Source: Escherichia coli (GTDB lineage Bacteria; Pseudomonadota; Gammaproteobacteria; Enterobacterales; Enterobacteriaceae). From it: a stretch of DNA of 64,000 nucleotides. The position numbers and the translations under genes were made by a program. A model generated the notes under the pieces. It did no database searches. It was given only the letters and a program-made list of their open reading frames with translations, and was not told the origin of the DNA. Numbering within the stretch: position 1 is the first letter of the stretch; every line of letters begins with the position of its first letter. Positions 1 through 64,000 of this stretch are shown here, piece after piece. The stretch lies in assembly GCF_030013595.1 (NCBI RefSeq), contig NZ_CP122768.1; one strand, 5' to 3'.

Positions 1-1062
<1,062 letters not shown>

Positions 1063-1066
1063 ACCT

Positions 1067-1366
1067 ATGGCGCTTACAAAAGCTGAAATGTCAGAATATC
1101 TGTTTGATAAGCTTGGGCTTAGCAAGCGGGATGCCAAAGAACTGGTTGAACTGTTTTTCGAAGAGATCCGTCGCGCTCTGGAAAACGGCGAACAGGTGAA
1201 ACTCTCTGGTTTTGGTAACTTCGATCTGCGTGATAAGAATCAACGCCCGGGACGTAACCCGAAAACGGGCGAGGATATTCCCATTACAGCACGGCGCGTG
1301 GTGACCTTCAGACCCGGGCAGAAGTTAAAAAGCCGGGTCGAAAACGCTTCGCCCAAAGACGAGTAA
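1067..1366 (+). CDS. ihfA: integration host factor alpha subunit
   Basis: 99-aa ORF with HU/IHF-family sequence (GFGNF...RNPKTGE); 4 bp after pheT stop. Confidence 0.95.
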
Positions 1367-1383
1367 TCTGATCTAACTAAAAA

Positions 1384-1405
1384 GGCCGCTTTGCGGCCTT
1401 TTTTC
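1384..1405 (+). terminator. rho-independent terminator after ihfA
   Basis: GC stem ggccgc-tttg-gcggcc followed by T-run. Confidence 0.7.
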
Positions 1406-1466
1406 TTTTCACTGTCGAAGAGTCACCGTAAAATCAACGCCATGACACTTCAGCAGAACGGATACC

Positions 1467-2447
1467 ATGCTGACACTTGCCCGCCAACAACAGCGACAAA
1501 ATATTCGCTGGTTATTATGCCTGTCAGTTTTGATGCTGCTGGCGCTTCTCTTAAGCCTTTGCGCCGGTGAACAATGGATTTCGCCCGGTGACTGGTCTAC
1601 TCCTCGTGGCGAACTGTTCGTCTGGCAAATTCGCCTGCCACGTACGCTGGCTGTATTGCTGGTTGGTGCGGCGCTGGCTATATCCGGCGCAGTAATGCAG
1701 GCGTTGTTTGAAAATCCTCTGGCAGAACCTGGACTACTTGGCGTCTCTAACGGCGCAGGCGTAGGGCTTATCGCCGCGGTGTTGCTTGGGCAAGGGCAAC
1801 TCCCAAACTGGGCACTAGGGCTGTGTGCGATTGCTGGCGCGCTTATCATCACTTTAATACTCTTACGTTTCGCCCGTCGTCATCTTTCGACCAGTCGGTT
1901 ATTGCTGGCTGGCGTTGCATTAGGGATTATCTGTAGCGCACTAATGACGTGGGCTATCTACTTTTCCACCTCTGTTGATTTACGTCAGCTGATGTACTGG
2001 ATGATGGGCGGTTTTGGCGGCGTAGACTGGCGGCAAAGCTGGCTGATGCTGGCATTGATCCCCGTGTTGTTGTGGATCTGTTGTCAGTCCAGGCCGATGA
2101 ATATGTTAGCACTTGGCGAGATCTCGGCGCGGCAACTGGGTTTACCCCTGTGGTTCTGGCGCAATGTGCTGGTGGCAGCGACCGGCTGGATGGTTGGCGT
2201 CAGTGTGGCGCTGGCGGGTGCTATCGGCTTTATTGGTCTGGTGATCCCCCATATTCTCCGGTTATGTGGTTTAACCGATCATCGCGTATTACTTCCCGGC
2301 TGCGCGCTGGCAGGGGCGAGCGCATTGCTGCTGGCCGATATTGTAGCGCGCCTGGCATTAGCTGCCGCAGAGCTGCCTATTGGCGTGGTCACCGCAACGT
2401 TGGGTGCGCCGGTGTTTATCTGGTTATTGTTAAAAGCAGGACGTTAG
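1467..2447 (+). CDS. btuC: vitamin B12 ABC transporter permease
   Basis: 326-aa polytopic membrane ORF recognised as BtuC; position between ihfA and btuE. Confidence 0.9.
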
Positions 2448-2509
2448 CCGCAAAAAGACGGTCTATGATTAAAAGCTAAGATTTTTACTGACCACACCCA
2501 GGAGAAACG

Positions 2510-3061
2510 ATGCAAGATTCCATTCTGACGACCGTAGTGAAAGATATCGACGGTGAAGTGACCACGCTGGAGAAGTACGCCGGTAATGTGCTGTTGATTG
2601 TCAATGTCGCCTCAAAGTGTGGCTTAACGCCGCAATATGAGCAGTTGGAGAATATTCAGAAAGCCTGGGCCGATCGTGGTTTTGTGGTGCTGGGATTCCC
2701 GTGCAACCAGTTTCTGGAGCAAGAACCGGGCAGCGATGAAGAGATTAAAACTTACTGCACCACTACATGGGGGGTGACGTTCCCGATGTTCAGTAAGATT
2801 GAAGTTAATGGCGAAGGACGCCATCCGCTGTATCAAAAATTGATTGCCGCAGCGCCGACCGCAGTCGCGCCGGAAGAGAGCGGATTCTATGCCCGTATGG
2901 TCAGCAAAGGTCGTGCACCGCTGTACCCTGATGATATTTTATGGAATTTTGAGAAATTTTTAGTTGGCAGGGACGGATTGGTCATCCAGCGTTTTTCCCC
3001 GGATATGACGCCGGAAGATCCCATTGTGATGGAAAGCATTAAACTGGCGTTGGCGAAATAA
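2510..3061 (+). CDS. btuE: glutathione-peroxidase-family thiol peroxidase
   Basis: 183-aa ORF with GPx motifs ([15 protein letters not shown]). Confidence 0.9.
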
Positions 3062-3810
3062 TGTCTATTGTGATGCAGCTACAGGATGTTGCGGAATCAA
3101 CCCGCCTTGGGCCGCTTTCTGGCGAGGTTCGGGCAGGGGAGATCCTGCATCTGGTGGGGCCGAATGGCGCGGGTAAGAGTACCTTACTGGCGCGAATGGC
3201 CGGAATGACCAGCGGTAAGGGAAGCATTCAGTTCGCGGGGCAACCACTGGAAGCATGGTCCGCAACAAAACTCGCACTGCATCGCGCCTATTTTTCACAA
3301 CAGCAGACGCCGCCGTTTGCAATGCCGGTCTGGCACTACCTGACACTGCATCAGCACGATAAAACGCGTACCGAACTACTGAATGATGTCGCAGGGGCGC
3401 TGGCTCTTGATGACAAACTCGGACGTAGCACCAATCAACTTTCCGGCGGCGAATGGCAACGCGTACGTCTTGCTGCGGTGGTGCTGCAAATCACACCACA
3501 AGCCAATCCCGCAGGCCAATTACTACTTCTTGATGAGCCCATGAACAGTCTTGATGTTGCGCAACAAAGTGCATTAGACAAAATTCTGAGCGCGCTGTGT
3601 CAGCAAGGACTGGCGATTGTGATGAGCAGTCACGATCTCAACCATACATTGCGTCATGCGCATCGGGCGTGGTTGCTAAAAGGTGGAAAAATGCTGGCCA
3701 GTGGACGCAGGGAAGAGGTGCTCACGCCGCCAAATCTGGCGCAGGCCTATGGGATGAATTTTCGCCGTCTGGATATCGAAGGTCACCGAATGCTGATTTC
3801 GACCATCTGA
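3061..3810 (+). CDS. btuD: vitamin B12 ABC transporter ATP-binding protein
   Basis: 249-aa ORF with Walker [10 protein letters not shown] and ABC signature LSGGEWQR; start overlaps btuE stop by 1 nt. Confidence 0.9.
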
Positions 3811-3887
3811 TTTCATTAGTATCTTGAAAATCGGGTAATTACGACGCTAAATTAATGCAAGAATAAAAAACAGAGGAACCGTACGGA

Positions 3888-4352
3888 ATGCGTTTCTGCC
3901 TTATTTTGATCACAGCACTGTTTCTGGCCGGGTGTAGCCACCATAAAGCACCGCCGCCAAATGCCAGACTTTCTGATTCGATTACCGTTATTGCCGGTTT
4001 GAACGACCAGCTACAAAGCTGGCATGGCACGCCGTATCGTTATGGTGGCATGACGCGGCGCGGTGTGGACTGTTCGGGATTTGTGGTTGTGACGATGCGC
4101 GATCGTTTCGATTTGCAGCTGCCCCGAGAAACCAAAGAACAAGCCTCTATCGGCACGCAAATTGATAAAGACGAGTTGCTGCCTGGTGACCTGGTCTTTT
4201 TCAAAACGGGTTCCGGACAAAATGGTTTGCATGTAGGTATTTACGATACCAACAACCAATTTATCCACGCCTCTACCAGCAAGGGAGTGATGCGTTCCTC
4301 ACTCGATAATGTCTATTGGCAGAAAAATTTCTGGCAGGCGAGACGAATCTAG
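3888..4352 (+). CDS. nlpC: NlpC/P60-family lipoprotein peptidase
   Basis: 154-aa ORF with lipobox LAGC and NlpC/P60 catalytic Cys region (GVDCSGFV). Confidence 0.9.
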   Translation: MRFCLILITALFLAGCSHHKAPPPNARLSDSITVIAGLNDQLQSWHGTPYRYGGMTRRGVDCSGFVVVTMRDRFDLQLPRETKEQASIGTQIDKDELLPGDLVFFKTGSGQNGLHVGIYDTNNQFIHASTSKGVMRSSLDNVYWQKNFWQARRI

Positions 4353-4598
4353 TATGTCGAAAAATGGACGGCGATGATACATCTCCGTCCATTTACTCCT
4401 GAATACAGTAGTATTTTACAGACAAAAATTCCGTAAATGGATTATTCGTTTATAATCAGGATAATCTAATAAAAGGACCCCTGAAAAAGTGGTTAACATG
4501 GAACAAATGAAAGTTACTCCTTCTGTAATTGTTATGTCTTATGGCCTCATCCCTTTTAGCCGGATACTGAAAAACATCCTTCGAGAGGGACGGTTACC

Positions 4599-5312
4599 AT
4601 GAAGATTTTTTTGGAGAATCTTTATCATTCTGATTGCTATTTCCTGCCGATAAGAGATAACCAGCAAGACCTTGTCGGCGTTGAGTTAATTACCCATTTC
4701 TCCAGTGAAGATGGTACGGTTCGTATTCCGACGAGTCGGGTTATAGCGCAACTTACCGAGGAGCAACATTGGCAATTATTTTCAGAGCAGTTGGAATTAC
4801 TAAAATCATGCCAACACTTTTTTATTCAACATAAACTCTTTGCCTGGCTTAATTTAACCCCACAAGTGGCTACATTATTATTAGACAGGGATAATTACGC
4901 AGGCGAACTATTAAAATATCCGTTTATTGAACTGTTGATTAATGAGAATTACCCGCATCTCGATGAAGGAAAAGATAATCGCGATCTTTTGTCCTTATCG
5001 CAAATGTATCCCCTTGTTTTAGGTAATTTGGGCGCAGGCAATAGCACAATGAAAGCGGTTTTTGATGGTCTTTTCACCCGCGTCATGCTGGATAAAAGTT
5101 TTATTCAGCAACAAATCACGCATCGCTCCTTCGAACCGTTTATTCGTGCGATCCAGGCGCAAATTTCCCCATGTTGCAATTGCATCATCGTGGGGGGCAT
5201 TGATACGCCAGAAATAATGGCACAGATTACCCCCTTTGATTTCCATGCTCTCCAGGGATGCCTATGGCCTGCCGTTCCTGTAAATCAGATAACGACGTTG
5301 GTTCAGCGATAA
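4599..5312 (+). CDS. ydiV: degenerate EAL-like protein, anti-FlhD4C2 factor
   Basis: 237-aa ORF recognised as YdiV; conserved K-12 position. Confidence 0.85.
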   Translation: MKIFLENLYHSDCYFLPIRDNQQDLVGVELITHFSSEDGTVRIPTSRVIAQLTEEQHWQLFSEQLELLKSCQHFFIQHKLFAWLNLTPQVATLLLDRDNYAGELLKYPFIELLINENYPHLDEGKDNRDLLSLSQMYPLVLGNLGAGNSTMKAVFDGLFTRVMLDKSFIQQQITHRSFEPFIRAIQAQISPCCNCIIVGGIDTPEIMAQITPFDFHALQGCLWPAVPVNQITTLVQR

Positions 5313-5335
5313 CCCTCCTGTTTGCTGGTGTTTAA

Positions 5336-6811
<1,476 letters not shown>

Positions 6812-6814
6812 AGG

Positions 6815-7006
6815 CTACTTGGTCAACAGCAGCTTGCCAGCCTGAGTTTTACGGAGCAGATATTCTTGCCCGTCATGATCGATAATCAGTTTGCCATCCG
6901 GACCTAACAGTGTCTGGCTGGTAATTCGCCGGATGGGCTGCGGGGAAGCGGTCTTGTGATTGGCATCCGTTTCAGGCGTGAGTTTTCTGCTATCCGTATA
7001 ACGCAT
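6815..7006 (-). CDS. ydiE: HemP-like small protein
   Basis: 63-aa ORF ([12 protein letters not shown]...) inside the longer 72-aa track ORF; start chosen from remembered YdiE N-terminus. Confidence 0.7.
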
Positions 7007-7027
7007 AAAAATTAATAATAATTGATA

Positions 7028-7050
7028 TAACAATGATTCTTATTATCAAT
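7028..7050 (-). promoter_or_regulatory. Fur-box-like motif immediately upstream of ydiE
   Basis: aatgattcttattatc resembles Fur consensus gataatgataatcattatc (about 12 of 16 positions). Confidence 0.4.
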
Positions 7051-7137
7051 ATTATAGCGGGCCAGAGCAAGCAGTAATGTGTTGAGAAGACAACAAGTTG
7101 CGCAGAAATGCCCATTCCGTCAGGAATGGGCACGCAT

Positions 7138-8184
7138 TCAGAAGCGGGTATCTACCGCAGAGGCGAGTTTTTCGACCAGGCGTTCGGTATCTTCCCAGCC
7201 CAGACACGGGTCGGTAATCGATTGACCGTAAGTGAGCGGCTGACCGCCGACGATTTTTTGCGTTCCTTCGCGCAGGAAACTTTCCGCCATAATTCCAGCA
7301 ATCGCCGTAGAGCCATTGCGGATTTGCTGACAAATATCCTCACAAACTTCTAACTGGCGACGGTGCTGCTTCTGGCAGTTACCGTGGCTGAAATCCACCA
7401 CCAGATGTTCAGGTAAATCAAACTCGTGCAGCGTATCGCAGGCTGCGGCGATATCATCGGCATGGTAATTCGGTTTTTTGCCGCCACGCATAATAATGTG
7501 GCCATACGGGTTGCCGCTGGTCTGATAGATGGTCATCTGACCATTTTTGTCTGGCGAGAGGAACATATGGCTGGCGCGGGCTGCGCGGATAGCATCTACG
7601 GCAATCCGCGTGTTGCCATCGGTACCATTTTTAAAACCTACCGGACAGGAGAGTGCCGAAGCCATTTCACGGTGGATCTGACTTTCGGTAGTACGTGCGC
7701 CAATCGCGCCCCAACTGATTAAATCAGCAATAAACTGACCGGTCACCATATCGAGGAACTCAGTCGCGGTAGGAACACCCAGCTCATTTACCTGTAAAAG
7801 TAATTTGCGCGCCAGCTCCAGACCGTGATTTACCCGATAGCTGCCGTTTAAATCCGGATCGGAGATTAGCCCTTTCCAGCCGACAACAGTTCGTGGTTTT
7901 TCAAAATAGGTGCGCATTACGATTTCCAGCCGTGACTGGTACTGGTTGCGCAGCGACTGCAGACGGGTGGCGTACTCCATTGCAGCGGTGAGATCGTGGA
8001 TCGAGCAGGGGCCAATAATGACCAACAGTCGCTTATCTTCACCATTCAGTATTTTTTCAATTCTGCGGCGGGAGTCGGTGACATGGGTGGCGACGCCAGG
8101 CGTTACGGGATACCGTAGCGCGAGTTCGGCGGGCGTTACCAGGCTCTCAATACGCGCAGTACGGAGTTCGTCAGTTCTGTTCAT
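7138..8184 (-). CDS. aroH: DAHP synthase, Trp-sensitive
   Basis: 348-aa ORF recognised as AroH. Confidence 0.95.
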   Translation of the reverse strand: MNRTDELRTARIESLVTPAELALRYPVTPGVATHVTDSRRRIEKILNGEDKRLLVIIGPCSIHDLTAAMEYATRLQSLRNQYQSRLEIVMRTYFEKPRTVVGWKGLISDPDLNGSYRVNHGLELARKLLLQVNELGVPTATEFLDMVTGQFIADLISWGAIGARTTESQIHREMASALSCPVGFKNGTDGNTRIAVDAIRAARASHMFLSPDKNGQMTIYQTSGNPYGHIIMRGGKKPNYHADDIAAACDTLHEFDLPEHLVVDFSHGNCQKQHRRQLEVCEDICQQIRNGSTAIAGIMAESFLREGTQKIVGGQPLTYGQSITDPCLGWEDTERLVEKLASAVDTRF

Positions 8185-8329
8185 TACAAGTCTCAGAAAT
8201 TTGTTGCTTCTACGGCAGGACTACCGGGAAGTGATGCGCATCACGATAAACCAATCGCAGCTGATTTCAAGTGCGAGGTGTGTCACACCTCGCCGGGTGG
8301 TTAGCATGATAACAAAAAAATAAGCTAAT

Positions 8330-8347
8330 GCACTAGTTCTCTAGTAC
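8330..8347 (-). promoter_or_regulatory. TrpR-operator-like palindrome upstream of aroH, overlapping the ppsR stop codon
   Basis: gcaCTAGttctCTAGtac, two CTAG half-sites in trp-operator arrangement. Confidence 0.5.
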
Positions 8348-9174
8348 ATTCGACGGCTAAGGCCCATGATATCGAGGATCTTGGTGGCAATCTCTTCTAC
8401 CGAATAATTGGTACTGTTAATCCACGGGATCTGATTTTTACGGTACAACGCTTCCACTTCCGCGACTTCCATCCTGCACTGACGAAGCGAGGCATAGCGA
8501 CTGTTCTCCCGACGTTCCTCGCGAATCGCCGCCAGTCGTTCCGGGTCGATAGTCAGGCCGAACAATTTATGCTGAAGCGGTTTGAGCGACGCGGGTAGCA
8601 CCAGATTATCCATATCGTCGGCAATAAAGGGGTAGTTTGCCGCGCGGATACCAAATTGCATTGCCAGATACAGACTGGTGGGGGTTTTACCACAGCGAGA
8701 AACGCCGAGCAGGATCACCTGAGCCTGGTCCAGATTGCGCAACGAAATGCCATCATCGTGGGCGAGGGTGTAATCAATCGCCGCAATGCGCGCATCATAT
8801 TTATTGAGATTATTAGGGTTAAGGCCATGGGTACGATGAGCAATCGGCGTGGGATCCAGTTTCATCTCTTGTTGTAGCGGGGCAACCAGTGCCTGAACGA
8901 TATCCTGGCAAAAGCCTTCACTTTGCAAGATGATGGCGCGAATTTCCGGCAACACGATGGAGTAGAAGACCAGCGGGCGCACACCTGTCTGGTGATAAAT
9001 TGCGTCAATCTGATCCTTCACTGCCCGTGCACGGCTCTCATTTTCGACAAACGGCAGCGTAATGCTGCTGATAGTGACGGGAAATTGTGACATTACTGCG
9101 TGTCCTAATACCTCCGCAGTTATTGCCGTACCATCAGAAATATAAAAAACGTGGCGATCAACAGCATTATCCAT
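8341..9174 (-). CDS. ppsR: PEP synthetase regulatory protein (kinase/pyrophosphorylase)
   Basis: 277-aa ORF with P-loop GVSRCGKT; divergent from ppsA. Confidence 0.9.
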
Positions 9175-9404
9175 TTTGTTCTTCCCGTGATGCAGACATA
9201 ATTCTATGAAAGCATAAATTAAAAACGCACAGAAGCGTAGAACGTTATGTCTGGTTTATAAAATGAACCTTCAATTTTATTTTTTATGAAAACAGCATTT
9301 CATTTTTACGGTTTCGTTTATACCGATGGTTTATGTGGAAATTGTCGAAGAGAGCAGATTTGCGCAACGCTGGGATCAGTCTTAAAAAGTAAAAAAATAT
9401 ATTT

Positions 9405-9420
9405 GCTTGAACGATTCACC
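9405..9420 (+). promoter_or_regulatory. Cra(FruR)-like operator in ppsA promoter region
   Basis: gcTTGAAcGATTCAcc matches Cra half-sites TGAA.C / G.TTCA; about 90 bp upstream of ppsA ATG. Confidence 0.5.
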
Positions 9421-9506
9421 GTTTTTTTCATCCGGTTAAATATGCAAAGATAAATGCGCAGAAATGTGTTTCTCAAACCGTTCATTTATCACAAAAGGAT
9501 TGTTCG

Positions 9507-11885
9507 ATGTCCAACAATGGCTCGTCACCGCTGGTGCTTTGGTATAACCAACTCGGCATGAATGATGTAGACAGGGTTGGGGGCAAAAATGCCTCCCTGG
9601 GTGAAATGATTACTAACCTTTCCGGAATGGGTGTTTCCGTTCCGAATGGTTTCGCCACAACCGCCGACGCGTTTAACCAGTTTCTGGACCAAAGCGGCGT
9701 AAACCAGCGCATTTATGAACTGCTGGATAAAACGGATATTGACGATGTTACCCAGCTTGCGAAAGCGGGCGCGCAAATCCGCCAGTGGATTATCGACACT
9801 CCCTTCCAGCCTGAGCTGGAAAACGCCATCCGCGAAGCCTATGCACAGCTTTCCGCCGATGACGAAAACGCCTCGTTTGCGGTGCGTTCCTCCGCTACTG
9901 CAGAAGATATGCCGGACGCTTCTTTTGCCGGTCAGCAGGAAACTTTCCTCAACGTTCAGGGTTTTGACGCCGTTCTCGTGGCAGTGAAACATGTATTTGC
10001 TTCTCTGTTTAACGATCGCGCCATCTCTTATCGTGTGCACCAGGGTTACGATCACCGTGGCGTGGCGCTCTCCGCCGGTGTTCAGCGGATGGTGCGCTCC
10101 GACCTCGCATCTTCTGGCGTGATGTTCTCCATTGATACGGAATCCGGCTTTGACCAGGTGGTGTTTATTACTTCCGCATGGGGCCTTGGTGAAATGGTCG
10201 TGCAGGGCGCGGTTAACCCGGATGAGTTTTACGTGCATAAACCGACACTGTCGGCGAATCGCCCGGCTATCGTGCGCCGCACCATGGGGTCGAAAAAAAT
10301 CCGCATGGTCTACGCGCCGACCCAGGAGCACGGCAAGCAGGTTAAAATCGAAGACGTACCGCAGGAACAGCGTGACATCTTCTCGCTGACCAACGAAGAA
10401 GTGCAGGAACTGGCAAAACAGGCCGTACAAATTGAGAAACACTACGGTCGCCCAATGGATATTGAGTGGGCGAAAGATGGCCACACCGGCAAACTGTTCA
10501 TTGTGCAGGCGCGTCCGGAAACCGTGCGCTCACGCGGTCAGGTCATGGAGCGTTATACGCTGCATTCACAGGGTAAGATTATCGCCGAAGGCCGTGCTAT
10601 CGGTCATCGCATCGGCGCGGGTCCGGTGAAAGTCATCCATGACATCAGCGAAATGAACCGCATCGAACCTGGCGACGTGCTGGTTACTGACATGACCGAC
10701 CCGGACTGGGAACCGATCATGAAGAAGGCATCTGCCATCGTCACCAACCGTGGGGGGCGTACCTGTCACGCGGCGATCATCGCTCGTGAACTCGGCATTC
10801 CGGCGGTAGTGGGCTGTGGTGATGCAACAGAACGGATGAAAGACGGTGAGAACGTCACTGTTTCTTGTGCCGAAGGTGATACCGGTTACGTCTATGCGGA
10901 GTTGCTGGAATTTAGCGTGAAAAGCTCCAGCGTGGAAACCATGCCGGATCTGCCGCTGAAAGTGATGATGAACGTCGGTAATCCGGACCGTGCTTTCGAC
11001 TTCGCCTGCCTGCCGAACGAAGGCGTCGGCCTTGCGCGTCTGGAATTTATCATCAACCGTATGATTGGCGTCCACCCACGCGCACTGCTTGAGTTTGACG
11101 ATCAGGAACCGCAGTTGCAAAACGAAATCCGCGAGATGATGAAAGGTTTTGATTCTCCGCGTGAATTTTACGTTGGGCGTTTGACTGAAGGGATCGCGAC
11201 GCTGGGTGCCGCGTTTTATCCGAAGCGCGTCATTGTCCGTCTCTCTGATTTTAAATCGAACGAATATGCCAACCTGGTCGGTGGTGAGCGTTACGAGCCA
11301 GATGAAGAGAACCCGATGCTCGGCTTCCGTGGCGCGGGCCGCTATGTTTCCGACAGCTTCCGCGACTGCTTCGCGCTGGAGTGTGAAGCAGTGAAACGTG
11401 TGCGCAACGATATGGGGCTGACCAACGTTGAGATCATGATCCCGTTCGTGCGTACCGTAGATCAGGCGAAAGCGGTGGTTGACGAACTGGCGCGTCAGGG
11501 GCTGAAACGTGGTGAGAACGGGCTGAAAATCATCATGATGTGTGAAATTCCGTCCAACGCCTTGCTGGCAGAGCAGTTCCTCGAATATTTCGACGGCTTC
11601 TCAATTGGCTCAAACGACATGACGCAGCTGGCGCTCGGTCTGGATCGTGACTCCGGCGTGGTGTCTGAACTGTTCGATGAGCGCAACGATGCGGTGAAAG
11701 CACTGCTGTCGATGGCGATTCGTGCCGCGAAGAAACAGGGCAAATATGTCGGGATTTGCGGTCAGGGTCCATCCGACCACGAAGACTTTGCTGCATGGTT
11801 GATGGAAGAGGGGATCGATAGCCTGTCTCTGAACCCGGACACCGTGGTGCAAACCTGGTTAAGCCTGGCTGAACTGAAGAAATAA
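9507..11885 (+). CDS. ppsA: phosphoenolpyruvate synthase
   Basis: 792-aa ORF recognised as PpsA (phosphohistidine region [13 protein letters not shown]). Confidence 0.95.
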
Positions 11886-11894
11886 AATAAATAC

Positions 11895-11917
11895 CCGGCG
11901 GCGTTTTGTCGCCGGGT
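11895..11917. terminator. hairpin between convergent ppsA and fadK (possible bidirectional terminator)
   Basis: cccggcg-gcgttttgt-cgccggg stem-loop between the two stop codons. Confidence 0.55.
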
Positions 11918-11941
11918 TTATGTGATCCCCGAAGATGAAAC

Positions 11942-13588
11942 TTATTCAATCTCTTCACAGACATCCTGAGTTAATCGCCGCATAATATCTTTCCTTAACA
12001 AAAACTTTTGTATTTTACCTGAGGCAGTGCGAGGTAGTTTTTCGATTACCACGATATGTTCAGGATATTTATATTTCGCGACCCGTTTACGGCTAAAAAA
12101 AGTCACCACGTCTTCCAGCGATAATGAATGATGCGGCGCTTTCAGCACGACATAAGCGCATGAGCGTTCACCTAAACGTTCATCGGGCATTGCAATCACA
12201 CAGGCATCGTGAATTTTAGGATGCTGTAATAAAATATCTTCTACTTCACGGCTGCTAATATTTTCGCCGCCGCGGACAATAATATCTTTCTTGCGCCCGG
12301 TTATTTTTATATAGCCAGCCTCATCCATGCGGCAGAGATCGCCGCTGTAATACCAGCCTTCTTCATCCAGCGCACGGGCGGTTAATTCAGGTTCATCAAA
12401 ATACCCCATAAACACATTGGGGCCACGCGAGGCTTCTTCACCTTCGCAACCTGGCGGTAAGGTCTTGCGTGCGTCATCGACCACTTTAATCTCAACTCCT
12501 GCGGCAGCGTAACCATCGGTATGCATAAAGCGCGATAAAGGATCGTCGAGATTCACCACTGCGTGCGGCGAACTTTCTGTGGAACCATAAACACTTAATA
12601 ATTTAATGCCGCGCTGTTGGCATTCACGCGCCACTTTTTTGGGGATTGTGGTCCCGCCGCAAAGAAAGAAGCGCAGCGCTGAAAGGTCAGCGGGTTGTTT
12701 CTCCAGTAAATTCAAAAGATCATAGACAAACGGCGTTGCGCCGAGCATACAGGTGCAACGCTGCTGCTCAAGCAGCGCGAGACACGCATCAGGAGTGAAA
12801 ATATCTAACAACACGCTGCGAGCGCCAATTAAGAATGGTGCCGTTACGCCATGCAGAAAGCCCGTTGCATGACCAAGTGGCGCAGGCATCATAAAGACAT
12901 CCTGCCAGGTCAGATTCAACCGCGCGCAATAAGCCCGCTCACTGGCGAGAATATTGTTATGCGTTAGCATCACGCCCTTTGGCAGACCCTCGGTTCCGGA
13001 GGTAAACAGCACCGCGGCTAATTCATCGCCGTGGACCGTTATCGCCGTGGTCAGAGGAGTATTGTCGGCGATAATCTGACTTAATGAGAGGGAAGAGGTG
13101 GCGGGAGCCAGTTTGTCCACGCCGACAATTTGTTGTAGTTGTAGAAGCTGATTTTGCAGCGGCAGGATTAAATCTACCGGACGCGTTTGTTTAAACAACG
13201 TCGGTGCAAAGAACATTTTTGCCTGACACTTATTGAGTACCCATACCAGTTCTGCTTCCCGCCAGGAAGGCAACAGCGGTACGGAAACCGCACCGATTTT
13301 CAGGCAGGCAAGATAGATAACGGTAAATTCACACCAGCCAGGCAGTTGAAATGCGATACGATCGCCTGATTCAATACCCTTCGCTAACATCCAGTTTGCC
13401 AGACAGCTCGCGGCGTGATCGAGCGCGCTATAGGTGTACGATGCACCATGATTATCGACCACGGCAATTTTGTCTGGCATCGCACGAGCGGTCTGCTGCC
13501 AGTAATCGGCCAGCGAAGCATCGCCCCATAGCCCTTGCTGACGATACGCCGCACGACGTTGTTCGTAAAACGTTAATGTCACTTTCAT
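11942..13588 (-). CDS. fadK: short-chain acyl-CoA synthetase
   Basis: 548-aa ORF (start MKVTLTF inside the 566-aa track ORF) with AMP-binding motifs. Confidence 0.85.
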   Translation of the reverse strand: MKVTLTFYEQRRAAYRQQGLWGDASLADYWQQTARAMPDKIAVVDNHGASYTYSALDHAASCLANWMLAKGIESGDRIAFQLPGWCEFTVIYLACLKIGAVSVPLLPSWREAELVWVLNKCQAKMFFAPTLFKQTRPVDLILPLQNQLLQLQQIVGVDKLAPATSSLSLSQIIADNTPLTTAITVHGDELAAVLFTSGTEGLPKGVMLTHNNILASERAYCARLNLTWQDVFMMPAPLGHATGFLHGVTAPFLIGARSVLLDIFTPDACLALLEQQRCTCMLGATPFVYDLLNLLEKQPADLSALRFFLCGGTTIPKKVARECQQRGIKLLSVYGSTESSPHAVVNLDDPLSRFMHTDGYAAAGVEIKVVDDARKTLPPGCEGEEASRGPNVFMGYFDEPELTARALDEEGWYYSGDLCRMDEAGYIKITGRKKDIIVRGGENISSREVEDILLQHPKIHDACVIAMPDERLGERSCAYVVLKAPHHSLSLEDVVTFFSRKRVAKYKYPEHIVVIEKLPRTASGKIQKFLLRKDIMRRLTQDVCEEIE

Positions 13589-13644
13589 TTTGGACTCTCG
13601 AGACAGAACATCAGGCCCGAGATGCGGGCCTGTGGGATGCATGA

Positions 13645-13938
13645 TTAGCCGTAGCGAAAATCAATACCGAAGGTGCCTGCAGGATATTGCCACTGTTCGA
13701 GAATAGTGTTGCCGCACAGCACCCGACAGGTGCCGCACTCCAGACAACCGGCGGAATCGAAATGAATGTTTCCTGCGTCATCCTGCTTATAAAGTCCGGC
13801 AGGGCAAGCTTTCATTAATTTACGGAATTCATTGATATCGGGATTTGCCGCCAAAATGATATGCGGGTGGCCCTCATCAACATGGAATTTATTGACGCCT
13901 AATTTGATGTCGACGTTAACCGTAGCGTTCTGGCTCAT
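13645..13938 (-). CDS. ydiT: FixX-like ferredoxin
   Basis: 97-aa Cys-rich ORF; 4-bp overlap with ydiS. Confidence 0.85.
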   Translation of the reverse strand: MSQNATVNVDIKLGVNKFHVDEGHPHIILAANPDINEFRKLMKACPAGLYKQDDAGNIHFDSAGCLECGTCRVLCGNTILEQWQYPAGTFGIDFRYG

Positions 13939-15224
13939 AGCGCGGTTGCTCCCTTAATGCCATCTTTCAGCAAGTTGATCAGTCCAATTTTCTTCGCGTG
14001 TCCCATGATCATTTTGCGTACCGGTTGGTTAGGTTTGCCGTCGATGGTGAACATCTCGTTCATGATGTCGGCGACCATTCGTGGGTATTGGCTAAACAGG
14101 CGCGGGTTTTCCATCAGCGCCGGGATCTTGCGGAAATGCTGCATATCGCGCATAACACAACTTTGTTCCAGCTCACGTTTGTATTGCGCCAGACTGCTGG
14201 CGGAGAAATCCGCGCGTTCTTTGGCGGCGATCACCGTTGTGGCGGCAGCCTGAGCCGATGCAATGGCTAAATCCATGCCGCGGACTGTAAAACCCAAATT
14301 CAGGCAGAAGCCTGCGGCGTCACCAACGATCATCACGCCCTCGTTAACCAGTTGCGGCACCATTGCCAGACCGCCTTCCGGCACCATATGCGCGGAATAT
14401 TCAAGCAGTTTGCCGCCGCTGATCAGCGGGCGAATGGCGGGGTGTTGTTTAAAATCTTCCAGCATTTGCGGCACGCTTTTTTGCGCATGGGCGATATCAC
14501 CCAATCCACAAACCAGCCCCAACGATACGGAATCATTGTTGGTATAGAGGAATCCGCCACCCATCAGGCCGTCCGAAGGGGAACCGGCAAACAGCCAGGC
14601 GGCACCTTCCTCGCCCGTAACATTAAAGCGATCGTTGATCTGTTCTGGTGTGAGGCCAATAACCTCTTTAACACCAACAGCGTAATGATGCGGATCGGAA
14701 GCGGGAACCATTCCCAGCGAGCGGCCAAGCATCGAGTTAACGCCATCAGCCAGAATCACCACATTCGCTTCGAGAATATCATCCCCGGCCTGCACGCCAG
14801 TGACCTTGTTTCCTTCACGAACCAGCGCATCGACACGAACGCCCGGGATAAACTGCGCGCCAGCCTGTTCGGCTTGATCCATCAACCACGGGTCCAGACG
14901 ATTACGCAATACGGTATAAGACGCGTGTTGCGGAACATCTGGTTGCTCGCGGTGAAAATCGAGGGTAACGGCACTCTCTTCGGTTAAGAAGGAGATTTTC
15001 TCGCGTGTGACCTTGCGTTCTACCGGCGCTGATGCTGCAAAGCCTGGAATGATCGCTTCAAGTGTGTGGGCATAAAGACGCCCGCCGGTCATGTTTTTAC
15101 ATCCGGCACTGTCGCCGCGTTCTATCACCAGGACATCCAGCCCGGCTCGCGCCATGACCAGTGCGGCAACGCTACCAGCAACGCCCGCACCGACCACAAT
15201 GGCATCAAATTTGTCATCCGACAT
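13935..15224 (-). CDS. ydiS: FixC-like ETF-quinone oxidoreductase flavoprotein
   Basis: 429-aa ORF with N-terminal FAD fold GAGVAGS. Confidence 0.85.
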   Translation of the reverse strand: MSDDKFDAIVVGAGVAGSVAALVMARAGLDVLVIERGDSAGCKNMTGGRLYAHTLEAIIPGFAASAPVERKVTREKISFLTEESAVTLDFHREQPDVPQHASYTVLRNRLDPWLMDQAEQAGAQFIPGVRVDALVREGNKVTGVQAGDDILEANVVILADGVNSMLGRSLGMVPASDPHHYAVGVKEVIGLTPEQINDRFNVTGEEGAAWLFAGSPSDGLMGGGFLYTNNDSVSLGLVCGLGDIAHAQKSVPQMLEDFKQHPAIRPLISGGKLLEYSAHMVPEGGLAMVPQLVNEGVMIVGDAAGFCLNLGFTVRGMDLAIASAQAAATTVIAAKERADFSASSLAQYKRELEQSCVMRDMQHFRKIPALMENPRLFSQYPRMVADIMNEMFTIDGKPNQPVRKMIMGHAKKIGLINLLKDGIKGATAL

Positions 15225-15279
15225 GCGTTATGCTCCCTTCCCGCTGCGTTTACAGCGGGAGATGTGGTTGAAAGGGGAA

Positions 15280-16218
15280 TTAGCGGCTCAACTGGCTAAT
15301 CAGGGCAGGGACGACTTTGTAGATATCGCCCACCAGACCGTAGTCGGCATAGTTGAAGATTGGCGCATTTTTATCTTTATTGATGGCGACAATCACTTTT
15401 GCGCCGTTGCCGCCAACCATATGCTGGATCTGCCCGGAGATCCCCAGCGTCAGGTAGAGATCGGATTTCAGCAACACGCCGGAGACACCGATATAACGTT
15501 CACGCTCCATCCAGTTCTCGCCTTCGGCAATTGGACGTGAACAGCCGACTTCAGCATTCAGCACCGCCGCCAGTTCGTGGACCATTTTCAGGTCATCCTG
15601 CGCTGCCAGACCACGACCGACGCCAACCACACGTTTTGCTTTGCTCAGGTCCACGCTGCTTGCCGCTTTCGCACGGCGTTCGCGACAGAGAATTTCATGA
15701 CGCGGGGCAACATAAGGTACCGTTTCTGTCGGGCACTGATGAGAGGTATCACTGGTGCACGGTTCCTGAACACCGGGCGCAAGGGTAATGATCGCCAGCG
15801 GGCTGTTGATCTTTTCCTGTGCGAACGCTAACCCGCCATACATCCGGTGTTCGGCGCAAATGTGACCATCGACAATATCCACCGCCGTGGCATCGTTCAC
15901 CAGCGCCGCATTCAGTTGCACACTTAACCGTGCTGCCAGAGCTTTACCGCGTTTCGTCGCGGCCAGCAGCAACATAGAAGGGTGTTTATCTTTCAGCAGG
16001 GCAGCAATGCTTTCGGCGTAATTTTCAGTACGTTGCAGCGCATCATTTTGCTCAAGAACATAAATACATTTTGGACCATAAGGCATAACTGCCTGCGCCT
16101 GGTCGGTATTTTGTACAATGGCATACACCTGTTGGCCCCATTGCTGCGCGCCGCTAAACAATTCAGCATAACGTTCAGGATTATCGCTAAAGACCCAGAC
16201 GCTGTTTAATTGACTCAT
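15280..16218 (-). CDS. ydiR: electron transfer flavoprotein alpha subunit (FixB-like)
   Basis: 312-aa ORF recognised as ETF alpha. Confidence 0.85.
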   Translation of the reverse strand: MSQLNSVWVFSDNPERYAELFSGAQQWGQQVYAIVQNTDQAQAVMPYGPKCIYVLEQNDALQRTENYAESIAALLKDKHPSMLLLAATKRGKALAARLSVQLNAALVNDATAVDIVDGHICAEHRMYGGLAFAQEKINSPLAIITLAPGVQEPCTSDTSHQCPTETVPYVAPRHEILCRERRAKAASSVDLSKAKRVVGVGRGLAAQDDLKMVHELAAVLNAEVGCSRPIAEGENWMERERYIGVSGVLLKSDLYLTLGISGQIQHMVGGNGAKVIVAINKDKNAPIFNYADYGLVGDIYKVVPALISQLSR

Positions 16219-16237
16219 CGTTTCTTCTCCGTAGGCT

Positions 16238-17002
16238 TCAGTTCAGGGCTTTCTTCAGATGTTCCGCCAGCTCGGCAATGGCCTCCGGCGAATCGTTATC
16301 GAGAATGATGTGCTTACGTTCTGTTTGCGGCGGTACGCGAATGCTGGTCAGTTCAGCAAGTGGTGCGCTCTGGCTCCAGCCAATATCACTTGCCTGCCAC
16401 TGATTTACCGGTTTTTTACCCGCGCCGAGAATGGCTTTCATCGAAGGAATGCGTGGCACGTTAATATCGGAGGTGACGCAGAGCACGGCTGGAACAGAGA
16501 GTTCAATAACTTCAACATCATCTTCAAGCATGCGTTCAATCACCAGTGTATTGCCCTGACGCTGAATAGCACTCACTGCATTAATCACCGGAAGTTGCAG
16601 AATTTCTCCGACCAGCAAGCCAACCTGCTGGGCATAAAGGTCGCCGGAACCTTCACCAAAGATCAGTAAATCGAAGCCGATCTTTTCAACTGCTGCCGCC
16701 AGCGCCTTTGCGGTATCGAGAGGCAGTGCATGTTCAAGTTGCGCATCCTGCACCAAATACAGGCTATGCGGCCCGCGGGATAGCACGTCTTTACGCACTT
16801 TCGAGTTCTGCAACAATGAGCCGCCAATGGTCAGCGCGGCTATCTCATCGTCATCTGTTGCAATCTGGCTTGCAGCTTCAATGGCATTGAGATCGAACTG
16901 GCTGATTTTGGCGTCGGCATTGTCGAAATTCAGGGTATATTCTGGAGTGACAACAATGTCCTGTTCTTCAGGCACCAGCTTAAAGCAGGTTATTATTTTC
17001 AT
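16238..17002 (-). CDS. ydiQ: electron transfer flavoprotein beta subunit (FixA-like)
   Basis: 254-aa ORF starting MKIITCFKLVPEEQ inside the longer track ORF. Confidence 0.85.
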   Translation of the reverse strand: MKIITCFKLVPEEQDIVVTPEYTLNFDNADAKISQFDLNAIEAASQIATDDDEIAALTIGGSLLQNSKVRKDVLSRGPHSLYLVQDAQLEHALPLDTAKALAAAVEKIGFDLLIFGEGSGDLYAQQVGLLVGEILQLPVINAVSAIQRQGNTLVIERMLEDDVEVIELSVPAVLCVTSDINVPRIPSMKAILGAGKKPVNQWQASDIGWSQSAPLAELTSIRVPPQTERKHIILDNDSPEAIAELAEHLKKALN

Positions 17003-17317
17003 GATTTCTCCTGTGAGTCGCATACGGAACCATCTCCGATGGAAGGTAAAAATGGCCTGAAAATAGTGTGCGATAGCGGTGCGGGGTTTTCGACGGAGCA
17101 AGCTGTTTTCCTTGCCAACAATCTTGCAAAAAAAATGCGATCGCTAAAACAAAAGTGCAATTTGCGGCAATATAGTTATTCCATGACCGTACAATCTTGC
17201 ATTCAGTGTAAATAATCTTGTTTAGCTCTCGCTAAACGCGGTTGTATAACCGCAATACACGCCGTATTTTATCCGGCATATATTGTTTTTGCTTGCTCAT
17301 GGAATAGGGAGGTTATC

Positions 17318-18229
17318 ATGTATCAACGCTGTTTTGATAACGCCAGCGAAACGCTGTTTGTCGCCGGTAAAACGCCACGGCTTTCACGTTTTGCATTTAG
17401 CGATGATCCAAAATGGGAGTCCGGACATCACGTTCATGACAATGAAACCGAGTTAATTTACGTCAAGAAAGGGGTAGCAAGGTTTACCATCGATTCTTCG
17501 TTATATGTCGCGCACGCCGATGACATTGTGGTGATAGAACGTGGCAGGCTGCATGCGGTGGCCTCTGACGTTAACGATCCGGCAACGACGTGTACCTGTG
17601 CGCTGTACGGCTTTCAGTTTCAGGGGGCTGAGGAAAATCAGCTACTGCAACCGCATTCTTGCCCGGTAATTGCCGCAGGGCAGGGAAAAGAAGTTATTAA
17701 AACCTTATTTAATGAGCTAAGTGTGATTTTGCCGCAAAGTAAAAATAGCCAAACATCTTCGTTATGGGACGCATTTGCCTATACGTTAGCAATTCTTTAC
17801 TATGAAAACTTTAAAAATGCTTATCGTTCGGAGCAGGGATATATTAAAAAAGATGTTCTGATAAAAGATATTCTTTTCTATCTGAATAATAACTATCGCG
17901 AAAAAATCACTTTAGAGCAGTTATCGAAAAAGTTTCGTGCCAGCGTCAGTTATATTTGCCATGAATTTACCAAAGAGTATCGCATTTCCCCTATTAACTA
18001 TGTTATTCAACGGCGTATGACGGAAGCGAAATGGTCACTCACTAATACTGAATTATCACAGGCAGAGATCTCCTGGCGTGTGGGTTATGAAAATGTCGAT
18101 CACTTTGCCAAACTGTTTTTGCGCCATGTCGGCTGTTCGCCCAGCGATTACCGCAGGCAATTTAAAAACTGTTTTGCGGAACAAGAAATCTTATCTGAAT
18201 TTCCTCAACCGGTAAGTCTTGCCGGATAA
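17318..18229 (+). CDS. ydiP: AraC-family transcriptional regulator, divergent from ydiQ
   Basis: 303-aa ORF with C-terminal AraC-type HTH. Confidence 0.85.
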   Translation: MYQRCFDNASETLFVAGKTPRLSRFAFSDDPKWESGHHVHDNETELIYVKKGVARFTIDSSLYVAHADDIVVIERGRLHAVASDVNDPATTCTCALYGFQFQGAEENQLLQPHSCPVIAAGQGKEVIKTLFNELSVILPQSKNSQTSSLWDAFAYTLAILYYENFKNAYRSEQGYIKKDVLIKDILFYLNNNYREKITLEQLSKKFRASVSYICHEFTKEYRISPINYVIQRRMTEAKWSLTNTELSQAEISWRVGYENVDHFAKLFLRHVGCSPSDYRRQFKNCFAEQEILSEFPQPVSLAG

Positions 18230-18271
18230 ATCTGGCGGCGCAGTTTGTTAAGAAGCTGCGCCGCCTGCAGA

Positions 18272-19423
18272 TTATTTGTTCTGATAATCTTTCAGGATCT
18301 GCCGACCCGCTACGTAAATCATAATTTCGTCTGTACCGCCGCCGATACGTTCACAACGGACATCACGCCAGAAGCGAGAGACGCGCGCCTCATCGGTATA
18401 GCCCAGACCGCCCATGATTTGAATCGCATCATCAATAACTTCCATTGCGGTACGTGCGCAGTACAGTTTTGCCAGCGCCGCGCTGGTGCGCAGTGACTGA
18501 TGCTGATCGGCTTGCCATGCCACTTTCAGCACCATGTTGCGCATGTTGTCGATCTTAATCGCCATCAGCGCCAGTTTTTCCTGGATCATCTGGTTATGAC
18601 CAATGGGCTTACCAAAAGCGATACGTTGGTTGGCATAGCGGGCGGCATCTTCAAAGGCACACTCGGCAAAGCCGGTGCTGCGCGCGGCGTTGATCAGGCG
18701 CTCCATCTCAAAGTTATACATCACATTGAGGAAACCCATTCCTTCTTCGCCCACCATGTCGCTCTCTTCAACTTCCACGTTGTCGAGATAGACTTCGCAG
18801 GTGCTGAGCATATGCCAGCCGATTTTATGCAGCGGGTTAATCTTAATGCCGGGCTTACTGGAGTCGACCCACCACAGGGTGAAGGCTTTTTTGGGATCTT
18901 TCGGTTCTGGATCGCGCGCCAGCACCAGCATATACGGGTACTCTTTCGCACCGGTAATAAAGGTTTTCTGTCCGTTGATGTAAACCTTGCCGTTTTTACG
19001 CGTGTAAGTGGTGGTGGCGCTGTTGTTATCTGAGCCTGCGCCTGGTTCCGTCAATGCCAGGGCATAGGCGGGATCACCCGTTTCCAGGGTGCTTTCCGCC
19101 GTTTTACGTAGCTGCTCTGCAGAACCGAAACGGCGCATACTGTGAATACATTGACCGTTGGTGATCAAAAATGCCGGGGCACCGCATTTTGACACTTCCA
19201 TCAGCGCCAGCATCTGGGTGACGTAATCCGCAGGGATGCCACCAAATTCTTCCGGCACGCCAAGCATAGAAATGCCGTTATCCGCCAGCGCCCGCATAAA
19301 CTCACGCGGGTATGTCCCGTTTTGATCGCAGGTGCGGAAATACTCTTCCGGGAAGTTGGTCGTAATCAACTCGCGAATACTGGCCAGCAGCAGTTCTTGT
19401 TCTTCAGTTAAAGAAAAATCCAT
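18272..19423 (-). CDS. ydiO: acyl-CoA dehydrogenase family protein
   Basis: 383-aa ORF from MDFSLTEEQ (track ORF has an 18-codon upstream extension). Confidence 0.85.
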   Translation of the reverse strand: MDFSLTEEQELLLASIRELITTNFPEEYFRTCDQNGTYPREFMRALADNGISMLGVPEEFGGIPADYVTQMLALMEVSKCGAPAFLITNGQCIHSMRRFGSAEQLRKTAESTLETGDPAYALALTEPGAGSDNNSATTTYTRKNGKVYINGQKTFITGAKEYPYMLVLARDPEPKDPKKAFTLWWVDSSKPGIKINPLHKIGWHMLSTCEVYLDNVEVEESDMVGEEGMGFLNVMYNFEMERLINAARSTGFAECAFEDAARYANQRIAFGKPIGHNQMIQEKLALMAIKIDNMRNMVLKVAWQADQHQSLRTSAALAKLYCARTAMEVIDDAIQIMGGLGYTDEARVSRFWRDVRCERIGGGTDEIMIYVAGRQILKDYQNK

Positions 19424-19436
19424 CATTATACTCCTG

Positions 19437-21032
19437 TTAATGAGCCGCTTCAGGCAGGACAAAACCCATCGCCGCATCGATAAATAATCTTTCGTCCATC
19501 AGTTTGAGTTCTGGCGAAATCACTGGGGTGAAATCCATTTTGTCGAGAATATCTTTTTGTAAATCGACGCCAGGGGCGATTTCGATTAAATGCAGGCCGT
19601 CTTCTTTCAGCGTGAATACTGCGCGCTCAGTGATATAACGAACATCCAGCCCTCGCTCGAGAGCGATTTTTCCGCTGAAAGTAATTTCCGGTAGTTCCCG
19701 AATAAATTTCTTCACCCGTCCTTCCTGGACGATATTTAATTTGCCGTCGGTAATTTCTGTTTTTAAACTGCCCGCAGTTAATGTGCCGCAGAAAACGATT
19801 TTCTTCGAAGTGGCACTGATATCAATAAATCCACCGGTGCCCATGATTTTACCATTGAATTTATGCACGCCGACGTTACCGTGCTGGTCGACTTCAGCAA
19901 AACTCAAGTAACAAACATCCAGACCGCCACCGTGATAAAAATCAAACTGGGACGTCATATCCAGAATGGCGCGGGTATTCACGTTCGCGCCAAAGGCGAT
20001 CCCCTGTGAAGTAATTCCGCCAATCGGACCTGTTTCTACCGTCAGAATAAAGTCATCAGCACAACCTTCTTCCCGGGCGACCAGGCCAATGCCGTCAGCA
20101 ATACCGACGCCGACATTCCCCACCGCGCCTTTGCGCATTTCGAATAATGCGCGCCGCGCAACTAATTTACGTTGGTTTAGGGGCAGGCTAAGTTTGGTGC
20201 TTTCATCAAGGGTGAAGTCACCAGAAATAAAGCGGTTAACCGGTGCACCGCCATACAGTTGGGTTTGATCCGGATCGACCACCACAATATCCACCAGATA
20301 ACCCGGAATACGGACAGATTTAGGATGCAGCGTGGCTTTCTTAACCATTTTCTGCACCTGCATCATCACAATACCGCCGTTATTGTGCACCGCCTGGGCA
20401 ATAACCAATGCGTCGAGATACATCACCTCATCTTCAAAAGTGGCGTAGCCTTCGCTGTCGCAGGTGGTAGCGCGAATGAAGGCAATATCTGGCGCTATCG
20501 CTTTGTAATAGAGATATTCTTTGTTTTCAAACTCGACCAGTTTAATCAGGTCTTCTTTAGTGACTTCATTCAGTTTGCCGCCTTGCTGGCGTGGATCGAC
20601 AAATGTTCCGATGCCAATATCACTAATAATACCAGGCTGGTGGGCTGCGGCGGCGCGTAAGGTTTGTGTAAGTACACCTTGTGGATAGTTATAAGCAATA
20701 ATTTTATTTTGTTCTGCGAGATCAGAAATACGCGGCGATTGTCCCCAGTGACCGCATAATGCCCATTTCACCAGACCTTCTTGCGCCAGCGGACTAATAC
20801 CGCGATCGGCGCGATCGCCAAGCCCTGTTGGACTAATAATCGATAAATTACGTGGCGTTTGAGTCTGTTTATATTTATCAGCAAGAGCAGTAATTAACGT
20901 GGTGGCTTCCAGAATACCGCCGCCAGCGCCTAACACACAAAGTGTTGCTTCGTCGGGAATATAATTCACCGCTTCCTGTGCCGACAGGACCGGCACTCGT
21001 CCATTAATACGAGGTGGTTTTACAGGTTTCAT
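19437..21032 (-). CDS. ydiF: fused alpha/beta acetate CoA-transferase
   Basis: 531-aa ORF recognised as family-I CoA-transferase. Confidence 0.85.
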   Translation of the reverse strand: MKPVKPPRINGRVPVLSAQEAVNYIPDEATLCVLGAGGGILEATTLITALADKYKQTQTPRNLSIISPTGLGDRADRGISPLAQEGLVKWALCGHWGQSPRISDLAEQNKIIAYNYPQGVLTQTLRAAAAHQPGIISDIGIGTFVDPRQQGGKLNEVTKEDLIKLVEFENKEYLYYKAIAPDIAFIRATTCDSEGYATFEDEVMYLDALVIAQAVHNNGGIVMMQVQKMVKKATLHPKSVRIPGYLVDIVVVDPDQTQLYGGAPVNRFISGDFTLDESTKLSLPLNQRKLVARRALFEMRKGAVGNVGVGIADGIGLVAREEGCADDFILTVETGPIGGITSQGIAFGANVNTRAILDMTSQFDFYHGGGLDVCYLSFAEVDQHGNVGVHKFNGKIMGTGGFIDISATSKKIVFCGTLTAGSLKTEITDGKLNIVQEGRVKKFIRELPEITFSGKIALERGLDVRYITERAVFTLKEDGLHLIEIAPGVDLQKDILDKMDFTPVISPELKLMDERLFIDAAMGFVLPEAAH

Positions 21033-21111
21033 TGTTAATTCCTGATACAGGTGTGATTTTCCCTACGCCAGATGGAGAATTAGCGCACAGAGACTCACGA
21101 AATATTATTGC

Positions 21112-21870
21112 TTATGCCTGATGTAAAATAGTTAATACTGTGCGCAAATCATTTACCGAGATTTGCCCTGGCGCAGAGGCTTTTTTTACCGCACCAAAAG
21201 TTGCCGCCGAGCCAAATACTTCACCAGCCAGACGAGAAATTACGCCAGTTTTTGCCATCGACATCGTGATGATTGGACGATCGGCATACTGCTCCTGCAT
21301 CTCCAGGGTCGCGGCAAGCAACGTCAGCACATCGCTGGTACTTTGCGGCATCAGCGCAATCTTAGGAATATCGGCGTCGAAGGACTGCATTTTGCGCAGA
21401 CGGGCAATGATTTCTTCGGCTTCCGGCGTTTTATGGAAGTCATGGTTGGACATGACAACTTTCACATCATGCGCGTGGGCGTAGGCGACGGTTTCTTTAA
21501 CCTGATCATCGCCGGTAAATAACTCCAGATCGATCATATCAACCAGGCCACTATCGATGGCTGCACGATTGAGTGCAATATATGCCTCGGTGGAAATCGC
21601 CTGCTCGCCGCCTTCTTTGGCACTGCGGAAGGTAAACAGCAGCGGTTTTTCTGGCATGGTTTCACGGAGAATTTTTGCTGCCGCCATGACAGACTCCACA
21701 TTGGAGAGGTCGGCATAGTGGTCCACACGCCATTCCAGAATATCAAAGTCCGCTTCACGATAGGCGAGAGCTTCGGATTTCACGCTGGCGATATCTTTCG
21801 CCATCAGCGAGACGATGATTTTAGGTGCGCCCGTACCAATGACGAGATCTTTTACAGTTACGGTTTTCAT
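21112..21870 (-). CDS. aroD: 3-dehydroquinate dehydratase, type I
   Basis: 252-aa ORF recognised as AroD. Confidence 0.95.
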
Positions 21871-21900
21871 TTTTTACCCTTTCTGCACGCGGTCAGCCTG

Positions 21901-22767
21901 TCAGGCACCGAACCCCATGACCTGTTTAACATATTCCAGAGGGAAATCTTTGCCAGTCCATAACGTGAACTGTTCAGCCCCTTGCCACAACAACATGCCG
22001 TATCCATCAATCGTTTTGCAACCAGCTTGTTGCGCCTGCTGCAATAACTTCGTCATATGCGGGTTATACACGCATTCAGTGACCAGAAGTCCCGGATGTA
22101 ACAGACTGATATCATTAACCAATGATTCATTCTCAAGGGGTTTCATACCCACTTTTGTGCCATTGGTTAAAATGTCGGCGGAAGCCAGGGCTTCAGCAAA
22201 GGCTTGCTGATCGGCGAGATCGGTGACCGTGACGACACAATCGGTGTTTTCGTTAACCCGCTGCGCGAAGGCGAGGGCTTTATCGAAGAACTCATCCCGA
22301 CGGTTAAAGAGTTTAATTTCTTTTAAACCTTCAATTGCCCCCTGCGCGCCAATCGCCGTTGAGGCACCTCCGGCCCCTAACAGCACCATCGTTTTGCCTT
22401 TGATATCAAAACCGCTCTCTTTAATGGCGCGAATATGGCCCGTGCCGTCGGTGTTATAGCCACGCAGATAGCCATCATCATTAACGATGGTGTTGATGGC
22501 ACCCACCAGTTTGGCCGCTGGCGTTAATTCATCAACATATTCACACGCCAGTTGTTTGTTCGGCATTGATACACCAGTTCCGCGCATTTTGAGGGCTTTT
22601 AATCCTTCAATTGCTCCGGGAAAACTATCGTTATCCACTTCAAAGGCCATATAGGTAAATGGCAATCCCGCTTTTTCTAAGGCTTTATTCTGCATTTCAG
22701 GCGATAAACTGTGGCGGATGGGATAGGCCATCAGCCCAATCAATTCGTATTTTGCGGTAACATCCAT
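21901..22767 (-). CDS. ydiB: quinate/shikimate dehydrogenase
   Basis: 288-aa ORF with Rossmann motif GAGGAS. Confidence 0.9.
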
Positions 22768-22778
22768 AATTAACTCCT

Positions 22779-24044
22779 TTAACCTCTATGCTTAATTGTG
22801 TTTAACCGGGTGCTAAATTTACGCTCGCCAAACCGCACATCATTTTCAGGAATAATGAAAACGCGGTAATAGCGGATAAAGACAATAATTGCGGTAATCA
22901 GGGCCAGCAGCGCGAAAGTAAAATCGAGAGCAATGATATATTGCAGGCCGATGTTCGACAGATAACCGGTAATCAGCGGAATAACAAAGTTAGCCAGTCC
23001 ACCCATCATCATATAAATACTGGTGACTTTGGCTTTGCTTTTGGGGAAAAACTCTGACATGACCGAAACGCCGAGCTGTAAAATGCCGCCAGCTGCTGAG
23101 AAACCGATAACAAAGGCTCCGGCATTACACACCAGTGGAGAAGGGTACAGGTAGATAATGGCTGCTGTTATTGTTGCCAGTGCAGAGTTAAATACATTAG
23201 CCCAGATGGGCCGGACCATTTTTTTCAGTAGTGCGGCAAAAATAAAGACACAGACCAACGAGCCCATACTGTAATAAGAGATGGTTTTTAATGCTTCAGC
23301 TTCTGACATACCAGCAAAAGCCATCGCATATTTGGGCATCCACACCACAATCACATAAAAGGTCGAGAATGCGGCTACACCGAACAGTACCGATGAAACA
23401 CCTTCCAGCCAGACTAACGGTTTGCTGTTCATTTGCGGTAATTCATGAGCTACGCTGGCGTCCACCAACTGGCTGGGGAATTTGCTTTTCAACAGCATCA
23501 GTGTGATCAGTACAAACAGAATACCCGGAATAATCAGCCCATAGCCGTACCAGATGTTATTGAGCAACATATAGCTCACCAGCATTGGGTAGAACATTTG
23601 CCCGAATGACACCATCGCTTTAACCAGTATGACCGCCGAACCAGAGGCTTTCGGAAAGCATTCCATGAGCGCGGGGTAGCCACCCGTATCCAGCGCTGAG
23701 TTAGCGATACCTACGCACACTGCCAGACAGTAGGCGAGAGTTAAATTCGGGCAAGCAGGGATACCAAAGAAGAATAGCAGATACATTATTACTGCCATTA
23801 ATATTACCGCCCGACGACCAAACTTATCGGAGATCACACCGAAGAATAAAATACTGATCAATCGCCCCAAACCGATACCGGAAATTAAATAGGCAATGCC
23901 CGCGTTGTCAGTGGAAAACTTTTCTGCCAGAGATGACATATTTTGGGCAAGCGTAATAACACTAATGCCGTGCAGGAAATAGCTGAAGTAAATACAAAGA
24001 ACAGCCAGGATAAATGGCGTGCTGAAAGCCTTATTTTGAGACAT
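22779..24044 (-). CDS. ydiN: MFS transporter
   Basis: 421-aa 12-TM ORF with MFS motif DKFGRR; paralogous to ydiM. Confidence 0.85.
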
Positions 24045-24270
24045 TTTCACAGCTCCTTGCTGAAAGATAATTTCGTTACCGTACGTATTGTTCTCCGACG
24101 GTTTACATAATTACTATACTGAAGATGATTTTCCCTGGGTACATGGCATATAGTTTATGTTTCCAGGAATATTGCATGTCATAGTTTGTTTTTGATCGCG
24201 ATTTTCCTTAGTTAGCGCAGAAAGAGTTATTTATCCGTAAGATCTTGCATGACCTGAAAAGAATATTGCA

Positions 24271-25485
24271 TTACCCACCCGGAGCGACATTTTCCTTTAG
24301 CGAGTGATGCCGCGTTTCTTTGCGGCTGCGTAAGCCGATAAACAGTGCCAGTAAAAAGCCGATGGCAGCGATGGCGGTATCGAACCACATAATATCGGCA
24401 ATACTTCTTTGGGACAGATGAGCCGTAATCAACGGAATGGTAAATGTTGCAATACTGCCCGCACTGTAATAGATCCCTGTAGCTTTACCTTTAGCATAGG
24501 GGAAACGTTCAGCCATTAACGTCAGGCCAATTTGCACAACACCTCCAGCAGAGGTAAAACCAATGACAAAAGCAAATATTATCACCACATAAAATGTGGG
24601 ATGCAGACAGACGGTAAACAGAGCAATAAATGAGATAAAGGTGTACAGCATCAGTAATGTTGTTGGGCGAACGGTATTACGAATGAGTGGAGCGGTAATA
24701 AATACACAAAGCAGCGAACCCACGGTGTAGATACTAAGTAGTTTGATCGACATAGTGTATGACATGCCTGCAACAAATTGTCCGTACTGTGCCAGCCACT
24801 GGCTAACCAGATAAAACGTTGCCATTGAGATATAGCCATATAAGGTATAACTGGCTAAATCGATAATTGAACAGCGATGTTCCGTAGAGCTGGTGGTTTT
24901 CTTTATGACAGGTAAGCGACGACCCGGATGGGGTGGGAACGTACAACGGCATAAAAACAGAGCGTTAATAAACATAATGCCTGCGGCAATCATAAAGGAC
25001 CAACCGAACCACAGTTCAGCCCACACTAACAGGATGATGATTAGCGGTAATAAAAATTGTCCGCTGGAAACAAATGCTTTAATTAAAATATTGGCTGTCC
25101 CCGGTGAGCGTGGAAAAGCTTCCATCAAACTGGGATAGGTGCCTGCATCGAGAAAACTGTTTGCCATTCCCGCCAGAAAGCCAAAAACATAAGCGATAAT
25201 GATGTTATTGGTGTGCAGGATGCCAAAAAAGAAGGCCATATAGCAGCACATCCCGAGCATGATAAAAGGGCGGCGACCAAAGCGATCGGATAATAATCCT
25301 GCAAAAAGCAAGACACTTAATCGACCAATGCCCAGTGATGAGATAACTATCGAGACGCCCGCGGCATTAGTCTGCCAAAGCGTCTCCAGCGAGGCCATAT
25401 TCAGGCTCATCAAAATGACGCCCATACCATGCACCAGGTAATTAAAATACAACCCCAGTGCGGTAGGGTAATAGGGATTTTTCAT
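24271..25485 (-). CDS. ydiM: MFS transporter
   Basis: 404-aa 12-TM ORF with MFS motif DRFGRR. Confidence 0.85.
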   Translation of the reverse strand: MKNPYYPTALGLYFNYLVHGMGVILMSLNMASLETLWQTNAAGVSIVISSLGIGRLSVLLFAGLLSDRFGRRPFIMLGMCCYMAFFFGILHTNNIIIAYVFGFLAGMANSFLDAGTYPSLMEAFPRSPGTANILIKAFVSSGQFLLPLIIILLVWAELWFGWSFMIAAGIMFINALFLCRCTFPPHPGRRLPVIKKTTSSTEHRCSIIDLASYTLYGYISMATFYLVSQWLAQYGQFVAGMSYTMSIKLLSIYTVGSLLCVFITAPLIRNTVRPTTLLMLYTFISFIALFTVCLHPTFYVVIIFAFVIGFTSAGGVVQIGLTLMAERFPYAKGKATGIYYSAGSIATFTIPLITAHLSQRSIADIMWFDTAIAAIGFLLALFIGLRSRKETRHHSLKENVAPGG

Positions 25486-25584
25486 AGGTTCTACTTAGCA
25501 AAGGTGCTTTAAAAAGTGTAGCGATGTTGTGTCAGTATCCGTTCATTATTGTTGTAACAACGACAATTCCTTTCTGTGGAGAAA

Positions 25585-25941
25585 TTAACAAAGCCGCTCC
25601 AGATCGTGTGCATATAATTCAGCGGCTACCGATTGATAGATCTTCCAGTCAATAAAATTGCCATCAGGGTAGACTTGTTGAAACGCGGTTAAGTCGGGGA
25701 AAAAACGCATGGTGTTGTTGCCGATGCGGTTATTTATTTTCTCTATGATGGCATGAAGATGTTTTTTTCTTTGCTGACGCATAGCCAACAGTTGCTCGAC
25801 TACACGATCAGGAATGGCGTATTTGCCATTTTCCCACTGACGCCAGCTTTCACTGTCACCGGTCTGGGCAATCCAGGTCGCGCATTCATCAATAGTCATG
25901 GCAAAAATATGGCGAAGTGCCTGGAGTTCATAAGCGTTCAT
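25585..25941 (-). CDS. ydiL: small uncharacterised protein
   Basis: 118-aa ORF from MNAYELQALRH (track ORF is 9 codons longer). Confidence 0.75.
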   Translation of the reverse strand: MNAYELQALRHIFAMTIDECATWIAQTGDSESWRQWENGKYAIPDRVVEQLLAMRQQRKKHLHAIIEKINNRIGNNTMRFFPDLTAFQQVYPDGNFIDWKIYQSVAAELYAHDLERLC

Positions 25942-26079
25942 CGTGTAATGGCTGCATGAAATAAACAATAAAATATAAATAACATTATCAGCCTGCTGAC
26001 GGCTTGAAGAGAGTCACAGTATCTTGTGCAACATTATTGGAAAGCGTGAGGGGCGAGGTAGCGAAGCGGAAAAATGTTA

Positions 26080-26184
26080 AAAAAAAGCCCATCGTGGGAG
26101 ATGGGCAAAGACTACACACAGCAATTCGTTGTTTCACTCAGGGGATTTCCATGCTTATAAATCAATATGTTGATTTATAACCGT
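26080..26184 (-). ncRNA. rprA: small regulatory RNA RprA
   Basis: Minus-strand sequence matches RprA as I remember it (ACGGTTATAAATCAACATATTGATTTATAAGCATGG...CCCATCTCCCACGATGGGCTTTTTTT), ending in a terminator hairpin and U-run. Confidence 0.85.
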
Positions 26185-26369
26185 GAGCTAATAGTAGGCA
26201 TACGGACTTTTTGCGTCGATCAGATTCGTCTCATTAGTTTAAAAACTGTAAAGAATTTGCGACAGGTACTACCAGCTGAATGGCGGTAAGCAGGAAAATA
26301 TGGGGAAGAGCAAGCAAATATCAATTAGCAGGGGTTAACAATCAGGCGGCAGAGCCGCCTGATGAGAAA

Positions 26370-27482
26370 TTACTTATTCGATTTCTCGATTTCGCCAAGT
26401 TCTTCGAGAATTTCTTCCGGTTGGTCCGTCGGCGGTGGGACTTCTTCCACCCACGCGGCAAAAAGACGCCAGGAAACGGCTAACAGAACCGGACCAATAA
26501 ACAGGCCGATCATCCCGAAAGCAATCAAACCACCAATAACGCCAGAGAGGATCAGGATCAGCGGTAAATCGGCACCCATGCGAATTAACATTGGGCGGAT
26601 GACGTTATCCAGCGTGCCAACCACACCGCTCCACACTAACAATACCGTTCCCCAGGTGGTATCGCCAGTCCAGTAGAGCCAGATAATCGCCGGAATCAGT
26701 ACCGGCAACGGTCCAAGCTGGACAAGGCAGGAGAGGATCATCAACACCGTTAGCAAAGTTGCATAAGGTACGCCGGATACGGCGAGGCCGATACCGCCAA
26801 GCACTGCCTGTACTAACGCCGTCACCACCACACCCAGCGCCACCGCGCGGATAGCCTGTGCCGCCAGCAGCACGGCGGCATCACCGCGAACGCCTGCCAG
26901 ACGGGTTGCAAAATGGCGAATGCCTTGTGCCACCTGTTCACCGCGCCAGTACAGCAGGGCACTGAAGAGAAGCATCAGCGCACAATGCACCATAAAGCGC
27001 CCGATATGCGCCGCCTGCCCAACGAACCAGGTGGTGGTGGTGCCAATATAAGGACGGACTTTCGCCATGATCGCCGTACCCCCCATATCCAGCAAGTTGT
27101 GCCAGCCTGCATATAGCTTCGCGCCAATCACCGGAATGGTATTAAGCCACGCCAGATCGGGTAATGTCATGTCACCGCTGGAAATGGCTTTAATTAGCGG
27201 ACCGCTGCCGTCGACGATACTGTTAACCAGCAAGGCAATAGGGATGATAAACACCATCACTAATAACAGCGTCATCACCAGAACGGCGAGAGAGCGGCGA
27301 CCAAACATGATCTTTTGCAAACGTAACAATACCGGCCAGGTGGCGATAACCACCGTACCAGCCCATGCAAAGCCGAGAATAAAGGGTTGTACAATCCACA
27401 GACATGCCACAATCATGATGGCTAAAAAGAGCACCGAAAGCAGAATTTGTGCGACATCCCTGGGCTGACGAACATTTACCAT
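26370..27482 (-). CDS. ydiK: AI-2E/PerM-family inner-membrane transporter
   Basis: 370-aa polytopic ORF recognised as YdiK. Confidence 0.85.
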   Translation of the reverse strand: MVNVRQPRDVAQILLSVLFLAIMIVACLWIVQPFILGFAWAGTVVIATWPVLLRLQKIMFGRRSLAVLVMTLLLVMVFIIPIALLVNSIVDGSGPLIKAISSGDMTLPDLAWLNTIPVIGAKLYAGWHNLLDMGGTAIMAKVRPYIGTTTTWFVGQAAHIGRFMVHCALMLLFSALLYWRGEQVAQGIRHFATRLAGVRGDAAVLLAAQAIRAVALGVVVTALVQAVLGGIGLAVSGVPYATLLTVLMILSCLVQLGPLPVLIPAIIWLYWTGDTTWGTVLLVWSGVVGTLDNVIRPMLIRMGADLPLILILSGVIGGLIAFGMIGLFIGPVLLAVSWRLFAAWVEEVPPPTDQPEEILEELGEIEKSNK

Positions 27483-27870
27483 AACTACTTTTCACCTTTT
27501 TTGTGCGTCAAATCGTCGACGCGACGTGAACACGCGAAACTCACCTGCATAATGATGAGCAATTTCAGCGGTTTTTAACAGGCCGATTCTGCCCTTAATT
27601 CTGATGGGCGTGTTAGAAAAAAATGTGGTACAACAACTCAGGCAACACGCAAACGATTTACTCGTCGTATTTCAAGTTGCATATGCTGCGGCTACGTTCG
27701 TTCACCCCAGTTACTTACTGTTGTAAGCTCCTGGAGTTCACTCGCTTGCCGCCTTTCTGCAACACGAAATCCATAGAGTAAACAAACATCACCTTTCAGT
27801 GCGCTATTGCAGCAGCCTGAAAGAATAGTGTATCGACCTACATCACAGACCGCAGGAAAGGGTCAATATA

Positions 27871-30800
27871 ATGATTCCACAGATTTCCCAGGCACCCGGC
27901 GTCGTTCAACTGGTGCTTAATTTTTTGCAAGAGCTGGAGCAACAGGGGTTTACCGGCGATACGGCGACAAGTTATGCCGATCGTCTGACAATGTCGACCG
28001 ACAACAGTATTTACCAACTTCTCCCCGATGCGGTGGTATTTCCGCGTTCAACCGCAGATGTGGCGCTGATCGCCCGTCTTGCCGCGCAGGAACGCTATTC
28101 ATCGCTGATCTTTACCCCCCGCGGCGGCGGCACCGGCACTAACGGTCAGGCGCTCAACCAGGGGATTATTGTTGATATGTCCCGCCATATGAACCGCATC
28201 ATCGAAATTAACCCTGAAGAGGGCTGGGTGCGCGTTGAGGCCGGGGTGATAAAAGACCAACTCAATCAGTACCTGAAACCGTTCGGCTACTTTTTTGCAC
28301 CAGAACTTTCGACCAGCAACCGGGCAACGCTCGGCGGGATGATCAATACCGATGCATCCGGTCAGGGATCGCTGGTCTATGGCAAAACGTCAGATCACGT
28401 ACTTAGCGTACGTGCAGTGTTGTTGGGGGGCGATATTCTCGATACGCAACCTTTACCCGTCGAACTGGCGGAAACGCTGGGTAAATCCAATACCACAATC
28501 GGGCGAATTTATAACACGGTTTATCAACGTTGCCGTCAGCAACGCCAGTTAATCATCGACAACTTCCCCAAACTTAACCGCTTTCTTACCGGTTACGATC
28601 TGCGTCATGTCTTTAACGACGAGATGACCGAGTTTGACCTGACGCGCATTCTGACGGGTTCAGAAGGGACGCTGGCCTTTATTACCGAAGCGCGGCTGGA
28701 TATTACGCGCTTGCCTAAAGTGCGCCGTCTGGTGAACGTCAAATATGACTCTTTTGACTCTGCGCTGCGTAACGCGCCGTTTATGGTTGAGGCGCGGGCG
28801 CTTTCGGTAGAGACGGTGGACTCAAAAGTGCTGAATCTGGCGCGGGAAGATATTGTCTGGCATTCCGTCAGCGAGTTGATTACCGATGTGCCTGACAAAG
28901 AGATGCTCGGGCTGAACATTGTGGAATTTGCTGGTGATGATGAGACGCTGATTGATGAGCGGGTAAATGCACTCTGTGCGCGGTTGGATGAACTGATTGC
29001 CAGCCAACAGGCAGGTGTGATTGGCTGGCAGGTGTGCCGCGAACTGGCGGGTGTTGAACGTATCTATGCGATGCGCAAAAAAGCCGTTGGTCTGCTTGGC
29101 AATGCCAAAGGTGCAGCCAAGCCAATTCCGTTTGCTGAGGATACCTGCGTACCGCCGGAACATCTGGCAGATTATATTGCTGAATTTCGCGCGCTGCTCG
29201 ACAGCCACGGCTTAAGCTACGGTATGTTCGGTCACGTCGACGCAGGTGTCTTGCACGTCCGTCCGGCACTGGATATGTGCGATCCACAACAAGAGATTTT
29301 GATGAAACAAATCTCTGATGACGTGGTGGCGCTGACTGCGAAATACGGTGGCTTGTTGTGGGGCGAGCACGGCAAAGGTTTTCGCGCTGAATACAGCCCG
29401 GCGTTTTTCGGTGAGGAACTTTTTGCAGAACTGCGCAAAGTGAAAGCGGCATTTGACCCGCATAACCGACTCAACCCAGGGAAGATTTGCCCGCCAGAAG
29501 GTCTCGATGCGCCGATGATGAAAGTGGACGCGGTGAAGCGCGGTACATTCGATCGGCAGATCCCCATTGCGGTACGCCAGCAGTGGCGTGGTGCGATGGA
29601 GTGTAACGGCAACGGTTTATGCTTCAACTTTGATGCCCGTAGTCCGATGTGTCCGTCGATGAAGATCACCCAGAACCGGATTCATTCACCGAAAGGGCGC
29701 GCAACGCTGGTGCGTGAATGGCTGCGCTTGTTGGCGGATCGCGGCGTTGACCCACTCAAACTGGAACAAGAACTGCCTGAATCCGGCGTCAGTTTACGGA
29801 CGTTAATTGCCCGCACGCGCAATAGCTGGCATGCGAATAAAGGCGAATACGACTTCTCACACGAAGTCAAAGAGGCTATGTCGGGCTGTCTGGCCTGTAA
29901 AGCGTGTTCGACCCAGTGCCCTATCAAAATTGATGTGCCGGAGTTTCGCTCTCGTTTTCTGCAGCTCTATCACACCCGTTATTTACGCCCGCTTCGCGAC
30001 CACCTCGTTGCTACGGTCGAGAGCTACGCACCGCTGATGGCACGCGCGCCGAAAACCTTTAACTTCTTCATTAACCAGCCGCTGGTGCGCAAACTCTCGG
30101 AAAAACATATCGGCATGGTTGATTTGCCACTGCTGTCAGTCCCCTCGCTACAACAACAAATGGTGGGGCATCGCTCGGCAAACATGACGCTGGAACAGCT
30201 TGAAGCTCTCAATGCAGAGCAGAAAGCGCGCACGGTGTTGGTGGTGCAGGACCCCTTTACCAGCTATTACGATGCGCAAGTGGTGGCGGATTTTGTCCGT
30301 CTGGTCGAAAAATTAGGTTTCCAGCCTGTGTTGCTGCCATTTTCGCCAAATGGTAAAGCCCAGCATATCAAAGGCTTTCTTAATCGTTTTGCGAAGACGG
30401 CGAAAAAGACGGCGGATTTCCTCAACCGTATGGCGAAGCTGGGGATGCCAATGGTGGGCGTCGATCCGGCGCTGGTACTTTGTTATCGCGATGAATATAA
30501 ACTGGCGCTGGGCGAGGAACGTGGCGAGTTTAACGTATTACTGGCGAATGAATGGCTGGCAAGCGCACTTGACTCACAGCCAGTGGCTACAGTCAGCGGT
30601 GAATCATGGTATTTCTTTGGTCACTGTACCGAAGTTACCGCTTTGCCGGGCGCGCCAGCACAATGGGCCGCGATATTTGCCCGTTTTGGCGCGAAACTGG
30701 AAAATGTCAGCGTGGGTTGCTGCGGCATGGCAGGGACTTACGGACATGAAGCGAAAAACCATAAAAATTCGCTCGGGATCTATGAGTTATCCTGGCATCA

Positions 30801-30927
30801 GGCGATGCAGCGACTGCCGCGTAATCGCTGTCTGGCGACCGGATATTCCTGCCGTAGCCAGGTAAAACGGGTCGAAGGCACGGGGGTACGCCATCCTGTG
30901 CAGGCTTTACTGGAGATTATTAAATGA
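27871..30927 (+). CDS. ydiJ: large FAD-linked oxidoreductase with Fe-S/Cys-rich C-terminal domains
   Basis: 1018-aa ORF recognised as YdiJ; start overlaps nothing upstream, stop overlaps menI start by 4 bp. Confidence 0.9.
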   Translation: MIPQISQAPGVVQLVLNFLQELEQQGFTGDTATSYADRLTMSTDNSIYQLLPDAVVFPRSTADVALIARLAAQERYSSLIFTPRGGGTGTNGQALNQGIIVDMSRHMNRIIEINPEEGWVRVEAGVIKDQLNQYLKPFGYFFAPELSTSNRATLGGMINTDASGQGSLVYGKTSDHVLSVRAVLLGGDILDTQPLPVELAETLGKSNTTIGRIYNTVYQRCRQQRQLIIDNFPKLNRFLTGYDLRHVFNDEMTEFDLTRILTGSEGTLAFITEARLDITRLPKVRRLVNVKYDSFDSALRNAPFMVEARALSVETVDSKVLNLAREDIVWHSVSELITDVPDKEMLGLNIVEFAGDDETLIDERVNALCARLDELIASQQAGVIGWQVCRELAGVERIYAMRKKAVGLLGNAKGAAKPIPFAEDTCVPPEHLADYIAEFRALLDSHGLSYGMFGHVDAGVLHVRPALDMCDPQQEILMKQISDDVVALTAKYGGLLWGEHGKGFRAEYSPAFFGEELFAELRKVKAAFDPHNRLNPGKICPPEGLDAPMMKVDAVKRGTFDRQIPIAVRQQWRGAMECNGNGLCFNFDARSPMCPSMKITQNRIHSPKGRATLVREWLRLLADRGVDPLKLEQELPESGVSLRTLIARTRNSWHANKGEYDFSHEVKEAMSGCLACKACSTQCPIKIDVPEFRSRFLQLYHTRYLRPLRDHLVATVESYAPLMARAPKTFNFFINQPLVRKLSEKHIGMVDLPLLSVPSLQQQMVGHRSANMTLEQLEALNAEQKARTVLVVQDPFTSYYDAQVVADFVRLVEKLGFQPVLLPFSPNGKAQHIKGFLNRFAKTAKKTADFLNRMAKLGMPMVGVDPALVLCYRDEYKLALGEERGEFNVLLANEWLASALDSQPVATVSGESWYFFGHCTEVTALPGAPAQWAAIFARFGAKLENVSVGCCGMAGTYGHEAKNHKNSLGIYELSWHQAMQRLPRNRCLATGYSCRSQVKRVEGTGVRHPVQALLEIIK

Positions 30928-31334
30928 TATGGAAACGAAAAATCACCCTGGAAGCACTGAATGCCATGGGTGAAGGAAACATGGTGGGGTTACTGGATAT
31001 TCGCTTTGAACATATTGGTGATGACACCCTTGAAGCGACAATGCCAGTAGACTCGCGAACAAAGCAGCCTTTCGGGTTGCTGCATGGAGGGGCATCCGTG
31101 GTACTGGCCGAAAGTATCGGTTCCGTTGCCGGTTATTTATGTACCGAAGGTGAGCAAAAGGTGGTTGGCCTGGAAATCAATGCTAACCACGTCCGCTCGG
31201 CACGAGAAGGGCGGGTACGCGGCGTATGCAAACCGTTGCATCTCGGTTCGCGTCACCAGGTCTGGCAGATTGAAATCTTCGATGAGAAAGGGCGTTTGTA
31301 CTGTTCGTCACGATTGACGACCGCGATTTTGTGA
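30924..31334 (+). CDS. menI: 1,4-dihydroxy-2-naphthoyl-CoA thioesterase (hotdog fold)
   Basis: 136-aa ORF recognised as MenI/YdiI. Confidence 0.9.
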   Translation: MIWKRKITLEALNAMGEGNMVGLLDIRFEHIGDDTLEATMPVDSRTKQPFGLLHGGASVVLAESIGSVAGYLCTEGEQKVVGLEINANHVRSAREGRVRGVCKPLHLGSRHQVWQIEIFDEKGRLYCSSRLTTAIL

Positions 31335-31436
31335 CGTTGTCACCAGAAAAGTGTGACGCATATTGCTTTTGGTCATTATCTGCACAGTAAACGGTGGTAT
31401 ACTGTGCAGGTCTTGTCTAAAAGCGAGGATGCTATG

Positions 31437-31622
31437 TCTACTCAACTTGATCCCACCCAGCTGGCCATTGAATTTTTACGCCGTGACCAGAGCAATCTTT
31501 CACCTGCCCAATATCTCAAACGTCTGAAACAACTAGAACTTGAATTTGCTGACCTGCTTACTCTCTCTTCTGCTGAATTAAAAGAAGAAATCTACTTTGC
31601 CTGGCGTCTGGGCGTGCATTGA
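31437..31622 (+). CDS. ydiH: small uncharacterised protein
   Basis: 62-aa ORF (MSTQLDPTQLAIEFL...) inside the 89-aa track ORF. Confidence 0.65.
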   Translation, partial: STQLDPTQLAIEFLRRDQSNLSPAQYLKRLKQLELEFADLLTLSSAELKEEIYFAWRLGVH

Positions 31623-31821
31623 TCCTGACTTAATGCTGCAATTTCGCCAAATCGACCTGGATTAACCTCCGTCCAGGTTCGATAACCTTCTTAATACTGC
31701 TTATCTAACCGCCTGATATTGTTCAAAAATAATACTAATCGCAGTTTGTGTTAAAACGACGGCTTAGCTTTATGAGATTATTCTTATCGCCCCTTCAAGA
31801 GCTAAGCCACTGAGAGTGCCG

Positions 31822-31889
31822 GAGATAAGCGCCGGATGGGGTAGAAACCCTTAAGCCTGTGTCGCACAGACTTAAGGGTTTTCTTATTT
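31822..31889 (+). ncRNA. candidate small RNA ending in a strong intrinsic terminator (possibly RydB)
   Basis: Hairpin cccttaagcctgtg-tcg-cacagacttaaggg plus U-run at 31848-31889, about 225 bp after ydiH; K-12 has RydB between ydiH and sufA; 5' end not determinable here. Confidence 0.35.
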
Positions 31890-31975
31890 CTGAACGCTGC
31901 ACTTTTTTACCTATCTCTTAAATAGTCATTTTCAATACAACTTTTTCTTTTTCATCACAGCCTTAATGCTCCTTA

Positions 31976-31991
31976 GATAATAATCATTATC
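31976..31991 (+). promoter_or_regulatory. distal Fur-box-like (or IHF-like) motif upstream of sufA
   Basis: gataataatcattatc, near-perfect match to Fur consensus core, about 195 bp upstream of sufA ATG. Confidence 0.3.
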
Positions 31992-32111
31992 TAACAATGA
32001 GATACCTAATTCTTAGCGTGCCTGTTAACCCACACATCAGGGTCTATGCTTATTAAAAGCAAGAAAAAAGCATGTTTTACGGTAAAGCCCCTGCGTTTGC
32101 TGGGTTGAACT

Positions 32112-32126
32112 GATAATCATTATCAC
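32112..32126 (+). promoter_or_regulatory. Fur box at the suf operon promoter
   Basis: gataatcattatcac about 45 bp upstream of sufA ATG; suf operon is Fur-repressed in K-12. Confidence 0.6.
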
Positions 32127-32170
32127 TAACATGCTGTTATACGCTGAAAGCGATGAAGTGAGGTAAATCG

Positions 32171-32539
32171 ATGGACATGCATTCAGGAACCTTTAATCCA
32201 CAGGATTTCGCCTGGCAGGGCTTAACGCTGACACCCGCAGCCGCTGTCCACATACGCGAGCTGGTGGCAAAGCAGCCGGGTATGGTCGGCGTGCGCTTAG
32301 GCGTGAAGCAAACGGGCTGCGCGGGCTTTGGCTATGTGCTCGACAGTGTTAGCGAGCCGGACAAAGACGATCTGCTGTTTGAACACGACGGTGCGAAGCT
32401 GTTTGTCCCGCTGCAAGCGATGCCGTTTATTGATGGCACGGAAGTCGATTTCGTTCGTGAAGGACTTAATCAGATATTCAAATTTCACAACCCTAAAGCC
32501 CAGAATGAATGTGGCTGTGGCGAAAGCTTTGGGGTATAG
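32171..32539 (+). CDS. sufA: Fe-S cluster A-type carrier
   Basis: 122-aa ORF with C-terminal CGCGESF motif. Confidence 0.95.
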
Positions 32540-32547
32540 GCGGTACT

Positions 32548-34035
32548 ATGTCTCGTAATACTGAAGCAACTGACGATGTCAAAACCTGGACCGGCGGCCC
32601 GCTGAATTATAAAGAAGGATTCTTCACCCAGTTAGCCACCGATGAGCTGGCAAAGGGGATAAACGAAGAGGTGGTGCGCGCAATTTCGGCGAAGCGTAAT
32701 GAGCCGGAGTGGATGCTGGAGTTTCGTCTCAACGCCTATCGCGCATGGCTGGAGATGGAAGAACCGCACTGGTTGAAAGCGCACTACGACAAGCTGAATT
32801 ATCAGGATTACAGCTACTACTCAGCACCATCGTGCGGTAATTGTGACGACAACTGCGCGTCTGAACCCGGCGCGGTGCAGCAAACTGGTGCGAACGCCTT
32901 TTTAAGTAAAGAGGTGGAGGCGGCGTTTGAGCAGTTGGGCGTTCCCGTGCGGGAAGGCAAAGAGGTGGCGGTGGATGCCATTTTCGACTCTGTTTCGGTT
33001 GCCACCACTTATCGTGAAAAACTGGCGGAGCAGGGAATTATTTTCTGTTCCTTTGGCGAGGCGATCCACGATCACCCGGAACTGGTGCGTAAATATCTCG
33101 GCACCGTGGTGCCGGGGAATGACAACTTCTTTGCCGCACTTAATGCGGCGGTAGCCTCTGACGGAACGTTTATTTATGTGCCTAAAGGCGTGCGCTGCCC
33201 GATGGAACTTTCCACCTATTTTCGCATTAACGCGGAAAAAACAGGGCAGTTTGAGCGCACCATTCTGGTGGCCGACGAAGACAGCTATGTCAGCTACATT
33301 GAAGGCTGTTCCGCTCCGGTGCGTGACAGCTATCAGTTACACGCGGCGGTGGTGGAAGTCATCATCCATAAAAACGCCGAGGTGAAATATTCCACGGTAC
33401 AAAACTGGTTCCCTGGTGATAACAACACCGGCGGTATTCTCAACTTCGTCACCAAGCGTGCTTTGTGCGAAGGCGAAAACAGCAAAATGTCATGGACGCA
33501 ATCAGAAACCGGGTCAGCGATTACGTGGAAATATCCCAGCTGTATTTTGCGCGGCGATAACTCCATTGGTGAGTTTTACTCAGTGGCACTGACCAGCGGT
33601 CATCAGCAAGCGGATACCGGCACCAAGATGATCCACATCGGTAAAAACACCAAATCGACCATTATCTCGAAAGGGATCTCTGCCGGACATAGTCAGAACA
33701 GTTATCGCGGCTTAGTGAAAATCATGCCGACGGCAACCAATGCGCGCAATTTCACTCAGTGCGACTCAATGCTGATTGGCGCTAATTGTGGGGCGCATAC
33801 CTTCCCGTATGTCGAATGTCGCAATAACAGCGCACAACTGGAGCACGAGGCAACGACATCACGTATTGGTGAAGATCAACTGTTTTACTGCCTGCAACGC
33901 GGGATCAGCGAAGAAGACGCCATCTCGATGATTGTTAACGGTTTCTGCAAAGACGTGTTCTCAGAACTGCCGCTGGAATTTGCCGTTGAAGCACAAAAAC
34001 TCCTCGCCATCAGTCTTGAACACAGCGTCGGATAA
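32548..34035 (+). CDS. sufB: Fe-S cluster assembly scaffold SufB
   Basis: 495-aa ORF from [10 protein letters not shown] (track ORF has a 13-codon upstream extension). Confidence 0.9.
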
Positions 34036-34044
34036 GGAATAAAC

Positions 34045-34791
34045 ATGTTAAGTATTAAAGATTTACACGTCAGCGTGGAAGATAAAGCTATCCTGCGTGG
34101 ATTAAGCCTCGACGTTCGTCCCGGCGAAGTTCACGCCATTATGGGGCCAAACGGTTCTGGCAAAAGTACCTTATCGGCAACGCTTGCCGGGCGAGAAGAT
34201 TATGAGGTGACGGGCGGCGCAGTTGAGTTCAAAGGCAAAGATTTGCTTGCGCTGTCGCCGGAAGATCGTGCAGGTGAAGGCATCTTTATGGCCTTCCAGT
34301 ATCCGGTGGAAATTCCCGGCGTCAGTAACCAGTTTTTCCTGCAAACGGCACTTAATGCGGTGCGCAGCTATCGCGGCCAGGAAACGCTCGACCGCTTTGA
34401 TTTTCAAGATTTGATGGAAGAGAAAATCGCTCTCCTGAAGATGCCGGAAGATTTATTAACCCGTTCGGTAAACGTTGGTTTTTCCGGCGGCGAGAAAAAG
34501 CGCAACGATATTTTGCAAATGGCGGTGCTGGAACCGGAGTTATGTATTCTTGATGAGTCGGACTCCGGGCTGGATATTGACGCATTAAAAGTGGTTGCCG
34601 ATGGCGTGAACTCGCTGCGTGACGGCAAGCGTTCATTCATCATTGTTACGCACTACCAACGCATTCTCGACTACATCAAGCCTGATTACGTCCATGTGCT
34701 GTATCAGGGACGAATTGTGAAATCCGGCGATTTCACGTTGGTCAAACAACTGGAGGAGCAGGGTTATGGCTGGCTTACCGAACAGCAGTAA
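34045..34791 (+). CDS. sufC: Fe-S cluster assembly ATPase
   Basis: 248-aa ORF with Walker A GPNGSGKST. Confidence 0.95.
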   Translation: MLSIKDLHVSVEDKAILRGLSLDVRPGEVHAIMGPNGSGKSTLSATLAGREDYEVTGGAVEFKGKDLLALSPEDRAGEGIFMAFQYPVEIPGVSNQFFLQTALNAVRSYRGQETLDRFDFQDLMEEKIALLKMPEDLLTRSVNVGFSGGEKKRNDILQMAVLEPELCILDESDSGLDIDALKVVADGVNSLRDGKRSFIIVTHYQRILDYIKPDYVHVLYQGRIVKSGDFTLVKQLEEQGYGWLTEQQ

Positions 34792-36037
34792 CGCGCTGCA
34801 ACAGTGGCATCATTTGTTTGAAGCCGAGGGTGCAAAACGCTCCCCGCAAGCACAGCAGCATTTACAACAATTGCTGCGTACCGGACTGCCGACACGGAAA
34901 CATGAAAACTGGAAATATACGCCGCTGGAAGGGCTGACCAATAGCCAGTTTGTCTGCATTGCGGGAGAGATATCCCCACAGCAGCGAGATGCCTTAGCGT
35001 TAACGTTAGACGCTGTGCGGCTGGTATTTGTCGATGGACGTTACGTGTCAGCACTGAGCGATGCGACTGAAGGCAGCGGGTATGAAGTGAGCATTAACGA
35101 TGACCGCCAGGGGTTACCCGACGCTATTCAGGCGGAAGTGTTTCTGCATTTGACGGAAAGCCTGGCGCAAAGCGTGACGCATATCGCAGTGAAGCGCGGT
35201 CAACGACCAGCAAAGCCATTGCTGTTAATGCATATTACCCAGGGCGTGGCAGGTGAAGAGGTGAACACTGCCCATTACCGACATCATCTGGATCTGGCGG
35301 AAGGTGCCGAAGCAACGGTGATCGAACATTTTGTCAGCCTTAATGATGCTCGTCACTTCACCGGCGCACGGTTCACTATCAACGTCGCAGCGAACGCCCA
35401 CTTGCAGCATATCAAGCTGGCGTTTGAAAACCCGGTCAGTCACCACTTTGCCCATAACGATTTGTTGCTGGCTGACGATGCTACCGCATTTAGCCACAGT
35501 TTCCTGCTGGGTGGCGCAGTGTTACGACACAACACCAGTACGCAACTCAATGGCGAAAACAGCACGCTGCGGATCAATAGCCTGGCGATGCCGGTGAAAA
35601 ACGAGGTGTGTGATACCCGTACATGGCTGGAACACAATAAAGGTTTTTGTAACAGCCGACAGTTGCATAAAACTATCGTCAGCGACAAAGGCCGTGCGGT
35701 GTTTAACGGTCTGATCAACGTCGCGCAGCACGCCATCAAAACGGATGGTCAGATGACCAACAATAATCTGCTGATGGGCAAACTGGCGGAGGTGGATACG
35801 AAACCGCAGCTGGAAATCTATGCAGATGATGTGAAATGCAGCCACGGCGCGACGGTGGGGCGTATTGATGACGAACAGATGTTTTATCTGCGCTCGCGCG
35901 GGATCAATCAGCAGGATGCCCAGCAGATGATCATCTACGCCTTTGCTGCTGAACTGACGGAAGCACTGCGTGATGAGGGGCTTAAACAGCAGGTGCTGGC
36001 CCGAATCGGTCAACGACTGCCAGGAGGTGCAAGATGA
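34766..36037 (+). CDS. sufD: Fe-S cluster assembly protein SufD
   Basis: 423-aa ORF; overlaps sufC by 26 bp and sufS by 4 bp. Confidence 0.9.
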
Positions 36038-37254
36038 CTTTTTCCGTCGACAAAGTGCGGGCCGACTTTCCGGTGCTTTCGCGTGAGGTAAACGGTTTGC
36101 CGCTGGCTTATCTCGACAGCGCCGCCAGTGCACAGAAACCGAGCCAGGTGATTGACGCCGAGGCCGAGTTTTATCGTCATGGCTACGCGGCGGTGCATCG
36201 CGGTATTCATACCTTAAGCGCCCAGGCGACCGAGAAAATGGAGAACGTGCGCAAGCGGGCATCGCTGTTTATTAATGCCCGTTCGGCGGAAGAGCTGGTG
36301 TTCGTCCGCGGCACGACGGAAGGGATCAATCTGGTCGCCAATAGCTGGGGTAACAGCAATGTGCGGGCGGGCGATAACATCATCATCAGTCAGATGGAGC
36401 ACCACGCTAACATTGTTCCCTGGCAGATGCTTTGCGCACGCGTTGGCGCAGAGCTGCGTGTGATCCCGCTCAATCCCGACGGTACGTTGCAACTGGAGAC
36501 GCTACCTACGCTGTTTGATGAGAAAACTCGCCTGCTGGCAATTACTCATGTCTCCAACGTGCTGGGAACGGAAAATCCGCTGGCGGAAATGATCACGCTT
36601 GCGCATCAGCATGGCGCAAAAGTACTGGTGGATGGCGCTCAGGCGGTGATGCATCATCCGGTGGACGTTCAGGCGCTGGATTGCGATTTTTACGTGTTCT
36701 CCGGGCATAAACTGTATGGCCCCACTGGGATTGGCATTCTTTATGTCAAAGAAGCCTTGCTACAGGAGATGCCGCCGTGGGAAGGGGGCGGTTCTATGAT
36801 CGCCACCGTCAGCCTGAGTGAAGGCACTACCTGGACCAAAGCACCTTGGCGGTTTGAAGCCGGTACACCCAATACCGGGGGCATCATTGGTCTTGGCGCG
36901 GCGCTGGAGTATGTGTCGGCGCTGGGGCTTAATAACATAGCCGAGTATGAACAGAATCTGATGCACTACGCGCTATCACAGCTGGAATCTGTACCGGATC
37001 TCACTCTCTATGGCCCGCAGAACAGGCTTGGCGTTATTGCTTTTAATCTCGGTAAACACCACGCCTATGATGTTGGCAGTTTTCTCGATAACTACGGCAT
37101 TGCTGTGCGTACCGGACATCACTGCGCTATGCCATTAATGGCCTATTACAACGTTCCTGCTATGTGTCGGGCGTCGCTGGCCATGTATAACACCCATGAA
37201 GAAGTGGATCGTCTGGTGACCGGCCTGCAACGTATTCACCGTCTGCTGGGATAA
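36034..37254 (+). CDS. sufS: cysteine desulfurase (PLP-dependent)
   Basis: 406-aa ORF recognised as SufS. Confidence 0.95.
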
Positions 37255-37266
37255 CAGGGAGGCACT

Positions 37267-37683
37267 ATGGCTTTATTGCCGGATAAAGAAAAATTGCTGC
37301 GTAATTTTTTACGCTGCGCCAACTGGGAAGAGAAATATCTCTACATTATTGAGCTGGGCCAGCGTCTGCCAGAATTACGCGACGAAGACCGAAGCCCACA
37401 AAATAGCATTCAGGGTTGCCAGAGTCAGGTGTGGATTGTGATGCGTCAGAATGCCCAGAGAATTATTGAATTACAGGGCGACAGCGATGCGGCGATTGTG
37501 AAAGGGCTTATTGCGGTCGTCTTTATTCTCTATGATCAAATGACGCCGCAGGATATTGTCAATTTCGATGTGCGTCCGTGGTTTGAAAAAATGGCGCTCA
37601 CCCAACATCTCACCCCATCTCGTTCACAAGGTCTGGAAGCGATGATTCGCGCAATTCGCGCCAAAGCCGCTGCACTTAGCTAA
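37267..37683 (+). CDS. sufE: sulfur acceptor protein SufE
   Basis: 138-aa ORF recognised as SufE. Confidence 0.95.
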
Positions 37684-37831
37684 ACTAAAGGGACAGCTTT
37701 CATCCGGTTGGCTCACATTGCCGGATGGTCAATGTTTACACTGACCTGCACAGGAGTGTTTCGGTTTCAGGTGAACATAAGTGCCATCCGACGTTTCAGC
37801 GTGAGTCTCCGGCAAATACAGGAGGTTTACA

Positions 37832-38836
37832 ATGAAACGCGCGTCTTTGCTTACACTCACGCTTATCGGCGCTTTTAGCGCCATCCAGGCTGCCTGGGCG
37901 GTTGATTATCCGCTACCTCCAACCGGAAGCCGACTGGTTGGGCAAAATCAAACGTATACGGTGCAAGAAGGGGATAAAAACCTTCAGGCCATCGCCCGAC
38001 GTTTTGATACTGCGGCAATGTTGATCCTTGAAGCCAATAACACTATCGCCCCGGTGCCAAAACCTGGTACGACGATAACTATTCCTTCGCAACTGTTATT
38101 ACCTGATGCGCCGCGTCAGGGGATTATCGTTAACCTGGCAGAGCTGCGCCTTTATTATTATCCGCCGGGAGAAAATATCGTGCAGGTCTATCCGATAGGT
38201 ATTGGTTTGCAGGGGCTGGAAACGCCAGTGATGGAAACGCGTGTGGGGCAGAAAATCCCTAACCCAACCTGGACGCCTACGGCGGGCATTCGTCAGCGTT
38301 CGTTGGAGCGTGGCATTAAATTACCGCCAGTCGTTCCTGCCGGGCCAAATAACCCACTAGGACGTTACGCACTGCGCCTCGCGCATGGTAATGGCGAATA
38401 CCTCATTCATGGCACCAGTGCGCCGGACAGCGTCGGTTTGCGCGTCAGTTCGGGCTGTATTCGCATGAATGCGCCGGATATTAAAGCCTTATTCTCCAGC
38501 GTGCGGACGGGAACGCCGGTGAAAGTGATCAACGAACCGGTGAAATATTCCGTGGAACCGAACGGGATGCGTTATGTTGAAGTACATCGACCACTATCAG
38601 CAGAAGAACAGCAGAACGTTCAGACAATGCCATACACACTGCCAGCAGGCTTTACGCAATTTAAAGACAATAAGGGTGTAGATCAGAAATTAGTCGATAA
38701 AGCGTTGTATCGTCGGGCAGGGTATCCGGTTGCGGTGAGCAGTGGAGCAACTCCCGCAGCCAGCAATGCGCCTTCAGTAGAGTCAGCGCAGAATGGTGAA
38801 CCAGAGCAAGGGAATATGTTACGCGCGACGCAGTAG
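37832..38836 (+). CDS. ldtE: L,D-transpeptidase (YnhG)
   Basis: 334-aa ORF with signal peptide and YkuD catalytic motif [20 protein letters not shown]. Confidence 0.9.
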
Positions 38837-38851
38837 CGGTAAATAGCAGAC

Positions 38852-38883
38852 AAAAAAAATGGCGCACAATGTGCGCCATTTTT
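38852..38883. terminator. bidirectional intrinsic terminator between ldtE and lpp
   Basis: A-run, stem ggcgcac-aat-gtgcgcc, T-run. Confidence 0.8.
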
Positions 38884-38899
38884 CACTTCACAGGTACTA

Positions 38900-39148
<249 letters not shown>

Positions 39149-39181
39149 CTAGATTGAGTTAATCTCCATGTAGCGTTACAA

Positions 39182-39211
39182 GTATTACACAAAGTTTTTT
39201 ATGTTGAGAAT
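39182..39211 (-). promoter_or_regulatory. lpp promoter (-35 TTCTCA, -10 TAATACT, 17-bp spacer)
   Basis: Minus-strand sequence matches the classic lpp promoter as I remember it. Confidence 0.7.
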
Positions 39212-39390
39212 ATTTTTTTGATGGGAAGGCACTTATTTTTGATCGTTCGCTCAAAGAAGCATCGAACGCTGGGTTTTAGATAAAAAAATTTAGAGAAAAC
39301 AGGATGCTTCCATCGGATTCATCTTAGATAAAGTGAGATTATATAGTGAAATCCGATTTGATTTTTTATTGCTTCTGGTTATAGATTAAA

Positions 39391-39416
39391 TAAAAAAAGC
39401 GCCCATCAGGGCGCTT
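39391..39416 (-). terminator. intrinsic terminator after pykF
   Basis: Stem aagcgccc-atca-gggcgctt followed by U-run on minus strand, 30 bp after pykF stop. Confidence 0.7.
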
Positions 39417-39446
39417 CGATATACAAATTAATTCACAAAAGCAATA

Positions 39447-40859
39447 TTACAGGACGTGAACAGATGCGGTGTTAGTAGTGCCGCTCGGTACCAGTGCACC
39501 AGAAACCATAACTACGACGTCGCCTTTGTGTGCCAGACCGCTCTGCAGAGCCAGTTCTTTACCCAGACGGTAGAAATCATCAGTAGAAGTGATCTCTTTA
39601 ACCAGCTGCGGCACAACGCCTTTGCTCAGTACCAACTGATGAGCCGTTTTTTCGTTGGTGGTCAGTGCCAGGATGGTGGCATCCGGGAAGTATTTACGTA
39701 CTGCGCGAGCAGATTTACCGCCCTGGGTGGCAACCACGATCAGCGGAGCATCCAGTTTTTCAGCAGTTTCAACGGCACCACGGCATACCGCTTCGGTAAT
39801 GCGCAGTTTACGGTTGTCATTGTTGAACTCGAGACGGCTGTTCATCACGCGGTCGGTACGTTCGCAGATGGTCGCCATGATAGAAACCGCTTCCAGCGGG
39901 TATTTACCTTTTGCGGATTCACCAGACAGCATCACTGCGTCAGTACCGTCGAGGATGGCGTTTGCAACGTCACCGGCTTCTGCGCGAGTCGGGCGTGGGT
40001 TTTTGATCATGGAATCCAGCATTTGGGTCGCAGTGATAACGACTTTACGTGCACGGATACATTTTTCGATCATCATCTTCTGGGCGAAGATAACTTCTTC
40101 TACCGGGATTTCTACACCCAGGTCGCCACGCGCAACCATGATGCCGTCAGAGGCTTCGAGGATTTCGTCGAAGTTGTTGAGGCCTTCCTGGTTTTCGATT
40201 TTGGAGATGATGTGGATGTTTTCGCCGCCGTGCGCTTTCAGGTGCTCACGGATTTCGATAACGTCAGAACGCTTACGAATAAAGGAAGCAGCGACAAAGT
40301 CTACGCCTTGTTCGCAACCAAAGATCAGGTCCTGTTTGTCTTTTTCAGCCAGTGCTGGCAGGGTAATGGAAACGCCAGGCAGGTTCACACCTTTGTTTTC
40401 ACCCAGGTCGCCGTTGTTCAGCACTTTACAGATAACTTTGTTACCTTCAATGGCAGTAACTTCCATACCGATCAGACCATCGTCAACCAGTACGGTGTTG
40501 CCAACAGACAGGTCAGTTGTGAAACCTTCATACGTTACCGCAACCATTTCGCTGTTGCCGATAACAGATTTATCAGTGGTGAAAGTAAAGGTCTGACCCG
40601 CTTTCAGAGAAACGTCGTTACCGCCTTCCAGTTTCATGGTGCGGATTTCCGGACCTTTGGTATCAAGCAGGATAGCGGCGGTTTTACCAGTTTTGCTCAT
40701 CACGTTGCGCAGATTCTGAATGCGCTGACCGTGTTCTGCATAGTCACCATGAGAGAAGTTCAGACGCATAACGTTCATGCCAGCGTCCAGCATTTTAGCT
40801 AACATCTCTTCAGATTCGGTTTTCGGTCCGATGGTGCAAACAATTTTGGTCTTTTTCAT
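39447..40859 (-). CDS. pykF: pyruvate kinase I
   Basis: 470-aa ORF from [15 protein letters not shown] (track ORF extends 72 codons upstream). Confidence 0.95.
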
Positions 40860-41416
40860 GACAGTCTTAGTCTTTAAGTTGAGAAGGATGGGAGAAACTT
40901 GCTTTCTGGGCGCACTGCCGGAAAGCGAATCCGGTATTACGAAAGTGGTGGTGCCTCGCTCTAAGGATAGGTGACATCGAAAAAGCGTGCAGAGGAATGT
41001 GTGCTTGTGTCTCAGCCCAACGTGAGTGCCTGTTTTTGAGTCGTTGAGTTCTACAGTCCAAAGTGCTGAAACCATTCAAGAGTCAATTGGCGCGCATTAT
41101 ACGCTGAAATTAATCCAAAAGGAAAACAAAAACAGCGTTTCAAAAAATATACAACTTGTAAGACAATAAATTGTTATCAAAGATTTAACGTTACAGGGAA
41201 AAGGTTACGCAAAAACTTCGTTGTTTGCGCAACGTCTGGGGCCGGGGTTGTCAGTGTGAGGATAAGTGAGAGTTCATCCGGCGTATAAAATACATCATCG
41301 CTCAATTGCTACAGTGAAAATAATTTATCGCGTTATTTGTCTGATTTTGTTTGGTTTTTGTTTAATTGGTTAGATTGATATATGCTGATAGTTGGCATGA
41401 TAAATAGGTATAAAGA

Positions 41417-41626
41417 ATGGGAAATCGGACAAAAGAGGATGAACTGTACCGAGAAATGTGCAGAGTTGTCGGTAAAGTTGTGCTGGAAATGCGCGATCTG
41501 GGGCAGGAACCAAAGCATATTGTTATCGCAGGCGTATTACGTACAGCATTAGCCAATAAACGCATTCAGCGCAGTGAGCTGGAAAAGCAGGCGATGGAAA
41601 CCGTCATTAACGCACTGGTAAAATGA
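41417..41626 (+). CDS. ydhZ: small protein YdhZ (FumD)
   Basis: 69-aa ORF MGNRTKEDELYREM... Confidence 0.75.
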   Translation: MGNRTKEDELYREMCRVVGKVVLEMRDLGQEPKHIVIAGVLRTALANKRIQRSELEKQAMETVINALVK

Positions 41627-41866
41627 CCATTCAGGATGAGGCGGTAAGCTTCATCCTGATATTCTTGCTTCAGTTGCGGTCGAGTTAATCATTCTAAATA
41701 ACAACTGCTGAAATTATACGAATTTCGGTATGTATTTTAATTTATAACGATAATGTTATTTTTATTTTCTGCAATGAACGTCACAAATAATTGTCGTTTA
41801 AGTTAAATTTATTTCAAATGATAATAAATATCAGTTCACTTATAATTTCTTGCTTTGTGATTTTAA

Positions 41867-41880
41867 TTGATAACGATCAA
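41867..41880 (+). promoter_or_regulatory. FNR-box consensus upstream of ydhY
   Basis: TTGAT-aacg-ATCAA, perfect FNR/CRP-family palindrome about 200 bp upstream of ydhY ATG in AT-rich DNA. Confidence 0.55.
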
Positions 41881-42081
41881 TGTTAAGAGCTCAGAATAAT
41901 CACATTATTTTTTCTCCTAACCATAAAGGATTAGTTTATCAGCGTTAAATCTTTTCTCATACACTATCGGGTTAGGGAAAATATCTGGTGTTGGGGACAG
42001 AGTCAGCAGCGTATTAGTTGAATGCTTAATATCAGTCTGCTGAATTGTCAGCACTGTGTTTGCGAAGAGGATGCGAAATAA

Positions 42082-44832
<2,751 letters not shown>

Positions 44833-44835
44833 GGA

Positions 44836-45495
44836 ATGGGTGAGATGAACCATCAGGATGAATTGCCGTTAGCGGAAGTCAGCGAAATTGACGAGGCGAA
44901 GCGGCAATGGTTGCAGGGGATGCGTCACCCCGTTGATACGGTAAGTGAAGACATCACAGAACCAGAACCTGCTGAAATCCTGGCAGAGTTCATTCGCCAG
45001 CATTCTGCGGCTGGGCAGCTGGTGGCGCGCGCCGTGTTTCTCTCGCCGCCCTATTCGGTTGCAGAAGAGGAACTGTCAGTTTTGCTGGAAAACATTAAGC
45101 AGAACGGAGACTACGCGGATATCGCGTGTATGACGGGAAGCCAGGATGATTACTATTACTCAACGCAGGCCATGAGTGAAAACTACGCGGCGATGTCTTT
45201 GCAAGTTGTGGAGCAGGACATTTGTCGCGCCATTGCACACGCCGTTCGTTTTGAGTGCCAGACGTATCCTCGTCCTTACAAAGTCGCCATGCTGATGCAA
45301 GCGCCATATTACTTCCAGGAAGCGCAGATCGAATCCGCGATCGCCGCGATGGATATTGCACCTGAATATGCTGATATACGGCAGGTGGAGTCATCGACGG
45401 CGGTGTTGTACTTGTTTAGCGAGCGATTTATGACCTATGGCAAGGCGTATGGCTTATGCGAATGGTTCGAGGTAGAGCAGTTTCAGAACCCCTGA
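44836..45495 (+). CDS. ydhW: uncharacterised acidic protein
   Basis: 219-aa ORF immediately after ydhV. Confidence 0.75.
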   Translation: MGEMNHQDELPLAEVSEIDEAKRQWLQGMRHPVDTVSEDITEPEPAEILAEFIRQHSAAGQLVARAVFLSPPYSVAEEELSVLLENIKQNGDYADIACMTGSQDDYYYSTQAMSENYAAMSLQVVEQDICRAIAHAVRFECQTYPRPYKVAMLMQAPYYFQEAQIESAIAAMDIAPEYADIRQVESSTAVLYLFSERFMTYGKAYGLCEWFEVEQFQNP

Positions 45496-45558
45496 AATTT
45501 CAGGGAGATGTCATGGATAGGGTGGACAGTTGCAGCCACTGCATTAGGGGATAATCAG

Positions 45559-46227
45559 ATGTCCTTCACTCGACGCAAATTTGTTCTGGGGATGGGAACA
45601 GTAATCTTTTTTACTGGTTCTGCGTCTTCTCTGTTAGCGAACACGAGGCAAGAAAAGGAAGTTCGGTATGCCATGATTCATGACGAGTCACGGTGCAATG
45701 GCTGTAATATTTGCGCCCGCGCATGCCGTAAAACTAACCACGTCCCCGCTCAGGGAAGCCGTTTATCGATAGCACACATTCCAGTCACCGATAACGACAA
45801 CGAAACGCAGTATCACTATTTTCGCCAGTCATGCCAGCACTGTGAAGATGCTCCTTGCATCGATGTTTGCCCGACAGGGGCGTCGTGGCGTGATGAGCAG
45901 GGGATCGTGCGGGTAGAAAAATCGCAGTGCATCGGCTGCAGTTATTGCATTGGCGCTTGCCCGTACCAGGTTCGCTACCTTAACCCTGTCACTAAAGTGG
46001 CAGATAAATGTGATTTCTGCGCTGAGTCCCGACTGGCAAAAGGCTTTCCGCCCATTTGCGTCAGCGCCTGCCCGGAACACGCCTTGATCTTTGGTCGCGA
46101 AGATAGCCCAGAAATTCAGGCGTGGTTGCAGGAAAATAAATACTATCAATATCAGCTACCTGGTGCCGGGAAACCGCATCTGTATCGCCGATTCGGTCAA
46201 CATTTGATTAAAAAGGAAAATGTATGA
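45559..46227 (+). CDS. ydhX: ferredoxin-like protein with twin-arginine signal
   Basis: 222-aa ORF from MSFTRRKFVLG (Tat motif) with four Cys-cluster motifs; track ORF starts 17 codons earlier. Confidence 0.8.
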   Translation: MSFTRRKFVLGMGTVIFFTGSASSLLANTRQEKEVRYAMIHDESRCNGCNICARACRKTNHVPAQGSRLSIAHIPVTDNDNETQYHYFRQSCQHCEDAPCIDVCPTGASWRDEQGIVRVEKSQCIGCSYCIGACPYQVRYLNPVTKVADKCDFCAESRLAKGFPPICVSACPEHALIFGREDSPEIQAWLQENKYYQYQLPGAGKPHLYRRFGQHLIKKENV

Positions 46228-47009
46228 ACCCGTCGCAACATGCTGAACAGTTTCAGAGCCTGTTGGCGAACTATGTGCCACAGTTCACTCCCGAATTTTG
46301 GCCGGTGTGGTTGATCATTGCCGGACTATTGCTGGTTGGGATGTGGTTGGTGCTGGGGCTGCATGCCTTGCTTCGTGCTCGTGGCGTGAAGAAATCAGCC
46401 ACCGATCATGGTGAGAAGATTTATCTTTACAGCAAAGCGGTCAGATTATGGCACTGGTCGAATGCGTTACTCTTTGTATTGTTGCTGGCAAGTGGGCTGA
46501 TAAATCACTTTGCGCTGGTGGGCGCAACTGCGGTTAAAAGTCTGGTTGCGGTGCATGAAGTTTGCGGATTTTTGTTACTGGCATGCTGGCTTGGCTTTGT
46601 TCTGATCAATGCCGTTGGGGGTAATGGTCACCACTATCGCATTCGTCGTCAGGGTTGGCTGGAGCGAGCGGCAAAACAAACGCGATTTTATTTGTTTGGT
46701 ATTATGCAGGGGGAAGAACATCCTTTCCCGGCAACAACACAGTCTAAATTTAATCCCTTACAGCAGGTCGCCTATGTTGGTGTCATGTATGGATTGCTGC
46801 CGTTGTTACTATTGACGGGGCTGCTGTGTCTCTATCCGCAAGCCGTGGGAGATGTGTTTCCTGGCGTAAGATACTGGTTATTGCAGGCGCATTTTGCTCT
46901 GGCATTTATAAGCCTCTTTTTTATCTTCGGTCATCTTTATCTTTGCACCACGGGGCGTACGCCACACGAAACCTTTAAAAGCATGGTCGATGGCTATCAC
47001 CGGCACTAA
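46224..47009 (+). CDS. ydhU: integral membrane cytochrome-b-like (PhsC-like) protein
   Basis: 261-aa multi-TM ORF; 4-bp overlap with ydhX. Confidence 0.8.
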   Translation: MNPSQHAEQFQSLLANYVPQFTPEFWPVWLIIAGLLLVGMWLVLGLHALLRARGVKKSATDHGEKIYLYSKAVRLWHWSNALLFVLLLASGLINHFALVGATAVKSLVAVHEVCGFLLLACWLGFVLINAVGGNGHHYRIRRQGWLERAAKQTRFYLFGIMQGEEHPFPATTQSKFNPLQQVAYVGVMYGLLPLLLLTGLLCLYPQAVGDVFPGVRYWLLQAHFALAFISLFFIFGHLYLCTTGRTPHETFKSMVDGYHRH

Positions 47010-47012
47010 CGA

Positions 47013-47825
47013 ATGATCATTACACGAGCAGACCTGCGAGAATGGCGTATCGGAGCGGTGATGTATCGCTGGTTCCTGCGCCATTTCCCACGCGGCGGTA
47101 GTTATGCCGATATTCATCATGCACTGATTGAGGAAGGATATACGGACTGGGCGGAGAGTCTGGTTGAGTATGCGTGGAAAAAATGGCTGGCGGATGAAAA
47201 CTTCGCGCATCAGGAAGTTTCCTCTATGCAAAAATTGGCCACAGATCCCGGAGAGAGAGCATTTTGTAGTCAGTTTGCCCGCAGCGACGATCATGCTCGC
47301 ATCGGCTGTTGTGACGATAACGCCAGAATCGCAACCGCTGGGTATGCTGCACAAATTGCCAGTATGGGTTATAGCGTGCGGATTGGAAGTGTCGGCTTTA
47401 ACAGTCACATTGGCAGCTCCGGTGAGCGTGCACGGGTTGCTGTAACCGGCAATTCTTCGCGGATAAGCAGCGCTGGAGATAGTAGTCGGATTGCGAATAC
47501 CGGAATGCGAGTACGCGTTTGTACATTGGGTGAACGGTGTCATGTCGCCAGTAATGGTGACCTGGTGCAAATCGCCAGCTTTGGCGCAAACGCCAGAATT
47601 GCCAACAGCGGCGACAATGTACACATCATTGCCAGCGGTGAAGATTCAACAGTAGTGAGCACGGGCGTGGTCGACTCAATTATTCTCGGGCCAGGGGGAA
47701 GCGCCGCACTGGCATATCATGACGGCGAAAGAGTTCGCTTCGCCGTCGCCATTGAAGGTGAAAACAATATTCGAGCCGGAGTCCGCTATCGCCTTAATGA
47801 ACAGCATCAGTTTGTTGAGTGCTGA
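47013..47825 (+). CDS. ydhT: uncharacterised protein with about 13 tandem 9-residue repeats
   Basis: 270-aa ORF; central region is periodic x-R-[IV]-x-x-x-G-x-x. Confidence 0.8.
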   Translation: MIITRADLREWRIGAVMYRWFLRHFPRGGSYADIHHALIEEGYTDWAESLVEYAWKKWLADENFAHQEVSSMQKLATDPGERAFCSQFARSDDHARIGCCDDNARIATAGYAAQIASMGYSVRIGSVGFNSHIGSSGERARVAVTGNSSRISSAGDSSRIANTGMRVRVCTLGERCHVASNGDLVQIASFGANARIANSGDNVHIIASGEDSTVVSTGVVDSIILGPGGSAALAYHDGERVRFAVAIEGENNIRAGVRYRLNEQHQFVEC

Positions 47826-47830
47826 TAGCT

Positions 47831-49441
47831 TTACATTTGATTAAACGAAAGACGCTGACGAGCACGGGATGCAGGCTTTACGACCGCCTGAGCCATCGCC
47901 TCACCAATTTCTGCACATGCCGTAAGTCCCTGTACGAATGGCTGGTCGTGCATCAACCAGGGCAACGCGCCGAACGCTACGCGCCCACGAATTTCTTCGG
48001 GTTGCTGTAGCGTATAATCTTCGCCAACATCAGGGATTTCATCCCCTGTTTTCTGTAATTGTTCGCGTAGTCCAGGGAAAGGAATATCTTTCACTTTAAG
48101 CGGACGCTGCCCACGGGCATCAATAAAAACGTCAAACGAGTAGCTGTTGTCTTCCGTTTTCAGGACGGTGCGCGACTCATTAATTTCCATTTCGTAGTCT
48201 TCACCGAGGGCGAGTATATGAATGATTCCCGCTTCACGTAAGGCCAGCAGCCGACGAATAGACTCTGAAGGGATTGCCGCATAATTATCTATGAAAACTC
48301 GGGCAAGGCCTTTACTGAACCGTTTATGGTCGTGTTCATTCAGATGTGGAACAATTTCCTGTACTGCTTCATGCAGGCGCAGAATGACATAACGCCAGGG
48401 AACAGTATGTTTTTCTCGTTTATTGCGTTCGACTTCCTGGAGATTTTTTTCTGCCCAGTCAAATGGGTCGCGTTGTTTGCGCTCGGCAAACCAGGCTTGA
48501 GCAAAGGAATCAACATTCAGGCTCTCTAAGGCTATGCGTTGGCTCCAGTCTGGATCAGCAAACTTGATTTCCTCTACTATCAATCTAAATACCCGATCCA
48601 AAAGGCCCTTTTCGCCTTTTTGAATCTCAGCATTTAATGCCTGATCAGTGACGATGTGTAAGGGCTCGTAGGGAATAGGGCAATAGAAATCGGCTTCGGG
48701 TAAAATACCCGTGCGCGACATTAACGTAATATTTAGCTTTTCACTTGCGTTATCGCGGTGAAAAATGACGTGTTGTTTATCATCTTCAATGAACGAACCA
48801 TGCTGAATAGCCACTGCCATTGCCGCATCTAGTCCGCTCAAGGATGTTCCCATAATACCCACGTTACACGCATCGACCTTTGCTTCCATCAGGCCTGACC
48901 ACGGGCTGGGAAAATACGTTCTGGTTGCTTCTTCTTCATCAGGCCAGACGTGACCCGTCGCGATCACTGCTAAATCAAACGTCTCGCTGGGTAAATCCTG
49001 ATTTGTAGCGAGCATGACGCCAGCATTTATAATTTGCAGATCGGTAACCTGGCATGATTCATAAACAGCCACTGCAAATTTTTGCTGTCGTGCCTGGTCT
49101 ACTAATCGTAAAAATTGATCGCGGAAATATTCGCCCAGCAGAATTCGCGGTAAAAACTGGCGATCGTGCAAGGTTTCTTTTTTAACGCCATAACGCTGGA
49201 GATGGCTGGCTTCTTGCTTTTGTAGCCATTCGAGATACGTACAATAAATCGGCGGTATTTCAATACTGGCAATATTTGCCAGCATCAGTTTTGAGTTTTC
49301 CTCATCACTGTATGGCATCCCGACACCGGCTTCGTCAGCCTGCTCGAAGATAGAAATAGAAAGTGGAGTTTGTTGCTGCAGAAGCGAGAATAAGGTGTAG
49401 ATCCCCGTAGGCCCGGCACCCACAATAGCAATTTTTTTCAT
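47831..49441 (-). CDS. ydhS: FAD/NAD(P)-binding protein of unknown function
   Basis: 536-aa ORF with N-terminal GAGPTG Rossmann motif. Confidence 0.8.
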   Translation of the reverse strand: MKKIAIVGAGPTGIYTLFSLLQQQTPLSISIFEQADEAGVGMPYSDEENSKLMLANIASIEIPPIYCTYLEWLQKQEASHLQRYGVKKETLHDRQFLPRILLGEYFRDQFLRLVDQARQQKFAVAVYESCQVTDLQIINAGVMLATNQDLPSETFDLAVIATGHVWPDEEEATRTYFPSPWSGLMEAKVDACNVGIMGTSLSGLDAAMAVAIQHGSFIEDDKQHVIFHRDNASEKLNITLMSRTGILPEADFYCPIPYEPLHIVTDQALNAEIQKGEKGLLDRVFRLIVEEIKFADPDWSQRIALESLNVDSFAQAWFAERKQRDPFDWAEKNLQEVERNKREKHTVPWRYVILRLHEAVQEIVPHLNEHDHKRFSKGLARVFIDNYAAIPSESIRRLLALREAGIIHILALGEDYEMEINESRTVLKTEDNSYSFDVFIDARGQRPLKVKDIPFPGLREQLQKTGDEIPDVGEDYTLQQPEEIRGRVAFGALPWLMHDQPFVQGLTACAEIGEAMAQAVVKPASRARQRLSFNQM

Positions 49442-49566
49442 TGTTACTTACCTGTACGCATTCTTTCGAATTTAGTGTTATCAGATAAGTTTGGTTGAGA
49501 TTTTTAGAATTTGAGAAATTTCAGACAGGGATGAAAAGGGCGCTAACCGCCCTTGATTAAATTCTG

Positions 49567-49872
49567 TCAGGCGAGTTTTGCCTGATTGATTTGACTAAGT
49601 GGCTCATTGACATCGAAAACTTTGGCGACAACTTCCTCAACGCCGAGATTTTTCAGTCGGGCAGTATGTTTTTCCAGATAGGCAAGGGCGCTTTTTTCAT
49701 CAGTAAAAAGGTAGATCCCACCGGCTTCGTGGTTCTTTTCACTTTCTGTCCATACCTTCCACAGAAAACCAGGTTCCTGATTAATCGACTCAGCAAGCGG
49801 TTTAAGCTGCTCAGCCATTGCGTCGCCAAATGGGCCATTGAAAGAAAAATGAAGTTGTAACAAAGTTGCCAT
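49567..49872 (-). CDS. ydhR: small uncharacterised protein
   Basis: 101-aa ORF. Confidence 0.75.
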
Positions 49873-49980
49873 AGCGATTCTCCTTCTGATAACGCATACG
49901 AAGACAGTGTAAATCTTTTAACGTATTGGATACAGAGAAGAAACAGAGGGAAAAAAGGAGAAGACCAGATTAAGAAAATC

Positions 49981-50057
49981 TGGTGCGTCCGAGTGGACTC
50001 GAACCACCGACCCCCACCATGTCAAGGTGGTGCTCTAACCAACTGAGCTACGGACGC
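49981..50057 (-). tRNA. valW: tRNA-Val (anticodon GAC)
   Basis: Reverse complement reads GCGTCCGTAGCTCAGTTGGTTAGAGCACCACCTTGACATGGTGGGGGTCGGTGGTTCGAGTCCACTCGGACGCACCA; valV/valW naming is by position and uncertain. Confidence 0.9.
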
Positions 50058-50061
50058 AGGA

Positions 50062-50138
50062 TGGTGCGTTCAATTGGACTCGAACCAACGACCCCCACCA
50101 TGTCAAGGTGGTGCTCTAACCAACTGAGCTATGAACGC
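50062..50138 (-). tRNA. valV: tRNA-Val (anticodon GAC)
   Basis: Reverse complement reads GCGTTCATAGCTCAGTTGGTTAGAGCACCACCTTGACATGGTGGGGGTCGTTGGTTCGAGTCCAATTGAACGCACCA; 4-nt spacer from the other copy. Confidence 0.9.
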
Positions 50139-50446
50139 AACGTTGTAGGTGACAACGGGGACGAATATTAGCGGCAGAGTGGGAAGGTGGCAAGAGGCAA
50201 AACGTATTTTTCTGCGGTATTTCGACCGTTTGCAGAGCTTTTAAGCAAATTGGCTATATTTTGTTGATTTGCAAGGGCGATTTTTATTCAGGATCGCATT
50301 TACATCAGATACAACCCAATAATCCGTGTATCAGAGTTTAAACAGAGTTGTTTGCCACCATCTCAAAATCTGTCGTGGATAAATCCTCCGTAGCCTTTAC
50401 ACTTAGGTAGCAATAAAGGCACACAGATGCAGCAAAGGAATAAATC

Positions 50447-51703
50447 ATGGGATCTGATGCGAAAAACTTGATGAGCGACGGGAACGTGCAAATTGTTAAG
50501 ACCGGCGAGGTCATTGGCGCGACGCAACTTACTGAAGGTGAGTTAATTGTTGAAGCTGGCGGAAGAGCCGAAAATACCGTGGTCACGGGGGCTGGCTGGT
50601 TGAAAGTGGCAACCGGTGGGATCGCCAAATGCACACAGTACGGCAACAATGGCACGCTATCGGTCAGCGACGGTGCCATTGCCACAGATATTGTTCAGTC
50701 CGAGGGAGGCGTAATTAGTCTCTCTACGCTCGCTACGGTTAATGGCCGCCATCCCGAAGGTGAATTCAGCGTTGATAAAGGTTATGCCTGCGGTTTGTTG
50801 CTGGAAAATGGCGGTAACCTGCGTGTACTGGAAGGCCATCGCGCGGAAAAAATTATTCTCGATCAAGAGGGTGGCCTGTTGGTCAATGGGACAACCTCAG
50901 CGGTCGTGGTAGATGAAGGTGGTGAATTGTTGGTGTATCCCGGTGGGGAAGCCAGCAATTGTGAGATTAATCAGGGCGGCGTTTTTATGCTGGCGGGGAA
51001 AGCCAGTGATACATTGCTTGCTGGTGGCACCATGAATAATCTCGGTGGTGAAGACTCTGACACTATTGTTGAGAATGGATCCACTTATCGTCTGGGGACG
51101 GATGGTCTTCAGCTCTACAGTTCCGGTAAGACGCAAAACCTGTCCGTTAATGTGGGTGGTCGGGCTGAAGTGCATGCCGGTACGCTGGAAAATGCGGTAA
51201 TACAAGGTGGGACAGTCATCCTGTTGTCACCCACCAGCGCGGACGAAAATTTTGTCGTAGAGGAAGATCGCGCACCGGTTGAACTGACCGGTAGTGTTGC
51301 ATTACTGGACGGCGCTTCAATGATTATTGGCTATGGCGCAGATCTGCAACAATCAACGATTACTGTACAGCAGGGCGGTGTATTGATTCTCGACGGCAGT
51401 ACGGTAAAAGGTGACAGTGTCACTTTCAATGTTGGTAACATCAATCTGAATGGCGGAAAACTGTGGCTAATCACTGGTGCGGCAACGCATGTGCAACTGA
51501 AAGTGAAACGCCTGCGTGGAGAGGGAGCCATTTGCCTGCAAACCAGTGCGAAAGAAATTTCACCTGACTTCATCAATGTGAAAGGGGAAGTTACCGGGGA
51601 TATACACGTTGAGATAACAGATGCCAGTCGGCAAACTCTGTGTAACGCACTGAAACTACAGCCAGACGAAGACGGGATTGGCGCAACGCTCCAGCCTGCG
51701 TAA
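50447..51703 (+). CDS. ydhQ: autotransporter-passenger-like repeat protein
   Basis: 418-aa Gly-rich ORF with repeated GG-containing beta-helix-like units; no obvious signal peptide or beta-barrel domain. Confidence 0.8.
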   Translation: MGSDAKNLMSDGNVQIVKTGEVIGATQLTEGELIVEAGGRAENTVVTGAGWLKVATGGIAKCTQYGNNGTLSVSDGAIATDIVQSEGGVISLSTLATVNGRHPEGEFSVDKGYACGLLLENGGNLRVLEGHRAEKIILDQEGGLLVNGTTSAVVVDEGGELLVYPGGEASNCEINQGGVFMLAGKASDTLLAGGTMNNLGGEDSDTIVENGSTYRLGTDGLQLYSSGKTQNLSVNVGGRAEVHAGTLENAVIQGGTVILLSPTSADENFVVEEDRAPVELTGSVALLDGASMIIGYGADLQQSTITVQQGGVLILDGSTVKGDSVTFNVGNINLNGGKLWLITGAATHVQLKVKRLRGEGAICLQTSAKEISPDFINVKGEVTGDIHVEITDASRQTLCNALKLQPDEDGIGATLQPA

Positions 51704-51710
51704 AAACACA

Positions 51711-51743
51711 GGCGCAACCCGTGAAGGTTGCGCCTTGTCTTTA

Positions 51744-51744
<1 letters not shown>
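51711..51744. terminator. bidirectional terminator between ydhQ and mdtK
   Basis: Stem ggcgcaacc-cgtgaa-ggttgcgcc flanked by A/T-rich runs. Confidence 0.6.
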
Positions 51745-53138
<1,394 letters not shown>

Positions 53139-53331
53139 TTATATGAGAGACTAAAAAGCCGCCTGAATGGGCAGCAAAAAGAAGAAGCAGGGGAAATTCA
53201 GTCTATTGTAGCGAGGATTTATTAATTCTCCAGTGAAAAAATAGTCATTCTTACCCCTTCACTGGTAAGGGCGTTTTCCACCTGCTATTGTGCTGAACAG
53301 AATGTCTTAACTGATTTCAGGAGTTGTAAGT

Positions 53332-53973
53332 ATGTTTACGGGGATTGTACAGGGCACCGCAAAACTGGTGTCGATTGACGAGAAACCAAATTTTCGCACA
53401 CATGTGGTGGAGTTACCCGACCACATGCTGGACGGTCTGGAAACCGGTGCTTCCGTGGCGCATAACGGTTGCTGCCTGACCGTGACGGAAATTAACGGCA
53501 ACCATGTCAGTTTTGACCTGATGAAAGAAACGTTACGCATTACCAATCTTGGCGATTTAAAAGTGGGGGATTGGGTAAACGTTGAGCGTGCGGCGAAATT
53601 CAGTGATGAAATTGGCGGACACTTAATGTCAGGTCATATTATGACCACCGCTGAAGTGGCGAAAATATTAACCTCGGAAAATAATCGCCAGATCTGGTTT
53701 AAAGTCCAGGATAGTCAGTTGATGAAATATATTCTGTACAAAGGATTTATTGGCATCGACGGTATTAGCCTGACCGTCGGCGAAGTCACGCCAACGCGTT
53801 TTTGCGTCCATTTAATTCCGGAAACACTGGAACGCACGACTCTTGGGAAGAAAAAACTTGGCGCACGCGTCAACATTGAAATCGATCCACAAACTCAGGC
53901 AGTGGTAGATACGGTAGAACGAGTGCTGGCGGCACGAGAAAATGCCATGAATCAACCAGGTACAGAAGCCTGA
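53332..53973 (+). CDS. ribC: riboflavin synthase
   Basis: 213-aa [19 protein letters not shown]... with internal duplication typical of riboflavin synthase. Confidence 0.95.
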
Positions 53974-53980
53974 TCTGAAA

Positions 53981-54001
53981 TCGCCCCCGGAGAGGGGGCG
54001 A
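53981..54001. terminator. bidirectional terminator between ribC and cfa
   Basis: Stem tcgccccc-ggagag-ggggcga. Confidence 0.65.
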
Positions 54002-54012
54002 TAGAATAGCCT

Positions 54013-55161
54013 TTAGCGAGCCACTCGAAGGCCGTTTTCAACACCGCGTGAGAACACGACCTGCCAGAGCTGAATATCACGGGCGCGGAAAGCACCCGCA
54101 CAGGCATTCAGATAATAGGTAAACATCCGTTTAAAGCGTTCACTGTAGTTATCCGCAATTTCTGGCCATGCGGCGAGGAATCGTTCATACCACGCCATCA
54201 ACGTAGTATCGTAATCAGCACCGAAGTTATGCCAGTCTTCCATCACAAAGTGGGGTTCGCTGGACTGAGCAATCTGGCGTACAGAGGGCAGGCAACCGTT
54301 CGGAAAAATATATTTATTAATCCAGGGATCAACATTCAGATCGGTTTTTTTCGAACCGATAGTATGGAGCAGGAATATGCCTTCCGGTTTCAAATTACGA
54401 TCCACCACCGCAAAATAGGTATCGTAATTTTTCGGTCCGACGTGCTCGAACATCCCCACAGAAACAATACGATCAAACTGGTCGTTCAGGTCACGATAAT
54501 CTTGCAGCAAAATGGTGACATCCAGGCCTTCACAGCGTTCCTGAGCCATTTTTTGCTGTTCGGCAGAAATGGTGACGCCAACCACGCTTACGTCATAATT
54601 AGATGCCATGTAGTGCGCCAGTCCGCCCCAGCCGCAGCCAATATCCAGTACGCGCATCCCTGGTTTTAACTGCAATTTTTCACAAATCATTTTGAGCTTC
54701 GCCTGCTGGGCAGATTCCAGATTATCGGCATCTTTCCAGTAAGCGCAGGAATATTGCATGAAGGGATCAAGCATGCGGCTGAACAAGTCATTACCCAAAT
54801 CGTAATGCTCTTTGCCGACTATCCAGGCACGTTTTTTACTCTGCAGATTGAAGAGACGAGCGCCGGCAATACGCAGCGTGTCTTTGAAATGATGGGGGAG
54901 TTGGTTCTCGAGACCTGCGCGTAAGACTTTGCTAAAAAACATATCCAGTCGGTCACATTCCCACCAGCCATCCATATAACTTTCGCCTAACCCCAACGAT
55001 CCTTCCTGCAGAACGCGTTTAAAAAAATCGGGGTTTTTCACACGAATATCCGCCGGGGCAGAACCGTTAATGGCTATACCGGCACGGCTAAGTAATTCGT
55101 TGGCGATACGGTACCAGTTGTCATCCGGTACACTGACTTCTTCTATACACGATGAACTCAT
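54013..55161 (-). CDS. cfa: cyclopropane fatty acyl phospholipid synthase
   Basis: 382-aa ORF with SAM-binding motif VLDIGCGWGG. Confidence 0.95.
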   Translation of the reverse strand: MSSSCIEEVSVPDDNWYRIANELLSRAGIAINGSAPADIRVKNPDFFKRVLQEGSLGLGESYMDGWWECDRLDMFFSKVLRAGLENQLPHHFKDTLRIAGARLFNLQSKKRAWIVGKEHYDLGNDLFSRMLDPFMQYSCAYWKDADNLESAQQAKLKMICEKLQLKPGMRVLDIGCGWGGLAHYMASNYDVSVVGVTISAEQQKMAQERCEGLDVTILLQDYRDLNDQFDRIVSVGMFEHVGPKNYDTYFAVVDRNLKPEGIFLLHTIGSKKTDLNVDPWINKYIFPNGCLPSVRQIAQSSEPHFVMEDWHNFGADYDTTLMAWYERFLAAWPEIADNYSERFKRMFTYYLNACAGAFRARDIQLWQVVFSRGVENGLRVAR

Positions 55162-55451
55162 AGTTTCTCCATCACTGGTCGGTGATCAGAACCTTAAAAC
55201 AGCGTAGACGCTTTTTGGGCTTTGTGAGAAATCTCGCAGAAAAAACCGCGAGTCTATAATCCGACGTAGAACAGAGGGAAAGGAGGAACCCTTGCCGAAA
55301 TGACCATCCATAGTGAGTCGGGAACGATCCTGTCCCCGTAAAAACATAATATTTATCGTAGCTTTAACAACTCGAAATTAGTATAGGCCGCTAATTTCAA
55401 TCATACAACAAAATTTTGTTAGCAGCCTAAGTATAAGTATATCGATATAGA

Positions 55452-56663
55452 TCAGTGTGATTCGCTATGAGCGACTTCGGCATTGCCATGATTCTGGCAG
55501 TCTACTTCTTCACAACGTTGCATCATGTAACCCAGAGCGACCAGCACTACTGTTGATAACATCACGCTGGTGGTGGTGAGCAATGGCGTGCTGATACTGA
55601 TAAGCCAGGAAACTACCAGACTTGCGAGGAAGCACAGACCCAGTTGTAGAGTGTTCTGCAACGCTGCGGCGCGACCAGTTGCATGTGGGAAGGGACGCAG
55701 CGCTTGGGCGACAACAATCGGGTAGATTGCGCCGTTGGCAATCGCCATCACACAGAATGGGATCAGGATTTCGACTAGCGACACATGGCTAATGAAGCCC
55801 GCAGCCCAGGTCGCAATGACGCTGACAGCAAACAGTACCAGCAACCACGGTAATAACTGCTTGCCTTGCCATTTCTGCAGTGCGGCGCGACAGCCATAAC
55901 CACCAATCAGAAACGCGATAGTTTGCGGGACATAACTTAAACCAATAACTGCCGGGCTGTAGCCCATTTCACTAAGGATGAACGGTGAGCCGGTCAGCCA
56001 TGCAAAAAAACTGGCTGAACAGGCCGCATATATCAGCACGTTGCCGCGATAGGTTTTAGAACGTAGCAGGTCGGTAAAGGTCAGACCATCCTGACTATTG
56101 TTACGGGCCTTCGTCGTGGGTTTGAGCCAGAAAATAGGCAGAATCAGCACCACGGTAATGGCAAACAGGGTGGCGAAAATCGCCTGCCAGGAAAAATGGA
56201 CCAGCAGCCAGCTTCCTAACAGAGGAGCCAGTGCCGGAGATAGACCCACCAGCGGCATGATGGTCGCAAAAATACGGTTAACTTTCTGTGAAGGATAATA
56301 ATCCGTCACTAACGCTTGCCAGATAACCGCCGCGGCGCAGACACCCACAGCCTGTACAAAACGCAATACCAGCAGCGTAGCGGCGTTTTCTACCCACAGC
56401 ATCCCCAGACTACCTAACGCAAAAATTGTCAGGCCGATTAATAATACCGGTTTACGACCATAACGGTCGGAGAGCGGCCCCCACAGAAGCTGGGCTGCGG
56501 CAAAACCGGCAAGGAACAGACTAAGGCTGGCACTGACAGCAGACGCAGGCGTTTGCAGGTCGGCCTGTATGGCGGCGAAAGCAGGCAGATACATATCGGT
56601 TGCCAGAAAACCGAGTACGCTCAAACCCGCCAGCCAGACTAAAAATCTTTTCCCAGGTTGCAT
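55452..56663 (-). CDS. ydhC: MFS transporter (YdhC/PunC)
   Basis: 403-aa 12-TM ORF with MFS motif DRYGRKP. Confidence 0.85.
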
Positions 56664-56775
56664 GTATATTCTCTAAATCTCTCAATTAAACACCGCCGCA
56701 AAGTGTAGGGAGTGAAATTAGTGTTGTGAAACGGTAATATTTGATGACTGGTTTCAAAAATTTTGCAGGCAGACT

Positions 56776-57708
56776 ATGTGGTCAGAATATTCACTCGAAG
56801 TTGTTGATGCGGTAGCGCGTAATGGTAGTTTTAGCGCTGCGGCACAGGAGTTGCATCGCGTTCCTTCTGCGGTCAGCTATACCGTGCGTCAGCTGGAAGA
56901 GTGGCTGGCGGTGCCGCTGTTTGAACGACGTCACCGTGATGTGGAACTGACCGCTGCCGGGGCGTGGTTTCTCAAAGAAGGGCGCTCTGTTGTCAAAAAA
57001 ATGCAGATCACCCGGCAGCAATGTCAGCAGATAGCGAATGGCTGGCGCGGTCAGTTAGCTATCGCAGTGGATAATATTGTCAGGCCAGAACGTACACGGC
57101 AGATGATCGTTGATTTTTATCGCCATTTTGATGATGTCGAACTTCTTGTCTTTCAGGAAGTGTTCAACGGTGTCTGGGATGCGCTTTCCGACGGGCGCGT
57201 GGAACTGGCGATTGGCGCAACACGCGCGATTCCGGTAGGCGGTCGTTATGCCTTCCGGGATATGGGGATGCTAAGCTGGAGTTGCGTTGTTGCCAGTCAC
57301 CACCCGCTGGCGTTGATGGATGGCCCGTTCAGCGATGATACGTTGCGCAACTGGCCGTCGTTGGTGCGCGAAGACACCTCGCGAACGCTACCTAAACGTA
57401 TTACCTGGTTGCTGGATAACCAAAAAAGACTTGTCGTGCCTGACTGGGAATCATCGGCAACCTGTATCTCGGCAGGATTATGCATAGGGATGGTGCCAAC
57501 ACATTTCGCCAAACCGTGGCTTAATGAGGGTAAGTGGGTAGCACTAGAACTGGAAAACCCCTTCCCGGATTCGGCATGTTGTCTGACATGGCAGCAAAAT
57601 GATATGTCGCCTGCGTTAACCTGGTTGCTTGAGTATCTCGGCGATAGTGAGACGCTGAATAAGGAGTGGCTGCGGGAGCCGGAAGAGACTCCCGCAACGG
57701 GTGATTAA
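56776..57708 (+). CDS. ydhB: LysR-family transcriptional regulator (YdhB/PunR)
   Basis: 310-aa ORF with N-terminal LysR HTH; divergent from ydhC. Confidence 0.85.
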
Positions 57709-58730
57709 CGACGATAGTCGCGGAACGGGCCGTCAGCCACGGAGCGGCGTTCAATCAACCGCGGATGCACTTCAATGGATTGCGGTTCTTCGCGTTTATT
57801 GACGATACGATCCAACAGCATGTTGAACGCCGTTTCGCCCAACGAATCTTTTGGCTGATGGATCGTGGTCAGCGCCGGCGTAAAATAGCGGGCGTTGCGC
57901 ACGTTATCATAACCGATCAGCGAAACATCCTGCGGCACGCGCAGACCCATTTCATCAGCAGCACAAAGTGCGCCCATTGCCATGATATCGCCACCACAGA
58001 AGACGGCAGTAGGGCGATGCGGTTGCGACAGTATTTGCTGCATGGCGCGATAACCGGATTCAGGTTCAAAATCACCCTGTACAATCCAGCTTTCCGGCAC
58101 CTTGATCATCGCTTCTTCCATCGCCTTCATAAAACCGGCAAGGCGGCCTGCGCCAGTGTTACGTTCCAGCGGGCCGGGGATAACGCCGATTTCGCGGTGA
58201 CCGCGTTCAATCAGATAACGCCCGGCCATGTAGCCGCCTTCGAACGCGTTATCAATGACCGCATCGGTGAAGTCAGCTTTTGCTTCACCCCAGTCCATCA
58301 CTACCATTGGGATATGGCGATACTCTTCCAGCATCGCCAGCAACGGCTCTGGGTACTCAGAACACATCACCAGCAGACCATCGACGCGTTTTTGCGCCAT
58401 CATCGACAGATAAGCCCGCTGTTTCTCAAGATTGTTCCACGCATTGCCCAGAATCAGGGTGTAACCTTTCTGGAAGCAATTTTTTTCAACCGCTTCAATG
58501 ATCTCGGCAAAATAGGCCGCTTCGCTGCTGGTCGCCAGCAAACCGATAGACTTGGTGTGGTTAACCTTCAGACTACGCGCCACCGCGCTAGGGGAGTAGT
58601 GTAATTCTTTGATCGCTGCCCACACGGCGTTGCGCGTTTCTTCAGCGACGAAACGTGTTTTGTTGATCACGTGTGACACGGTTGTAGTGGAAACGTTTGC
58701 TCGTTTCGCTACATCTTTTATTGTTGCCAT
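57705..58730 (-). CDS. purR: purine repressor (LacI family)
   Basis: 341-aa [27 protein letters not shown]... Confidence 0.95.
58687..58704 (-). promoter_or_regulatory. PurR-box-like operator within the purR 5' coding region
   Basis: ggAAACGTTTGCtcg matches the PurR half-palindrome AAACGTTTGC. Confidence 0.5.
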
Positions 58731-58774
58731 TCCATTTCACTCCAGACCCTAACTTCAGCTCCTGCAAAATCGCA

Positions 58775-58792
58775 AGGTAAACGTTTGCCTTT
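58775..58792 (-). promoter_or_regulatory. PurR-box-like operator in the purR leader
   Basis: aaggtAAACGTTTGCctt, palindromic match to PurR consensus. Confidence 0.55.
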
Positions 58793-59028
58793 ACACACCT
58801 TACGCACAACAAAAGTGTTGCGGTACGCCGGAAAAACGACACGGAGCGTCAGGAAGGGGTCAATGGCCAGTACGCAAATAGTGTAAGCGTGGAATTTTGG
58901 CCGATCTTGACGAAAAGGGGAAGTGGTAAAAACACTTATCATTATAAATGACGGGAGATTTTTTCATCACAGTGTGTAAAAATGCGTAATATCACTTTTT
59001 GTGTGGTAATAAAAAAGGAGAAAACTTG

Positions 59029-59118
59029 ATGAGCACCGACCTTAAATTTTCACTGGTAACAACGATTATCGTCCTCGGTTTGATCGTGGCCGTGGGTTTG
59101 ACTGCCGCGCTGCACTGA
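59029..59118 (+). CDS. ynhF: small hydrophobic membrane protein (29 aa)
   Basis: ATG preceded by aggag 8 nt upstream; encodes MSTDLKFSLVTTIIVLGLIVAVGLTAALH, a single TM helix; below the ORF-track length cutoff. Confidence 0.65.
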   Translation: MSTDLKFSLVTTIIVLGLIVAVGLTAALH

Positions 59119-59283
59119 TTTCCTCTCGAGGGAGCGCGTTCTCCCTCGCATCTCCTTCCTGTTTGTTAGCAAAATGGCAAAAGTGTTTTCTCTTTTTGTT
59201 ATTTTCATTTTTTTGTGATTGCTGTCATGCTTTCGCCACTTTAATGAATATCGCGTAATGACGCAAAGAGGTGGAGATAAGGC

Positions 59284-60453
59284 ATGAAAATTAACTATCC
59301 GTTGCTGGCGCTGGCGATTGGTGCGTTTGGTATTGGGACAACGGAGTTCTCGCCAATGGGCTTATTGCCCGTCATTGCGCGCGGTGTGGATGTCTCGATT
59401 CCCGCTGCCGGAATGTTAATCAGTGCCTATGCAGTTGGCGTAATGGTTGGCGCGCCGCTGATGACGCTTCTACTTTCTCATCGTGCTCGCCGCAGTGCGT
59501 TGATTTTCCTAATGGCGATTTTCACGCTCGGCAACGTACTTTCCGCCATCGCGCCGGATTATATGACCCTGATGCTTTCTCGCATTTTGACCAGCCTGAA
59601 TCACGGAGCATTTTTTGGTTTGGGTTCAGTCGTGGCCGCAAGCGTGGTGCCAAAACATAAACAGGCCAGCGCAGTTGCCACTATGTTTATGGGGTTAACC
59701 CTGGCAAATATCGGTGGCGTGCCGGCGGCGACCTGGTTGGGTGAAACCATCGGCTGGCGGATGTCATTTCTGGCAACGGCGGTGCTGGGAGTGATTTCAA
59801 TGGTAAGTCTGTTCTTCTCATTACCTAAAGGTGGTGCAGGGGCACGACCTGAAGTGAAAAAAGAGCTGGCGGTATTAATGCGTCCGCAGGTGCTGTCTGC
59901 ATTGCTGACGACGGTACTGGGAGCTGGTGCAATGTTTACCCTCTACACCTATATCTCTCCGGTACTGCAAAGTATTACCCACGCAACGCAGGTGTTCGTC
60001 ACAGCAATGCTGGTGCTGATTGGTGTCGGATTCTCTATCGGTAACTATCTCGGCGGCAAACTGGCAGATCGTTCAGTTAACGGCACGTTGAAAGGCTTTT
60101 TGTTGCTGCTGATGGTGATTATGCTGGCAATCCCGTTCCTGGCCCGCAATGAGTTCGGCGCAGCTATTAGCATGGTGGTGTGGGGCGCTGCAACCTTTGC
60201 GGTCGTACCGCCGTTACAGATGCGCGTGATGCGTGTCGCCAGTGAAGCGCCAGGTCTGTCTTCATCAGTCAATATTGGTGCCTTTAATCTTGGAAATGCG
60301 CTGGGAGCAGCTGCTGGTGGTGCGGTAATTTCCGCTGGGCTGGGATACAGCTTTGTGCCGGTGATGGGGGCGATTGTCGCGGGACTGGCATTATTGCTGG
60401 TGTTTATGTCAGCCAGAAAACAACCTGAGGCAGTTTGCGTTGCCAACAGCTAA
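59284..60453 (+). CDS. ydhP: MFS transporter
   Basis: 389-aa 12-TM ORF. Confidence 0.85.
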   Translation: MKINYPLLALAIGAFGIGTTEFSPMGLLPVIARGVDVSIPAAGMLISAYAVGVMVGAPLMTLLLSHRARRSALIFLMAIFTLGNVLSAIAPDYMTLMLSRILTSLNHGAFFGLGSVVAASVVPKHKQASAVATMFMGLTLANIGGVPAATWLGETIGWRMSFLATAVLGVISMVSLFFSLPKGGAGARPEVKKELAVLMRPQVLSALLTTVLGAGAMFTLYTYISPVLQSITHATQVFVTAMLVLIGVGFSIGNYLGGKLADRSVNGTLKGFLLLLMVIMLAIPFLARNEFGAAISMVVWGAATFAVVPPLQMRVMRVASEAPGLSSSVNIGAFNLGNALGAAAGGAVISAGLGYSFVPVMGAIVAGLALLLVFMSARKQPEAVCVANS

Positions 60454-60509
60454 TTACACAAAAACGCAGAAGGATAACCTTCTGCGTTACAGTTGCTGGC
60501 AACGTGCGA

Positions 60510-60547
60510 TTTATCTTGCCGGATGCGGTGTTAACGCTTCATCCGAG
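60510..60547. repeat. REP-like imperfect palindrome between ydhP and sodB
   Basis: tgccggatgcggtgttaacgcttcatccgagttggca resembles REP (GCCGGATGCGGCG...) consensus. Confidence 0.4.
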
Positions 60548-60598
60548 TTGGCATGGTAAGCGAAGTGCATCAGGCAATGTTGCATTTGCCATCAGTTA

Positions 60599-61180
60599 TT
60601 ATGCAGCGAGATTTTTCGCTACGAATTCCCAGTTCACCAGCGCCCAGAAGTGCTCCAGATAGCCAGGACGTGCATTGCGATAGTCGATGTAATAAGCGTG
60701 TTCCCAGACATCAACGGTCAGCAGCGGAGTCGCATCGGTGGTCAGCGGAGTACCCGCGTTAGAGGTTGAAACGATAGCCAGTTTGCTATCGCTGTTTTTC
60801 ACCAGCCAGGTCCAGCCAGAACCAAAGTTTTTGATTGCTGCATCAGTAAACTGTGCTTTGAAATCGGCAAAGCTGCCAAAAGATGCGGCGATAGCTTCAG
60901 CGACTTTTCCAGTCGGTTCGCCACCCGCGTTCGGTGCCAGGCAGTTCCAGTAGAAAGTATGGTTCCAGACCTGAGCTGCGTTGTTGAATACACCACCTTC
61001 AGAGCTGCGAATAATCTCTTCCAGTGATTTACCTTCAAACGCGGTACCTTTAATCAGGTTGTTCAGGTTAGTCACATAAGTCTGATGATGCTTGCCGTAG
61101 TGATACTCGATGGTTTCCGCAGAAATGTGCGGTGCCAGAGCATCTTTAGCATATGGTAGTGCAGGTAATTCGAATGACAT
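60599..61180 (-). CDS. sodB: iron superoxide dismutase
   Basis: 193-aa [39 protein letters not shown]... Confidence 0.98.
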
Positions 61181-61307
61181 TGCTACTCTCCTTTATTATT
61201 AATTTGCATACGTACAATAGCCTTATTGTGCGTATGGATAGGGTAGCAAATTAAAAGGTGAGACAAAAGATGAACTTACCCTGTTGCCGTAACAACAGGG
61301 TAAAGTT

Positions 61308-62135
61308 TTAGCGAAGTGTTTTTGGGGTCATTACCCGGCGAGCGCCAACATAGTGGCGCTGCCAGTAGTCTTCACTGAGAGAAGTGATTTGAATTTCCTG
61401 ACCCGTACGCGGTGACTGAATAAATTTGCCGTTGCCGACATATACGCCGACATGATCGGCTGTACCGCGTCCCTGAGTACGGAAAAAGACCAGGTCGCCG
61501 TTTTTCAGTTCACTACGTTCGATTGGCGCTGCATCTCGCAGGTGATACATTTCATTCGCCGTACGCGGAATACGAATTTTCACCAAATCTTTATAAGCGT
61601 AATAAACCAGGCCGCTGCAATCAAAACCGGTACGCGGTGAGCTGCCGCCCCAACGATATGGCTTACCAATTTGCTGCATCAGTTTATTCATTGCCACTTT
61701 CGTGGCTTTTTGCACCTTCGCTTTGTGCGCGTCGGCAAGGGTTCCTGACGCGGCATTTTTGACTTTCACACAATGCGATTTATAGCCCTTACGTTTGGTA
61801 CACTTTTCGGTAAAGTTGGCTGAGGCCGTTTTATTGACGGCGTGTTTGCTGCGAGTTTTGGCGTTTTTAGAAGCGGTAATGGAAGATTTTTTAACGGAAG
61901 AAGCGGTTTTGCTTTTGGTCGTACTTTTACTGGCGGCTTTTTTCGCTGTTTTCTGGCTGGCTTTCTGGGTCTTTTTGGTGGTTGCCGTGCTTTTCTTTTT
62001 ATCTGCTTTTTTGGTGATATGAGTGGTAGCAGAACTCTCCCTGGTTTGCTTTGAAGCATGGGCCATAGGCGTTAAAGGCAGGGTGGTAAAAAGTAAAGCA
62101 CAGAGCGTGATCGAAATACGGTTTATCCGCGCCAC
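61308..62135 (-). CDS. mepH: NlpC/P60-family murein DD-endopeptidase (YdhO)
   Basis: 275-aa ORF with signal peptide, Lys/Thr/Ser-rich linker and NlpC/P60 domain (FDCSGLVYYAY); start may be a few codons later. Confidence 0.85.
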   Translation of the reverse strand: MARINRISITLCALLFTTLPLTPMAHASKQTRESSATTHITKKADKKKSTATTKKTQKASQKTAKKAASKSTTKSKTASSVKKSSITASKNAKTRSKHAVNKTASANFTEKCTKRKGYKSHCVKVKNAASGTLADAHKAKVQKATKVAMNKLMQQIGKPYRWGGSSPRTGFDCSGLVYYAYKDLVKIRIPRTANEMYHLRDAAPIERSELKNGDLVFFRTQGRGTADHVGVYVGNGKFIQSPRTGQEIQITSLSEDYWQRHYVGARRVMTPKTLR

Positions 62136-62469
62136 TGAGCGTCCCTCTGTTAAGGCAGGTCTATCATGCCTGCGTCTGATTTACAAAACTTGATGATTCT
62201 AATGCATAGAAGAAGAGAAAGTTAATAGCTTTTATTGTTAAAAAATACGTTTCGTCGGCGAGCGCAAAAAAATGCAGCAGTGAAAGCTAAAAATGGTCAT
62301 AAATACGCCAGTTTGCCTTGCGTCAGGGAAGAAACGAATATTTGAAATGCAACAATTAGAGCAAAGGGATAAAATAGCAAAAGCGTGATGAAAATGTTAT
62401 TTCCCGATGCCGCACTGACCCGCTACAATGTCAGATTACTGCCGTAAAGAAGTTTGAGGAAGCAAGACA

Positions 62470-62817
62470 ATGAGCACCACTATCGAAAAAATCCAACGCC
62501 AGATTGCTGAAAACCCGATCCTGCTGTACATGAAAGGTTCACCGAAACTGCCGAGCTGCGGTTTCTCTGCCCAGGCAGTCCAGGCGCTTGCCGCATGTGG
62601 CGAACGTTTTGCCTATGTTGATATTCTGCAGAATCCGGACATTCGTGCGGAACTGCCGAAATATGCTAACTGGCCGACCTTCCCGCAACTGTGGGTTGAC
62701 GGCGAGCTGGTCGGCGGTTGTGATATCGTGATCGAAATGTATCAGCGTGGAGAACTGCAGCAGCTGATCAAAGAAACTGCCGCTAAATACAAGTCTGAAG
62801 AGCCGGACGCGGAATAA
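62470..62817 (+). CDS. grxD: monothiol glutaredoxin 4
   Basis: 115-aa ORF with CGFS active site. Confidence 0.95.
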   Translation: MSTTIEKIQRQIAENPILLYMKGSPKLPSCGFSAQAVQALAACGERFAYVDILQNPDIRAELPKYANWPTFPQLWVDGELVGGCDIVIEMYQRGELQQLIKETAAKYKSEEPDAE

Positions 62818-62865
62818 TCCGTCCTGCAGTACTGACGGATGCGAACGGGCATCCGTCAGTTCTTT
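62817..62865. terminator. bidirectional hairpin region between grxD and lhr
   Basis: Alternative stems atccgtc...gacggat and gacggatgc...gcatccgtc between convergent stops. Confidence 0.55.
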
Positions 62866-62867
62866 AT

Positions 62868-64000
62868 CTATCCCCAATCCAGCCCTTGTGGCGAACTTGA
62901 AAATCCCGCCTCACGCAGCAGCGTAAACATCGGCGTTTGCCGGACCGGTAGATCATTCACTTCTGTTAGCGTAAAGTGCAGCCGTGGTTCGCGACGCAGT
63001 GCGGTAGTCAGCGCGTGGAAAACCTCTGGGGCGAGTAATTCCTCTTTTTCCTGCCAGACCAGCATTTTTTTGCCACCTTGCGCCAGATAGAGTAACAATT
63101 TTCCGCCAGAAACGACCACCAGCGCACCCGCCCGACGCGTTGGAATCAGCGTTGCCGGATGTGCAGGCCAGGGCAGAAGATTTCCCCACACATTAGCCGG
63201 ATCGTTGGCAGAGAGCGCCACTGGTGTATAGTGGCGCGTTTGCGTGGCTTGTGTCGCCAGATCGCGCAATCGGTCAATAGTCAGACGTTCAGCGAATTGC
63301 GCGCCACCCAGACCTTCTACAAAACGACCTCGCATAATTCGCCCGGAGTCTTCCATACTTCGACAAAGCGTTTGCATCGATGGAAAACCGCCAGGGATAT
63401 TTTCGGCTATCACCGCCTGACGACTGATGATGCCGTAGCGGTCGAGCATATTTTCCGCCAGCGCCAGCATCCTTTCGGTATCGTTTAGTGGCTCCACCTG
63501 CAATAACGACCAGCGTCCGGCCAGCTTTGGTGTGTTGTAAGATACCCGCGGCGAGACGGGGTGTGCATAGACAGGACGCCCACGACGAGCCCGGTGACTG
63601 CGGCGAGTTGAGGTGCGCGCGTTGGAACTGCTGCGGGTGAGGGCGCGTAACGGTGCCCAAATATCGCTGGTGATGACGCCTTGCCAGACCAGCGCCCATA
63701 ACGCCTCTTGCAGTGCCGAGGGATCAACCGATTCGCCGATTTTATCGCGTATCCGTTGGCTGATTTGTTGTGCAAACCAGGCTCCTCCGTCAGCCAGAAC
63801 CGTGACTATCGCTTGCTGCAGTGCCGAACGATTCGCCTGATTCGCTTCGGCGGGAGTGAACGATTCTGCAGCATATTCCTGTAGATGCAGTGCCACCAGG
63901 CCGTCATCTTCACCCAGTTTTTTTGCCCCGACCAGATAACCGCACCGGTTGCCAGTAATTCATCGAGCATTTCTGGCGAATAGTCGCGTACGCGGGCAGG
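62868..64000 (-). CDS. lhr: Lhr large helicase-related protein, C-terminal region (partial), with an apparent frame change at a T7 run
   Basis: Minus-strand ORF 62868-63896 recognised as Lhr C-terminus; in-frame stop at 63960-63962 while another frame stays open to the window edge; frames meet at ttttttt 63918-63924. Confidence 0.75.

Follow-up and report, generated by a model that had tools for sequence, protein, structure and literature searches.

A probable TrpR operator of aroH in Escherichia coli that overlaps the ppsR stop codon and the -35 region of the upstream of two aroH promoters

The aroH operator has been a model TrpR target since about 1980, and the operator sequences of trpR, mtr and aroL are more degenerate than that of aroH. 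The published aroH operator, which we take to be ATGTACTAGAGAACTAGTGCAT and to have been described as overlapping the -35 region, agrees with the DNA studied here. To our knowledge, none of the other TrpR operators (trpR, mtr, aroL) overlaps the stop of a gene lying upstream. Work on the K-12 aroH operator is reportedly that of Zurawski et al. in 1981 (J Mol Biol 145:47) and of Gunsalus and Yanofsky in 1980. Negative regulation of aroH by TrpR, which the preliminary description of this locus had invoked, is stated in PMC5343134 and described there as limited to a few closely related Enterobacteriales; according to the supplement of that paper, TrpR targets aroH in 6 genomes, all from one taxonomic group, and the trpR, mtr and aroL operators are there assigned to the same repressor, with functions in aromatic amino acid or tryptophan metabolism. 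Binding of TrpR to the aroH operator is attributed to Kumamoto 1987 and Klig 1988, as cited in PMC7518442. The gene is served by tandem promoters according to the title of Hudson, Rellos and Davidson 1991 (Gene 102:87), and a CRISPR-activation study targets annotated promoters aroHp1 and aroHp2, with guide positions given relative to each start (bioRxiv 10.1101/2022.07.14.500123). In ETEC H10407, a CRP ChIP-seq peak is assigned to aroH, for which exactly the motifs AGTGATGCGCATCACG and TGCGAGGTGTGTCACA are listed (PMC4287617). The aroH operator, the two-promoter layout and the binding of CRP at aroH are already known; a search of full-text literature for the operator string or for the phrase "aroH promoter" gave no match.

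The window, by which we mean the whole 64-kb stretch of E. coli DNA that was analysed, carries the same object as E. coli K-12, with 18 identical base pairs, the same flanking genes and the same place over the -35 region of the upstream promoter. The core of the palindrome occupies 8330..8347, exactly where the preliminary description had quoted it, and reads GCACTAGTTCTCTAGTAC on the plus strand and GTACTAGAGAACTAGTGC on the minus, gene-sense strand; in K-12 MG1655 the identical 18-mer is found at 1788272-1788289. The regulated gene, aroH, is encoded on the minus strand at 7138..8184 and is recognized as the Trp-sensitive DAHP synthase by NF009396 (701.7 bits versus a cut-off of 463), and AroH belongs to tryptophan and aromatic amino acid metabolism, as is the case for TrpR targets. 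Upstream of it, at 8341..9174 and also on the minus strand, lies ppsR, encoding the PEP synthetase regulatory kinase/phosphorylase (NF049928, 430 bits), while ppsA is on the plus strand and divergent. The two genes flanking the palindrome are therefore tandem and co-directional, and the description of ppsR as convergently ending was wrong; the K-12 annotation has the same layout, with ppsR at 1787445-1788278 and aroH at 1788435-1789481, both on the plus strand. A 401-bp query around the operator matches 5,422 of 5,426 complete E. coli genomes, with the annotation ppsR followed by aroH. The centre of the operator is located 154 bp from the aroH ATG (8184), in line with the distance of about 150 bp given earlier. 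As a separate observation, published Term-seq tables contain a strong 3′ end of an RNA that runs antisense to ppsR, at K-12 position 1787648 on the minus strand, which corresponds to approximately 8971-8981 on the plus strand of the window (PMC7815308).

On the minus strand, from 8347 to 8330, the site is composed of GTACTAG-AGAA-CTAGTGC, that is, two inverted CTAG-centred halves (GnACTAG ... CTAGTnC) whose CTAG tetramers are 8 bp apart. It shares the CTAG-N4-CTAG arrangement with the trpEDCBA operator of K-12, GAACTAGTTAACTAGTAC, and 14 of 18 bases are common to the two; the aroH site departs from the symmetric form in its central 4 bp, which are AGAA instead of TTAA, and in one flank, which is GTGC instead of GTAC. 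The two operators also differ in their placement, since the trp operator covers the -10 region, just downstream of a TTGACA -35 element, and the aroH site covers the -35 region. The core is embedded in an extended 24-bp palindrome at 8327..8350, AATGTACTAG-AGAA-CTAGTGCATT, whose arms are complementary at 9 of 10 positions. Avoidance of CTAG is a known property of E. coli, and the window contains 12 copies of this tetramer versus 122 expected from its dinucleotide content, an approximately 10-fold depletion; because CTAG is so scarce, TrpR half-sites stand out. Two of the 12 copies are in the operator, where they form the only pair with this 8-bp offset in 64 kb, and an arithmetic estimate gives a probability of about 0.002 that 12 copies scattered at random over that length would produce a pair at exactly this offset. 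The symmetric trp-operator consensus GTACTAGTTAACTAGTAC is matched at 8330-8347 with 3 mismatches, the sole match in the window at up to 3 mismatches, and none of 100 dinucleotide shuffles contained any match.

The window allele of the 43-bp stretch 8318-8360 is rare, being found with at least 99% identity in 10 of 5,420 E. coli genomes; among the few strains aligned, the allelic differences fall at synonymous ppsR sites (AGC/AGT and CGT/CGC) and at bases just 3′ of the operator, and variation within the operator is confined to its central spacer (GAGA or GAAA). Between the strain of the window and K-12, the differences are limited to synonymous sites of ppsR and a few bases of the leader. A degenerate third CTAG-like element, TTAG, is located at 8325..8328 on the minus strand, 8 bp past the second CTAG. 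This weak element could seat a second, tandem TrpR dimer whose protection would reach towards the -10 region; it differs among E. coli strains (TTAG, TTAA or TTGG), which makes its importance doubtful.

The position of the operator relative to the two aroH promoters was derived from published coordinates. For aroHp1, the guides of the CRISPR-activation study have their PAM-proximal ends at 8372 (-70) and 8392 (-91), from which an approximate transcription start at 8301..8302 on the minus strand can be back-calculated (Table S3, bioRxiv 10.1101/2022.07.14.500123). Both aroHp2 guides end at 8316 (-81 and -80), giving a start at 8235 or 8236, and an aroH reporter study used a 51-nt leader beginning with ATCACTT, which corresponds to A8235 (PMC11878033). 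Two starts are present in the window, near 8301 and 8235, as for the tandem-promoter aroH announced in the title of Hudson, Rellos and Davidson 1991. A reading with a single promoter was rejected: the 51-nt untranslated region conflicted with an operator at the -35 region, a conflict resolved by the annotation of aroHp1 and aroHp2 together with the 1991 title. The Mendoza-Vargas 2009 start-site data hold no aroH entry, and among the entries listed in the Cappable-seq tables none matches the aroH start coordinates. With these starts, the operator spans approximately -46 to -29 of aroHp1 and -112 to -95 of aroHp2, and it lies over the -35 region of aroHp1 when that start is taken from the published guide coordinates. 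The aroHp1 promoter has an extended -10 element, TGtTATCAT, at 8306..8314 on the minus strand, beginning 18 bp after the operator, and a poor -35 hexamer (TAGTGC or AGTGCA). With the start at 8301, TATCAT would be followed by just 4 nt, an unusually short interval; either the mapped start or the -10 assignment may therefore be a few bases out. The core of aroHp2, TTGAAA-16-TATCGT at 8243..8270 on the minus strand, is a better match to the consensus than aroHp1; this second promoter, which the operator does not overlap, had been missed in the preliminary description.

The identity of the 18-mer with K-12, its similarity to the trp operator, its conservation, its location before a gene that scores as AroH and its position over the aroHp1 -35 region all argue that the palindrome is the classical aroH TrpR operator, on which a bound TrpR dimer covers the -35 region of aroHp1, and we assign this reading a probability of about 0.93. 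In the most likely mechanism, the Trp-bound TrpR dimer would recognize the two CTAG-centred half-sites at 8330-8347 and, when tryptophan is plentiful, would cover the -35 region and keep RNA polymerase off aroHp1. The geometry of the site points to this occlusion, which would act at aroHp1 only, and to aroHp1 as the TrpR-controlled promoter. Located about 100 bp downstream of the operator, aroHp2 is too distant for occlusion and has no CTAG nearby, and it would therefore be expected to escape TrpR and to supply TrpR-independent, basal aroH expression. TrpR bound at the operator might instead act on aroHp2, through looping or as a roadblock at about -103, so that the operator would have no promoter of its own. 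This arrangement would place the regulation at the more conserved promoter, the one closer to consensus, whose start at 8235 was chosen for the recent aroH reporter (PMC11878033), but looping would call for a second operator near aroHp2 and the only CTAGs of the region are those in the operator itself. In addition, the position of the operator varies together with that of a -10 hexamer located 17-18 bp past it, aroHp1 is annotated with a start of its own near 8301, and species that have aroHp2 without an operator are common; we consider control of aroHp2 from the operator very unlikely.

The locus was compared with 80 AroH loci from species-representative genomes. Across the Enterobacterales ppsR is directly upstream of aroH throughout, and it is absent from that position in Vibrio, Photobacterium and Aeromonas. 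An operator of the form GnACTrr-N4-CTAGTnn is present in 25 sequences, namely the window and 24 loci, all from Enterobacteriaceae-level genera (Escherichia, Citrobacter, Enterobacter, Lelliottia, Pseudocitrobacter, Pluralibacter, Cedecea, Shimwellia, Siccibacter, Phytobacter and Mangrovibacter), and 20 of the 25 have a TAnnnT -10 hexamer 17-18 bp past it. Among the 80 loci the operator is confined to the Enterobacteriaceae, in agreement with the 6 genomes of one group reported in PMC5343134, and none was found in the Yersinia, Serratia, Rahnella, Erwinia, Pantoea, Proteus, Providencia, Photorhabdus and Xenorhabdus loci of this set. A free-standing, weaker TrpR-like site is located about 125 bp before the ATG in Hafnia and Edwardsiella. 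In most operator-bearing genera a TAA stop codon of ppsR gives a left half with CTAA, which is paired with a perfect right half, CTAGTAC; in E. coli the TAG stop gives a full CTAG on the left and the right flank is imperfect (GTGC). In two Budvicia loci (L033 and L038), the sequence at the ppsR stop is GTACTAGTTCAAGAGTAT, whose left half and centre are perfect and whose right half is degraded, with 4 mismatches; it may represent a TrpR site in decay or one that has diverged.

The comparison also bears on whether the palindrome could be a chance product of the terminal codons of ppsR, with no regulatory role. A left half of the form GTACTAG does arise from a Met-Tyr-stop ending; it is found without a right half in Rouxiella (L028), and in two Erwinia loci (L035 and L080) ppsR ends in the related GTACTGA, with a TGA stop and likewise no right half. 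The right half, CTAGT(A/G)C, is however intergenic and kept across genera at fixed spacing, no match of such quality is expected by chance, and control of aroH by TrpR is an established finding (PMC5343134). A chance origin has a negligible probability, and the conservation of the site in effect refutes it.

A further possibility is that the palindrome serves mainly or additionally as the intrinsic terminator of ppsR, with the hairpin AAUGUACUAG-AGAA-CUAGUGCAUU followed by AGCUUAUUUUUUU stopping ppsR transcripts before aroH. A simple terminator scan flags 8350-8327 and its tail, the RNA hairpin of 8327-8350 folds at -12.1 kcal/mol (z -3.2), and it is situated exactly at the ppsR stop. Against this reading, G-C pairs account for only 3 of the 10 pairs of the stem, and the U7 run begins 6 nt past it, whereas a terminator U-tract would follow the stem directly; the T-run doubles as the aroHp1 spacer and is restricted to Escherichia and Citrobacter youngae, while some 24 species retain the palindrome. 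Among the Term-seq entries listed in PMC7815308 there is no sense-strand 3′ end for ppsR or for the aroH leader. In two loci the operator and the ppsR stop have been separated. In Enterobacter sp. ENT03 (L013), a 24-bp insertion lies between the ppsR stop and the operator (L013 approximately 1315-1365), and the locus keeps a relic GTACTAA at the ppsR stop plus a full new operator, GAACTAGTAAGCTAGTAC; in a soil metagenome-assembled genome (L032), the insertion is about 209 bp (L032 approximately 1135-1360). In both, the operator is still about 150 bp from the aroH ATG and retains its -10 partner, so the palindrome stays with aroH and away from the ppsR stop, and the operator belongs to aroH and not to ppsR. 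Termination cannot be the main reason for the palindrome, and the terminator reading is on the whole improbable, with a modest extra role in ending E. coli ppsR transcripts being possible.

Under the operator reading, the end of ppsR would be subject to two constraints. The gene ends ...CGA ATG TAC TAG, its last codons (Met-Tyr-stop) occupying 8341..8349 on the minus strand, and the upstream half-site GTACTAG at 8341-8347 takes in the final G of Met, all of the Tyr codon and the stop codon, the latter (TAG, 8343..8341) falling within the left CTAG. The overlap of the operator with the last codons and stop of ppsR thus holds as first described. The further proposal that the aroH promoter is embedded in the 3′ end of ppsR holds only for this 7-bp half-site and for any upstream polymerase contacts, as the -35 and -10 elements and both starts are intergenic. 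The evidence indicates that the last 7 bases of ppsR (atG TAC TAG) serve both as coding and stop sequence and as operator. Where the operator abuts ppsR (21 loci), the last Tyr codon is TAC without exception (21 of 21), and all stops but one are TAA or TAG (20 of 21). The remaining 30 loci have a Tyr ending in 13 cases (7 with TAC and 6 with TAT) and a Phe ending in 17, with TGA as the most frequent stop (14 of 30); TAT is the codon in the loci with a TrpR-like site detached from the stop (L032, Hafnia and Edwardsiella). This pattern fits selection by the operator on synonymous and stop positions of ppsR, as the codon counts suggest; the counts carry no phylogenetic correction and the operator-bearing species form one clade, so the 21 of 21 are not phylogenetically independent and are suggestive rather than a formal test. 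The locus also offers a small, clean case in which a regulatory site appears to dictate the codon and the stop codon that its neighbouring gene uses.

A more specific scenario is that the operator was built on the Met-Tyr-stop end of ppsR (atG TAC TAr) as a ready-made half-site, the choice of Tyr and stop codons being fixed by TrpR binding and not by translation. The conserved ...RRMY-stop ending of ppsR provides half an operator for free; we regard this scenario as speculative and rather doubtful. In a stronger version, the RNA of the palindrome would end ppsR transcripts, and repressor occupancy and tryptophan status would also set the read-through into aroH; if true, this would link the regulator of PEP synthase to aromatic biosynthesis. 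The overlap also advises caution in TAG recoding of E. coli genomes, as the ppsR TAG of both the window and K-12 is inside an operator CTAG: replacement by TAA gives the CTAA half-site that most related genera already carry, and replacement by TGA would damage the operator.

The aroHp2 promoter and its leader form a block (window 8184-8270 on the minus strand; loci L001-L050, L078 and L080) that is conserved far more widely than the operator, in nearly all of the Enterobacterales and also in genera without an operator. Its elements are TTGAAA-16-TATCGT, a palindrome (GTGATGCGCATCAC, 8245..8232) and a hairpin in the leader (CUUC/CGG...CCG/GAAG). Of 53 Enterobacterales sequences, 44 carry the promoter pattern TTGAnn-16-TAnnGT, with a constant spacing of about 57 nt to the ATG, and the palindrome that follows has the form GTGAT-N4-ATCAC, with arms that are invariant across the Enterobacterales. 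The block would appear to be the ancestral promoter and leader of aroH. The evidence indicates that the operator and aroHp1 are a lineage-restricted pair added upstream of an older promoter, which is a modest addition to what is known; for annotation, its value is that gene orientation is fixed and that the TrpR-controlled promoter is told apart from the older, widely conserved one.

The CRP motif AGTGATGCGCATCACG of the published ChIP-seq listing (PMC4287617) is located at 8230..8245, over the -10 element and start of aroHp2, and matches 8 of 10 core positions of TGTGA-N6-TCACA. CRP-like matches this good are no more frequent in the window than chance predicts, with 21 found versus 27.5 expected, and the motif is credible as a CRP site only because of its conserved arms and the ChIP-seq data. 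It spans approximately -10 to +6 of aroHp2, with its centre at about -3, and this placement, some 3 bp upstream of the start, suggests that CRP bound there would be expected to repress aroHp2. A search of 8100-8450 against Rfam with E-values up to 1 gave no match, so this interval contains no known leader RNA or riboswitch.

The second listed CRP motif, TGCGAGGTGTGTCACA (8272..8287, PMC4287617), is inside a perfect hairpin with 10-bp arms, GCGAGGTGTG-A-CACACCTCGC, at 8272-8292 on the minus strand, which folds at -15.6 kcal/mol (z -4.0) and corresponds to approximately +10 to +30 of the aroHp1 transcript. In Enterobacter and Lelliottia a different, G+C-rich hairpin is found in its place, and the other genera have none. 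The hairpin was rejected as a general feature of the locus, the structure being conserved only in E. coli and in Enterobacter and Lelliottia. Candidate roles for it are 5′ stabilization or pausing, or it may have arisen as a by-product of the CRP site.

What the first reader, a model, noticed from the sequence alone, without database searches (positions are those of the whole stretch)
11942..21032. ydiQRST-fadK / ydiP / ydiO-ydiF: ETF-linked acyl-CoA cluster
A compact cluster encodes ETF beta/alpha (YdiQ/YdiR), an ETF-quinone oxidoreductase-like flavoprotein (YdiS), a FixX-like ferredoxin (YdiT), a short-chain acyl-CoA synthetase (FadK), an acyl-CoA dehydrogenase (YdiO) and a CoA-transferase (YdiF), with a divergent AraC-type regulator (YdiP) between them. 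This is consistent with an anaerobic or short-chain fatty-acid beta-oxidation electron-transfer module. The physiological inducer and the role of YdiP are not evident from sequence.
Basis: partly seen in the sequence, partly recalled or inferred. Interest (0 to 1): 0.3.

Follow-up and report, generated by a model that had tools for sequence, protein, structure and literature searches.

The report
E. coli ydi acyl-CoA/ETF gene cluster
This is the long-known but functionally unresolved E. coli ydiQRST-fadK / ydiP / ydiO-ydiF cluster, and comparison with other bacteria suggests it belongs with the neighbouring quinate/shikimate genes, so it may be a carnitine-like system for reducing shikimate rather than a dedicated fatty-acid pathway.

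Summary
Window 11942-21032 holds fadK, ydiT, ydiS, ydiR, ydiQ (- strand), ydiP (+), ydiO and ydiF (-). All are intact, and the stretch matches 5424 of 5426 complete E. coli genomes. The cluster and its "anaerobic beta-oxidation" label date from 2003, so the finding itself is already known.

Three results go beyond that label.
- **Closest relatives:** the nearest characterised paralogues are the reductive carnitine system, CaiA (48%) and FixABCX (45-63%).
- **Larger unit:** orthologues of ydiN, ydiB and aroD (window 21112-24044) stay clustered with ydiF, ydiO and the ETF genes in four other gene orders. One is in Sutterella wadsworthensis, which is reported to respire shikimate to hydroshikimate.
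- **Shared operator:** The tandem ATNTTGCA-N13-ATNTTGYW occurs exactly twice in 64 kb (0.02 expected), upstream of ydiP and upstream of ydiN, and recurs at both places across enterobacterial genera.

My best reading (confidence about 0.5) is a CoA-dependent enoate reductase module for quinate/shikimate, wired to the quinone pool. The fatty-acid reading (about 0.3) keeps experimental support for FadK only. Substrate, direction of electron flow and YdiP binding are all inferred, not shown.

The parts
11942..13588 (-). fadK (ydiD), acyl-CoA synthetase, 548 aa from the RefSeq start. The ORF could extend to 13642.
   Evidence: The NCBIfam equivalog 'medium-chain fatty-acid--CoA ligase' scores 1084 bits. 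The next best family is cyclohexanecarboxylate-CoA ligase at 416 bits, below its cutoff. It is 29% identical to CaiC.
13612..13632 (-). GC-rich hairpin in the ydiT-fadK spacer, inside the possible 5' extension of the fadK ORF.
   Evidence: 8-bp stem with 7 G-C pairs. No function was tested.
13645..13938 (-). ydiT, FixX-like ferredoxin.
   Evidence: It is 63% identical to FixX.
13935..15224 (-). ydiS, FixC-like flavoprotein with an ETF-QO ubiquinone-binding domain.
   Evidence: PF21162 scores 38.6 bits against a cutoff of 27.7. It is 61% identical to FixC.
15280..16218 (-). ydiR, ETF large (alpha) subunit.
   Evidence: It is 45% identical to FixB. Four of its five best solved relatives, including the top hit, are subunits of electron-bifurcating complexes.
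16238..17002 (-). ydiQ, ETF small (beta) subunit.
   Evidence: It is 55% identical to FixA. The best solved relative is CarD of the caffeyl-CoA reductase-Etf complex.
17097..17128 (+). ydiQ-proximal operator candidate. The conserved 11-mer ACAATCTTGCA lies at 17118-17128, with a degenerate partner about 21 bp to its left.
   Evidence: The 11-mer is present in 18 of the 19 other loci scanned, always on the + strand, and site by site in representatives of each genus, always next to a conserved CGAC...TGTTTT block.
17191..17222 (+). Tandem direct repeat ACAATCTTGCA-N10-ATAATCTTGTT with 21-bp spacing, 96-127 bp upstream of the ydiP ATG. Candidate YdiP (AraC-type) binding site.
   Evidence: The tandem pattern occurs twice in 64 kb against 0.02 expected. 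It lies at this position in all 37 loci of the YdiP scan that match the pattern.
17245..17250 (+). Candidate -10 element (TATAAC) of the ydiP promoter. The promoter-proximal repeat would overlap the -35 region.
   Evidence: This falls in the conserved block TTGnATAACCGC. TATATA, TATATC or TATACA sits at the same offset in other genera. The inference is from sequence only, and the generic promoter scan found nothing here.
17318..18229 (+). ydiP, AraC-family regulator with a cupin ligand domain and an HTH_18 domain.
   Evidence: A 45%-identical homologue sits beside the same tandem repeat in the one-operon variant L048.
18229..18273 (.). Strong hairpin between the convergent ydiP and ydiO genes, probably a bidirectional terminator.
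   Evidence: -29.2 kcal/mol, z-score -6.2, and 0 of 200 shuffles fold as well.
18272..19423 (-). ydiO, acyl-CoA dehydrogenase / enoyl-CoA reductase.
   Evidence: It is 48% identical to CaiA. The next NCBIfam families after its own equivalog are CaiA and then acryloyl-CoA reductase AcrC. It is 87-99% identical across the intact enterobacterial loci and 85% identical in a Sutterella orthologue.
19437..21032 (-). ydiF, single-chain family I CoA-transferase.
   Evidence: The query matches the solved 'putative enzyme ydiF' sequence (2AHU/2AHV/2AHW) end to end, 1186 bits over residues 1-531.
21033..21111 (.). aroD-ydiF spacer. It is 79 bp here and about 144 bp in the other E. coli genomes examined, because 65 bp are missing between AATATTTCG direct repeats.
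   Evidence: Every listed genome matches in two pieces that span about 65 extra bases.
21112..21870 (-). aroD, type I 3-dehydroquinate dehydratase. I propose it belongs to the module.
   Evidence: Orthologues 65-71% identical lie inside or beside the CoA-transferase/ACAD/ETF operon in L048, L049, L051 and L053. A DHquinase_I gene sits there in L056 too.
21901..22767 (-). ydiB, quinate/shikimate dehydrogenase. I propose it belongs to the module.
   Evidence: Orthologues in L048, L051 and L053 are 75-77% identical to YdiB but only 26-28% identical to AroE.
22779..24044 (-). ydiN, MFS transporter. I propose it belongs to the module.
   Evidence: Orthologues 63-70% identical head the operon in L048, L051 and L053.
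24239..24270 (+). Second tandem repeat, AAGATCTTGCA-N10-AGAATATTGCA, with 21-bp spacing, in the ydiM-ydiN spacer upstream of ydiN.
   Evidence: The same pattern lies upstream of ydiN in 30 of the 37 matching loci of the YdiP scan, always on the + strand.

Best explanation
The eight genes are the known E. coli ydi cluster, but the working unit is eleven structural genes plus a regulator: ydiN-ydiB-aroD-ydiF-ydiO, ydiP and ydiQRST-fadK. I propose that it works like the carnitine (Cai/Fix) system, with a hydroaromatic acid as substrate.

Proposed steps:
1. YdiN imports quinate or shikimate.
2. YdiB and AroD convert quinate through dehydroquinate and dehydroshikimate to shikimate. Shikimate is a natural alpha,beta-unsaturated carboxylate.
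3. FadK makes the first CoA thioester, and YdiF then recycles CoA from product to fresh substrate.
4. YdiO reduces the C1=C2 double bond of the enoyl-CoA.
5. The electrons reach YdiO from the quinone pool through YdiS/YdiT (the ETF-QO-like pair) and YdiQR (the ETF).
6. Hydroshikimate is released, so the compound serves as an anaerobic electron sink.

YdiP, an AraC-type regulator, would bind the 21-bp-spaced ATNTTGCA repeats in front of ydiP/ydiQ and of ydiN, and so control the set as one regulon.

Shown here: gene identities, paralogy to Cai/Fix, conserved co-localisation in rearranged orders, and the shared conserved repeat. Inferred: the substrate, the direction of electron flow, YdiP binding, and co-transcription of ydiF-ydiO with aroD. 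The activity of FadK and YdiF on short fatty acids may be a genuine second use.
For: - **Paralogy to a reductive system.** YdiO is 48% identical to CaiA. YdiQ, R, S and T are 55, 45, 61 and 63% identical to FixA, B, C and X. FadK is 29% identical to CaiC.
- **Conserved order in Enterobacterales.** The eight genes keep their order in every intact locus recovered from Escherichia, Citrobacter, Kosakonia, Serratia, Dickeya, Brenneria, Yersinia and others. In the six distant loci examined, aroD-, ydiB- and ydiN-sized genes always sit upstream of ydiF, while the fadK flank varies.
- **Co-localisation survives rearrangement.** Outside the Enterobacterales the same orthologues are shuffled but remain together.
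  - L048: MFS, CoA-transferase, ACAD, ETF beta, ETF alpha, shikimate dehydrogenase, type I dehydroquinase, FixC, FixX in one operon.
  - L049: the dehydroquinase lies between ETF alpha and FixC, followed by a FadK-like ligase.
  - L056: CoA-transferase, ACAD, ETF beta and alpha, shikimate dehydrogenase, dehydroquinase.
  - Sutterella L051-L054: the ETF-FixCX(-FadK) genes are divergent from MFS, shikimate dehydrogenase, dehydroquinase, CoA-transferase, ACAD.
  - Identities to the E. coli proteins: YdiN 63-70%, YdiB 75-77% (AroE only 26-28%), AroD 65-71%, YdiF 70-83%, YdiO 77-85%. Locus GC content is 42%, 58% and 50%.
- **Link to a shikimate-respiring species.** The CoA-transferase of L053 is an exact S. 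wadsworthensis protein. That species is reported to respire shikimate by reducing its enoate group to hydroshikimate.
- **Shared cis element.** The tandem repeat occurs only upstream of ydiP and upstream of ydiN in 64 kb, with 0.02 expected. It recurs at both places in 30 of the 37 matching loci of the YdiP scan, and in the regulatory spacers of L048, L053 and L054.
- **Ligase and transporter hints.** FadK's second-best family is cyclohexanecarboxylate-CoA ligase, and its reported optimum is C6-C8. A distant MAG has a PcaK-like aromatic-acid transporter inside the operon.
- **Expression hint.** ydiQ, R, S and T are listed among the significantly differentially expressed genes during a shikimate-overproducing E. 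coli fermentation.
Against: - No experiment links these E. coli genes to shikimate or quinate.
- FadK acts on C6-C8 fatty acids in vitro, and a fadD fadK double mutant cannot use fatty acids.
- A Salmonella ydiD mutant is reported to be defective in anaerobic butyrate use. I could not read the primary paper.
- Among families other than its own equivalog, YdiF is closest to S. aureus FadX and to 3-oxoacid/acetate CoA-transferases.
- In E. coli, AroD is also the biosynthetic dehydroquinase (general knowledge), so part of the linkage could reflect that role.
- In Eggerthella lenta, shikimate reduction is assigned to a flavin reductase of a different kind. Sutterella carries many such reductases, and its shikimate enzyme is not named in the text I read.
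- No repeat lies directly upstream of ydiF.
- Published work on YdiP concerns cold-shock genes, and I found no ydi-locus genes in the held supplements.
- The transcriptome study had no wild-type control.
- The taxa of L048, L049 and L056 are unknown.
Confidence: 0.5

Rival explanations
1. This is the textbook reading. The cluster supplies the first oxidative step of anaerobic short- and medium-chain fatty-acid beta-oxidation. FadK or YdiF activates butyrate to octanoate. YdiO oxidises the acyl-CoA. YdiQR and YdiST pass the electrons to the quinone pool and on to nitrate or another acceptor. FadIJ or FadBA, encoded elsewhere, finish the cycle. On this view the adjacency to aroD-ydiB-ydiN is incidental.
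For: - FadK prefers C6-C8 acids in vitro, and a fadD fadK double mutant cannot use fatty acids.
- Salmonella ydiQRSTD/ydiD is reported to be needed for anaerobic butyrate use, and the operon is deleted in S. Typhi.
- Genome comparisons group ydiFO and ydiQRST with fadHIJK as the anaerobic beta-oxidation pathway.
- After its own equivalog, YdiF's best NCBIfam match is the S. aureus fatty-acid protein FadX.
- YdiO's closest solved structures are short- and medium-chain acyl-CoA dehydrogenases.
Against: - The 2022 review says evidence for YdiQR is lacking, that transcriptomes do not confirm anaerobic induction of fadK, and that no FadR or CRP control is known.
- This reading does not explain why a quinate/shikimate dehydrogenase, a dehydroquinase and an MFS transporter are interleaved with these genes in four other gene orders.
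- It does not explain why ydiN shares the operator-like repeat.
- The nearest characterised paralogues work reductively.
- No hydratase or thiolase is encoded in the cluster.
Confidence: 0.3
2. The chemistry is the same but runs in the opposite direction. The module would oxidise reduced alicyclic acids made by other gut microbes, such as hydroshikimate or related hydroxy-cyclohexanecarboxylates, as CoA esters back to shikimate or dehydroshikimate. Electrons would go to the quinone pool. The products would be salvaged for aromatic amino-acid synthesis.
For: - The gene set and co-localisation evidence are the same as for the best explanation.
- YdiS carries an ETF-QO ubiquinone-binding domain, and ETF-QO enzymes typically pass electrons to quinone.
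- FadK and YdiO have weak, below-cutoff matches to the cyclohexanecarboxylate-CoA ligase and dehydrogenase families.
- AroD feeds the biosynthetic pathway in E. coli (general knowledge).
Against: - CaiA/FixABCX, the closest characterised system, runs reductively.
- S. wadsworthensis, which carries the module, consumes shikimate and accumulates hydroshikimate, and the reduced product does not stimulate growth.
- Oxidising an acyl-CoA with menaquinone as the acceptor is thermodynamically unfavourable (established bioenergetics; not computed here).
Confidence: 0.1
3. The genes form no single pathway. They would be a loosely related set of largely silent paralogues of the cai/fix genes, kept next to aroD by inherited gene order. 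On this view the conserved repeats serve some unrelated regulator.
For: - Generic promoter scans find nothing above chance in the region.
- YdiP has been tied to cold-shock genes rather than to its neighbours.
- The review cited says transcriptome studies did not see increased fadK expression under anaerobic conditions.
- Gene order also continues past ydiN, through ydiM and ydiL, in several genera.
Against: - YdiO and YdiF are 85-99% identical across the enterobacterial genera sampled, and 85% and 83% identical in a Sutterella locus. That indicates strong purifying selection and transfer of the module as a unit.
- Co-localisation survives four independent rearrangements in genomes whose GC content differs widely.
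- The repeat travels with the module and with a YdiP homologue.
Confidence: 0.07

Closest known systems
E. coli carnitine respiration system caiTABCDE / fixABCX
   Same: It has a homologous acyl-CoA dehydrogenase-type reductase (CaiA and YdiO, 48% identical). It has a homologous ETF plus FixC/FixX set (45-63% identical) and a homologous CoA ligase (29% identical). The logic is also shared: a ligase primes, a transferase recycles CoA, a dehydratase makes the enoyl group, and a reductase consumes electrons.
   Different: YdiF is a family I CoA-transferase, whereas CaiB is family III. There is no crotonase-type CaiD, and AroD, an unrelated dehydratase that acts on the free acid, would fill that logical slot. 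The transporter is an MFS protein instead of the antiporter CaiT. The regulator is AraC-type instead of CaiF. The substrate is unknown.
Caffeate respiration CarABCDE of Acetobacterium woodii, and the Clostridium propionicum acryloyl-CoA reductase with propionate CoA-transferase
   Same: All combine a CoA-transferase or ligase, an ACAD-type enoyl-CoA reductase and an ETF acting on a plant-derived or small enoate. CarD is YdiQ's best solved relative, and CarC and CarE are also matched. AcrC is YdiO's third-best NCBIfam family.
   Different: Those ETFs are electron-bifurcating and carry the DGDTAQVG motif, which YdiQ lacks. They also have no FixC/FixX-like link to quinone.
Shikimate-induced flavin reductase of Eggerthella lenta (Little et al., bioRxiv 10.1101/2022.12.26.521950)
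   Same: The net reaction I propose is the same: shikimate to hydroshikimate as a respiratory electron sink in a gut bacterium.
   Different: It is a single flavin reductase acting on the free acid. It belongs to the fumarate/urocanate reductase kind and does not use CoA.
Fatty-acid beta-oxidation genes fadD, fadE, fadBA and fadIJ
   Same: Both include an acyl-CoA synthetase and an acyl-CoA dehydrogenase. FadK can replace FadD anaerobically.
   Different: The ydi cluster encodes no hydratase, dehydrogenase or thiolase, and no FadR control is known. FadE is a much larger protein that is not known to need an ETF in E. coli.
Anaerobic cyclohexanecarboxylate pathway (AliA ligase and AliB dehydrogenase; bad-ali genes)
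   Same: Both activate an alicyclic C7 acid to a CoA ester, which is then handled by an ACAD-family enzyme. FadK and YdiO give below-cutoff matches to these families.
   Different: The matches fall well below the family cutoffs (416 against 792 bits, and 141-186 against 575-650 bits). That pathway is oxidative and continues to ring cleavage, for which the ydi cluster has no genes.

Membership tests
E. coli ydiQRST-fadK / ydiP / ydiFO locus | Near-identical sequence and the same gene order as the annotated E. coli genes | tested here: met
   The stretch is 100% identical over 9091 bp to strain HCP5S3_I2, 5424 of 5426 genomes match, and RefSeq names all eight genes.
Cai/Fix-type CoA-dependent enoyl-CoA reductase system | CaiA-like acyl-CoA dehydrogenase-family reductase | tested here: met
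   YdiO is 48% identical to CaiA over 382 aa. The CaiA NCBIfam model scores 452 bits against a cutoff of 540, so YdiO is a paralogue and not CaiA itself.
Cai/Fix-type CoA-dependent enoyl-CoA reductase system | FixABCX-like ETF, ETF-QO-like flavoprotein and ferredoxin | tested here: met
   Identities to FixA, B, C and X are 55, 45, 61 and 63%. YdiS also carries the ETFQO_UQ-bd domain.
Cai/Fix-type CoA-dependent enoyl-CoA reductase system | Family III CoA-transferase (CaiB) and crotonase-type dehydratase (CaiD) | tested here: not met
   YdiF is family I (PF01144) and gives no BLAST hit to CaiB. Nothing in the cluster hits CaiD.
Cai/Fix-type CoA-dependent enoyl-CoA reductase system | Net reduction of an enoyl-CoA used as an anaerobic electron sink | not testable with these tools
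   This needs enzyme or physiological assays. The only support is indirect: S. wadsworthensis, which carries the orthologous module, reduces shikimate.
Fatty-acid beta-oxidation pathway | Acyl-CoA synthetase and acyl-CoA dehydrogenase | tested here: met
   FadK and YdiO have the expected domains. FadK's activity on C6-C8 acids is reported in the literature.
Fatty-acid beta-oxidation pathway | Enoyl-CoA hydratase, 3-hydroxyacyl-CoA dehydrogenase and thiolase in the same unit; FadR control | tested here: not met
   None of the genes annotated between fadK and ydiN has such a product or domain. The review reports no evidence of FadR or CRP regulation.
Electron-bifurcating ETF | Small-subunit motif DGDTAQVG at the second FAD site | tested here: not met
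   YdiQ has GDLYAQQVG where CarD, LctB and C. difficile EtfB have DGDTAQVG. Canonical ETFs have DNDMNATG or DDDCNQTG. YdiQ matches neither type.
Electron-bifurcating ETF | Closer in sequence to bifurcating than to canonical ETFs | tested here: inconclusive
   The best solved relatives are subunits of bifurcating complexes: 5OL2, 7QH2 and 6FAH, at 134-122 bits for YdiR and 88-62 bits for YdiQ. Canonical ETFs score 108 and 55-54 bits. The margins are small.
AraC/XylS-family regulator with direct-repeat operator | C-terminal double HTH plus an N-terminal ligand domain | tested here: met
   HTH_18 scores 74 bits, and the Cupin_2 and AraC_binding domains are also present.
AraC/XylS-family regulator with direct-repeat operator | Tandem direct repeats about 21 bp apart next to the regulated promoters | tested here: met
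   The repeats lie at 17191-17222 and 24239-24270. Two occurrences were found against 0.02 expected, and they are conserved across genera.
AraC/XylS-family regulator with direct-repeat operator | The regulator binds those repeats and responds to a ligand | not testable with these tools
   This needs EMSA, footprinting or reporter assays. No ydi-locus gene names appear in the held supplements of the YdiP ChIP-seq paper.

The most novel reading that the evidence does not exclude
Escherichia, Salmonella and many other Enterobacterales, together with gut Sutterella, would carry a cytoplasmic, CoA-dependent respiration system for quinate and shikimate. Its genes would be ydiN-ydiB-aroD-ydiF-ydiO and ydiQRST-fadK, controlled by YdiP. 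The system would reduce the ring double bond of shikimoyl-CoA through a CaiA-like reductase fed by an ETF/FixCX-like chain. That would be a second, enzymatically unrelated route to the hydroshikimate reaction recently assigned to flavin reductases. It would also give a physiological function to about ten E. coli y-genes.
Probability: 0.4. Interest if true: 0.7.

Novelty: already known. Interest (0 to 1): 0.45.

Why it matters
The genes are in every textbook E. coli strain and are used in engineered reverse beta-oxidation. They have also been linked to Salmonella gut disease. Even so, their natural substrate, inducer and direction of electron flow have never been settled.

If the module really handles quinate and shikimate, it would explain several things:
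- why a second shikimate dehydrogenase (YdiB) and the transporter YdiN exist;
- why aroD sits where it does;
- how common facultative gut bacteria might use abundant plant-derived hydroaromatic acids as electron sinks.

The conserved repeat gives a concrete handle for testing what YdiP senses.

Tried and rejected
- **Generic promoter and terminator scan of 11800-21200.** Counts did not exceed shuffled controls, and nothing was called in the ydiQ-ydiP spacer. The promoter elements I name are therefore inferred from conservation only.
- **Rfam scan of 11500-24600.** There were no matches, so no known riboswitch or sRNA explains the long, variable ydiQ leader.
- **Repeat directly upstream of ydiF.** None was found in E. 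coli. Only one weak, reversed look-alike was seen, in Brenneria, so separate control of ydiF-ydiO by YdiP is unsupported.
- **Bifurcating-ETF signature in YdiQ.** It matches neither the bifurcating nor the canonical motif. I therefore make no claim about bifurcation.
- **YdiP ChIP-seq targets.** The held supplements of PMC9283627 do not mention the ydi-locus genes I searched for: ydiQ, ydiN, ydiO, ydiF, aroD and ydiB.
- **Primary Salmonella butyrate paper (Bronner 2018).** It is not held and is cited second-hand only.
- **YdiP homologue in the Sutterella loci.** None lies within 21 kb, although the repeat is present there.
- **More distant YdiO homologues (62-69% identical).** These occur in Desulfovibrio, in an E. 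albertii island and in Pectobacteriaceae. They sit with a family III CoA-transferase, an MFS transporter and ETF genes, and in some cases a metallo-beta-lactamase-fold gene, but with no shikimate genes. I treat them as sister modules with other substrates, not as evidence about this one.
- **A 74%-identical homologue.** It stands alone with no partner genes and is uninformative.
- **Literature searches linking ydi genes to shikimate reduction.** They found nothing. The library holds mainly open-access papers and preprints, so this is not proof of absence.

Full report
**1. Observation**

The window is E. coli chromosome. The 9,091 bases at 11942-21032 match 5424 of 5426 complete E. coli genomes, and 5346 of them cover at least 80% of the stretch. 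Strain HCP5S3_I2 is 100% identical over it.

With RefSeq start sites the window coordinates are:

| Gene | Coordinates | Strand |
|---|---|---|
| fadK | 11942-13588 | - |
| ydiT | 13645-13938 | - |
| ydiS | 13935-15224 | - |
| ydiR | 15280-16218 | - |
| ydiQ | 16238-17002 | - |
| ydiP | 17318-18229 | + |
| ydiO | 18272-19423 | - |
| ydiF | 19437-21032 | - |

All eight start with ATG and have no internal stop codons. Pfam confirms every domain assignment, including an ETF-QO ubiquinone-binding domain in YdiS. A strong hairpin separates the convergent ydiP and ydiO genes (-29.2 kcal/mol, z-score -6.2).

**2. What the literature says**

- **Origin of the beta-oxidation label.** It comes from Campbell et al. 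2003, as cited.
- **A critical review.** A 2022 review states that YdiQR were proposed only because they lie near fadK. It adds that "experimental evidence is lacking", that transcriptomes do not confirm anaerobic induction of fadK, and that no FadR or CRP control is known.
- **FadK.** It is most active on C6-C8 acids, and only the fadD fadK double mutant loses growth on fatty acids.
- **Salmonella.** ydiQRSTD/ydiD is reported to be needed for anaerobic butyrate use, and the operon is deleted in S. Typhi. I could not read the primary paper.
- **YdiO.** It is cited as a typical poorly evidenced y-gene.
- **YdiP.** The only study of it ties it to cold-shock genes and renames it CsiP.

**3. Closest relatives**

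Within E. coli itself the nearest characterised homologues are the carnitine system.

| ydi protein | Cai/Fix paralogue | Identity |
|---|---|---|
| YdiO | CaiA (crotonobetainyl-CoA reductase) | 48% |
| YdiQ | FixA | 55% |
| YdiR | FixB | 45% |
| YdiS | FixC | 61% |
| YdiT | FixX | 63% |
| FadK | CaiC | 29% |

- **YdiF.** It has no counterpart in that system. It is a family I CoA-transferase, and the query matches the solved YdiF sequence (2AHU) end to end.
- **YdiO.** After its own equivalog, its next NCBIfam families are CaiA and then acryloyl-CoA reductase.
- **FadK.** Its second-best family is cyclohexanecarboxylate-CoA ligase, ahead of long-chain fatty-acid ligases but well below its cutoff.
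- **ETF subunits.** They are slightly closer to subunits of bifurcating complexes (5OL2, 7QH2, 6FAH) than to canonical ETFs. However, YdiQ has GDLYAQQVG where bifurcating ETFs have DGDTAQVG, and it does not match the canonical motif either. I therefore make no claim about bifurcation.

**4. The unit is larger than reported**

A scan of one genome per species with YdiP returned 40 loci. The eight-gene order is identical wherever the contig is long enough and the genes are intact. This holds in Escherichia, Citrobacter, Kosakonia, Serratia, Symbiopectobacterium, Brenneria, Dickeya, Prodigiosinella, Yersinia and an Enterobacterales MAG.

YdiO (87-99% identical) and YdiF (85-98%) are far better conserved than YdiQRST, FadK and YdiP, which range from 58% to 100%.

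In all six distant loci examined, genes of 251-257, 287-288 and 411-422 aa lie directly upstream of ydiF on the same strand. These match aroD, ydiB and ydiN in size. The fadK flank differs between genera. On its own, this could simply be inherited gene order.

The decisive evidence comes from contigs outside the Enterobacterales that carry YdiO orthologues 77-85% identical. They show four further gene orders.

| Locus | Gene order |
|---|---|
| L048 | MFS, CoA-transferase, ACAD, ETF beta, ETF alpha, shikimate dehydrogenase, type I dehydroquinase, FixC, FixX, HAD hydrolase; a YdiP homologue is divergent |
| L049 | MFS, CoA-transferase, ACAD, ETF beta, ETF alpha, dehydroquinase, FixC, FixX, FadK-like ligase |
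| L056 | AraC, two MFS, CoA-transferase, ACAD, ETF beta, ETF alpha, shikimate dehydrogenase, dehydroquinase, then an ApbA-type reductase and a MaoC dehydratase |
| L051-L054 (Sutterella) | ETF beta, ETF alpha, FixC, FixX (plus FadK in L053/L054), divergent from MFS, shikimate dehydrogenase, dehydroquinase, CoA-transferase, ACAD |

These genes are true orthologues of the E. coli genes:

| E. coli protein | Identity of orthologues |
|---|---|
| YdiN | 63-70% |
| YdiB | 75-77% (only 26-28% to AroE) |
| AroD | 65-71% |
| YdiF | 70-83% |
| YdiO | 77-85% |

Locus GC content is 42%, 58% and 50%. Co-localisation that survives this many rearrangements in unrelated genomes is the classic signature of one pathway.

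More distant YdiO homologues (62-69% identical) sit with a family III CoA-transferase, an MFS transporter, ETF genes and sometimes a metallo-beta-lactamase-fold gene. No shikimate genes are present there. They look like sister modules that use other substrates.

**5. The AraC-type repeats**

- **Sites found.** ACAATCTTGCA occurs at 17118 and again at 17191. ATAATCTTGTT follows at 17212, exactly 21 bp after the second copy.
- **Background rate.** The single-site pattern occurs 5 times in 64 kb against 1.2 expected, and 3 of the 5 lie in this spacer.
- **Conservation.** All three sites keep their strand across the enterobacterial genera checked, and the proximal pair keeps its exact 21-bp spacing. 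Meanwhile the spacer length varies from 315 to 911 bp.
- **Promoter context.** The pair lies a fixed distance upstream of a conserved -10-like element (TATAAC at 17245-17250), so the proximal repeat would overlap the -35 region. That is the usual AraC-family arrangement (inference).
- **Specificity of the tandem pattern.** ATNTTGCA-N13-ATNTTGYW occurs exactly twice in the window, with 0.02 expected. One copy is at 17194-17222. The other is at 24242-24270, in the spacer upstream of ydiN.
- **Recurrence in other loci.** 37 of the 40 loci from the YdiP scan match the pattern. All 37 have it upstream of ydiP, and 30 also have it upstream of ydiN, always on the + strand.
- **Travel with the module.** The pattern also lies in the regulatory spacers of L048, L053 and L054. 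In L048 it sits next to a 45%-identical YdiP homologue.

This links ydiN-ydiB-aroD(-ydiF-ydiO) and ydiP/ydiQRST-fadK as one probable regulon. That YdiP is the protein that binds the repeats is an inference.

**6. A link to a known phenotype**

The CoA-transferase encoded in L053 is an exact protein of Sutterella wadsworthensis. Little et al. (bioRxiv 10.1101/2022.12.26.521950) report the following:
- S. wadsworthensis and Eggerthella lenta use shikimate as a respiratory electron acceptor.
- They reduce its enoate group to hydroshikimate.
- Formate serves as the electron donor.

The transcript-based enzyme assignment in that paper, a flavin reductase, was made for E. lenta. No Sutterella enzyme is named in the text I read, and E. 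coli was not tested.

Separately, ydiQ, R, S and T are listed among the significantly differentially expressed genes during fermentation of a shikimate-overproducing E. coli strain. That study had no wild-type control.

**7. Proposed mechanism**

By analogy with Cai/Fix, I propose these steps:
1. YdiN imports quinate or shikimate.
2. YdiB and AroD funnel quinate through dehydroquinate and dehydroshikimate to shikimate, which is an alpha,beta-unsaturated carboxylate.
3. FadK primes the cycle by making the first CoA thioester, and YdiF then recycles CoA.
4. YdiO reduces the enoyl-CoA with electrons delivered from the quinone pool through YdiST and YdiQR.
5. Hydroshikimate leaves the cell.

The gene identities, the paralogy, the clustering and the shared repeat are shown. 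The substrate, the direction of electron flow, YdiP binding and co-transcription of ydiF-ydiO with aroD are inferred. I put this reading at about 0.5.

The standard fatty-acid reading stays at about 0.3, because the fatty-acid activities and phenotypes of FadK are real. The two readings need not exclude each other. A reverse, oxidative salvage role (about 0.1) and "no common pathway" (about 0.07) are less likely.

**8. Novelty and verdict**

The following are not in any paper I could search, although that library is limited to open-access papers and preprints:
- the extension of the unit to ydiN-ydiB-aroD;
- the conserved tandem repeat shared by the two promoter regions;
- the shikimate/quinate hypothesis.

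The interest is moderate. The locus itself is ordinary, but the analysis turns an old open question, what these y-genes do, into a few direct experiments.

Noticed in passing
window 21033-21111 (junction near 21093-21101): The aroD-ydiF spacer is 79 bp here. It is about 144 bp in every E. coli genome listed, including the strain that is otherwise 100% identical over the finding. The missing 65 bp are flanked by the direct repeat AATATTTCG and contain a GC-rich hairpin (GGCGGG...CCCCCGCC). Losing them could increase read-through from aroD into ydiF-ydiO.
   Followed up: partly
window 24271-25968 compared with L001 19769-20749: The closest strain (HCP5S3_I2) has an IS5-like ISKpn26 element between ydiM and ydiL. 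The window does not. So the window comes from a different, closely related strain.
   Followed up: partly
loci L003-L042: Conservation is very uneven within the cluster. YdiO (87-99%) and YdiF (85-98%) are as conserved as housekeeping proteins. YdiQRST, FadK and YdiP fall to 58-70% in the same genomes.
   Followed up: partly
L024 565-4071; L057 5715-11788; L047 4504-15054: A second, paralogous module is present in several genomes. It comprises an AraC regulator, an MFS transporter and a 388-401 aa ACAD, and in some loci also a YdiO-like ACAD (68% identical), ETF beta and alpha, and a desulfoferrodoxin-domain gene. It lies just beyond fadK in Serratia and Pectobacteriaceae, and forms a separate island in E. 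albertii. Its substrate is unknown.
   Followed up: partly
L043 7271-17537 (Desulfovibrio desulfuricans); L050 1181-17232: These clusters hold a family III CoA-transferase, an MFS transporter, a YdiO-like ACAD (63-68% identical), ETF, FixC/FixX, a metallo-beta-lactamase-fold protein, an acyl-CoA ligase and a chemoreceptor. They look like a related CoA-dependent redox module for another, unknown substrate.
   Followed up: no
L036 4335-5720: In a distant Enterobacterales MAG, an aromatic-acid/H+ symporter is inserted between ydiT and fadK inside the operon. Its best match is the 4-hydroxybenzoate transporter PcaK, below the family cutoff.
   Followed up: partly
window 13612-13632 (- strand): A strong GC hairpin lies between ydiT and the RefSeq start of fadK, inside the alternative 566-aa extension of the fadK ORF. 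This favours the shorter start and hints at a processing or attenuation site within the operon.
   Followed up: no
window 17003-17117, and the equivalent region in L025, L026 and L029: The distance from the ydiQ-proximal repeat to the ydiQ start codon varies from 99 to 448 bases between genera, while the block next to the repeat stays conserved. This implies a long and variable ydiQ leader. No Rfam family matches it.
   Followed up: partly
window about 17322-17368 (5' end of ydiP): A published in vitro FlhDC binding peak (genomic SELEX, PMC9962212, listed as 'ydiO > ydiP > ydiQ') gives a sequence that is the reverse complement of the first codons of ydiP.
   Followed up: no
L028 17468-18370; L024 17510-18409; L026 17934-18935: In Yersinia, Serratia and Dickeya, a LysR-type regulator gene lies divergent from ydiN, just beyond the ydiN-upstream tandem repeat. 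E. coli lacks this gene but keeps the repeat, which abuts the ydiM stop codon.
   Followed up: partly

Follow-up and report, generated by a model that had tools for sequence, protein, structure and literature searches.

Adjacent MFS transporter genes ydiM and ydiN at the ydiB-aroD locus of Escherichia coli: old relatives with a proposed role in hydroaromatic-acid transport

The ydiM-ydiN-ydiB-aroD locus

The window analysed here, a 64,000-nucleotide stretch of the E. coli contig NZ_CP122768.1 (assembly GCF_030013595.1), carries the genes ydiM, ydiN, ydiB and aroD in that order on the minus strand. ydiM (25485..24271) is an open reading frame for a major facilitator superfamily (MFS) permease of 404 amino acids, and ydiN (24044..22779) encodes a second MFS permease, of 421 amino acids when counted from the ATG; the mechanically called reading frame begins at a GTG at position 24050. 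Downstream lie ydiB (22767..21901), which encodes a 288-amino-acid NAD(P)-dependent quinate/shikimate dehydrogenase, and aroD (21870..21112), which encodes a type I 3-dehydroquinate dehydratase of 252 amino acids. YdiB matches the NCBIfam model NF009390 at 669.9 bits (cut-off 349) and the Pfam domains Shikimate_dh_N and SDH_C, and AroD matches TIGR01093 at 292 bits (cut-off 139) and Pfam DHquinase_I at 260 bits. The intergenic gaps measure 226 bp between ydiM and ydiN, 11 bp between ydiN and ydiB and 30 bp between ydiB and aroD. Gene lengths and order agree with the RefSeq annotation of E. coli chromosomes. A first-pass annotation of this DNA had placed both transporter genes directly upstream of ydiB and aroD, and the common minus strand and the coordinates are confirmed; the word "flanking" in its title does not describe the arrangement, since ydiM and ydiN both lie upstream of ydiB-aroD on the same strand, as its own reasoning also had it. 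Of 5426 complete E. coli genomes, 5425 have the locus and 5289 have at least 80% of ydiM; the YdiM protein of the window and the representative of the E. coli cluster share 98% identity.

On the far side of ydiM is ydiL (25585..25941, minus strand), encoding a helix-turn-helix protein of the Aca2/YdiL family (Pfam Aca2_YdiL, 202 bits). Downstream of aroD, at a distance of 79 bp, is ydiF (19437..21032, minus strand), a CoA transferase gene by its match to Pfam CoA_trans, followed by ydiO (18272..19423, minus strand), encoding an acyl-CoA dehydrogenase paralogous to CaiA. The next gene, ydiP (17318..18229), is on the plus strand and encodes an AraC-family regulator (Pfam HTH_18, AraC_binding and Cupin_2). 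Beyond it, ydiQ-ydiR-ydiS-ydiT-fadK (11942..17002, minus strand; coordinates are those of the tblastn queries) encode two electron-transfer flavoprotein (ETF) subunits, proteins resembling FixC and FixX, and an acyl-CoA ligase.

Homology and family membership of YdiM and YdiN

The homology proposed for the two transporters is borne out by pairwise alignment. BLASTP aligns YdiM and YdiN end to end with 140 of 385 positions identical (36%), 59% positives and one gap (254 bits, E = 2e-85). Both proteins match Pfam MFS_1 (PF07690) in two stretches each, at 109.8 bits for YdiM and 114.3 bits for YdiN (cut-off 33.4), and a crude Kyte-Doolittle hydropathy scan gives 12 peaks in YdiN and 9 above threshold in YdiM. 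The peptides cited earlier as evidence of homology are present and do align (YdiM 51-73, YdiN 57-79), but they represent the generic MFS motif A and are no proof of close paralogy, which is instead argued by the full-length alignment. This signature, G-x-x-x-D-R/K-x-G-R-R/K between TM2 and TM3, is common to most MFS proteins. In YdiM it reads GLLSDRFGRRP and it is also found in YdiN; position 69, D73, G76 and R77 show little or no variation across the family.

Among the curated NCBIfam models, neither protein reaches the cut-off of any transporter family. The best other named family is TsgA, for YdiN (69.6 bits, cut-off 221); weak MhpT matches were also seen, and the aromatic acid:H+ symporter model TIGR00895 scores 39.2 bits with YdiM and 43.7 bits with YdiN, below its cut-off of 418.55. 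No solved structure was detectable by sequence. A search of 1.84 billion representatives returned 112 family members at E <= 1e-30, and by sequence comparison YdiM and YdiN belong to one small MFS subfamily in which they are nearer to each other than to any other named family. At 75 columns of the alignment the YdiM and YdiN lineages share one residue with at least 90% conservation, and the conserved polar positions include (YdiN numbering) Y19, H25, N35, N115, D119, Y123, E128, Q149, Q323 and D374. Only seven columns are fixed differences between the lineages, which, together with the shared columns, fits a single substrate class for both proteins.

The first-pass annotation had gone on to suggest a "duplicated" uptake system. 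The idea that ydiM and ydiN arose by recent tandem duplication in place, and are two redundant copies of one uptake system, has in its favour that the genes are adjacent, homologous and on the same strand, and that two or three family members share a locus in 24 of the 47 loci surveyed outside the Enterobacterales ydiN-type. It is nevertheless very improbable. YdiM and YdiN were monophyletic in none of 200 bootstraps, and YdiM is 51% identical to transporters from Firmicute dehydrogenase-MFS-dehydroquinase clusters and 67% identical to those of Klebsiella and Erwinia, but only 36% identical to YdiN. YdiM clusters with the Klebsiella/Erwinia transporters in 184 of 200 bootstraps, and a separate YdiN clade, including the Sutterella proteins, is recovered in 200 of 200. 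Furthermore, no repeat between ydiM and ydiN was found at the DNA level, which implies an old relationship; in Yersinia, Brenneria, Dickeya and Symbiopectobacterium the two are separated by a LysR gene; and Sutterella has the ydiN block without ydiM. On the phylogeny, the two genes are old relatives lying side by side and not a recent duplicate pair. Tree and gene order place YdiM in the lineage whose genes are enclosed by those for the dehydrogenase and the dehydroquinase in Klebsiella, Erwinia and Firmicutes, and YdiN in a separate lineage tied to ydiF-ydiO-ydiQRST-fadK.

Conservation of gene context

Gene neighbourhoods were surveyed at 88 loci, comprising 41 of the Enterobacterales ydiN-type and 47 others, for which neighbours within about 10 kb were considered. 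ydiB and aroD lie directly downstream of ydiN in 39 of the 41, and the other two end at contig edges. Among the 47, a YdiB-like dehydrogenase gene is found within about 10 kb in 34, accompanied by a type I dehydroquinase gene in 30; no dehydrogenase was seen within 10 kb at the remaining 13, many of them from Clostridium. The MFS gene typically lies between both enzyme genes, as in Lactobacillaceae, Paenibacillus, Enterococcus, Clostridium cibarium, Klebsiella and Erwinia. A complete aro operon on a metagenomic contig (L003) closes with a trio of MFS, dehydrogenase and dehydroquinase genes, and on another contig (L008) the MFS protein is fused to a chorismate mutase.

Within the Enterobacterales ydiM is retained beside ydiN, and ydiL is upstream of ydiM in nearly all loci; ydiL also adjoins the module in Erwinia and Frischella. 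ydiF follows aroD in every Enterobacterales ydiN-type locus long enough to show it and in both Sutterella loci (83% identity), and ydiO is conserved beside ydiF. ydiP is present in 37 of the 41 Enterobacterales ydiN-type loci, and AraC-type genes also flank YdiN-like genes in two other loci (L002 and L007).

Transcription units and a shared upstream motif

ydiN, ydiB and aroD are predicted to form an operon, given their common strand, the 11- and 30-bp gaps, the lack of any terminator-like site on the minus strand between them and an order that is conserved in 39 of the 41 Enterobacterales loci and in Sutterella. In this strain the unit may read through into ydiF-ydiO. ydiM probably lies outside it, because the 226-bp ydiM-ydiN gap (24045..24270) has conserved promoter-like elements of its own. 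On the minus strand this gap contains three copies of the motif TGCAAKAT (24263-24270, 24242-24249 and 24169-24176) and a -10-like element, TATAGT, at 24118-24113. Across Escherichia, Citrobacter, Kosakonia and Intestinirhabdus neither the motif copies nor the -10-like box vary, in contrast to the diverging sequence around them. A strict sigma-70 scan found no minus-strand promoter in the gap, and no terminator-like site was seen there on the minus strand.

The intergenic region between ydiQ and ydiP (17003..17317) holds two more minus-strand copies, TGCAAGAT, at 17194-17201 and 17121-17128, both pointing towards ydiQ. The conserved motif TGCAAKAT is common to the upstream regions of ydiN and ydiQ, and YdiP may be regarded as a candidate for the protein that binds it.

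Proposed function in hydroaromatic-acid transport

Alongside the observed homology, gene order, context conservation and phylogeny, we infer a substrate, a direction of transport and a set of transcription units. YdiM and YdiN would be MFS permeases for hydroaromatic acids, with ydiN heading a ydiN-ydiB-aroD unit and ydiM standing apart from it, a reading to which a probability of about 0.6 may be attached. Both proteins would be 12-helix major-facilitator permeases of one subfamily that use the proton gradient, like other MFS carriers, to move early shikimate-pathway acids (quinate, shikimate, 3-dehydroquinate or 3-dehydroshikimate) through the inner membrane. Quinate taken in would be oxidised by YdiB to dehydroquinate, which AroD would dehydrate to dehydroshikimate; ydiM, behind its 226-bp gap with a conserved promoter-like region, would be expressed apart from the ydiN unit. 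E. coli is not known to possess the downstream enzymes for using quinate or shikimate as a carbon source, which counts against a clear physiological purpose.

The link to hydroaromatic compounds drawn by the first-pass annotation is supported by gene context, with the dehydrogenase at 34 and both enzymes at 30 of the 47 other loci, and by published data on co-induction and product titre. PMC4585142, which cites Johansson and Liden 2006, describes joint induction of ydiN, ydiB and aroD in a shikimate-producing strain limited for carbon, and deletion of ydiN raises the shikimate titre about 1.3-fold (PMC8788726). Approximately 75% of YdiM/YdiN homologues adjoin a shikimate gene (PMC10588857). 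Quinate is consumed by Gilliamella and Frischella from the bee gut (PMC5726620), whose module loci are represented in the survey (L058-L062). No transport assay for YdiM or YdiN was found in the literature searched. Weighing against the hydroaromatic reading are also ShiA as the established shikimate permease, the sub-threshold scores with every curated transporter family, the 13 loci with no dehydrogenase nearby, the negative sigma-70 scan of the ydiM-ydiN gap and the copper and isoprenol phenotypes of ydiM deletion. The paralogy of ydiM and ydiN and their shikimate link are already in print, in PMC2672614, PMC10588857 and, through its citation of Johansson and Liden 2006, PMC4585142.

The same data can be read in the opposite direction, with YdiM and YdiN as exporters that release surplus intermediates or by-products of the shikimate pathway, such as quinate and dehydroshikimate. 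Johansson and Liden proposed that YdiN carries aromatic by-products out of the cell upon induction of ydiB, aroD and ydiN, as relayed in PMC4585142, and YdiM behaved like an efflux pump in an isoprenol screen (PMC4643228). The MFS gene within a biosynthetic aro operon (L003) and the chorismate mutase fusion (L008) would suit a safety valve as well as an importer. Export is nonetheless unlikely, as loss of ydiN increases extracellular shikimate instead of decreasing it (PMC8788726), which fits re-uptake, and the operons of most family members are under LysR control and include dehydrogenase, dehydroquinase and reductase genes, the layout of substrate-inducible utilisation.

A function unrelated to hydroaromatics, with YdiM, and perhaps YdiN, acting as a copper importer for cytochrome bo3 maturation or in general solvent or drug efflux and lying near ydiB-aroD by accident, appears more unlikely still. 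Deletion of ydiM slows 64Cu uptake and abolishes bo3-oxidase-dependent growth (PMC10588857), and it also increases sensitivity to isoprenol (PMC4643228), but these phenotypes are indirect whole-cell effects. In Klebsiella and Erwinia the orthologues keep dehydrogenase, dehydroquinase, reductase and LysR partners, all of which ydiM has lost in E. coli, so that its function could have drifted. Against such drift, YdiM keeps the 75 family-conserved positions and its gene has stayed next to ydiN throughout the Enterobacterales, and no copper or haem gene was seen beside a family member in the 88 loci.

Transport of hydroaromatic acids by YdiM and YdiN would have parallels in known systems. Quinate/shikimate clusters with their own permease occur in Acinetobacter and Pseudomonas (quiX-pca), in Corynebacterium (qsuA-D) and in Aspergillus and Neurospora (qut/qa). 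There too the permease is encoded with quinate/shikimate dehydrogenase and dehydroquinase, and imported quinate is converted to dehydroshikimate. These clusters continue to dehydroshikimate dehydratase and protocatechuate cleavage, whereas neither was seen in ydiM/ydiN-type loci, in which the usual partner is an ene-reductase. ShiA is the established permease of E. coli for shikimate and dehydroshikimate. It is likewise an MFS secondary carrier, of the metabolite:H+ symporter family, for the same compounds as proposed for YdiM and YdiN, and shiA and ydiN have been deleted together in shikimate production strains (PMC8788726). Transport by ShiA has been measured, whereas that by YdiM and YdiN is predicted, and shiA is not clustered with ydiB-aroD. 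Carboxylated ring substrates are also carried by the aromatic acid:H+ symporter family (PcaK, BenK and MhpT; TC 2.A.1.15), in which TCDB files YdiM and YdiN according to PMC10588857, although scores of 39-44 bits against 418.55 make them non-members by the NCBIfam criterion.

The YdiM/YdiN subfamily of Khalfaoui-Hassani et al. 2023 (PMC10588857; TC 2.A.1.15.12 and 2.A.1.15.13) comprises the same genes. That study already describes ydiN as a ydiM paralogue with ydiB and aroD as neighbours, the frequent shikimate-pathway neighbours of homologues, the aroD-ydiM-ydiB order of Klebsiella and chorismate mutase fusions, and the present analysis recovered each of these features independently. Its experiments on YdiM favour copper uptake and a role with the bo3 oxidase. 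Absent from it are the recurrent ene-reductase neighbours, the linkage to ydiF-ydiO-ydiQRST-fadK, the Sutterella block and the shared upstream motif.

A possible reductive hydroaromatic system

A more far-reaching possibility, tentative and on present evidence doubtful, is that ydiN-ydiB-aroD-ydiF-ydiO, ydiP and ydiQRST-fadK form one system that imports plant hydroaromatic acids and reduces their ring double bond as CoA thioesters. ydiF, fadK, ydiO and ydiQRST supply the parts known from carnitine (cai/fix) metabolism in E. coli and caffeate (car) metabolism in Acetobacterium woodii, here all encoded together: genes for a CoA transferase, CoA ligase, acyl-CoA dehydrogenase of enoyl-CoA reductase type, ETF pair and FixC-like and FixX-like proteins. 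The ydi transporter differs in being an MFS protein and not a BCCT antiporter such as CaiT. A pathway built in this way could serve as an anaerobic electron sink. Quinate or shikimate imported by YdiN would be interconverted through YdiB and AroD. The CoA ester would then be formed by YdiF and FadK and reduced by YdiO, which would draw its electrons from YdiQRST; YdiM would be a permease left over from another, older module. The ydi set (ydiF, ydiO, ydiQRST and fadK) is conventionally assigned to anaerobic fatty-acid oxidation, and short/medium-chain fatty acyl-CoA synthetase activity has been reported for FadK (PMC3896788). If the reductive system were real, genes now labelled with that function would have another main substrate.

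YdiO matches Pfam acyl-CoA dehydrogenase domains and NCBIfam NF008997 (786.7 bits), its next best model being crotonobetainyl-CoA dehydrogenase (CaiA) at 452 bits; YdiS reaches 638 bits with the FixC model, above the cut-off of 610; the second-best model of FadK is cyclohexanecarboxylate-CoA ligase; and ydiQ, ydiR and ydiT were recovered as conserved reading frames. One of three unrelated ene-reductase systems accompanies the module in 38 of the 41 Enterobacterales ydiN-type loci and in 32 of the 47 others, the latter comprising 16 with full-length BaiCD/FadH-like flavoenzymes, 11 with ApbE and flavocytochrome-like reductases and five with acyl-CoA dehydrogenase sets. As a new lead, these neighbours hint at reduction of shikimate or quinate. 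The motif TGCAAKAT ahead of ydiN and ydiQ also speaks for one joint system. In E. coli and Sutterella the ene-reductase system is ydiF-ydiO-ydiQRST-fadK, and respiration of shikimate to hydroshikimate has been reported for Sutterella (bioRxiv 10.1101/2022.12.26.521950). Sutterella shares the block from ydiN to ydiO, together with ydiQRST-fadK, at 64-84% protein identity, and the ydiQRST-fadK set travels with ydiN-ydiB-aroD both there and in L007.

Organisation and occurrence of the locus

The genes ydiM (25485..24271, 404 aa), ydiN (24044..22779, 421 aa), ydiB (22767..21901, 288 aa) and aroD (21870..21112, 252 aa) are all intact and follow one another on the minus strand of the window, separated by gaps of 226 bp, 11 bp and 30 bp. 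Upstream of ydiM are ydiL and the sRNA gene rprA, and 3' of aroD lie ydiF and ydiO on the same strand, then ydiP on the other strand and then ydiQRST-fadK. Matches to the 4.7-kb stretch occur in 5425 of 5426 complete E. coli genomes, with identities of 95-99% in most, and RefSeq annotation of E. coli assigns its genes identically. The window is accordingly a piece of E. coli chromosome, of a lineage that stands somewhat apart from K-12 (ydiM identity 98.2%). ydiM is missing in about 70 of the 5426 genomes and partial in about 67. The two closest complete-genome matches to window 21000-25700 (NZ_CM149870.1 and NZ_CM149862.1) are 99.9% like the window, yet have an IS5-like element of the ISKpn26 family inside the stretch. 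A DAHP synthase-like ORF, which we take to be aroH, is found at window 7138-8184, about 13 kb from aroD.

The first-pass annotation described ydiM and ydiN as homologous transporter genes flanking ydiB-aroD and proposed a duplicated uptake system for a hydroaromatic substrate. The observation of the gene pair is confirmed, and the homology is far beyond chance: an alignment of YdiM with YdiN, both MFS_1 proteins, spans 385 residues with one gap and gives 36% identity (E 2e-85). YdiB and AroD likewise score above the curated cut-offs of the quinate/shikimate dehydrogenase and type I dehydroquinase models. Rather than flanking ydiB-aroD, both transporter genes are upstream of it. MFS motif A is common to nearly all MFS proteins, and the peptide quoted as a sign of kinship is this motif, so that it is not by itself proof of a close relationship. 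A PDB sequence search with YdiN returned nothing at E <= 0.001.

The hydroaromatic link in previous studies

Publications from 2006 to 2023 already cover the gene pair, its homology and the shikimate hypothesis, and the finding as first stated is ordinary and adds nothing to the record. As relayed in a review (PMC4585142), Johansson and Liden (2006) reported co-induction of ydiN, ydiB and aroD in a shikimate producer and suggested that YdiN carries shikimate or by-products of it. YdiL, YdiM and YdiN were placed with the aro genes by Hu et al. (PMC2672614), and production strains have had ydiN and shiA deleted together so that re-uptake is stopped, which in one study gave a gain of about 1.3-fold (PMC8788726, PMC10305709). 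Khalfaoui-Hassani et al. named ydiN a paralogue of ydiM, found about 75% of homologues beside a shikimate gene, and described both the Klebsiella arrangement and chorismate mutase fusions (PMC10588857). In addition, ydiM has been linked experimentally to 64Cu uptake and bo3 oxidase (PMC10588857) and, in a separate screen, to isoprenol tolerance (PMC4643228). No transport assay for YdiM or YdiN was found in the literature searched.

Gene context of the permease family

A search of 1.84 billion representatives with YdiN yielded a small family of 112 matches at E <= 1e-30. Gene context was read for nine representatives and for 79 loci fetched from one-genome-per-species contigs; these 88 loci are designated by L-numbers. 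The locus search used a 6-sequence alignment (A4), the 23-sequence family alignment (A3) being too diverse, and homologues of the window proteins and of three neighbours met on the way were placed by tblastn.

The order ydiL-ydiM-ydiN-ydiB-aroD-ydiF-ydiO-(ydiP)-ydiQRST is fixed in 39 of 41 Enterobacterales ydiN-type loci, the two exceptions being truncated contigs. Among the other 47 loci, a YdiB-like dehydrogenase is present in 34 and both enzymes in 30. The permease gene lies between dehydrogenase and dehydroquinase genes in Lactobacillaceae, Paenibacillus, Enterococcus, Clostridium cibarium, Klebsiella and Erwinia, and the dehydrogenases concerned are 48-56% identical to YdiB, come close to or exceed the cut-off of the YdiB model, and score well beyond the AroE level. 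On one contig the permease-dehydrogenase-dehydroquinase trio ends a full aro operon, and another carries an MFS-chorismate mutase fusion. The published association with shikimate genes is thus replicated with different data. The hydroaromatic link, already published, is well supported by gene context, which favours quinate, dehydroquinate, dehydroshikimate or shikimate as the substrate of these putative permeases. The YdiM and YdiN lineages have 75 strongly conserved positions in common, many of them polar, against 7 fixed differences, a pattern that fits transport of one substrate class by both. Plant diets and the gut are rich in quinate and shikimate.

Two old lineages rather than a tandem duplication

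The interpretation given in the first-pass annotation is partly supported: the hydroaromatic link stands on gene context, and the duplicated system finds no support in the tree, the identities or the gene order. A neighbour-joining tree of 60 family members was built from 386 columns and bootstrapped 200 times. A YdiN clade comprising Enterobacterales, Sutterella, Telmatospirillum and two metagenomic relatives came out in 200 of 200 replicates. YdiM grouped with the Klebsiella and Erwinia transporters in 184, and YdiM and YdiN were sisters in none. Mean identity is 36% between YdiM and YdiN and 67% between YdiM and the Klebsiella/Erwinia transporters; to the Firmicute transporters encoded between dehydrogenase and dehydroquinase genes, it is 51% for YdiM and 41% for YdiN. 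A distance tree is a modest method; the identity differences are nonetheless large. At the DNA level, a search for direct and inverted repeats between ydiM and ydiN gave no in-register similarity, and the short repeats listed look like chance.

Gene order points the same way. In Yersinia, Brenneria, Dickeya, Symbiopectobacterium and Prodigiosinella, ydiM and ydiN are separated by a LysR gene on the opposite strand (L031 8124-9026 and L039 8252-9253; also L030, L032, L033, L035-L038, L041, L047 and L078), whose product has 56-64% identity to the regulator at the end of the Klebsiella operon. Escherichia, Citrobacter and Kosakonia are without this gene and appear to have lost it. Sutterella has ydiN-ydiB-aroD-ydiF-ydiO and ydiQRST-fadK, and is without ydiM and ydiL. 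A tandem duplication is not supported by these comparisons, and the simplest reading is that ydiM and ydiN are two old lineages brought together. Under this reading the Escherichia line would have kept ydiM, the permease gene, from a LysR-controlled reductase-dehydrogenase-permease-dehydroquinase module and lost the rest of that module, with ydiN as the permease gene of a second one.

A nearly constant ene-reductase partner

The finding can be framed more sharply as two old transporter lineages and a recurrent dehydrogenase-permease-dehydroquinase trio with a nearly constant ene-reductase partner. The module nearly always adjoins an enzyme that reduces C=C double bonds, the type of which varies by group. 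In Klebsiella, Erwinia, Paenibacillus, Enterococcus, Gilliamella, Frischella, Turicibacter and several Clostridia it is a roughly 670-aa Fe-S flavoenzyme of the BaiCD/FadH/enoate reductase family (Oxidored_FMN and Pyr_redox_2), for which BaiCD is the best model at 431 bits, under the cut-off. The count of 16 full-length reductases excludes the OYE-only matches in L005, L006 and L073 (34%, about 340 aa), which represent a different, shorter enzyme and inflate the OYE column (18). The flavoenzyme recurs in an operon with a YdiB-like dehydrogenase, a YdiM-like permease, a type I dehydroquinase and a LysR regulator (L090 7082-12001 in Klebsiella aerogenes, L091 7065-12006 in Erwinia, L055-L060 and L087), and no description of the function of this operon was found in the literature searched.

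In Lactobacillaceae the partner is an ApbE protein with an FMN_bind/FAD_binding_2 flavocytochrome-like reductase, in the row LysR, dehydrogenase, permease, dehydroquinase, ApbE, reductase (L054 8985-14744, L069, L071, L073, L081-L084, L086, L088 and L005), often with one or two additional permeases of the family. Reductases of this type are usually extracytoplasmic; the dehydrogenase and dehydroquinase are cytoplasmic. A literature search for lactobacillus quinate reductase genes gave nothing relevant. An acyl-CoA dehydrogenase, CoA transferase and ETF set takes this place in the Enterobacterales ydiN-type loci, Sutterella, Telmatospirillum and two metagenomic contigs. Where one enzyme type stands in for another at a fixed module position, a shared step is usually indicated, and shikimate and dehydroshikimate are alpha,beta-unsaturated acids.

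Transcription and a conserved upstream motif

The genes ydiN, ydiB and aroD are too tightly packed for the usual internal promoters, barring any within coding sequence, and no terminator-like site was found between them. Conservation of the ydiM-ydiN gap is patchy, as is typical of regulatory DNA: three ATGCAAKAT(T) copies and a GTATAKTAAT box are invariant across four genera, and the remainder is variable. We therefore expect transcription of ydiN from a regulated promoter of its own, with ydiM as a separate unit; read-through from ydiM into ydiN is possible. A strict sigma-70 scan gave no minus-strand promoter in this gap, and overall fewer sites than shuffled sequence (7 against 10.2); the conserved TATAGT (24118-24113) was taken from the alignment, not from that scan. 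Two candidates picked out by eye, a TyrR box (TGTAAA-N6-TTTACA) at TGTAAACCGTCGGAGAAC and a sigma-54 promoter at CTGGAAAC...TGC, were rejected because of the second half-site or the spacing.

The 8-mer core TGCAAKAT is enriched in the window, with 15 copies against 6.66 expected, a count reached in 0 of 100 shuffles. The 9-mer ATGCAATAT with one mismatch is not (17 against 22.75 expected). Five of the 15 copies, extended as ATGCAAKATT and all oriented with the genes, lie on the minus strand in the gaps upstream of ydiN (24263-24270, 24242-24249 and 24169-24176) and of ydiQ (17194-17201 and 17121-17128). Over 39 loci, which are related so that their count overstates independence, the core occurs at 3.48/kb across the two upstream stretches against 0.17/kb elsewhere (about 20-fold), with no copy on the opposite strand. 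Genera with a LysR gene before ydiN have no TGCAAKAT upstream of ydiN. YdiP is a candidate binder of the motif.

ydiL (window 25585-25941; Pfam Aca2_YdiL) is upstream of ydiM in nearly all Enterobacterales loci, and also accompanies the module in Erwinia (L091 6365-6721) and Frischella (L062 14891-15241). Aca2_YdiL is a helix-turn-helix family known from anti-CRISPR-associated regulators, and YdiL may regulate the module.

Possible hydroaromatic reduction by the ydi genes

A more far-reaching proposal is that ydiN-ydiB-aroD-ydiF-ydiO, ydiP and ydiQRST-fadK form one regulon for hydroaromatic-acid uptake and CoA-dependent reduction, possibly under YdiP, which we regard as unlikely though not far-fetched. 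It is suggested jointly by the recurrent ene-reductase position, the motif shared by the ydiN and ydiQ upstream gaps, and the following comparisons. In its components the ydi set matches cai/fix, the nearest other model of YdiO being CaiA and YdiS scoring above the FixC cut-off. For FadK (window 11942-13642) the second-best NCBIfam model is cyclohexanecarboxylate-CoA ligase (416 bits, below cut-off), ahead of long-chain fatty-acid ligases, and YdiO (window 18272-19423) also matches cyclohexane-1-carbonyl-CoA dehydrogenase models, again below cut-off. In the Betaproteobacteria Sutterella seckii (L046) and S. wadsworthensis (L049), ydiN-ydiB-aroD-ydiF-ydiO and a divergent ydiQRST-fadK are present at 64-84% protein identity to E. 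coli, which suggests horizontal transfer of the whole block. According to Little et al. (bioRxiv 10.1101/2022.12.26.521950), the enoate group of shikimate is reduced by S. wadsworthensis and E. lenta, which yields hydroshikimate and benefits growth.

Nevertheless, a two-component system and an FAD_binding_2 flavin reductase lie directly beside the ydi block of S. wadsworthensis (L049 19-3283; reductase 1850-3283), and this adjoining reductase speaks against assigning the reduction to the ydi genes. We know of no shikimate reduction by E. coli, which also counts against the proposal. Moreover, short and medium fatty acids are measured substrates of FadK, and anaerobic beta-oxidation is the conventional assignment of the set (PMC3896788). 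A literature search linking ydiF, ydiO or ydiQRST to shikimate or quinate gave nothing relevant. If the regulon proposal were true, a substrate would be assigned to the poorly understood ydiF-ydiO-ydiQRST-fadK genes, and a route of shikimate/quinate reduction would be identified in Enterobacterales and Sutterella.

Other features of the window

Rfam gave no riboswitch or leader in the ydiM-aroD locus, the single match being RprA, upstream of ydiL. Elsewhere in the window it matched STnc550, HPnc0260, RydB, STnc540 and two tRNA genes, at 58731-59121, 49856-50019, 31789-31849, 1308-1466 and 49984-50138. The aroD-ydiF gap (window 21033-21111) is just 79 bp, and is without a 65-bp insert that most E. 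coli have 3' of aroD (L001 4115-4179). This insert contains the GC-rich hairpin TTCGGCGGGGGAGGATATTCCCGCCGAA and is bounded by the direct repeat AAATATTATTGCTTA.

Follow-up and report, generated by a model that had tools for sequence, protein, structure and literature searches.

What fills the gap between ydiK and ydiL in Escherichia coli, and does it act on its own account or as an appendage of its neighbours? We addressed this question in a 64,000-nucleotide stretch of contig NZ_CP122768.1 (RefSeq assembly GCF_030013595.1), referred to here as the window. An earlier note on this DNA had taken the minus-strand sequence at this place for the small RNA RprA, lying between ydiL and ydiK and closed by a terminal hairpin and U-tail, and had proposed alignment to the Rfam RprA model and comparison with the K-12 annotation as checks. 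Both comparisons bear the identification out, and a textbook small RNA accounts for the ORF-free gap that separates ydiK from ydiL. We consider it almost certain that the minus strand at 26184..26079 encodes RprA, a small RNA that depends on Hfq, acts in trans by base pairing, is induced via Rcs and frees the ribosome-binding site (RBS) of rpoS. Identity, family membership, synteny, promoter box, covarying structure and complementarity to rpoS were established in the present analysis, and for expression, Hfq dependence, target regulation and processing we draw on the K-12 literature. Nothing was found that contradicts the RprA explanation.

The rprA gene and its boundaries

The sequence read directly from 26184 to 26079 on the minus strand is ACGGTTATAAATCAACATATTGATTTATAAGCATGGAAATCCCCTGAGTGAAACAACGAATTGCTGTGTGTAGTCTTTGCCCATCTCCCACGATGGGCTTTTTTTT. 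Rfam RF00034 (RprA) aligns to it with 118.5 bits, the gathering score being 70 (E = 1.6e-16), covering model positions 1-108 of 108 without truncation, and all 106/106 bases are identical to K-12 MG1655 b4431, annotated as 'small regulatory RNA RprA', whose 106 nt are equivalent to 26184..26079. An E value of this size over the full model, together with 100% identity to K-12, excludes a chance match. The setting ydiK-rprA-ydiL is likewise that of K-12, with both neighbours on the minus strand at the coordinates given in the table below. The identity to K-12 extends about 130 nt upstream, which includes the promoter, and about 35 nt downstream of rprA; the closest mismatches are two substitutions some 145-150 nt upstream and one some 35 nt downstream, none of them inside the gene. 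The feature is thus an intact, canonical rprA, without any difference from the K-12 reference and already known. The K-12 RprA (b4431, RF00034) and the copy in the window agree in the 106-nt sequence, the promoter, the RcsB box, the neighbours ydiK and ydiL, the terminator and the complementarity to the rpoS leader.

The span first proposed for the RNA, 26080-26184 (105 nt), places the locus correctly and is one base off the K-12 annotation (106 nt) and three off the Rfam and PGAP call (108 nt, 26184..26077). A triphosphorylated 5' end that depends on RcsB and matches 26184 has already been reported in K-12. In RefSeq records 100% identical to the window PGAP annotates rprA at the position equivalent to 26184..26077, and RefSeq entries for thousands of E. 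coli genomes likewise have rprA with ydiK and ydiL on its two sides. Of 5426 complete E. coli genomes, 5424 were matched by a query of 1 kb with the site at its centre, and ydiK, rprA and ydiL are the features annotated there; a 108-nt query for rprA was found in 5423. Identity of at least 99% was reached in 5421 records for the 108-nt query and in only 875 E. coli records for the surrounding 1 kb, indicating that the RNA is conserved above its flanks.

Coordinates of the features described (all positions are those of the window, except for the last four rows, where the L number denotes an extract from a phage or genome)
Feature	Position	Strand	Basis or detail
rprA gene, primary transcript of 106 nt, +1 = A at 26184	26079..26184	-	Rfam RF00034, K-12 b4431 identity, PGAP annotation
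RcsB box TGAGACGAATCTGA (-49..-36)	26220..26233	-	fits TN(G/A)GAN4TC(T/C)NA
-10 hexamer TACTAT (-12..-7), weak -35-like TCGACG 17 nt upstream	26191..26196	-	read from sequence
5' stem-loop, nt 5-30, 11 bp UUAUAAAUCAA/UUGAUUUAUAA	26155..26180	-	MFE and centroid folds
Small second stem-loop, nt 32-46	26139..26153	-	Rfam consensus structure
rpoS-leader-complementary region, nt 33-62, blocks AUGGA, UCCCCU and AACGAAUU	26123..26152	-	duplex prediction
23-nt core AAUUGCUGUGUGUAGUCUUUGCC	26104..26126	-	part of the Rfam consensus in upper case, highly conserved
Processed RprA60-106, last 47 nt, conserved 3' module	26079..26125	-	published cut
Terminator hairpin GCCCATCTCCCACGATGGGC	26087..26106	-	terminator scan; 7 bp, 5 G-C, 6-nt loop
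U8 tail	26079..26086	-	direct sequence read
10-bp hairpin after the ydiK stop	26341..26363	-	direct read
ydiK, AI-2E family transporter	26370..27482	-	Pfam PF01594, E = 4e-64; annotated
ydiL, Aca2/YdiL-like	25585..25941	-	Pfam PF08965, E = 1.7e-60; annotated
67-aa ORF, not part of rprA, probably spurious	26280..26483	+	ORF list
Phage LLS core element	L124:2501-2545	+	exact core and terminator
vB_EcoM-606R2 core element	L125:2501-2546	+	exact core and terminator
Erwinia phage Ea9-2 core element	L126:2501-2544	+	exact core and terminator
Further core element	L096:~6590-6640	-	exact core and terminator

Other Rfam families also matched in the window. Above the gathering score were rydB (31789-31849, plus strand, 81.6 bits), STnc550 (58731-59121, plus strand, 396 bits) and STnc540 (1308-1466, plus strand, 68.3 bits, covering 159 nt of a 202-nt model). 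HPnc0260, a Helicobacter antisense-RNA family, matched 49856-50019 on the plus strand with 112 bits, opposite the tandem tRNA-Val(GAC) genes at 49981-50057 (-) and 50062-50138 (-); the best-aligned part is the complement of a tRNA, so this match is probably an artefact of the family seed and not a real homologue.

Promoter, transcript structure and neighbouring genes

The RcsB box of the window, TGAGACGAATCTGA, is also the 14-mer found in the PrprA DNA of an RcsB co-crystal structure (PMC7913699). A box was found at the expected distance in 116 of the 117 homologous loci listed, compared to a background of 0.0015 per equivalent stretch, and GCCTACTATTAG is conserved among the Enterobacteriaceae extracts. 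A generic sigma-70 scan left the rprA promoter uncalled (8/12, threshold 9/12), which is expected of an activator-dependent promoter, and dependence on RcsB and the Rcs phosphorelay has been published for the K-12 promoter, to which that of the window is identical (PMC6298664, PMC7913699). In the mechanism that we propose, envelope stress would activate the Rcs phosphorelay, an RcsB dimer would bind the box at -49 to -36, and the otherwise weak promoter would be switched on. The transcript would then start at A 26184 and end at the hairpin and U8 terminator, giving an RNA of 105-106 nt.

The presence of this promoter bears on whether rprA is an independent gene or the stretch is just the end of the ydiK mRNA, its 3' untranslated region with the terminator. 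The arrangement of the genes would allow for such a tail, as rprA begins 186 nt beyond ydiK in the same direction and ydiK is its invariant neighbour on the upstream side. Among the 120 homologous loci listed, 109 have ydiK upstream in the same orientation; of the 11 others, nine have less than 400 nt of DNA on that side, too little to tell, and two are second copies associated with phages. The stop codon of ydiK (26372..26370) is followed by a 10-bp hairpin, ATCAGGCGGC-TCT-GCCGCCTGAT, with its stem starting at 26363, and since this hairpin has no T-run, and was not called by the terminator scan, some read-through is conceivable. An origin as a ydiK tail is nevertheless very improbable, given that 116 of 117 loci conserve the RcsB box and the -10 element at a constant spacing from the 5' end, that transcription of rprA is strictly RcsB-dependent as published with a fusion of its own promoter (PMC6298664), and that K-12 annotates a discrete 106-nt ncRNA. 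We therefore keep to rprA as an independent gene, and the hairpin behind ydiK plausibly ends or stabilises the ydiK mRNA.

Folding of the whole RNA predicts an 11-bp stem-loop at the 5' end (nt 5-30), a mostly open centre and the terminator (nt 79-98), with z = -2.5 against shuffles. Published work describes three stem-loops in RprA, of which the 5' one is the largest and is a proposed RNase E duplex contact, as well as cleavage by RNase E (PMC6202311). We used an alignment of 118 Enterobacterales sequences, 112 of them distinct, to look for covariation, counting the pairs helix by helix. In the terminator helix (7 pairs) 99.5% of the cells are paired and changes on both sides, which compensate each other, occur at 3/7 pairs, while the long 5' stem, of which helix 1 with 8 of the 11 pairs was counted, is 81.4% paired and has both-side changes at 7/8 pairs. 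In four of five measures none of 500 shuffles reached the observed value and in the fifth only one of 500 did; sliding the partner positions gave 32-48% pairing compared to the 86% observed. The second stem-loop (nt 32-46) is only 73-77% paired in the homologues, where covariation supports it weakly. The 4-bp 5' helix drawn by Rfam (nt 2-5 with nt 19-22, in the region 26155-26183) was considered in place of the thermodynamic 11-bp stem and is the weaker of the two, with 50-66% paired compared to about 81% in the 112 distinct homologues. The 5' helix of the RF00034 consensus structure may need revision.

The pattern of conservation also speaks to whether the region might encode a small protein. 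Two open reading frames exist mechanically, one of 49 aa at 25988-26137 (-) that starts inside the RNA and one of 58 aa at 26004-26180 (+). We give this reading next to no credence, because neither frame has a Pfam match or an annotation, the minus-strand frame reads through the terminator hairpin and U-tail, and in the homologues the indels are not multiples of three and conservation tracks helices, not codons. When all four ORFs that overlap or flank the RNA were searched, no Pfam match was obtained in any of them. One of the nearby frames, at 26280-26483, had been dismissed as spurious in the earlier note, and this is reasonable: it is antisense to the last 114 nt of ydiK, at the 3' end of that gene, spans the hairpin behind the ydiK stop, and has neither a Pfam match nor a RefSeq annotation. 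A non-coding RNA remains the preferred reading of the stretch.

A highly conserved part of this RNA is a 23-nt core, AATTGCTGTGTGTAGTCTTTGCC, which occurs once in the window and is found exactly in at least 120 species-representative genomes of the Enterobacteriaceae, Erwiniaceae, Pectobacteriaceae, Yersiniaceae, Hafniaceae and Morganellaceae. As the loci were gathered by exact match to the core, its invariance in them is circular; what is informative is how many carriers there are, how diverse they are and in which contexts the core stands. In Pectobacterium sp. CFBP8739 (extract L103:~10835-10865, minus strand) a 14-nt sequence, GAGTTAGTAACGAA, stands twice in tandem just 5' of the RprA core, and this duplication lengthens the stretch that matches the target-pairing part of RprA.

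Towards the 3' end the RNA closes, as had been described from the sequence, with the hairpin GCCCATCTCCCACGATGGGC at 26106..26087 followed by T8, and this is the sole terminator-like site that the terminator scan found in 25700-26700. RNAs of about 105 nt and about 47 nt have been published for the identical sequence (PMC3465796, PMC9262595, PMC6202311), and processed RprA is given as the last 47 nt (PMC9262595) or as RprA60-105 (PMC3465796). On its own the 47-nt 3' module folds as a small hairpin plus the terminator, with z = -3.4. RNase E would trim RprA to a stable 47-nt 3' fragment, made up of core and terminator, that keeps part of the regulatory activity. RprA is known in the field as an Hfq-dependent small RNA. 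The sequence prerequisites related to Hfq are present, namely the U8 tail after the terminator and the A/U-rich UAGUCUUU ahead of it; for the repression of csgD by RprA, Hfq was reported not to be essential (PMC3465796).

A further question is whether the rprA terminator, besides the role of the RNA in trans, gates ydiL in cis. The ydiL gene starts 137 nt downstream in the same orientation as rprA, and a crude promoter scan found no sigma-70-like site on the minus strand between 26079 and 25941, which would fit such a role. We regard gating as unlikely all the same, as the terminator is strong (7 bp, 5 G-C, U8), ydiL is not downstream of rprA in 112 of the 120 loci listed, and no experiments in favour of gating were found. 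As most loci lack ydiL at this place, its gating is not a function of the family, and a regulator that acts in trans is the reading that we retain for rprA. The eight loci among the 120 listed in which ydiL does lie downstream belong to Escherichia, Citrobacter and Intestinirhabdus, and ydiL could be a lineage-specific insertion beside rprA. A second, partial core that might mark an old integration near ydiL was looked for in the window and none was found within 3 mismatches. In NZ_CM149870.1 (L001:2775-3755), where the ydiK-rprA-ydiL kilobase is 100% identical to the window, the gene for an IS5-like ISKpn26 transposase lies between ydiL and ydiM; the counterpart of that site in the window (25485-25585) is only about 100 nt long.

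Pairing with rpoS and other targets

Activation of rpoS by RprA through an anti-antisense mechanism has been described previously (PMC3465796, PMC3783183), and we examined whether the sequence in the window is compatible with it. The predicted duplex of RprA on the K-12 rpoS leader covers -134 to -85; within it nt 33-62 of RprA are complementary to -117 to -94, and AACGAAUU is the exact reverse complement of -117 to -110. The predicted fold of the K-12 rpoS leader itself pairs -124 to -94 with -18 to +11, a segment that holds the Shine-Dalgarno sequence and the AUG. RprA would thus pair, through about nt 33-62, with the upstream arm of the leader that sequesters the RBS, so that the site would be freed and translation of RpoS would rise. 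In its energy the RprA-rpoS duplex does not stand out from those formed by shuffled RprA (z = -1.3 with the full RNA and -0.9 with its central part), and complementarity to rpoS is therefore insufficient by itself to identify the target. These model-based results indicate that the prerequisites for pairing with rpoS are present, and the interaction is not proven by the computation.

The same RNA, using overlapping and more 3' regions, would also repress targets such as csgD, ydaM/dgcM, hdeD and narP. The published regions are nt 28-45 and 60-97 for csgD, nt 45-75 for ydaM, nt 30-70 for narP and a seed stem-loop from about nt 31 for hdeD (PMC3465796, PMC9262595, PMC5861431); the last of these papers covers the RprA targetome. 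Much like RprA, DsrA and ArcZ are Hfq-dependent small RNAs; they base-pair to the upstream arm of the hairpin in the rpoS leader and thereby release the RBS (PMC3783183). Unlike RprA, they have unrelated sequences, belong to separate Rfam families, are encoded at other loci and respond to different inputs. For DsrA the input is low temperature, for ArcZ it is ArcAB and oxygen, and for RprA it is Rcs.

The RprA core in prophages and phages

The 3' module is also found away from rprA. In the 5423 complete E. coli genomes with a match, the 47-nt processed-RprA sequence occurs at 6039 places, up to three per genome, which leaves about 615 copies beyond one rprA per genome; these surplus copies are presumably prophage-borne. 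In the E. coli collection three places with the RprA 3' module are on plasmids. A 95.7%-identical 3' module lies at 31069-31115 of NZ_JBRBPZ010000006.1, an 89-kb record of E. coli CH468, with no annotation beneath it.

Two of the genome matches to the core, in Phytobacter massiliensis and in a Citrobacter MAG, are phage-linked second copies. In P. massiliensis (NZ_HE578945.1) a full rprA follows ydiK (L049:~814-920, plus strand), and a copy of the 3' ~68 nt lies 8.07 kb further on (L050:1206-1280, plus strand). The second copy has no RcsB box, and an ORF for a lambda-type tail tape-measure protein lies between the two. Judged from this arrangement of sequences, the pair looks like an attL/attR duplication left by a prophage remnant that integrated into the 3' part of rprA. 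In the Citrobacter MAG the core stands within a prophage, joined to a different terminator, with a CI-like repressor gene just upstream and the integrase about 4 kb away.

An exact 22-nt RprA core was found in at least 120 IMG/VR viral contigs (L127-L246). In the phage elements the core, AUUGCUGUGUGUAGUCUUUGCC(C), which matches exactly over 22-27 nt, leads straight into a G+C-rich terminator hairpin and a U-run; among the 120 contigs listed this is so in 112, with a hairpin of at least 5 bp, and these 120 hold 39 hairpin sequences and 48 upstream contexts. The carriers include temperate phages, such as the Escherichia phages LLS, Eeyore, Flotzy and vB_EcoM-606R2, as well as lytic ones, namely N4-like Erwinia phages, for example Ea9-2 with the element after the thymidylate synthase gene, and jumbo Erwinia phages. 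In the temperate phages the usual place of the element is behind a cI-type repressor gene of the same strand and ahead of the early-left genes, with the integrase about 4.2 kb away. In phage LLS there is a promoter-like site, TTGACC-17-TAGATT, about 340 nt upstream of the element.

These elements share with processed RprA the same architecture of core, G+C-rich terminator and U-run. They differ from RprA in that their 5' halves are unrelated to it, ydiK is missing, just 9 of the 120 listed have a match resembling the RcsB box, and they fall below the Rfam threshold for RprA. RefSeq has no annotation at the prophage element, and an Rfam scan of twelve phage or prophage loci found no family at the element. 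We considered whether the phage cores are host rprA genes swept into provirus calls, and rejected this, as ydiK and ydiL are lacking in all 120 and CCCCTGAG occurs in just 3. That they are attP sites is unlikely for most of them, with the element about 4.2 kb from the integrase and beside the repressor gene, and with the core also present in lytic phages that have no lysogeny module. No description of a phage-borne RprA core was found in the searchable literature, nor was the core found there as a text string.

What the elements do can be read in two ways. They may simply be terminators, with a module in common with rprA. We also put forward, as a tentative idea about which we are doubtful, that the RprA 3' module (26125..26079 in the window) might be a regulatory 'word' copied by phages, whose elements could release short mimics of processed RprA and so exploit the RprA regulon of the host or compete with it. 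Only the host archetype is present in the window, and the idea of phage mimics concerns the related loci.

The presence of RprA at this locus adds nothing new by itself. The RNA connects envelope stress, sensed via Rcs, with RpoS, the general stress sigma factor, and with the control of biofilm, curli and acid resistance. The phage-borne core is the sole lead that we consider worth passing on: if the phage copies are expressed, they would represent a widespread borrowing by phages of the seed of a host stress small RNA.

Follow-up and report, generated by a model that had tools for sequence, protein, structure and literature searches.

Introduction

A dehydrogenase activity specific for D-2-hydroxyglutarate (D-2-HG), an oncometabolite that also arises as a by-product of serine synthesis, has been reported for the YdiJ proteins of E. 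coli K-12 and Pantoea. The purified K-12 enzyme is a homotetramer with a Km of 83 μM and a strict specificity for D-2-HG (PMC9504171, Samsonov et al. 2022), and ydiJ knockouts build up D-2-HG to grams per litre (PMC9504171). D-2-HG originates from SerA, both the GlcD and the GlpC parts of YdiJ are indispensable in vivo, and quinone has been proposed, by analogy, as the electron acceptor (PMC12297413). The Pseudomonas putida orthologue PP_4493 is required for D-2-HG removal. As to cofactors, FAD and a [4Fe-4S] cluster have been reported in the purified enzyme, and no more than one [4Fe-4S] in the aerobically purified protein; an AlphaFold-based survey predicts three clusters. Fe-S supply changes the reactivity of C673 and C683 and leaves that of C594 unchanged. 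A literature search on D2HGDH, GlpC and quinone found the 2025 biosensor paper alone. Here we analyze the ydiJ locus in a 64,000-nt stretch of E. coli DNA, hereafter the window.

Results

The window carries an intact ydiJ

The gene is an ordinary, intact E. coli ydiJ, and very probably encodes a D-2-HG dehydrogenase containing FAD and Fe-S clusters on a single polypeptide, soluble or peripheral to the membrane, with the quinone wiring proposed below. The 1018-residue open reading frame given in the preliminary description was exact and starts with ATG (Table 1), and its naming as YdiJ was borne out by a profile search with NCBIfam NF049975 ("D-2-hydroxyglutarate dehydrogenase YdiJ"), which scored 1727.6 bits (curated cut-off, 1350) and aligned residues 1-1016 with model positions 1-1017 of 1018. 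K-12 YdiJ (b1687, P77748), which is annotated as D-2-hydroxyglutarate dehydrogenase and also has 1018 residues, is identical at 1011 of 1018 positions (99%), with a DNA divergence of about 2%. The 7 substitutions (S179G, K343Q, T359A, Q379H, A779S, D901E and K965E) are conservative, and none of them (0/7) affects a family-invariant column. The flanks are also shared with K-12, ydiK being divergent upstream and menI, ydiH, rydB and sufA lying downstream, with an identical ATGA overlap between ydiJ and menI. The IS5 element present beside ydiL in the nearest genome was not found in the 64,000-nt window.

The gene is an already known one, core in E. coli (5423 of 5426 complete genomes). RefSeq gives it its name, its characterisation dates from 2022-2025, and no evidence contradicted its identity or its D2HGDH function. 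The assignment to the 2-hydroxyglutarate dehydrogenase type, made earlier, agrees with the publication of YdiJ as a D-specific 2-HG dehydrogenase (PMC9504171), and Pfam, NCBIfam and the conserved cysteines concur on the fusion of an FAD-oxidase N-terminal half to an Fe-S C-terminal half.

Table 1. Features of the ydiJ locus, in window coordinates.
Feature	Position (nt)	Strand	Basis
Putative Shine-Dalgarno-like AGGAAAGGG, its 3' end 8 nt from the ydiJ ATG	27854..27862	+	Reading of the sequence
ydiJ CDS, 1018 aa, D-2-hydroxyglutarate dehydrogenase	27871..30927	+	ORF, ATG start, NCBIfam, K-12 identity, RefSeq annotation in nearest genome
FAD_binding_4, residues 52-192	28024..28446	+	Pfam PF01565, 2.1e-38
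FAD-oxidase_C substrate/cap domain, residues 281-539	28711..29487	+	Pfam PF02913, 2.9e-68
Metal/catalytic site His455, His462, Glu499, His500	29233-29370	+	Invariant in 76 relatives
Ferredoxin-like dicluster module, residues 577-687	29599..29931	+	C578-x5-C584-x9-C594-P (partial) and C673-x2-C676-x2-C679-x3-C683-P (complete)
First CCG-like alpha/beta domain, ~residues 786-880, degenerate	30226..30510	+	GlpC/GlcF alignment, fold retained
Second CCG domain, ~residues 910-1000; C919, C950, C951, C994	30598..30870	+	GlpC/GlcF alignment, fold match to HdrB and EtfD
ydiJ/menI junction: GGAG, 8 nt, ATGA	30912..30927	+	GGAG 30912-30915; ATGA 30924-30927
menI (ydiI), 136-aa hotdog-fold 1,4-dihydroxy-2-naphthoyl-CoA hydrolase	30924..31334	+	Pfam 4HBT; NCBIfam NF007631, 307 bits vs cut-off 226
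Promoter-like TTGTCA-16-CATATT in menI-ydiH gap	31337..31364	+	Consensus scan; PMC3946193 hexamers
ydiH, 62 aa	31434..31622	+	Pfam PF15930, 7.9e-43; RefSeq annotation

The C-terminal half is a trimmed HdrD/GlpC/EtfD-type module

The C-terminal half of YdiJ is a trimmed electron-transfer module of the HdrD/GlpC/EtfD type, with 11 invariant cysteines and no transmembrane segment; the ferredoxin dicluster and the double CCG fold of HdrD and EtfD are both present. Exactly 11 of the 19 cysteines of YdiJ are invariant in the family, as assessed on 126 relatives of 34-58% identity, and all 11 are found in the window protein. A domain search did return an Fe-S module, Fer4_8 matching residues 577-687 with 28.6 bits against a Pfam gathering score of 27, and the CxxCxxCxxxCP motif pointed out previously is CLACKACSTQCP, at residues 673-684. 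This is the single complete motif, not one of the two that the GlpC/GlcF type requires, since motif 1 reads C584-FNFDARSPM-C594-P.

CCG domains had also been announced. Their fold is indeed seen structurally, but Pfam CCG (PF02754) gave no match on YdiJ even at E≤10, as compared with 3e-34 and 8e-31 on E. coli GlpC and GlcF, and what remains is one functional CCG domain and one relic devoid of cysteines. In the relic, QDPF and PNGKAQ occupy the places of GC and KCCG in GlpC, all motif cysteines being replaced, and C871 is not conserved among relatives. The second domain keeps 4 of the 5 motif cysteines, with the CCG tripeptide at residues 950-952, and its four cysteines are invariant in 124-125 of the 126 relatives. 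Positions 51-398 (of 401) of the GlpC model PRK11168 aligned to YdiJ residues 664-1016 (E 1.8e-31), yet the score was 109 bits for a cut-off of 278, and YdiJ is therefore a relative of GlpC rather than GlpC itself. Comparison of this half with the PDB by sequence gave nothing meaningful (best E-value 0.28).

Proposed path of the electrons

The K-12 protein has been shown to return D-2-HG, which stems mainly from SerA in serine synthesis, to 2-oxoglutarate. We propose that the electrons would most likely pass from FAD to the CCG-site cluster, then to a [4Fe-4S] and a three-cysteine cluster, and finally to membrane quinone, by analogy with EtfD and SdhB. Such a path would spare YdiJ the ETF/ETF-QO relay of the short D2HGDHs. 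The number and the type of the clusters are predicted from the cysteine patterns. In SdhB/FrdB-like [3Fe-4S] sites, the combination of C-x5-C-x3-C-P and CxxCxxCxxxCP corresponds to one four-cysteine and one three-cysteine cluster. In YdiJ, C673, C676 and C679, together with C594, would hold a cubane [4Fe-4S]; C578 and C584, together with C683, would form an SdhB-like three-cysteine site, probably [3Fe-4S]; and C919, C950, C951 and C994 of the second CCG domain may form a four-cysteine site. Three observations count against this wiring: the single [4Fe-4S] reported, the unresponsiveness of C594 to Fe-S supply, and the absence of a membrane segment for reaching quinone.

We considered the possibility that the Fe-S module delivers electrons to a protein partner, such as a membrane protein or a carrier resembling ferredoxin/flavodoxin, and not directly to quinone. 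YdiJ contains neither a haem-b transmembrane domain nor any other transmembrane or strongly hydrophobic segment, with a maximum of 1.22 for the Kyte-Doolittle mean over 19 residues. In the solved relatives of the module, of the EtfD, HdrBC and HdrDE types, the electrons always leave through further subunits or a membrane domain with haem b, and the published assays of YdiJ used artificial dyes only (PES). These points keep a partner protein in view as an unlikely alternative to the direct reduction of quinone, which we favor.

ydiJ and menI form an operon

The stop of ydiJ and the start of menI overlap as ATGA, because menI begins at 30924. These two genes make up one operon, and ydiH is under its own promoter. 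The translational coupling asserted in the preliminary description is compatible with this real 4-bp overlap, but not proved by it. Similarly, its ydiJ-menI-ydiH grouping holds for the tight ydiJ-menI pair but not for ydiH, which is separated by a 99-nt gap and has a listed promoter. TTGTCA/CATATT is the constitutive RpoD promoter of ydiH according to Shimada et al. (PMC3946193), where ydiJI and ydiH are separate transcription units (PMC3946193). Promoter and terminator consensus sites in positions 27400-32250 numbered 4 for a shuffled expectation of 4.8 and 5 for 6.1. These counts do not exceed expectation, and no ydiJ promoter could be named. The scan hexamers of ydiH and sufA are the sole ones supported, through the literature (PMC3946193).

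Could the pairing with menI be functional? YdiJ might specifically reduce (demethyl)menaquinone or feed 2-oxoglutarate to MenD, and hence be co-expressed with the menaquinone-pathway thioesterase MenI. We compared the neighborhoods of 79 ydiJ loci. Among the matches listed, 14 of 15 Enterobacterales loci have a MenI-like hotdog thioesterase directly 3' of ydiJ (11 with ATGA, 10 of these 11 also with GGAG). It is also encoded downstream of ydiJ in Aeromonas, in a MAG of Psychromonas and in 3 of the 4 Pasteurellaceae loci, ydiJ-menI adjacency being restricted to these four groups and holding at YdiJ identities down to ~57-63%; ydiH was found, among the same matches, in Escherichia and Citrobacter loci only. 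The four groups with menI adjacency are all naphthoquinone makers. Furthermore, EtfD, the best structural relative of the C-terminal half, passes electrons to menaquinone (PMC13083937).

Against a functional link, homologues at 39-60% identity have no adjacent menI in Vibrio, Shewanella, Alteromonadales, Pseudomonas, Halomonas, Methylobacterium, Rhizobium and Gluconobacter. Several of the hosts lacking this adjacency are ubiquinone-only organisms, and the YdiJ family therefore does not need menaquinone. The remaining men genes are absent from the ydiJ locus, and a chance adjacency inherited vertically in one gammaproteobacterial clade fits the pattern equally well. We consider a functional link unlikely. 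The thioesterases from beyond Enterobacteriaceae do not reach the MenI cut-off and obtain almost the same score with the EntH model, which makes their substrate uncertain; a firm MenI assignment was dropped for them. A literature search turned up no paper on a ydiHIJ operon or on a functional connection between ydiJ and menI.

The N-terminal half is a VAO-fold flavin domain

The N-terminal half is a VAO-fold flavin domain of the GlcD/D-LDH/D2HGDH type with a conserved His-His-Glu metal site. In the AF2 model of YdiJ (pLDDT 95.5, pTM 0.94), its fold matches those of LDHD, LctD and D2HGDH with target-normalised Foldseek TM-scores of 0.83-0.88, and H455, H462, E499 and H500 fall in register with the GHxxDGNLH...EHG motif that human D2HGDH (6lpn) shares with mouse LDHD (8jdc). 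GlcD, LctD and LDHD being as close to this half as D2HGDH, one could picture an oxidase of the glycolate or D-lactate type (the older 'GlcD/GlpC-like oxidoreductase') with D-2-HG as a side substrate, but this is extremely improbable given the scores on GlcD equivalog models (188.7 for a cut-off of 567.9, and 116.7 for 897), the strict D-2-HG specificity of the purified K-12 enzyme and the D-2-HG accumulation in knockouts. An identity as glycolate oxidase or D-LDH was rejected in view of these model cut-offs and the published specificity.

Discussion

As a gene call, ydiJ matters little. The cysteine map, the analogies with EtfD and SdhB and the delimitation of the lineages in which menI is linked make the questions of the acceptor and of the clusters testable, which is an incremental advance. 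YdiJ-type enzymes are attractive because D-2-HG oxidation may proceed without an ETF relay.

Two aspects of the locus might be new, and may be read jointly. The ydiJ-menI operon would then mark a real coupling, with YdiJ linked to naphthoquinone in facultative anaerobes, or MenI acting on a thioester related to 2-hydroxyglutarate or 2-oxoglutarate, and the trimmed Fe-S module would hold unusual clusters, namely a three-cysteine exit cluster and, at the CCG site, a four-cysteine cluster of the type (linear [3Fe-4S] or noncubane) that EtfD was recently seen to contain. We put this forward as a long shot; if it were true, a soluble flavoenzyme would reduce quinone without a membrane subunit.

Compared with known systems, YdiJ shares its reaction, its VAO-fold flavin domain and its His-His-Glu site with the short D2HGDHs (human D2HGDH, 6lpn; those of P. 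stutzeri and P. aeruginosa), though at an identity of only ~21-25%. These enzymes lack the ~470-residue Fe-S half of YdiJ and reach the quinone pool via ETF/ETF-QO. P. putida PP_4493, whose regulator is HgcR, is likewise a GlcD+GlpC fusion that serves to remove D-2-HG, but is linked to lysine catabolism and not just to the recycling of the SerA by-product. Pseudomonas YdiJ proteins are 51-52% identical to that of the window, and in the Pseudomonas, Marinobacterium and Amphritea loci, unlike in E. coli, a LysR-type regulator gene is found upstream in divergent orientation and menI is absent.

With GlpC and GlcF, the Fe-S subunits of anaerobic glycerol-3-phosphate dehydrogenase and glycolate oxidase, the C-terminal half of YdiJ shares homology along its whole length (18-21% identity), and the second motif of each kind, ferredoxin and CCG, is common to all three. 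It differs from them in being fused to its own flavoprotein, in having lost 2 of the 4 cysteines of ferredoxin motif 1 and gained C578, in the loss of every cysteine from CCG domain 1 and of the leading cysteine from the final CxxC, and in an insertion of ~45 residues between the ferredoxin motifs. Finally, in contrast to Mycobacterium smegmatis EtfD (PDB 9ojn) and to HdrD/HdrBC, YdiJ has no haem-b transmembrane domain. As compared with EtfD, the ligands of D1 (linear [3Fe-4S]) are missing, the site equivalent to D2 comprises 4 cysteines instead of 5 cysteines and a histidine, the one equivalent to D4 has 3 cysteines, and the electron donor is the fused flavin domain rather than ETF.

Identity of YdiJ

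The preliminary description presented ydiJ as an FAD-linked oxidase fused to an Fe-S half, and the profile searches supported this reading. The NCBIfam equivalog NF049975 ("D-2-hydroxyglutarate dehydrogenase YdiJ") matched from end to end (1727.6 bits; cut-off 1350). Pfam placed FAD_binding_4 at residues 52-192 (2.1e-38), FAD-oxidase_C at 281-539 (2.9e-68) and Fer4_8 at 577-687, the latter narrowly above its gathering score (28.6 versus 27 bits). The NCBIfam GlcD models matched the N-terminal half alone and the GlpC model the C-terminal half alone, all far under their cut-offs. The ORF, the motifs among its 19 cysteines and the ATGA overlap with menI were read directly in the window; the coordinates and motifs described earlier, including the 4-bp overlap, are therefore all correct.

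Features of the ydiJ region (window positions, or YdiJ residues where stated)
Feature	Position	Strand	Remark
ydiJ ORF	27871..30927	+	uninterrupted, 1018 aa, ATG start
Ribosome-binding-like stretch AGGAAAGGG	ends 8 nt 5' of ydiJ ATG		read from sequence
C578-x5-C584-x9-C594-P	N-terminal of 673-684 motif		looser group in YdiJ
CLACKACSTQCP motif	YdiJ residues 673-684		
CCG triplet	YdiJ residues 950-952		
Invariant Cys group 1	C578, C584, C594		
Invariant Cys group 2	C673, C676, C679, C683		
Invariant Cys group 3	C919, C950, C951, C994		
menI ORF	30924..31334	+	start within ydiJ stop, ATGA, 4-bp overlap
RprA small RNA	26077-26184	-	Rfam 118.5 bits, expected place beside ydiK/ydiL
rydB small RNA	31789-31849	+	Rfam 81.6 bits, expected place beside ydiH/sufA
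Promoter-like ATCACA-16-GATAAT	31954-31981		5' of sufA, consensus scan

Of 5426 complete E. coli genomes, 5423 carry the 4.2-kb region, annotated ydiJ-menI-ydiH. YdiJ is identical to K-12 b1687 at 1011 of 1018 residues, none of the seven substitutions falling at a family-invariant column. The ydiJ DNA is 97.9% identical to K-12 and only 8 E. coli genomes reach at least 99% identity to the 4.2-kb region, so that the window derives from a less-sampled E. coli lineage.

Knocking out ydiJ in E. coli or Pantoea causes D-2-hydroxyglutarate (D-2-HG) to accumulate, and the purified enzyme is a homotetramer of about 440 kDa with a Km of 83 μM and strict specificity, whose physiological acceptor was stated to be unknown (Samsonov et al. 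2022, PMC9504171). In vivo, YdiJ no longer functions once its GlcD or its GlpC part is deleted, and D-2-HG originates from SerA (2025, PMC12297413). Fitness profiling tied the P. putida orthologue PP_4493 to D-2-HG oxidation, and YdiJ purified in earlier work is reported to have contained FAD and a [4Fe-4S] cluster. The FAD-dependent conversion of D-2-HG to 2-oxoglutarate, requiring both halves, is thus established in the literature, and ydiJ is therefore an already known, named and characterised gene.

Conserved residues and the Fe-S half

Among 1.84 billion cluster representatives searched, 2169 clusters matched at E≤1e-30, more than 100 of them full-length fused relatives (34-58% identity). 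In a 126-sequence alignment exactly 11 cysteines were invariant or nearly so; none of the six in the flavin half was conserved, nor were C871 and C987. H455, H462, E499 and H500, invariant among YdiJ relatives, correspond in alignments to the GHxxDGxLH...EHG metal site found in human D2HGDH and mouse LDHD. AlphaFold2 gave confident models, with a pLDDT of 95.5 and a pTM of 0.94 for the full-length protein and a pLDDT of 93.0 for the C-terminal half. Superposition of the N-terminal half on LDHD, LctD and human D2HGDH gave target-normalised TM-scores of 0.83-0.88. No YdiJ segment was hydrophobic enough for a membrane helix.

The CCG domains expected in the C-terminal half were only partly borne out. 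When this half was aligned with the E. coli Fe-S subunits GlpC and GlcF, YdiJ lacked the two middle cysteines of ferredoxin motif 1 and all cysteines of the first CCG domain (QDPF and PNGKAQ replace the GC and KCCG of GlpC), whereas in the second domain C, CC and the final C of CxxC were retained. These losses explain why Pfam CCG fails on YdiJ despite strong matches to GlpC and GlcF. Of the two CCG domains of YdiJ, one is thus live and the other dead, which is a modest refinement.

Linkage to menI

The neighbourhood set listed 79 genome loci with relatives 37-96% identical to YdiJ. Among these, a MenI-like thioesterase lies directly 3' of ydiJ in 14 of 15 Enterobacterales loci (identical ATGA overlap in 11, TAATG in one), 3 of 4 Pasteurellaceae loci, Aeromonas and one Psychromonas MAG. 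No adjacent MenI-like gene was present in the listed loci of Vibrio, Shewanella, other Alteromonadales, Pseudomonas, Halomonas, or alpha- and betaproteobacteria. Outside Enterobacteriaceae the thioesterases fell below the MenI cut-off and scored nearly equally on the EntH model. Inside one gammaproteobacterial clade the linkage is thus of long standing and tight, but it is not a family-wide property, and on its own it is no proof of a functional connection with menaquinone.

Among the listed loci, the divergent ydiK is specific to Enterobacterales, and a divergent LysR regulator occurs in Pseudomonas and Marinobacterium. Alteromonadales and Shewanella have a different, conserved neighbourhood, with ppsA (PEP synthase) immediately 5' on the same strand (gap 31-426 bp; loci L021, L023, L025-L027, L032, L033, L036 and L066) and ppsR further 5'. 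In 11 Enterobacterales loci, suf, the operon for Fe-S assembly, is located 0.7-4.8 kb 3' of ydiJ.

Independence of ydiH and intergenic elements

Operon mapping of ydiJ-menI-ydiH had been suggested as a check. ydiJ and menI go together, with the ATGA overlap, GGAG 8 nt before the menI ATG and a listed ydiJI operon; ydiH is set apart by a 99-nt gap and its own promoter. The consensus scan found TTGTCA-16-CATATT in this gap, and Shimada et al. (PMC3946193) list the same hexamers as a constitutive ydiH promoter, with ydiJI as a separate operon; they also list ATCACA/GATAAT for sufABCDSE. Among the listed loci ydiH occurs only in Escherichia and Citrobacter. The terminator scan found no terminator-like site between menI and ydiH, so read-through is possible. 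How far the menI linkage extends taxonomically and the independence of ydiH together make a modest refinement.

The 288 bp comprising the gap and ydiH (31335-31622) are 100% identical to K-12, while flanking ydiJ, menI and sufA are 97.3-97.9% identical. This stretch reaches at least 99% identity in 4374 of the 5421 E. coli genomes, a level that the neighbouring menI (411 bp) reaches in only 5 of the 5421; species-wide diversity around the 62-aa product is unusually low. A perfect 8-bp inverted repeat, CTGCACAG-N14-CTGTGCAG (31380-31409), spans a TATACT box resembling a -10 element in the ydiH leader; this leader is better conserved between Escherichia and Citrobacter than ydiH third codon positions; the repeat looks like a candidate operator.

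The divergent ydiK-ydiJ intergenic region (27483-27870, 388 bp) differs from K-12 at 4 positions (99.0%) and contains the inverted repeat CTTTCAG-N17-CTGAAAG at 27793-27823, about 50 nt 5' of the ydiJ start; the consensus scan gave no assignable promoter there. In the nearest genome, E. coli HCP5S3_I2, ydiM and ydiL are separated by an IS5-like ISKpn26 transposase (L001 947-1927). The insertion is absent at the matching window position (~25486-25584), and the ydiM ORF is intact (404 aa, 24271-25485).

Proposed clusters and electron path

Each motif of a dicluster ferredoxin contributes its CP-cysteine as a ligand to the cluster of the other motif. By this rule, C673, C676 and C679 with C594 would bind a cubane [4Fe-4S], and C578 and C584 with C683 would form a three-Cys site. 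C919, C950, C951 and C994 may be equivalent to cluster D2 of the Mycobacterium smegmatis Fe-S protein EtfD. An AlphaFold-based survey predicted a pair of [4Fe-4S] clusters together with a single [2Fe-2S] for YdiJ. By chemoproteomics, the reactivity of C673 and C683 depends on Fe-S supply, whereas that of C594 does not; the C683 response fits an occupied second site, and the lack of response at C594 sits awkwardly with its cubane assignment.

The Fe-S D-lactate dehydrogenase PP4737 served as the analogy for a proposal that the GlpC part hands electrons directly to quinone (PMC12297413). The two CCG domains of EtfD were assigned a linear [3Fe-4S] (D1) and a noncubane [4Fe-4S] (D2), D4 being closest to the membrane, and homologues without D1 ligands were argued to take electrons at D2 (PMC13083937). 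YdiJ too has no D1 ligands, so the most economical wire would run from FAD through the CCG-site cluster, the [4Fe-4S] and the three-Cys cluster to quinone. The number, type and order of the clusters, like the electron acceptor, are put forward as hypotheses. The C-x5-C...CP pattern of the three-Cys site resembles the [3Fe-4S] group of SdhB/FrdB, and an SdhB-like site in YdiJ would, by this analogy, be a further modest refinement.

Follow-up and report, generated by a model that had tools for sequence, protein, structure and literature searches.

The 548 bp that separate ydiH from sufA in Escherichia coli raise the question of what such a long gap contains, and in particular whether a strong hairpin within it ends a transcript of its own and whether both of its Fur-box-like motifs are Fur operators. 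We addressed this question in a window of 64,000 nt (the whole stretch of DNA that was analyzed, and to which all positions refer unless a genome is named). The order of genes on the plus strand is ydiJ, menI, ydiH, the gap, and sufABCDSE; the gap runs from the ydiH stop codon, which ends at 31622, to the sufA ATG at 32171, in concordance with the annotation of strains KE55 and K-12. Over positions 31300 to 32300, the window shows 100% identity with E. coli strain KE55, and this region was matched in 5421 of 5426 complete E. coli genomes, and the alignment of the window with K-12 MG1655 gives approximately 99% identity. The list of open reading frames places two short ones inside the gap, of 35 and 31 aa, both on the minus strand. 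An earlier reading of this DNA from its letters alone (the sequence-only reading) had given sequences and coordinates for the two motifs, the hairpin, and the gap, and every one of them is correct in the window. Our analysis indicates that the gap very probably consists of two known co-directional units, rydB and the suf control region, with the motif farther from sufA (the distal motif) forming part of an IHF region (Table 1). Earlier work has already described rydB and its terminator, the Fur operator of the suf promoter (PsufA), and the IHF/OxyR module upstream of it, and the suf promoter is among the best mapped in E. coli, so that the discovery value of the locus is small. A 12-pair hairpin at 31651–31683 (AUCGACCUGGAU...GUCCAGGUUCGAU), located 30 nt past the ydiH stop codon and without a clear U-run, may be a weak ydiH terminator or stabilizer.

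Table 1. Features of the ydiH–sufA region, in window coordinates
Feature	Position	Strand	Evidence
ydiH CDS, 62 aa	31434..31622	+	ORF list; RefSeq annotation of KE55 and K-12
Putative rydB promoter, extended −10 TGaGATTAT	31773..31781	+	conserved TGAGAnnAT, from which the function is predicted
Mature RydB sRNA, 61 nt	31789..31849	+	Rfam RF00118; Salmonella dRNA-seq TSS; K-12 Term-seq 3′ end
Stem-loop 31844–31882 and U-rich tail, intrinsic-terminator-like, rydB unit	31844..31889	+	fold, covariation
OxyR site (ORE-I), CTAT-N7-ATAG-N7-C(T/A)AT block	31910..31945	.	conserved across genera; OxyR upstream per reviews
Distal Fur-box-like motif GATAATAATCATTATC, −163 to −148, most likely the AT-rich 5′ flank of the IHF site	31976..31991	.	
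Putative IHF core element TAACAATGAGATA (ORE-II)	31992..32004	+	aligned to the Citrobacter perfect site
Conserved block CAGGGTCTATGCTTATTAAAAGC, −102 to −79	32037..32060	.	nearly invariant in 15/15 aligned sequences
IscR type-2 site AAAGCCCCTGCGTTTGCTGGGTTGAA (ORE-III)	32084..32109	.	published mutations map here with TSS 32139; conserved
PsufA core: −35 TTGAAC 32105–32110; Fur operator TGATAATCATTATCA 32111–32125; −10 TAACAT 32127–32132; TSS A32139	32105..32139	+	
sufA, first gene of sufABCDSE	32171..32539	+	ORF list; annotation

The Fur, IscR, IHF, and OxyR sites of PsufA are reportedly described in Outten 2004, Lee 2004 and 2008, and Mettert and Kiley 2014. The motif proximal to sufA, which had been noted as gataatcattatcac at 32112–32126, is the Fur operator that experiments have defined in PsufA, located between the −35 and −10 elements. 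The operator matches the 15-bp "7-1-7" consensus TGATAATnATTATCA at 15 of 15 positions and the 19-mer GATAATGATAATCATTATC at 16 of 19, and all 22 syntenic loci (those with rydB and then sufA) keep it at −61 or −62 relative to the ATG. Published mutations of PsufA convert ATA at −26 to −24 into TAT in the Fur site, and in the IscR site either delete −56 to −51 or change C to G at −50 (PMC12594620); because both sets of mutations fit the window only if transcription starts at A32139, that base was taken as the transcription start site (TSS). In uropathogenic strain CFT073, the sufA region has a single Fur ChIP-seq peak with its summit at 1920586 (PMC7157518, Table S5), and this summit maps to the first base of the proximal box. 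The proposal of the sequence-only reading that the proximal box is positioned to repress the suf promoter is therefore borne out by the published operator, its conservation, and its place under the CFT073 summit. When iron is plentiful, Fur occupies this perfect 7-1-7 box within the PsufA core and keeps RNA polymerase out, and apo-IscR activates the promoter from the site that adjoins the Fur box.

OxyR binds far upstream of PsufA and needs DNA bending by IHF to reach the promoter, and IHF, placed between the OxyR site and the promoter, is required for OxyR-dependent suf activation (PMC8593673; PMC8300815). Oxidized OxyR bound approximately 200 to 235 bp upstream would activate PsufA through the bend made by IHF. 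Lee et al. 2004 are said to have located the OxyR element at −236 to −197 and the IHF element, ORE-II, at −156 to −127; with the TSS at 32139, we take these to be 31903–31942, which coincides with the conserved CTAT block, and 31983–32012, respectively. The Citrobacter sequence AATCAATGCATTG is a perfect match to the IHF consensus WATCAANNNNTTR and aligns with E. coli TAACAATGAGATA, which has two mismatches to the IHF core WATCARNNNNTTR and whose 5′ flank is the AT-rich distal motif; a search for the exact IHF consensus returned no match at the E. coli ORE-II site. Farther toward the promoter, the conserved block CAGGGTCTATGCTTATTAAAAGC contains the palindrome TGCTT-N5-AAGCA and is nearly invariant in Escherichia, Citrobacter, and Leclercia. 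NsrR is a reported repressor of suf, and for this reason the block may be an NsrR site.

The distal motif, previously noted as gataataatcattatc at 31976–31991, contains a match to the 7-1-7 consensus at 31978–31992 with two mismatches (13/15; 14/19 to the classical consensus). Of the two motifs that the sequence-only reading had described as close matches to the Fur consensus, the proximal one is perfect and the distal one has these two mismatches. The K-12 allele of the distal motif has three mismatches (12/15; 13/19). Depending on the Escherichia species, base 31984 at the center of the motif is T, C, or G; in 5426 E. coli genomes it is T in 2139 (39%) and C in 3268 (60%). The T allele is found in this window, in CFT073, and in an O157:H7 strain, and the C allele is found in K-12, so that the window is one step closer to a Fur box than K-12 at this position. 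No match with three or fewer mismatches was detected at the distal position outside Escherichia among the genera examined, which were Citrobacter, Leclercia, Silvania, and Pseudenterobacter. The motif adjoins the IHF core of the OxyR/IHF module. Because it is confined to Escherichia, polymorphic within it, and adjacent to the position of the IHF consensus, we read the distal motif as an IHF flank, most probably a stretch peculiar to Escherichia within the AT-rich 5′ half of the IHF region, rather than a selected Fur operator.

An alternative is a genuine second Fur operator at the distal position, at least where the T allele is present; by competing with IHF, Fur at this site would block OxyR activation under iron-replete conditions. 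This alternative is unlikely, although several observations speak for it. Matches of the 13/15 type fall among those of weak functional Fur sites, which by itself does not make them operators. Simulations with a first-order Markov model of the gap's composition (60% A+T) gave a 0.4% chance of at least one match with two or fewer mismatches in 548 nt, compared with 4.8% for three or fewer mismatches, as in the K-12 allele. The motif also directly abuts the IHF core. Across the whole 64 kb, we found four matches to the 7-1-7 consensus with two or fewer mismatches, against 0.23 expected, and the three other than the distal copy are all in promoters with Fur ChIP peaks (ydiE, sufA, and ydhY); since these matches of like quality lie in such promoters, the distal copy could bind Fur. 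What weighs against an operator is that the motif is missing from Citrobacter, Leclercia, Silvania, and Pseudenterobacter, in which the proximal box is invariant, and that the key half-site base varies as described above. Moreover, in CFT073, which carries the T allele, the single Fur peak culminates at the proximal box, 126 bp away from the distal motif (PMC7157518), although two sites 133 bp apart are incompletely separable by ChIP-seq, and published work treats one Fur site, the one mutated to make PsufA(Fur*) (PMC12594620). The suggestion of the sequence-only reading that the distal copy might be a second Fur site accordingly finds little footing in conservation, in allele distribution, or in the ChIP data. 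A T-allele distal motif that acts as a strain-variable Fur site gating IHF/OxyR activation is conceivable from the sequence, but it is less likely than the maturation signal considered below for RydB. The two-allele polymorphism at 31984 beside the IHF site nevertheless constitutes a cheap natural experiment on the interplay of Fur and IHF.

The two remaining Fur-box-like matches of the window lie at a distance from the gap. TGATTCTTATTATCA at 7034–7048 (two mismatches) is in the aroH–ydiE spacer just upstream of ydiE, a gene with a strong Fur ChIP-seq peak in CFT073, and TGATAATAAATATCA at 41819–41833 (one mismatch) is in the spacer between fumD (ydhZ) and ydhY, upstream of ydhY by approximately 250 bp; ChIP has reportedly identified the ydhYVWXUT operon as a Fur target.

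The part of the gap nearer ydiH is occupied by rydB. The Rfam family RF00118 (rydB) matches 31789–31849 on the plus strand over model positions 1–61 of 61, scoring 81.6 bits where the gathering score is 50 (E = 3.6e-19). In K-12, the ncRNA gene rydB (b4430) lies between ydiH and sufA on the strand of sufA, which is the same locus as in the window. The sRNA has been annotated since 2001; the "candidate sRNA" of the sequence-only reading is already both a K-12 annotation and an Rfam family. In terms of folding energy, the 61-nt RydB is unremarkable (z = −0.01); what supports it is the covariance model, together with conservation.

Both ends of RydB have been mapped in the literature, in strains other than the one analyzed here, and were projected onto the window. 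The RydB TSS determined by dRNA-seq in Salmonella is the G of GCCCC (PMC3963941, supplementary file 14), equivalent to window position 31789. For the other end, the curated K-12 Term-seq data of Adams et al. 2021 contain one 3′ end in the whole ydiH–sufA gap, 1764708(−) (PMC7815308, supplementary file 1), which was entered three times across the three-condition table. Its read counts in LB were 2.2 million (OD 0.4) and 4.1 million (OD 2.0), a level comparable to that of tRNAs (PMC7815308). In the 61-mers printed in that table, the 3′-terminal base is position 51, as verified on the aspU and aspV rows, and 1764708 therefore corresponds to ...GGGGUAGAAACC-3′, ending at window position 31849, which is also the last base of the Rfam match. 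By these data RydB is transcribed on its own, from a start site that belongs to it, and has a single defined 3′ end. The alignment with the K-12 rydB annotation that the sequence-only reading had proposed places the 68-nt GenBank feature b4430 at 31777–31844, starting 12 nt upstream of the TSS-equivalent base and ending 5 nt before the Term-seq 3′ end, whereas the 61-nt Rfam model agrees with both mapped ends. The corrected rydB gene model is 31789–31849 with a terminator extending to 31889, and the K-12 GenBank feature appears to be shifted.

The element TGAGAnnAT upstream of rydB is kept in Escherichia, Citrobacter, and Leclercia, as seen in the alignment, and in Salmonella and many other genera; in the window it forms an extended −10, TGnGATTAT, that ends 7 nt before the TSS-equivalent base and from which RydB transcription would start at approximately 31789. 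It could be argued instead that the hairpin downstream of RydB mainly terminates the ydiJ-menI-ydiH mRNA and that RydB, lacking its own promoter, is excised from the 3′ UTR of this mRNA. Such an origin would account for the processed 3′ end of mature RydB and for the retention of ydiH–rydB synteny in several genera, and the scan found no further terminator-like site between the ydiH stop codon and the hairpin, the stem-loop close to the stop codon being without a U-run. We nonetheless regard it as quite improbable. The RydB 5′ end is preceded, at a distance of 7 nt, by the conserved extended −10, and dRNA-seq detects the Salmonella TSS at exactly the equivalent base (PMC3963941). Homologs of rydB in genera in which ydiH is not adjacent still possess TGAGAnnAT and terminators of their own. 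In addition, Term-seq recorded no ydiH-associated 3′ end at all while RydB reads were at tRNA level (PMC7815308). Use of the terminator by the ydiH mRNA and by rydB could, however, coexist.

A promoter has also been placed between rydB and sufA. The first GATAAT of the distal motif could be the −10 element of a second, upstream sigma-70 promoter of suf, ATCACA-16-GATAAT, with a leader of approximately 180 nt: the consensus scan found this arrangement at 31954–31981, and the same sequence was printed as the "constitutive promoter" under an RpoD genomic-SELEX peak between rydB and sufA (PMC3946193). This possibility is highly improbable, since the arrangement matches the consensus at 9 of 12 positions, a quality no commoner than in shuffled sequence (three sites found, 1.6 expected), both of its hexamers are missing outside Escherichia, and the SELEX peak is broad, with the printed sequence representing the best guess in a region that also contains the rydB and sufA promoters. 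Of the further options that the sequence-only reading had offered for the distal copy, the IHF site is the one favored by the evidence, and the promoter of a divergent small transcript is not supported, as the consensus scan found no minus-strand promoter-like site at the motif.

The distribution of the rydB family extends far beyond what the E. coli locus would suggest. A scan of species-representative genomes for the rydB core identified more than 100 loci across the Enterobacterales, and seven diverse examples covering both subfamilies all exceeded the Rfam threshold. The two sequence subfamilies are CAAGAGCTAAGCCA... and CAGAGCTAACGCCAC..., and two rydB copies per genome are frequent in Pantoea, Rouxiella, Serratia sp., and Sodalis. 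For the hairpin of the window, the homologs in other genera and contexts are informative: a crude scan detected a hairpin followed by a T-tail after 78 of 113 distinct loci, with hairpins unrelated to the one described here. Because these loci have their own terminators in other contexts, a terminator after rydB is a trait of rydB and not of ydiH.

In the window, the hairpin at 31844–31882 has 17 pairs with one C·A mismatch, a ΔG of −22 kcal/mol, and a z of −6.4 relative to shuffled sequences, and it is followed by UUUUCUUAUUU up to 31889. Among 25 distinct orthologous sequences from five genera (Escherichia, Citrobacter, Salmonella, Leclercia, and Silvania), the stem is paired in 95% of cells, and four pairs show compensatory change in 22 cells; none of 500 shuffles reached the observed level, and slid controls were 19 to 55% paired. 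A simple terminator scan of the window did not flag the hairpin, which probably reflects the internal C·A mismatch; the same scan flagged the Citrobacter sedlakii ortholog, which has a perfect stem, as terminator-like. Others have recorded a Rho-independent terminator for rydB in a 2025 survey (PMC12306157), and the Salmonella RydB annotation, at 105 nt, would be of sufficient length to extend to the terminator end (PMC2515195). A pairing of the U-tract CUUAUUUCU with the RydB loop GGAGAUAAG, present in the minimum free energy structure of the long form, was examined by eye and rejected, since Citrobacter does not conserve it.

The hairpin directly follows rydB and shares its 5′ arm with the last 6 nt of the mature RNA, and "orphan," as the sequence-only reading had called this terminator, is consequently not an apt description. 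The accompanying view that the hairpin serves a short independent transcript such as RydB is supported by the concordance of the Rfam match, the conserved promoter element, and the mapped ends. The same reading had expected a transcript end at approximately 31889. In the curated Term-seq data for three conditions, no 3′ end is present at the U-tract, 31881–31889 (K-12 17646xx) (PMC7815308), and the abundant end is instead at 31849, the sixth nucleotide of the hairpin 5′ arm. Because the abundant 3′ end is at 31849 and none is at the U-tract, mature RydB is a 61-nt RNA without the hairpin. Rapid processing of the precursor may account for the Term-seq gap at the U-tract. The enrichment of Salmonella RydB with Hfq is only 2.5-fold (PMC2515195), a weak enrichment that is consistent with an RNA without a U-tail. 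On the basis of sequence and conservation, we infer that the hairpin most likely terminates a RydB precursor, which is trimmed afterward: transcription would most likely end at the hairpin and U-tract, 31844–31889, and a precursor of approximately 100 nt would then be cut or trimmed in the hairpin 5′ arm to yield the abundant, tail-less 61-nt RydB.

The outer 8 bp of the stem, 31848–31855 paired with 31871–31878 (CCCTTAAG/CTTAAGGG), are invariant in the 25 sequences from five genera. The inner stem and loop vary with compensation, and the mature 3′ end lies inside the invariant outer arm, a pattern that suggests that this arm could be a sequence-specific processing signal. We tentatively propose, as a possibility that we hold to be the lesser one, that the rydB terminator doubles as a conserved maturation signal through its outer stem (CCCUUAAG/CUUAAGGG) and that RydB is matured like a stable RNA. 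If this were true, maturation in the manner of a stable RNA, the missing U-tail, and the weak Hfq enrichment would point to a protein-binding or structural role for RydB and not to classical base-pairing. That the mature end falls inside the RNA's own terminator stem is relevant to the biogenesis of an RNA that is extremely abundant and also widely conserved.

RNase P offers a parallel: the terminator of its stable M1 RNA is removed from the precursor during 3′ maturation. As an analogy of mechanism only, with the RydB precursor inferred here, RydB would resemble M1 RNA in being abundant and compactly folded and in having its mature 3′ end upstream of an intrinsic terminator, without a U-tail. 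Compared with K-12, in which RydB (b4430; also known as tpe7 and IS082; RF00118) is identical in sequence to the window over the RNA and the hairpin, the difference is one of annotation, the K-12 GenBank feature leaving the terminator hairpin outside and having coordinates offset from the mapped ends. The promoter, Fur box, IscR site, and TSS numbering of the known E. coli PsufA region map base for base to the window, and the OxyR-like and IHF-like blocks of the window are conserved as in the known PsufA module. The window differs from K-12 PsufA by T in place of C at 31984 and by two changes, at 32065 and 32067, in the A-rich tract that precedes the IscR site.
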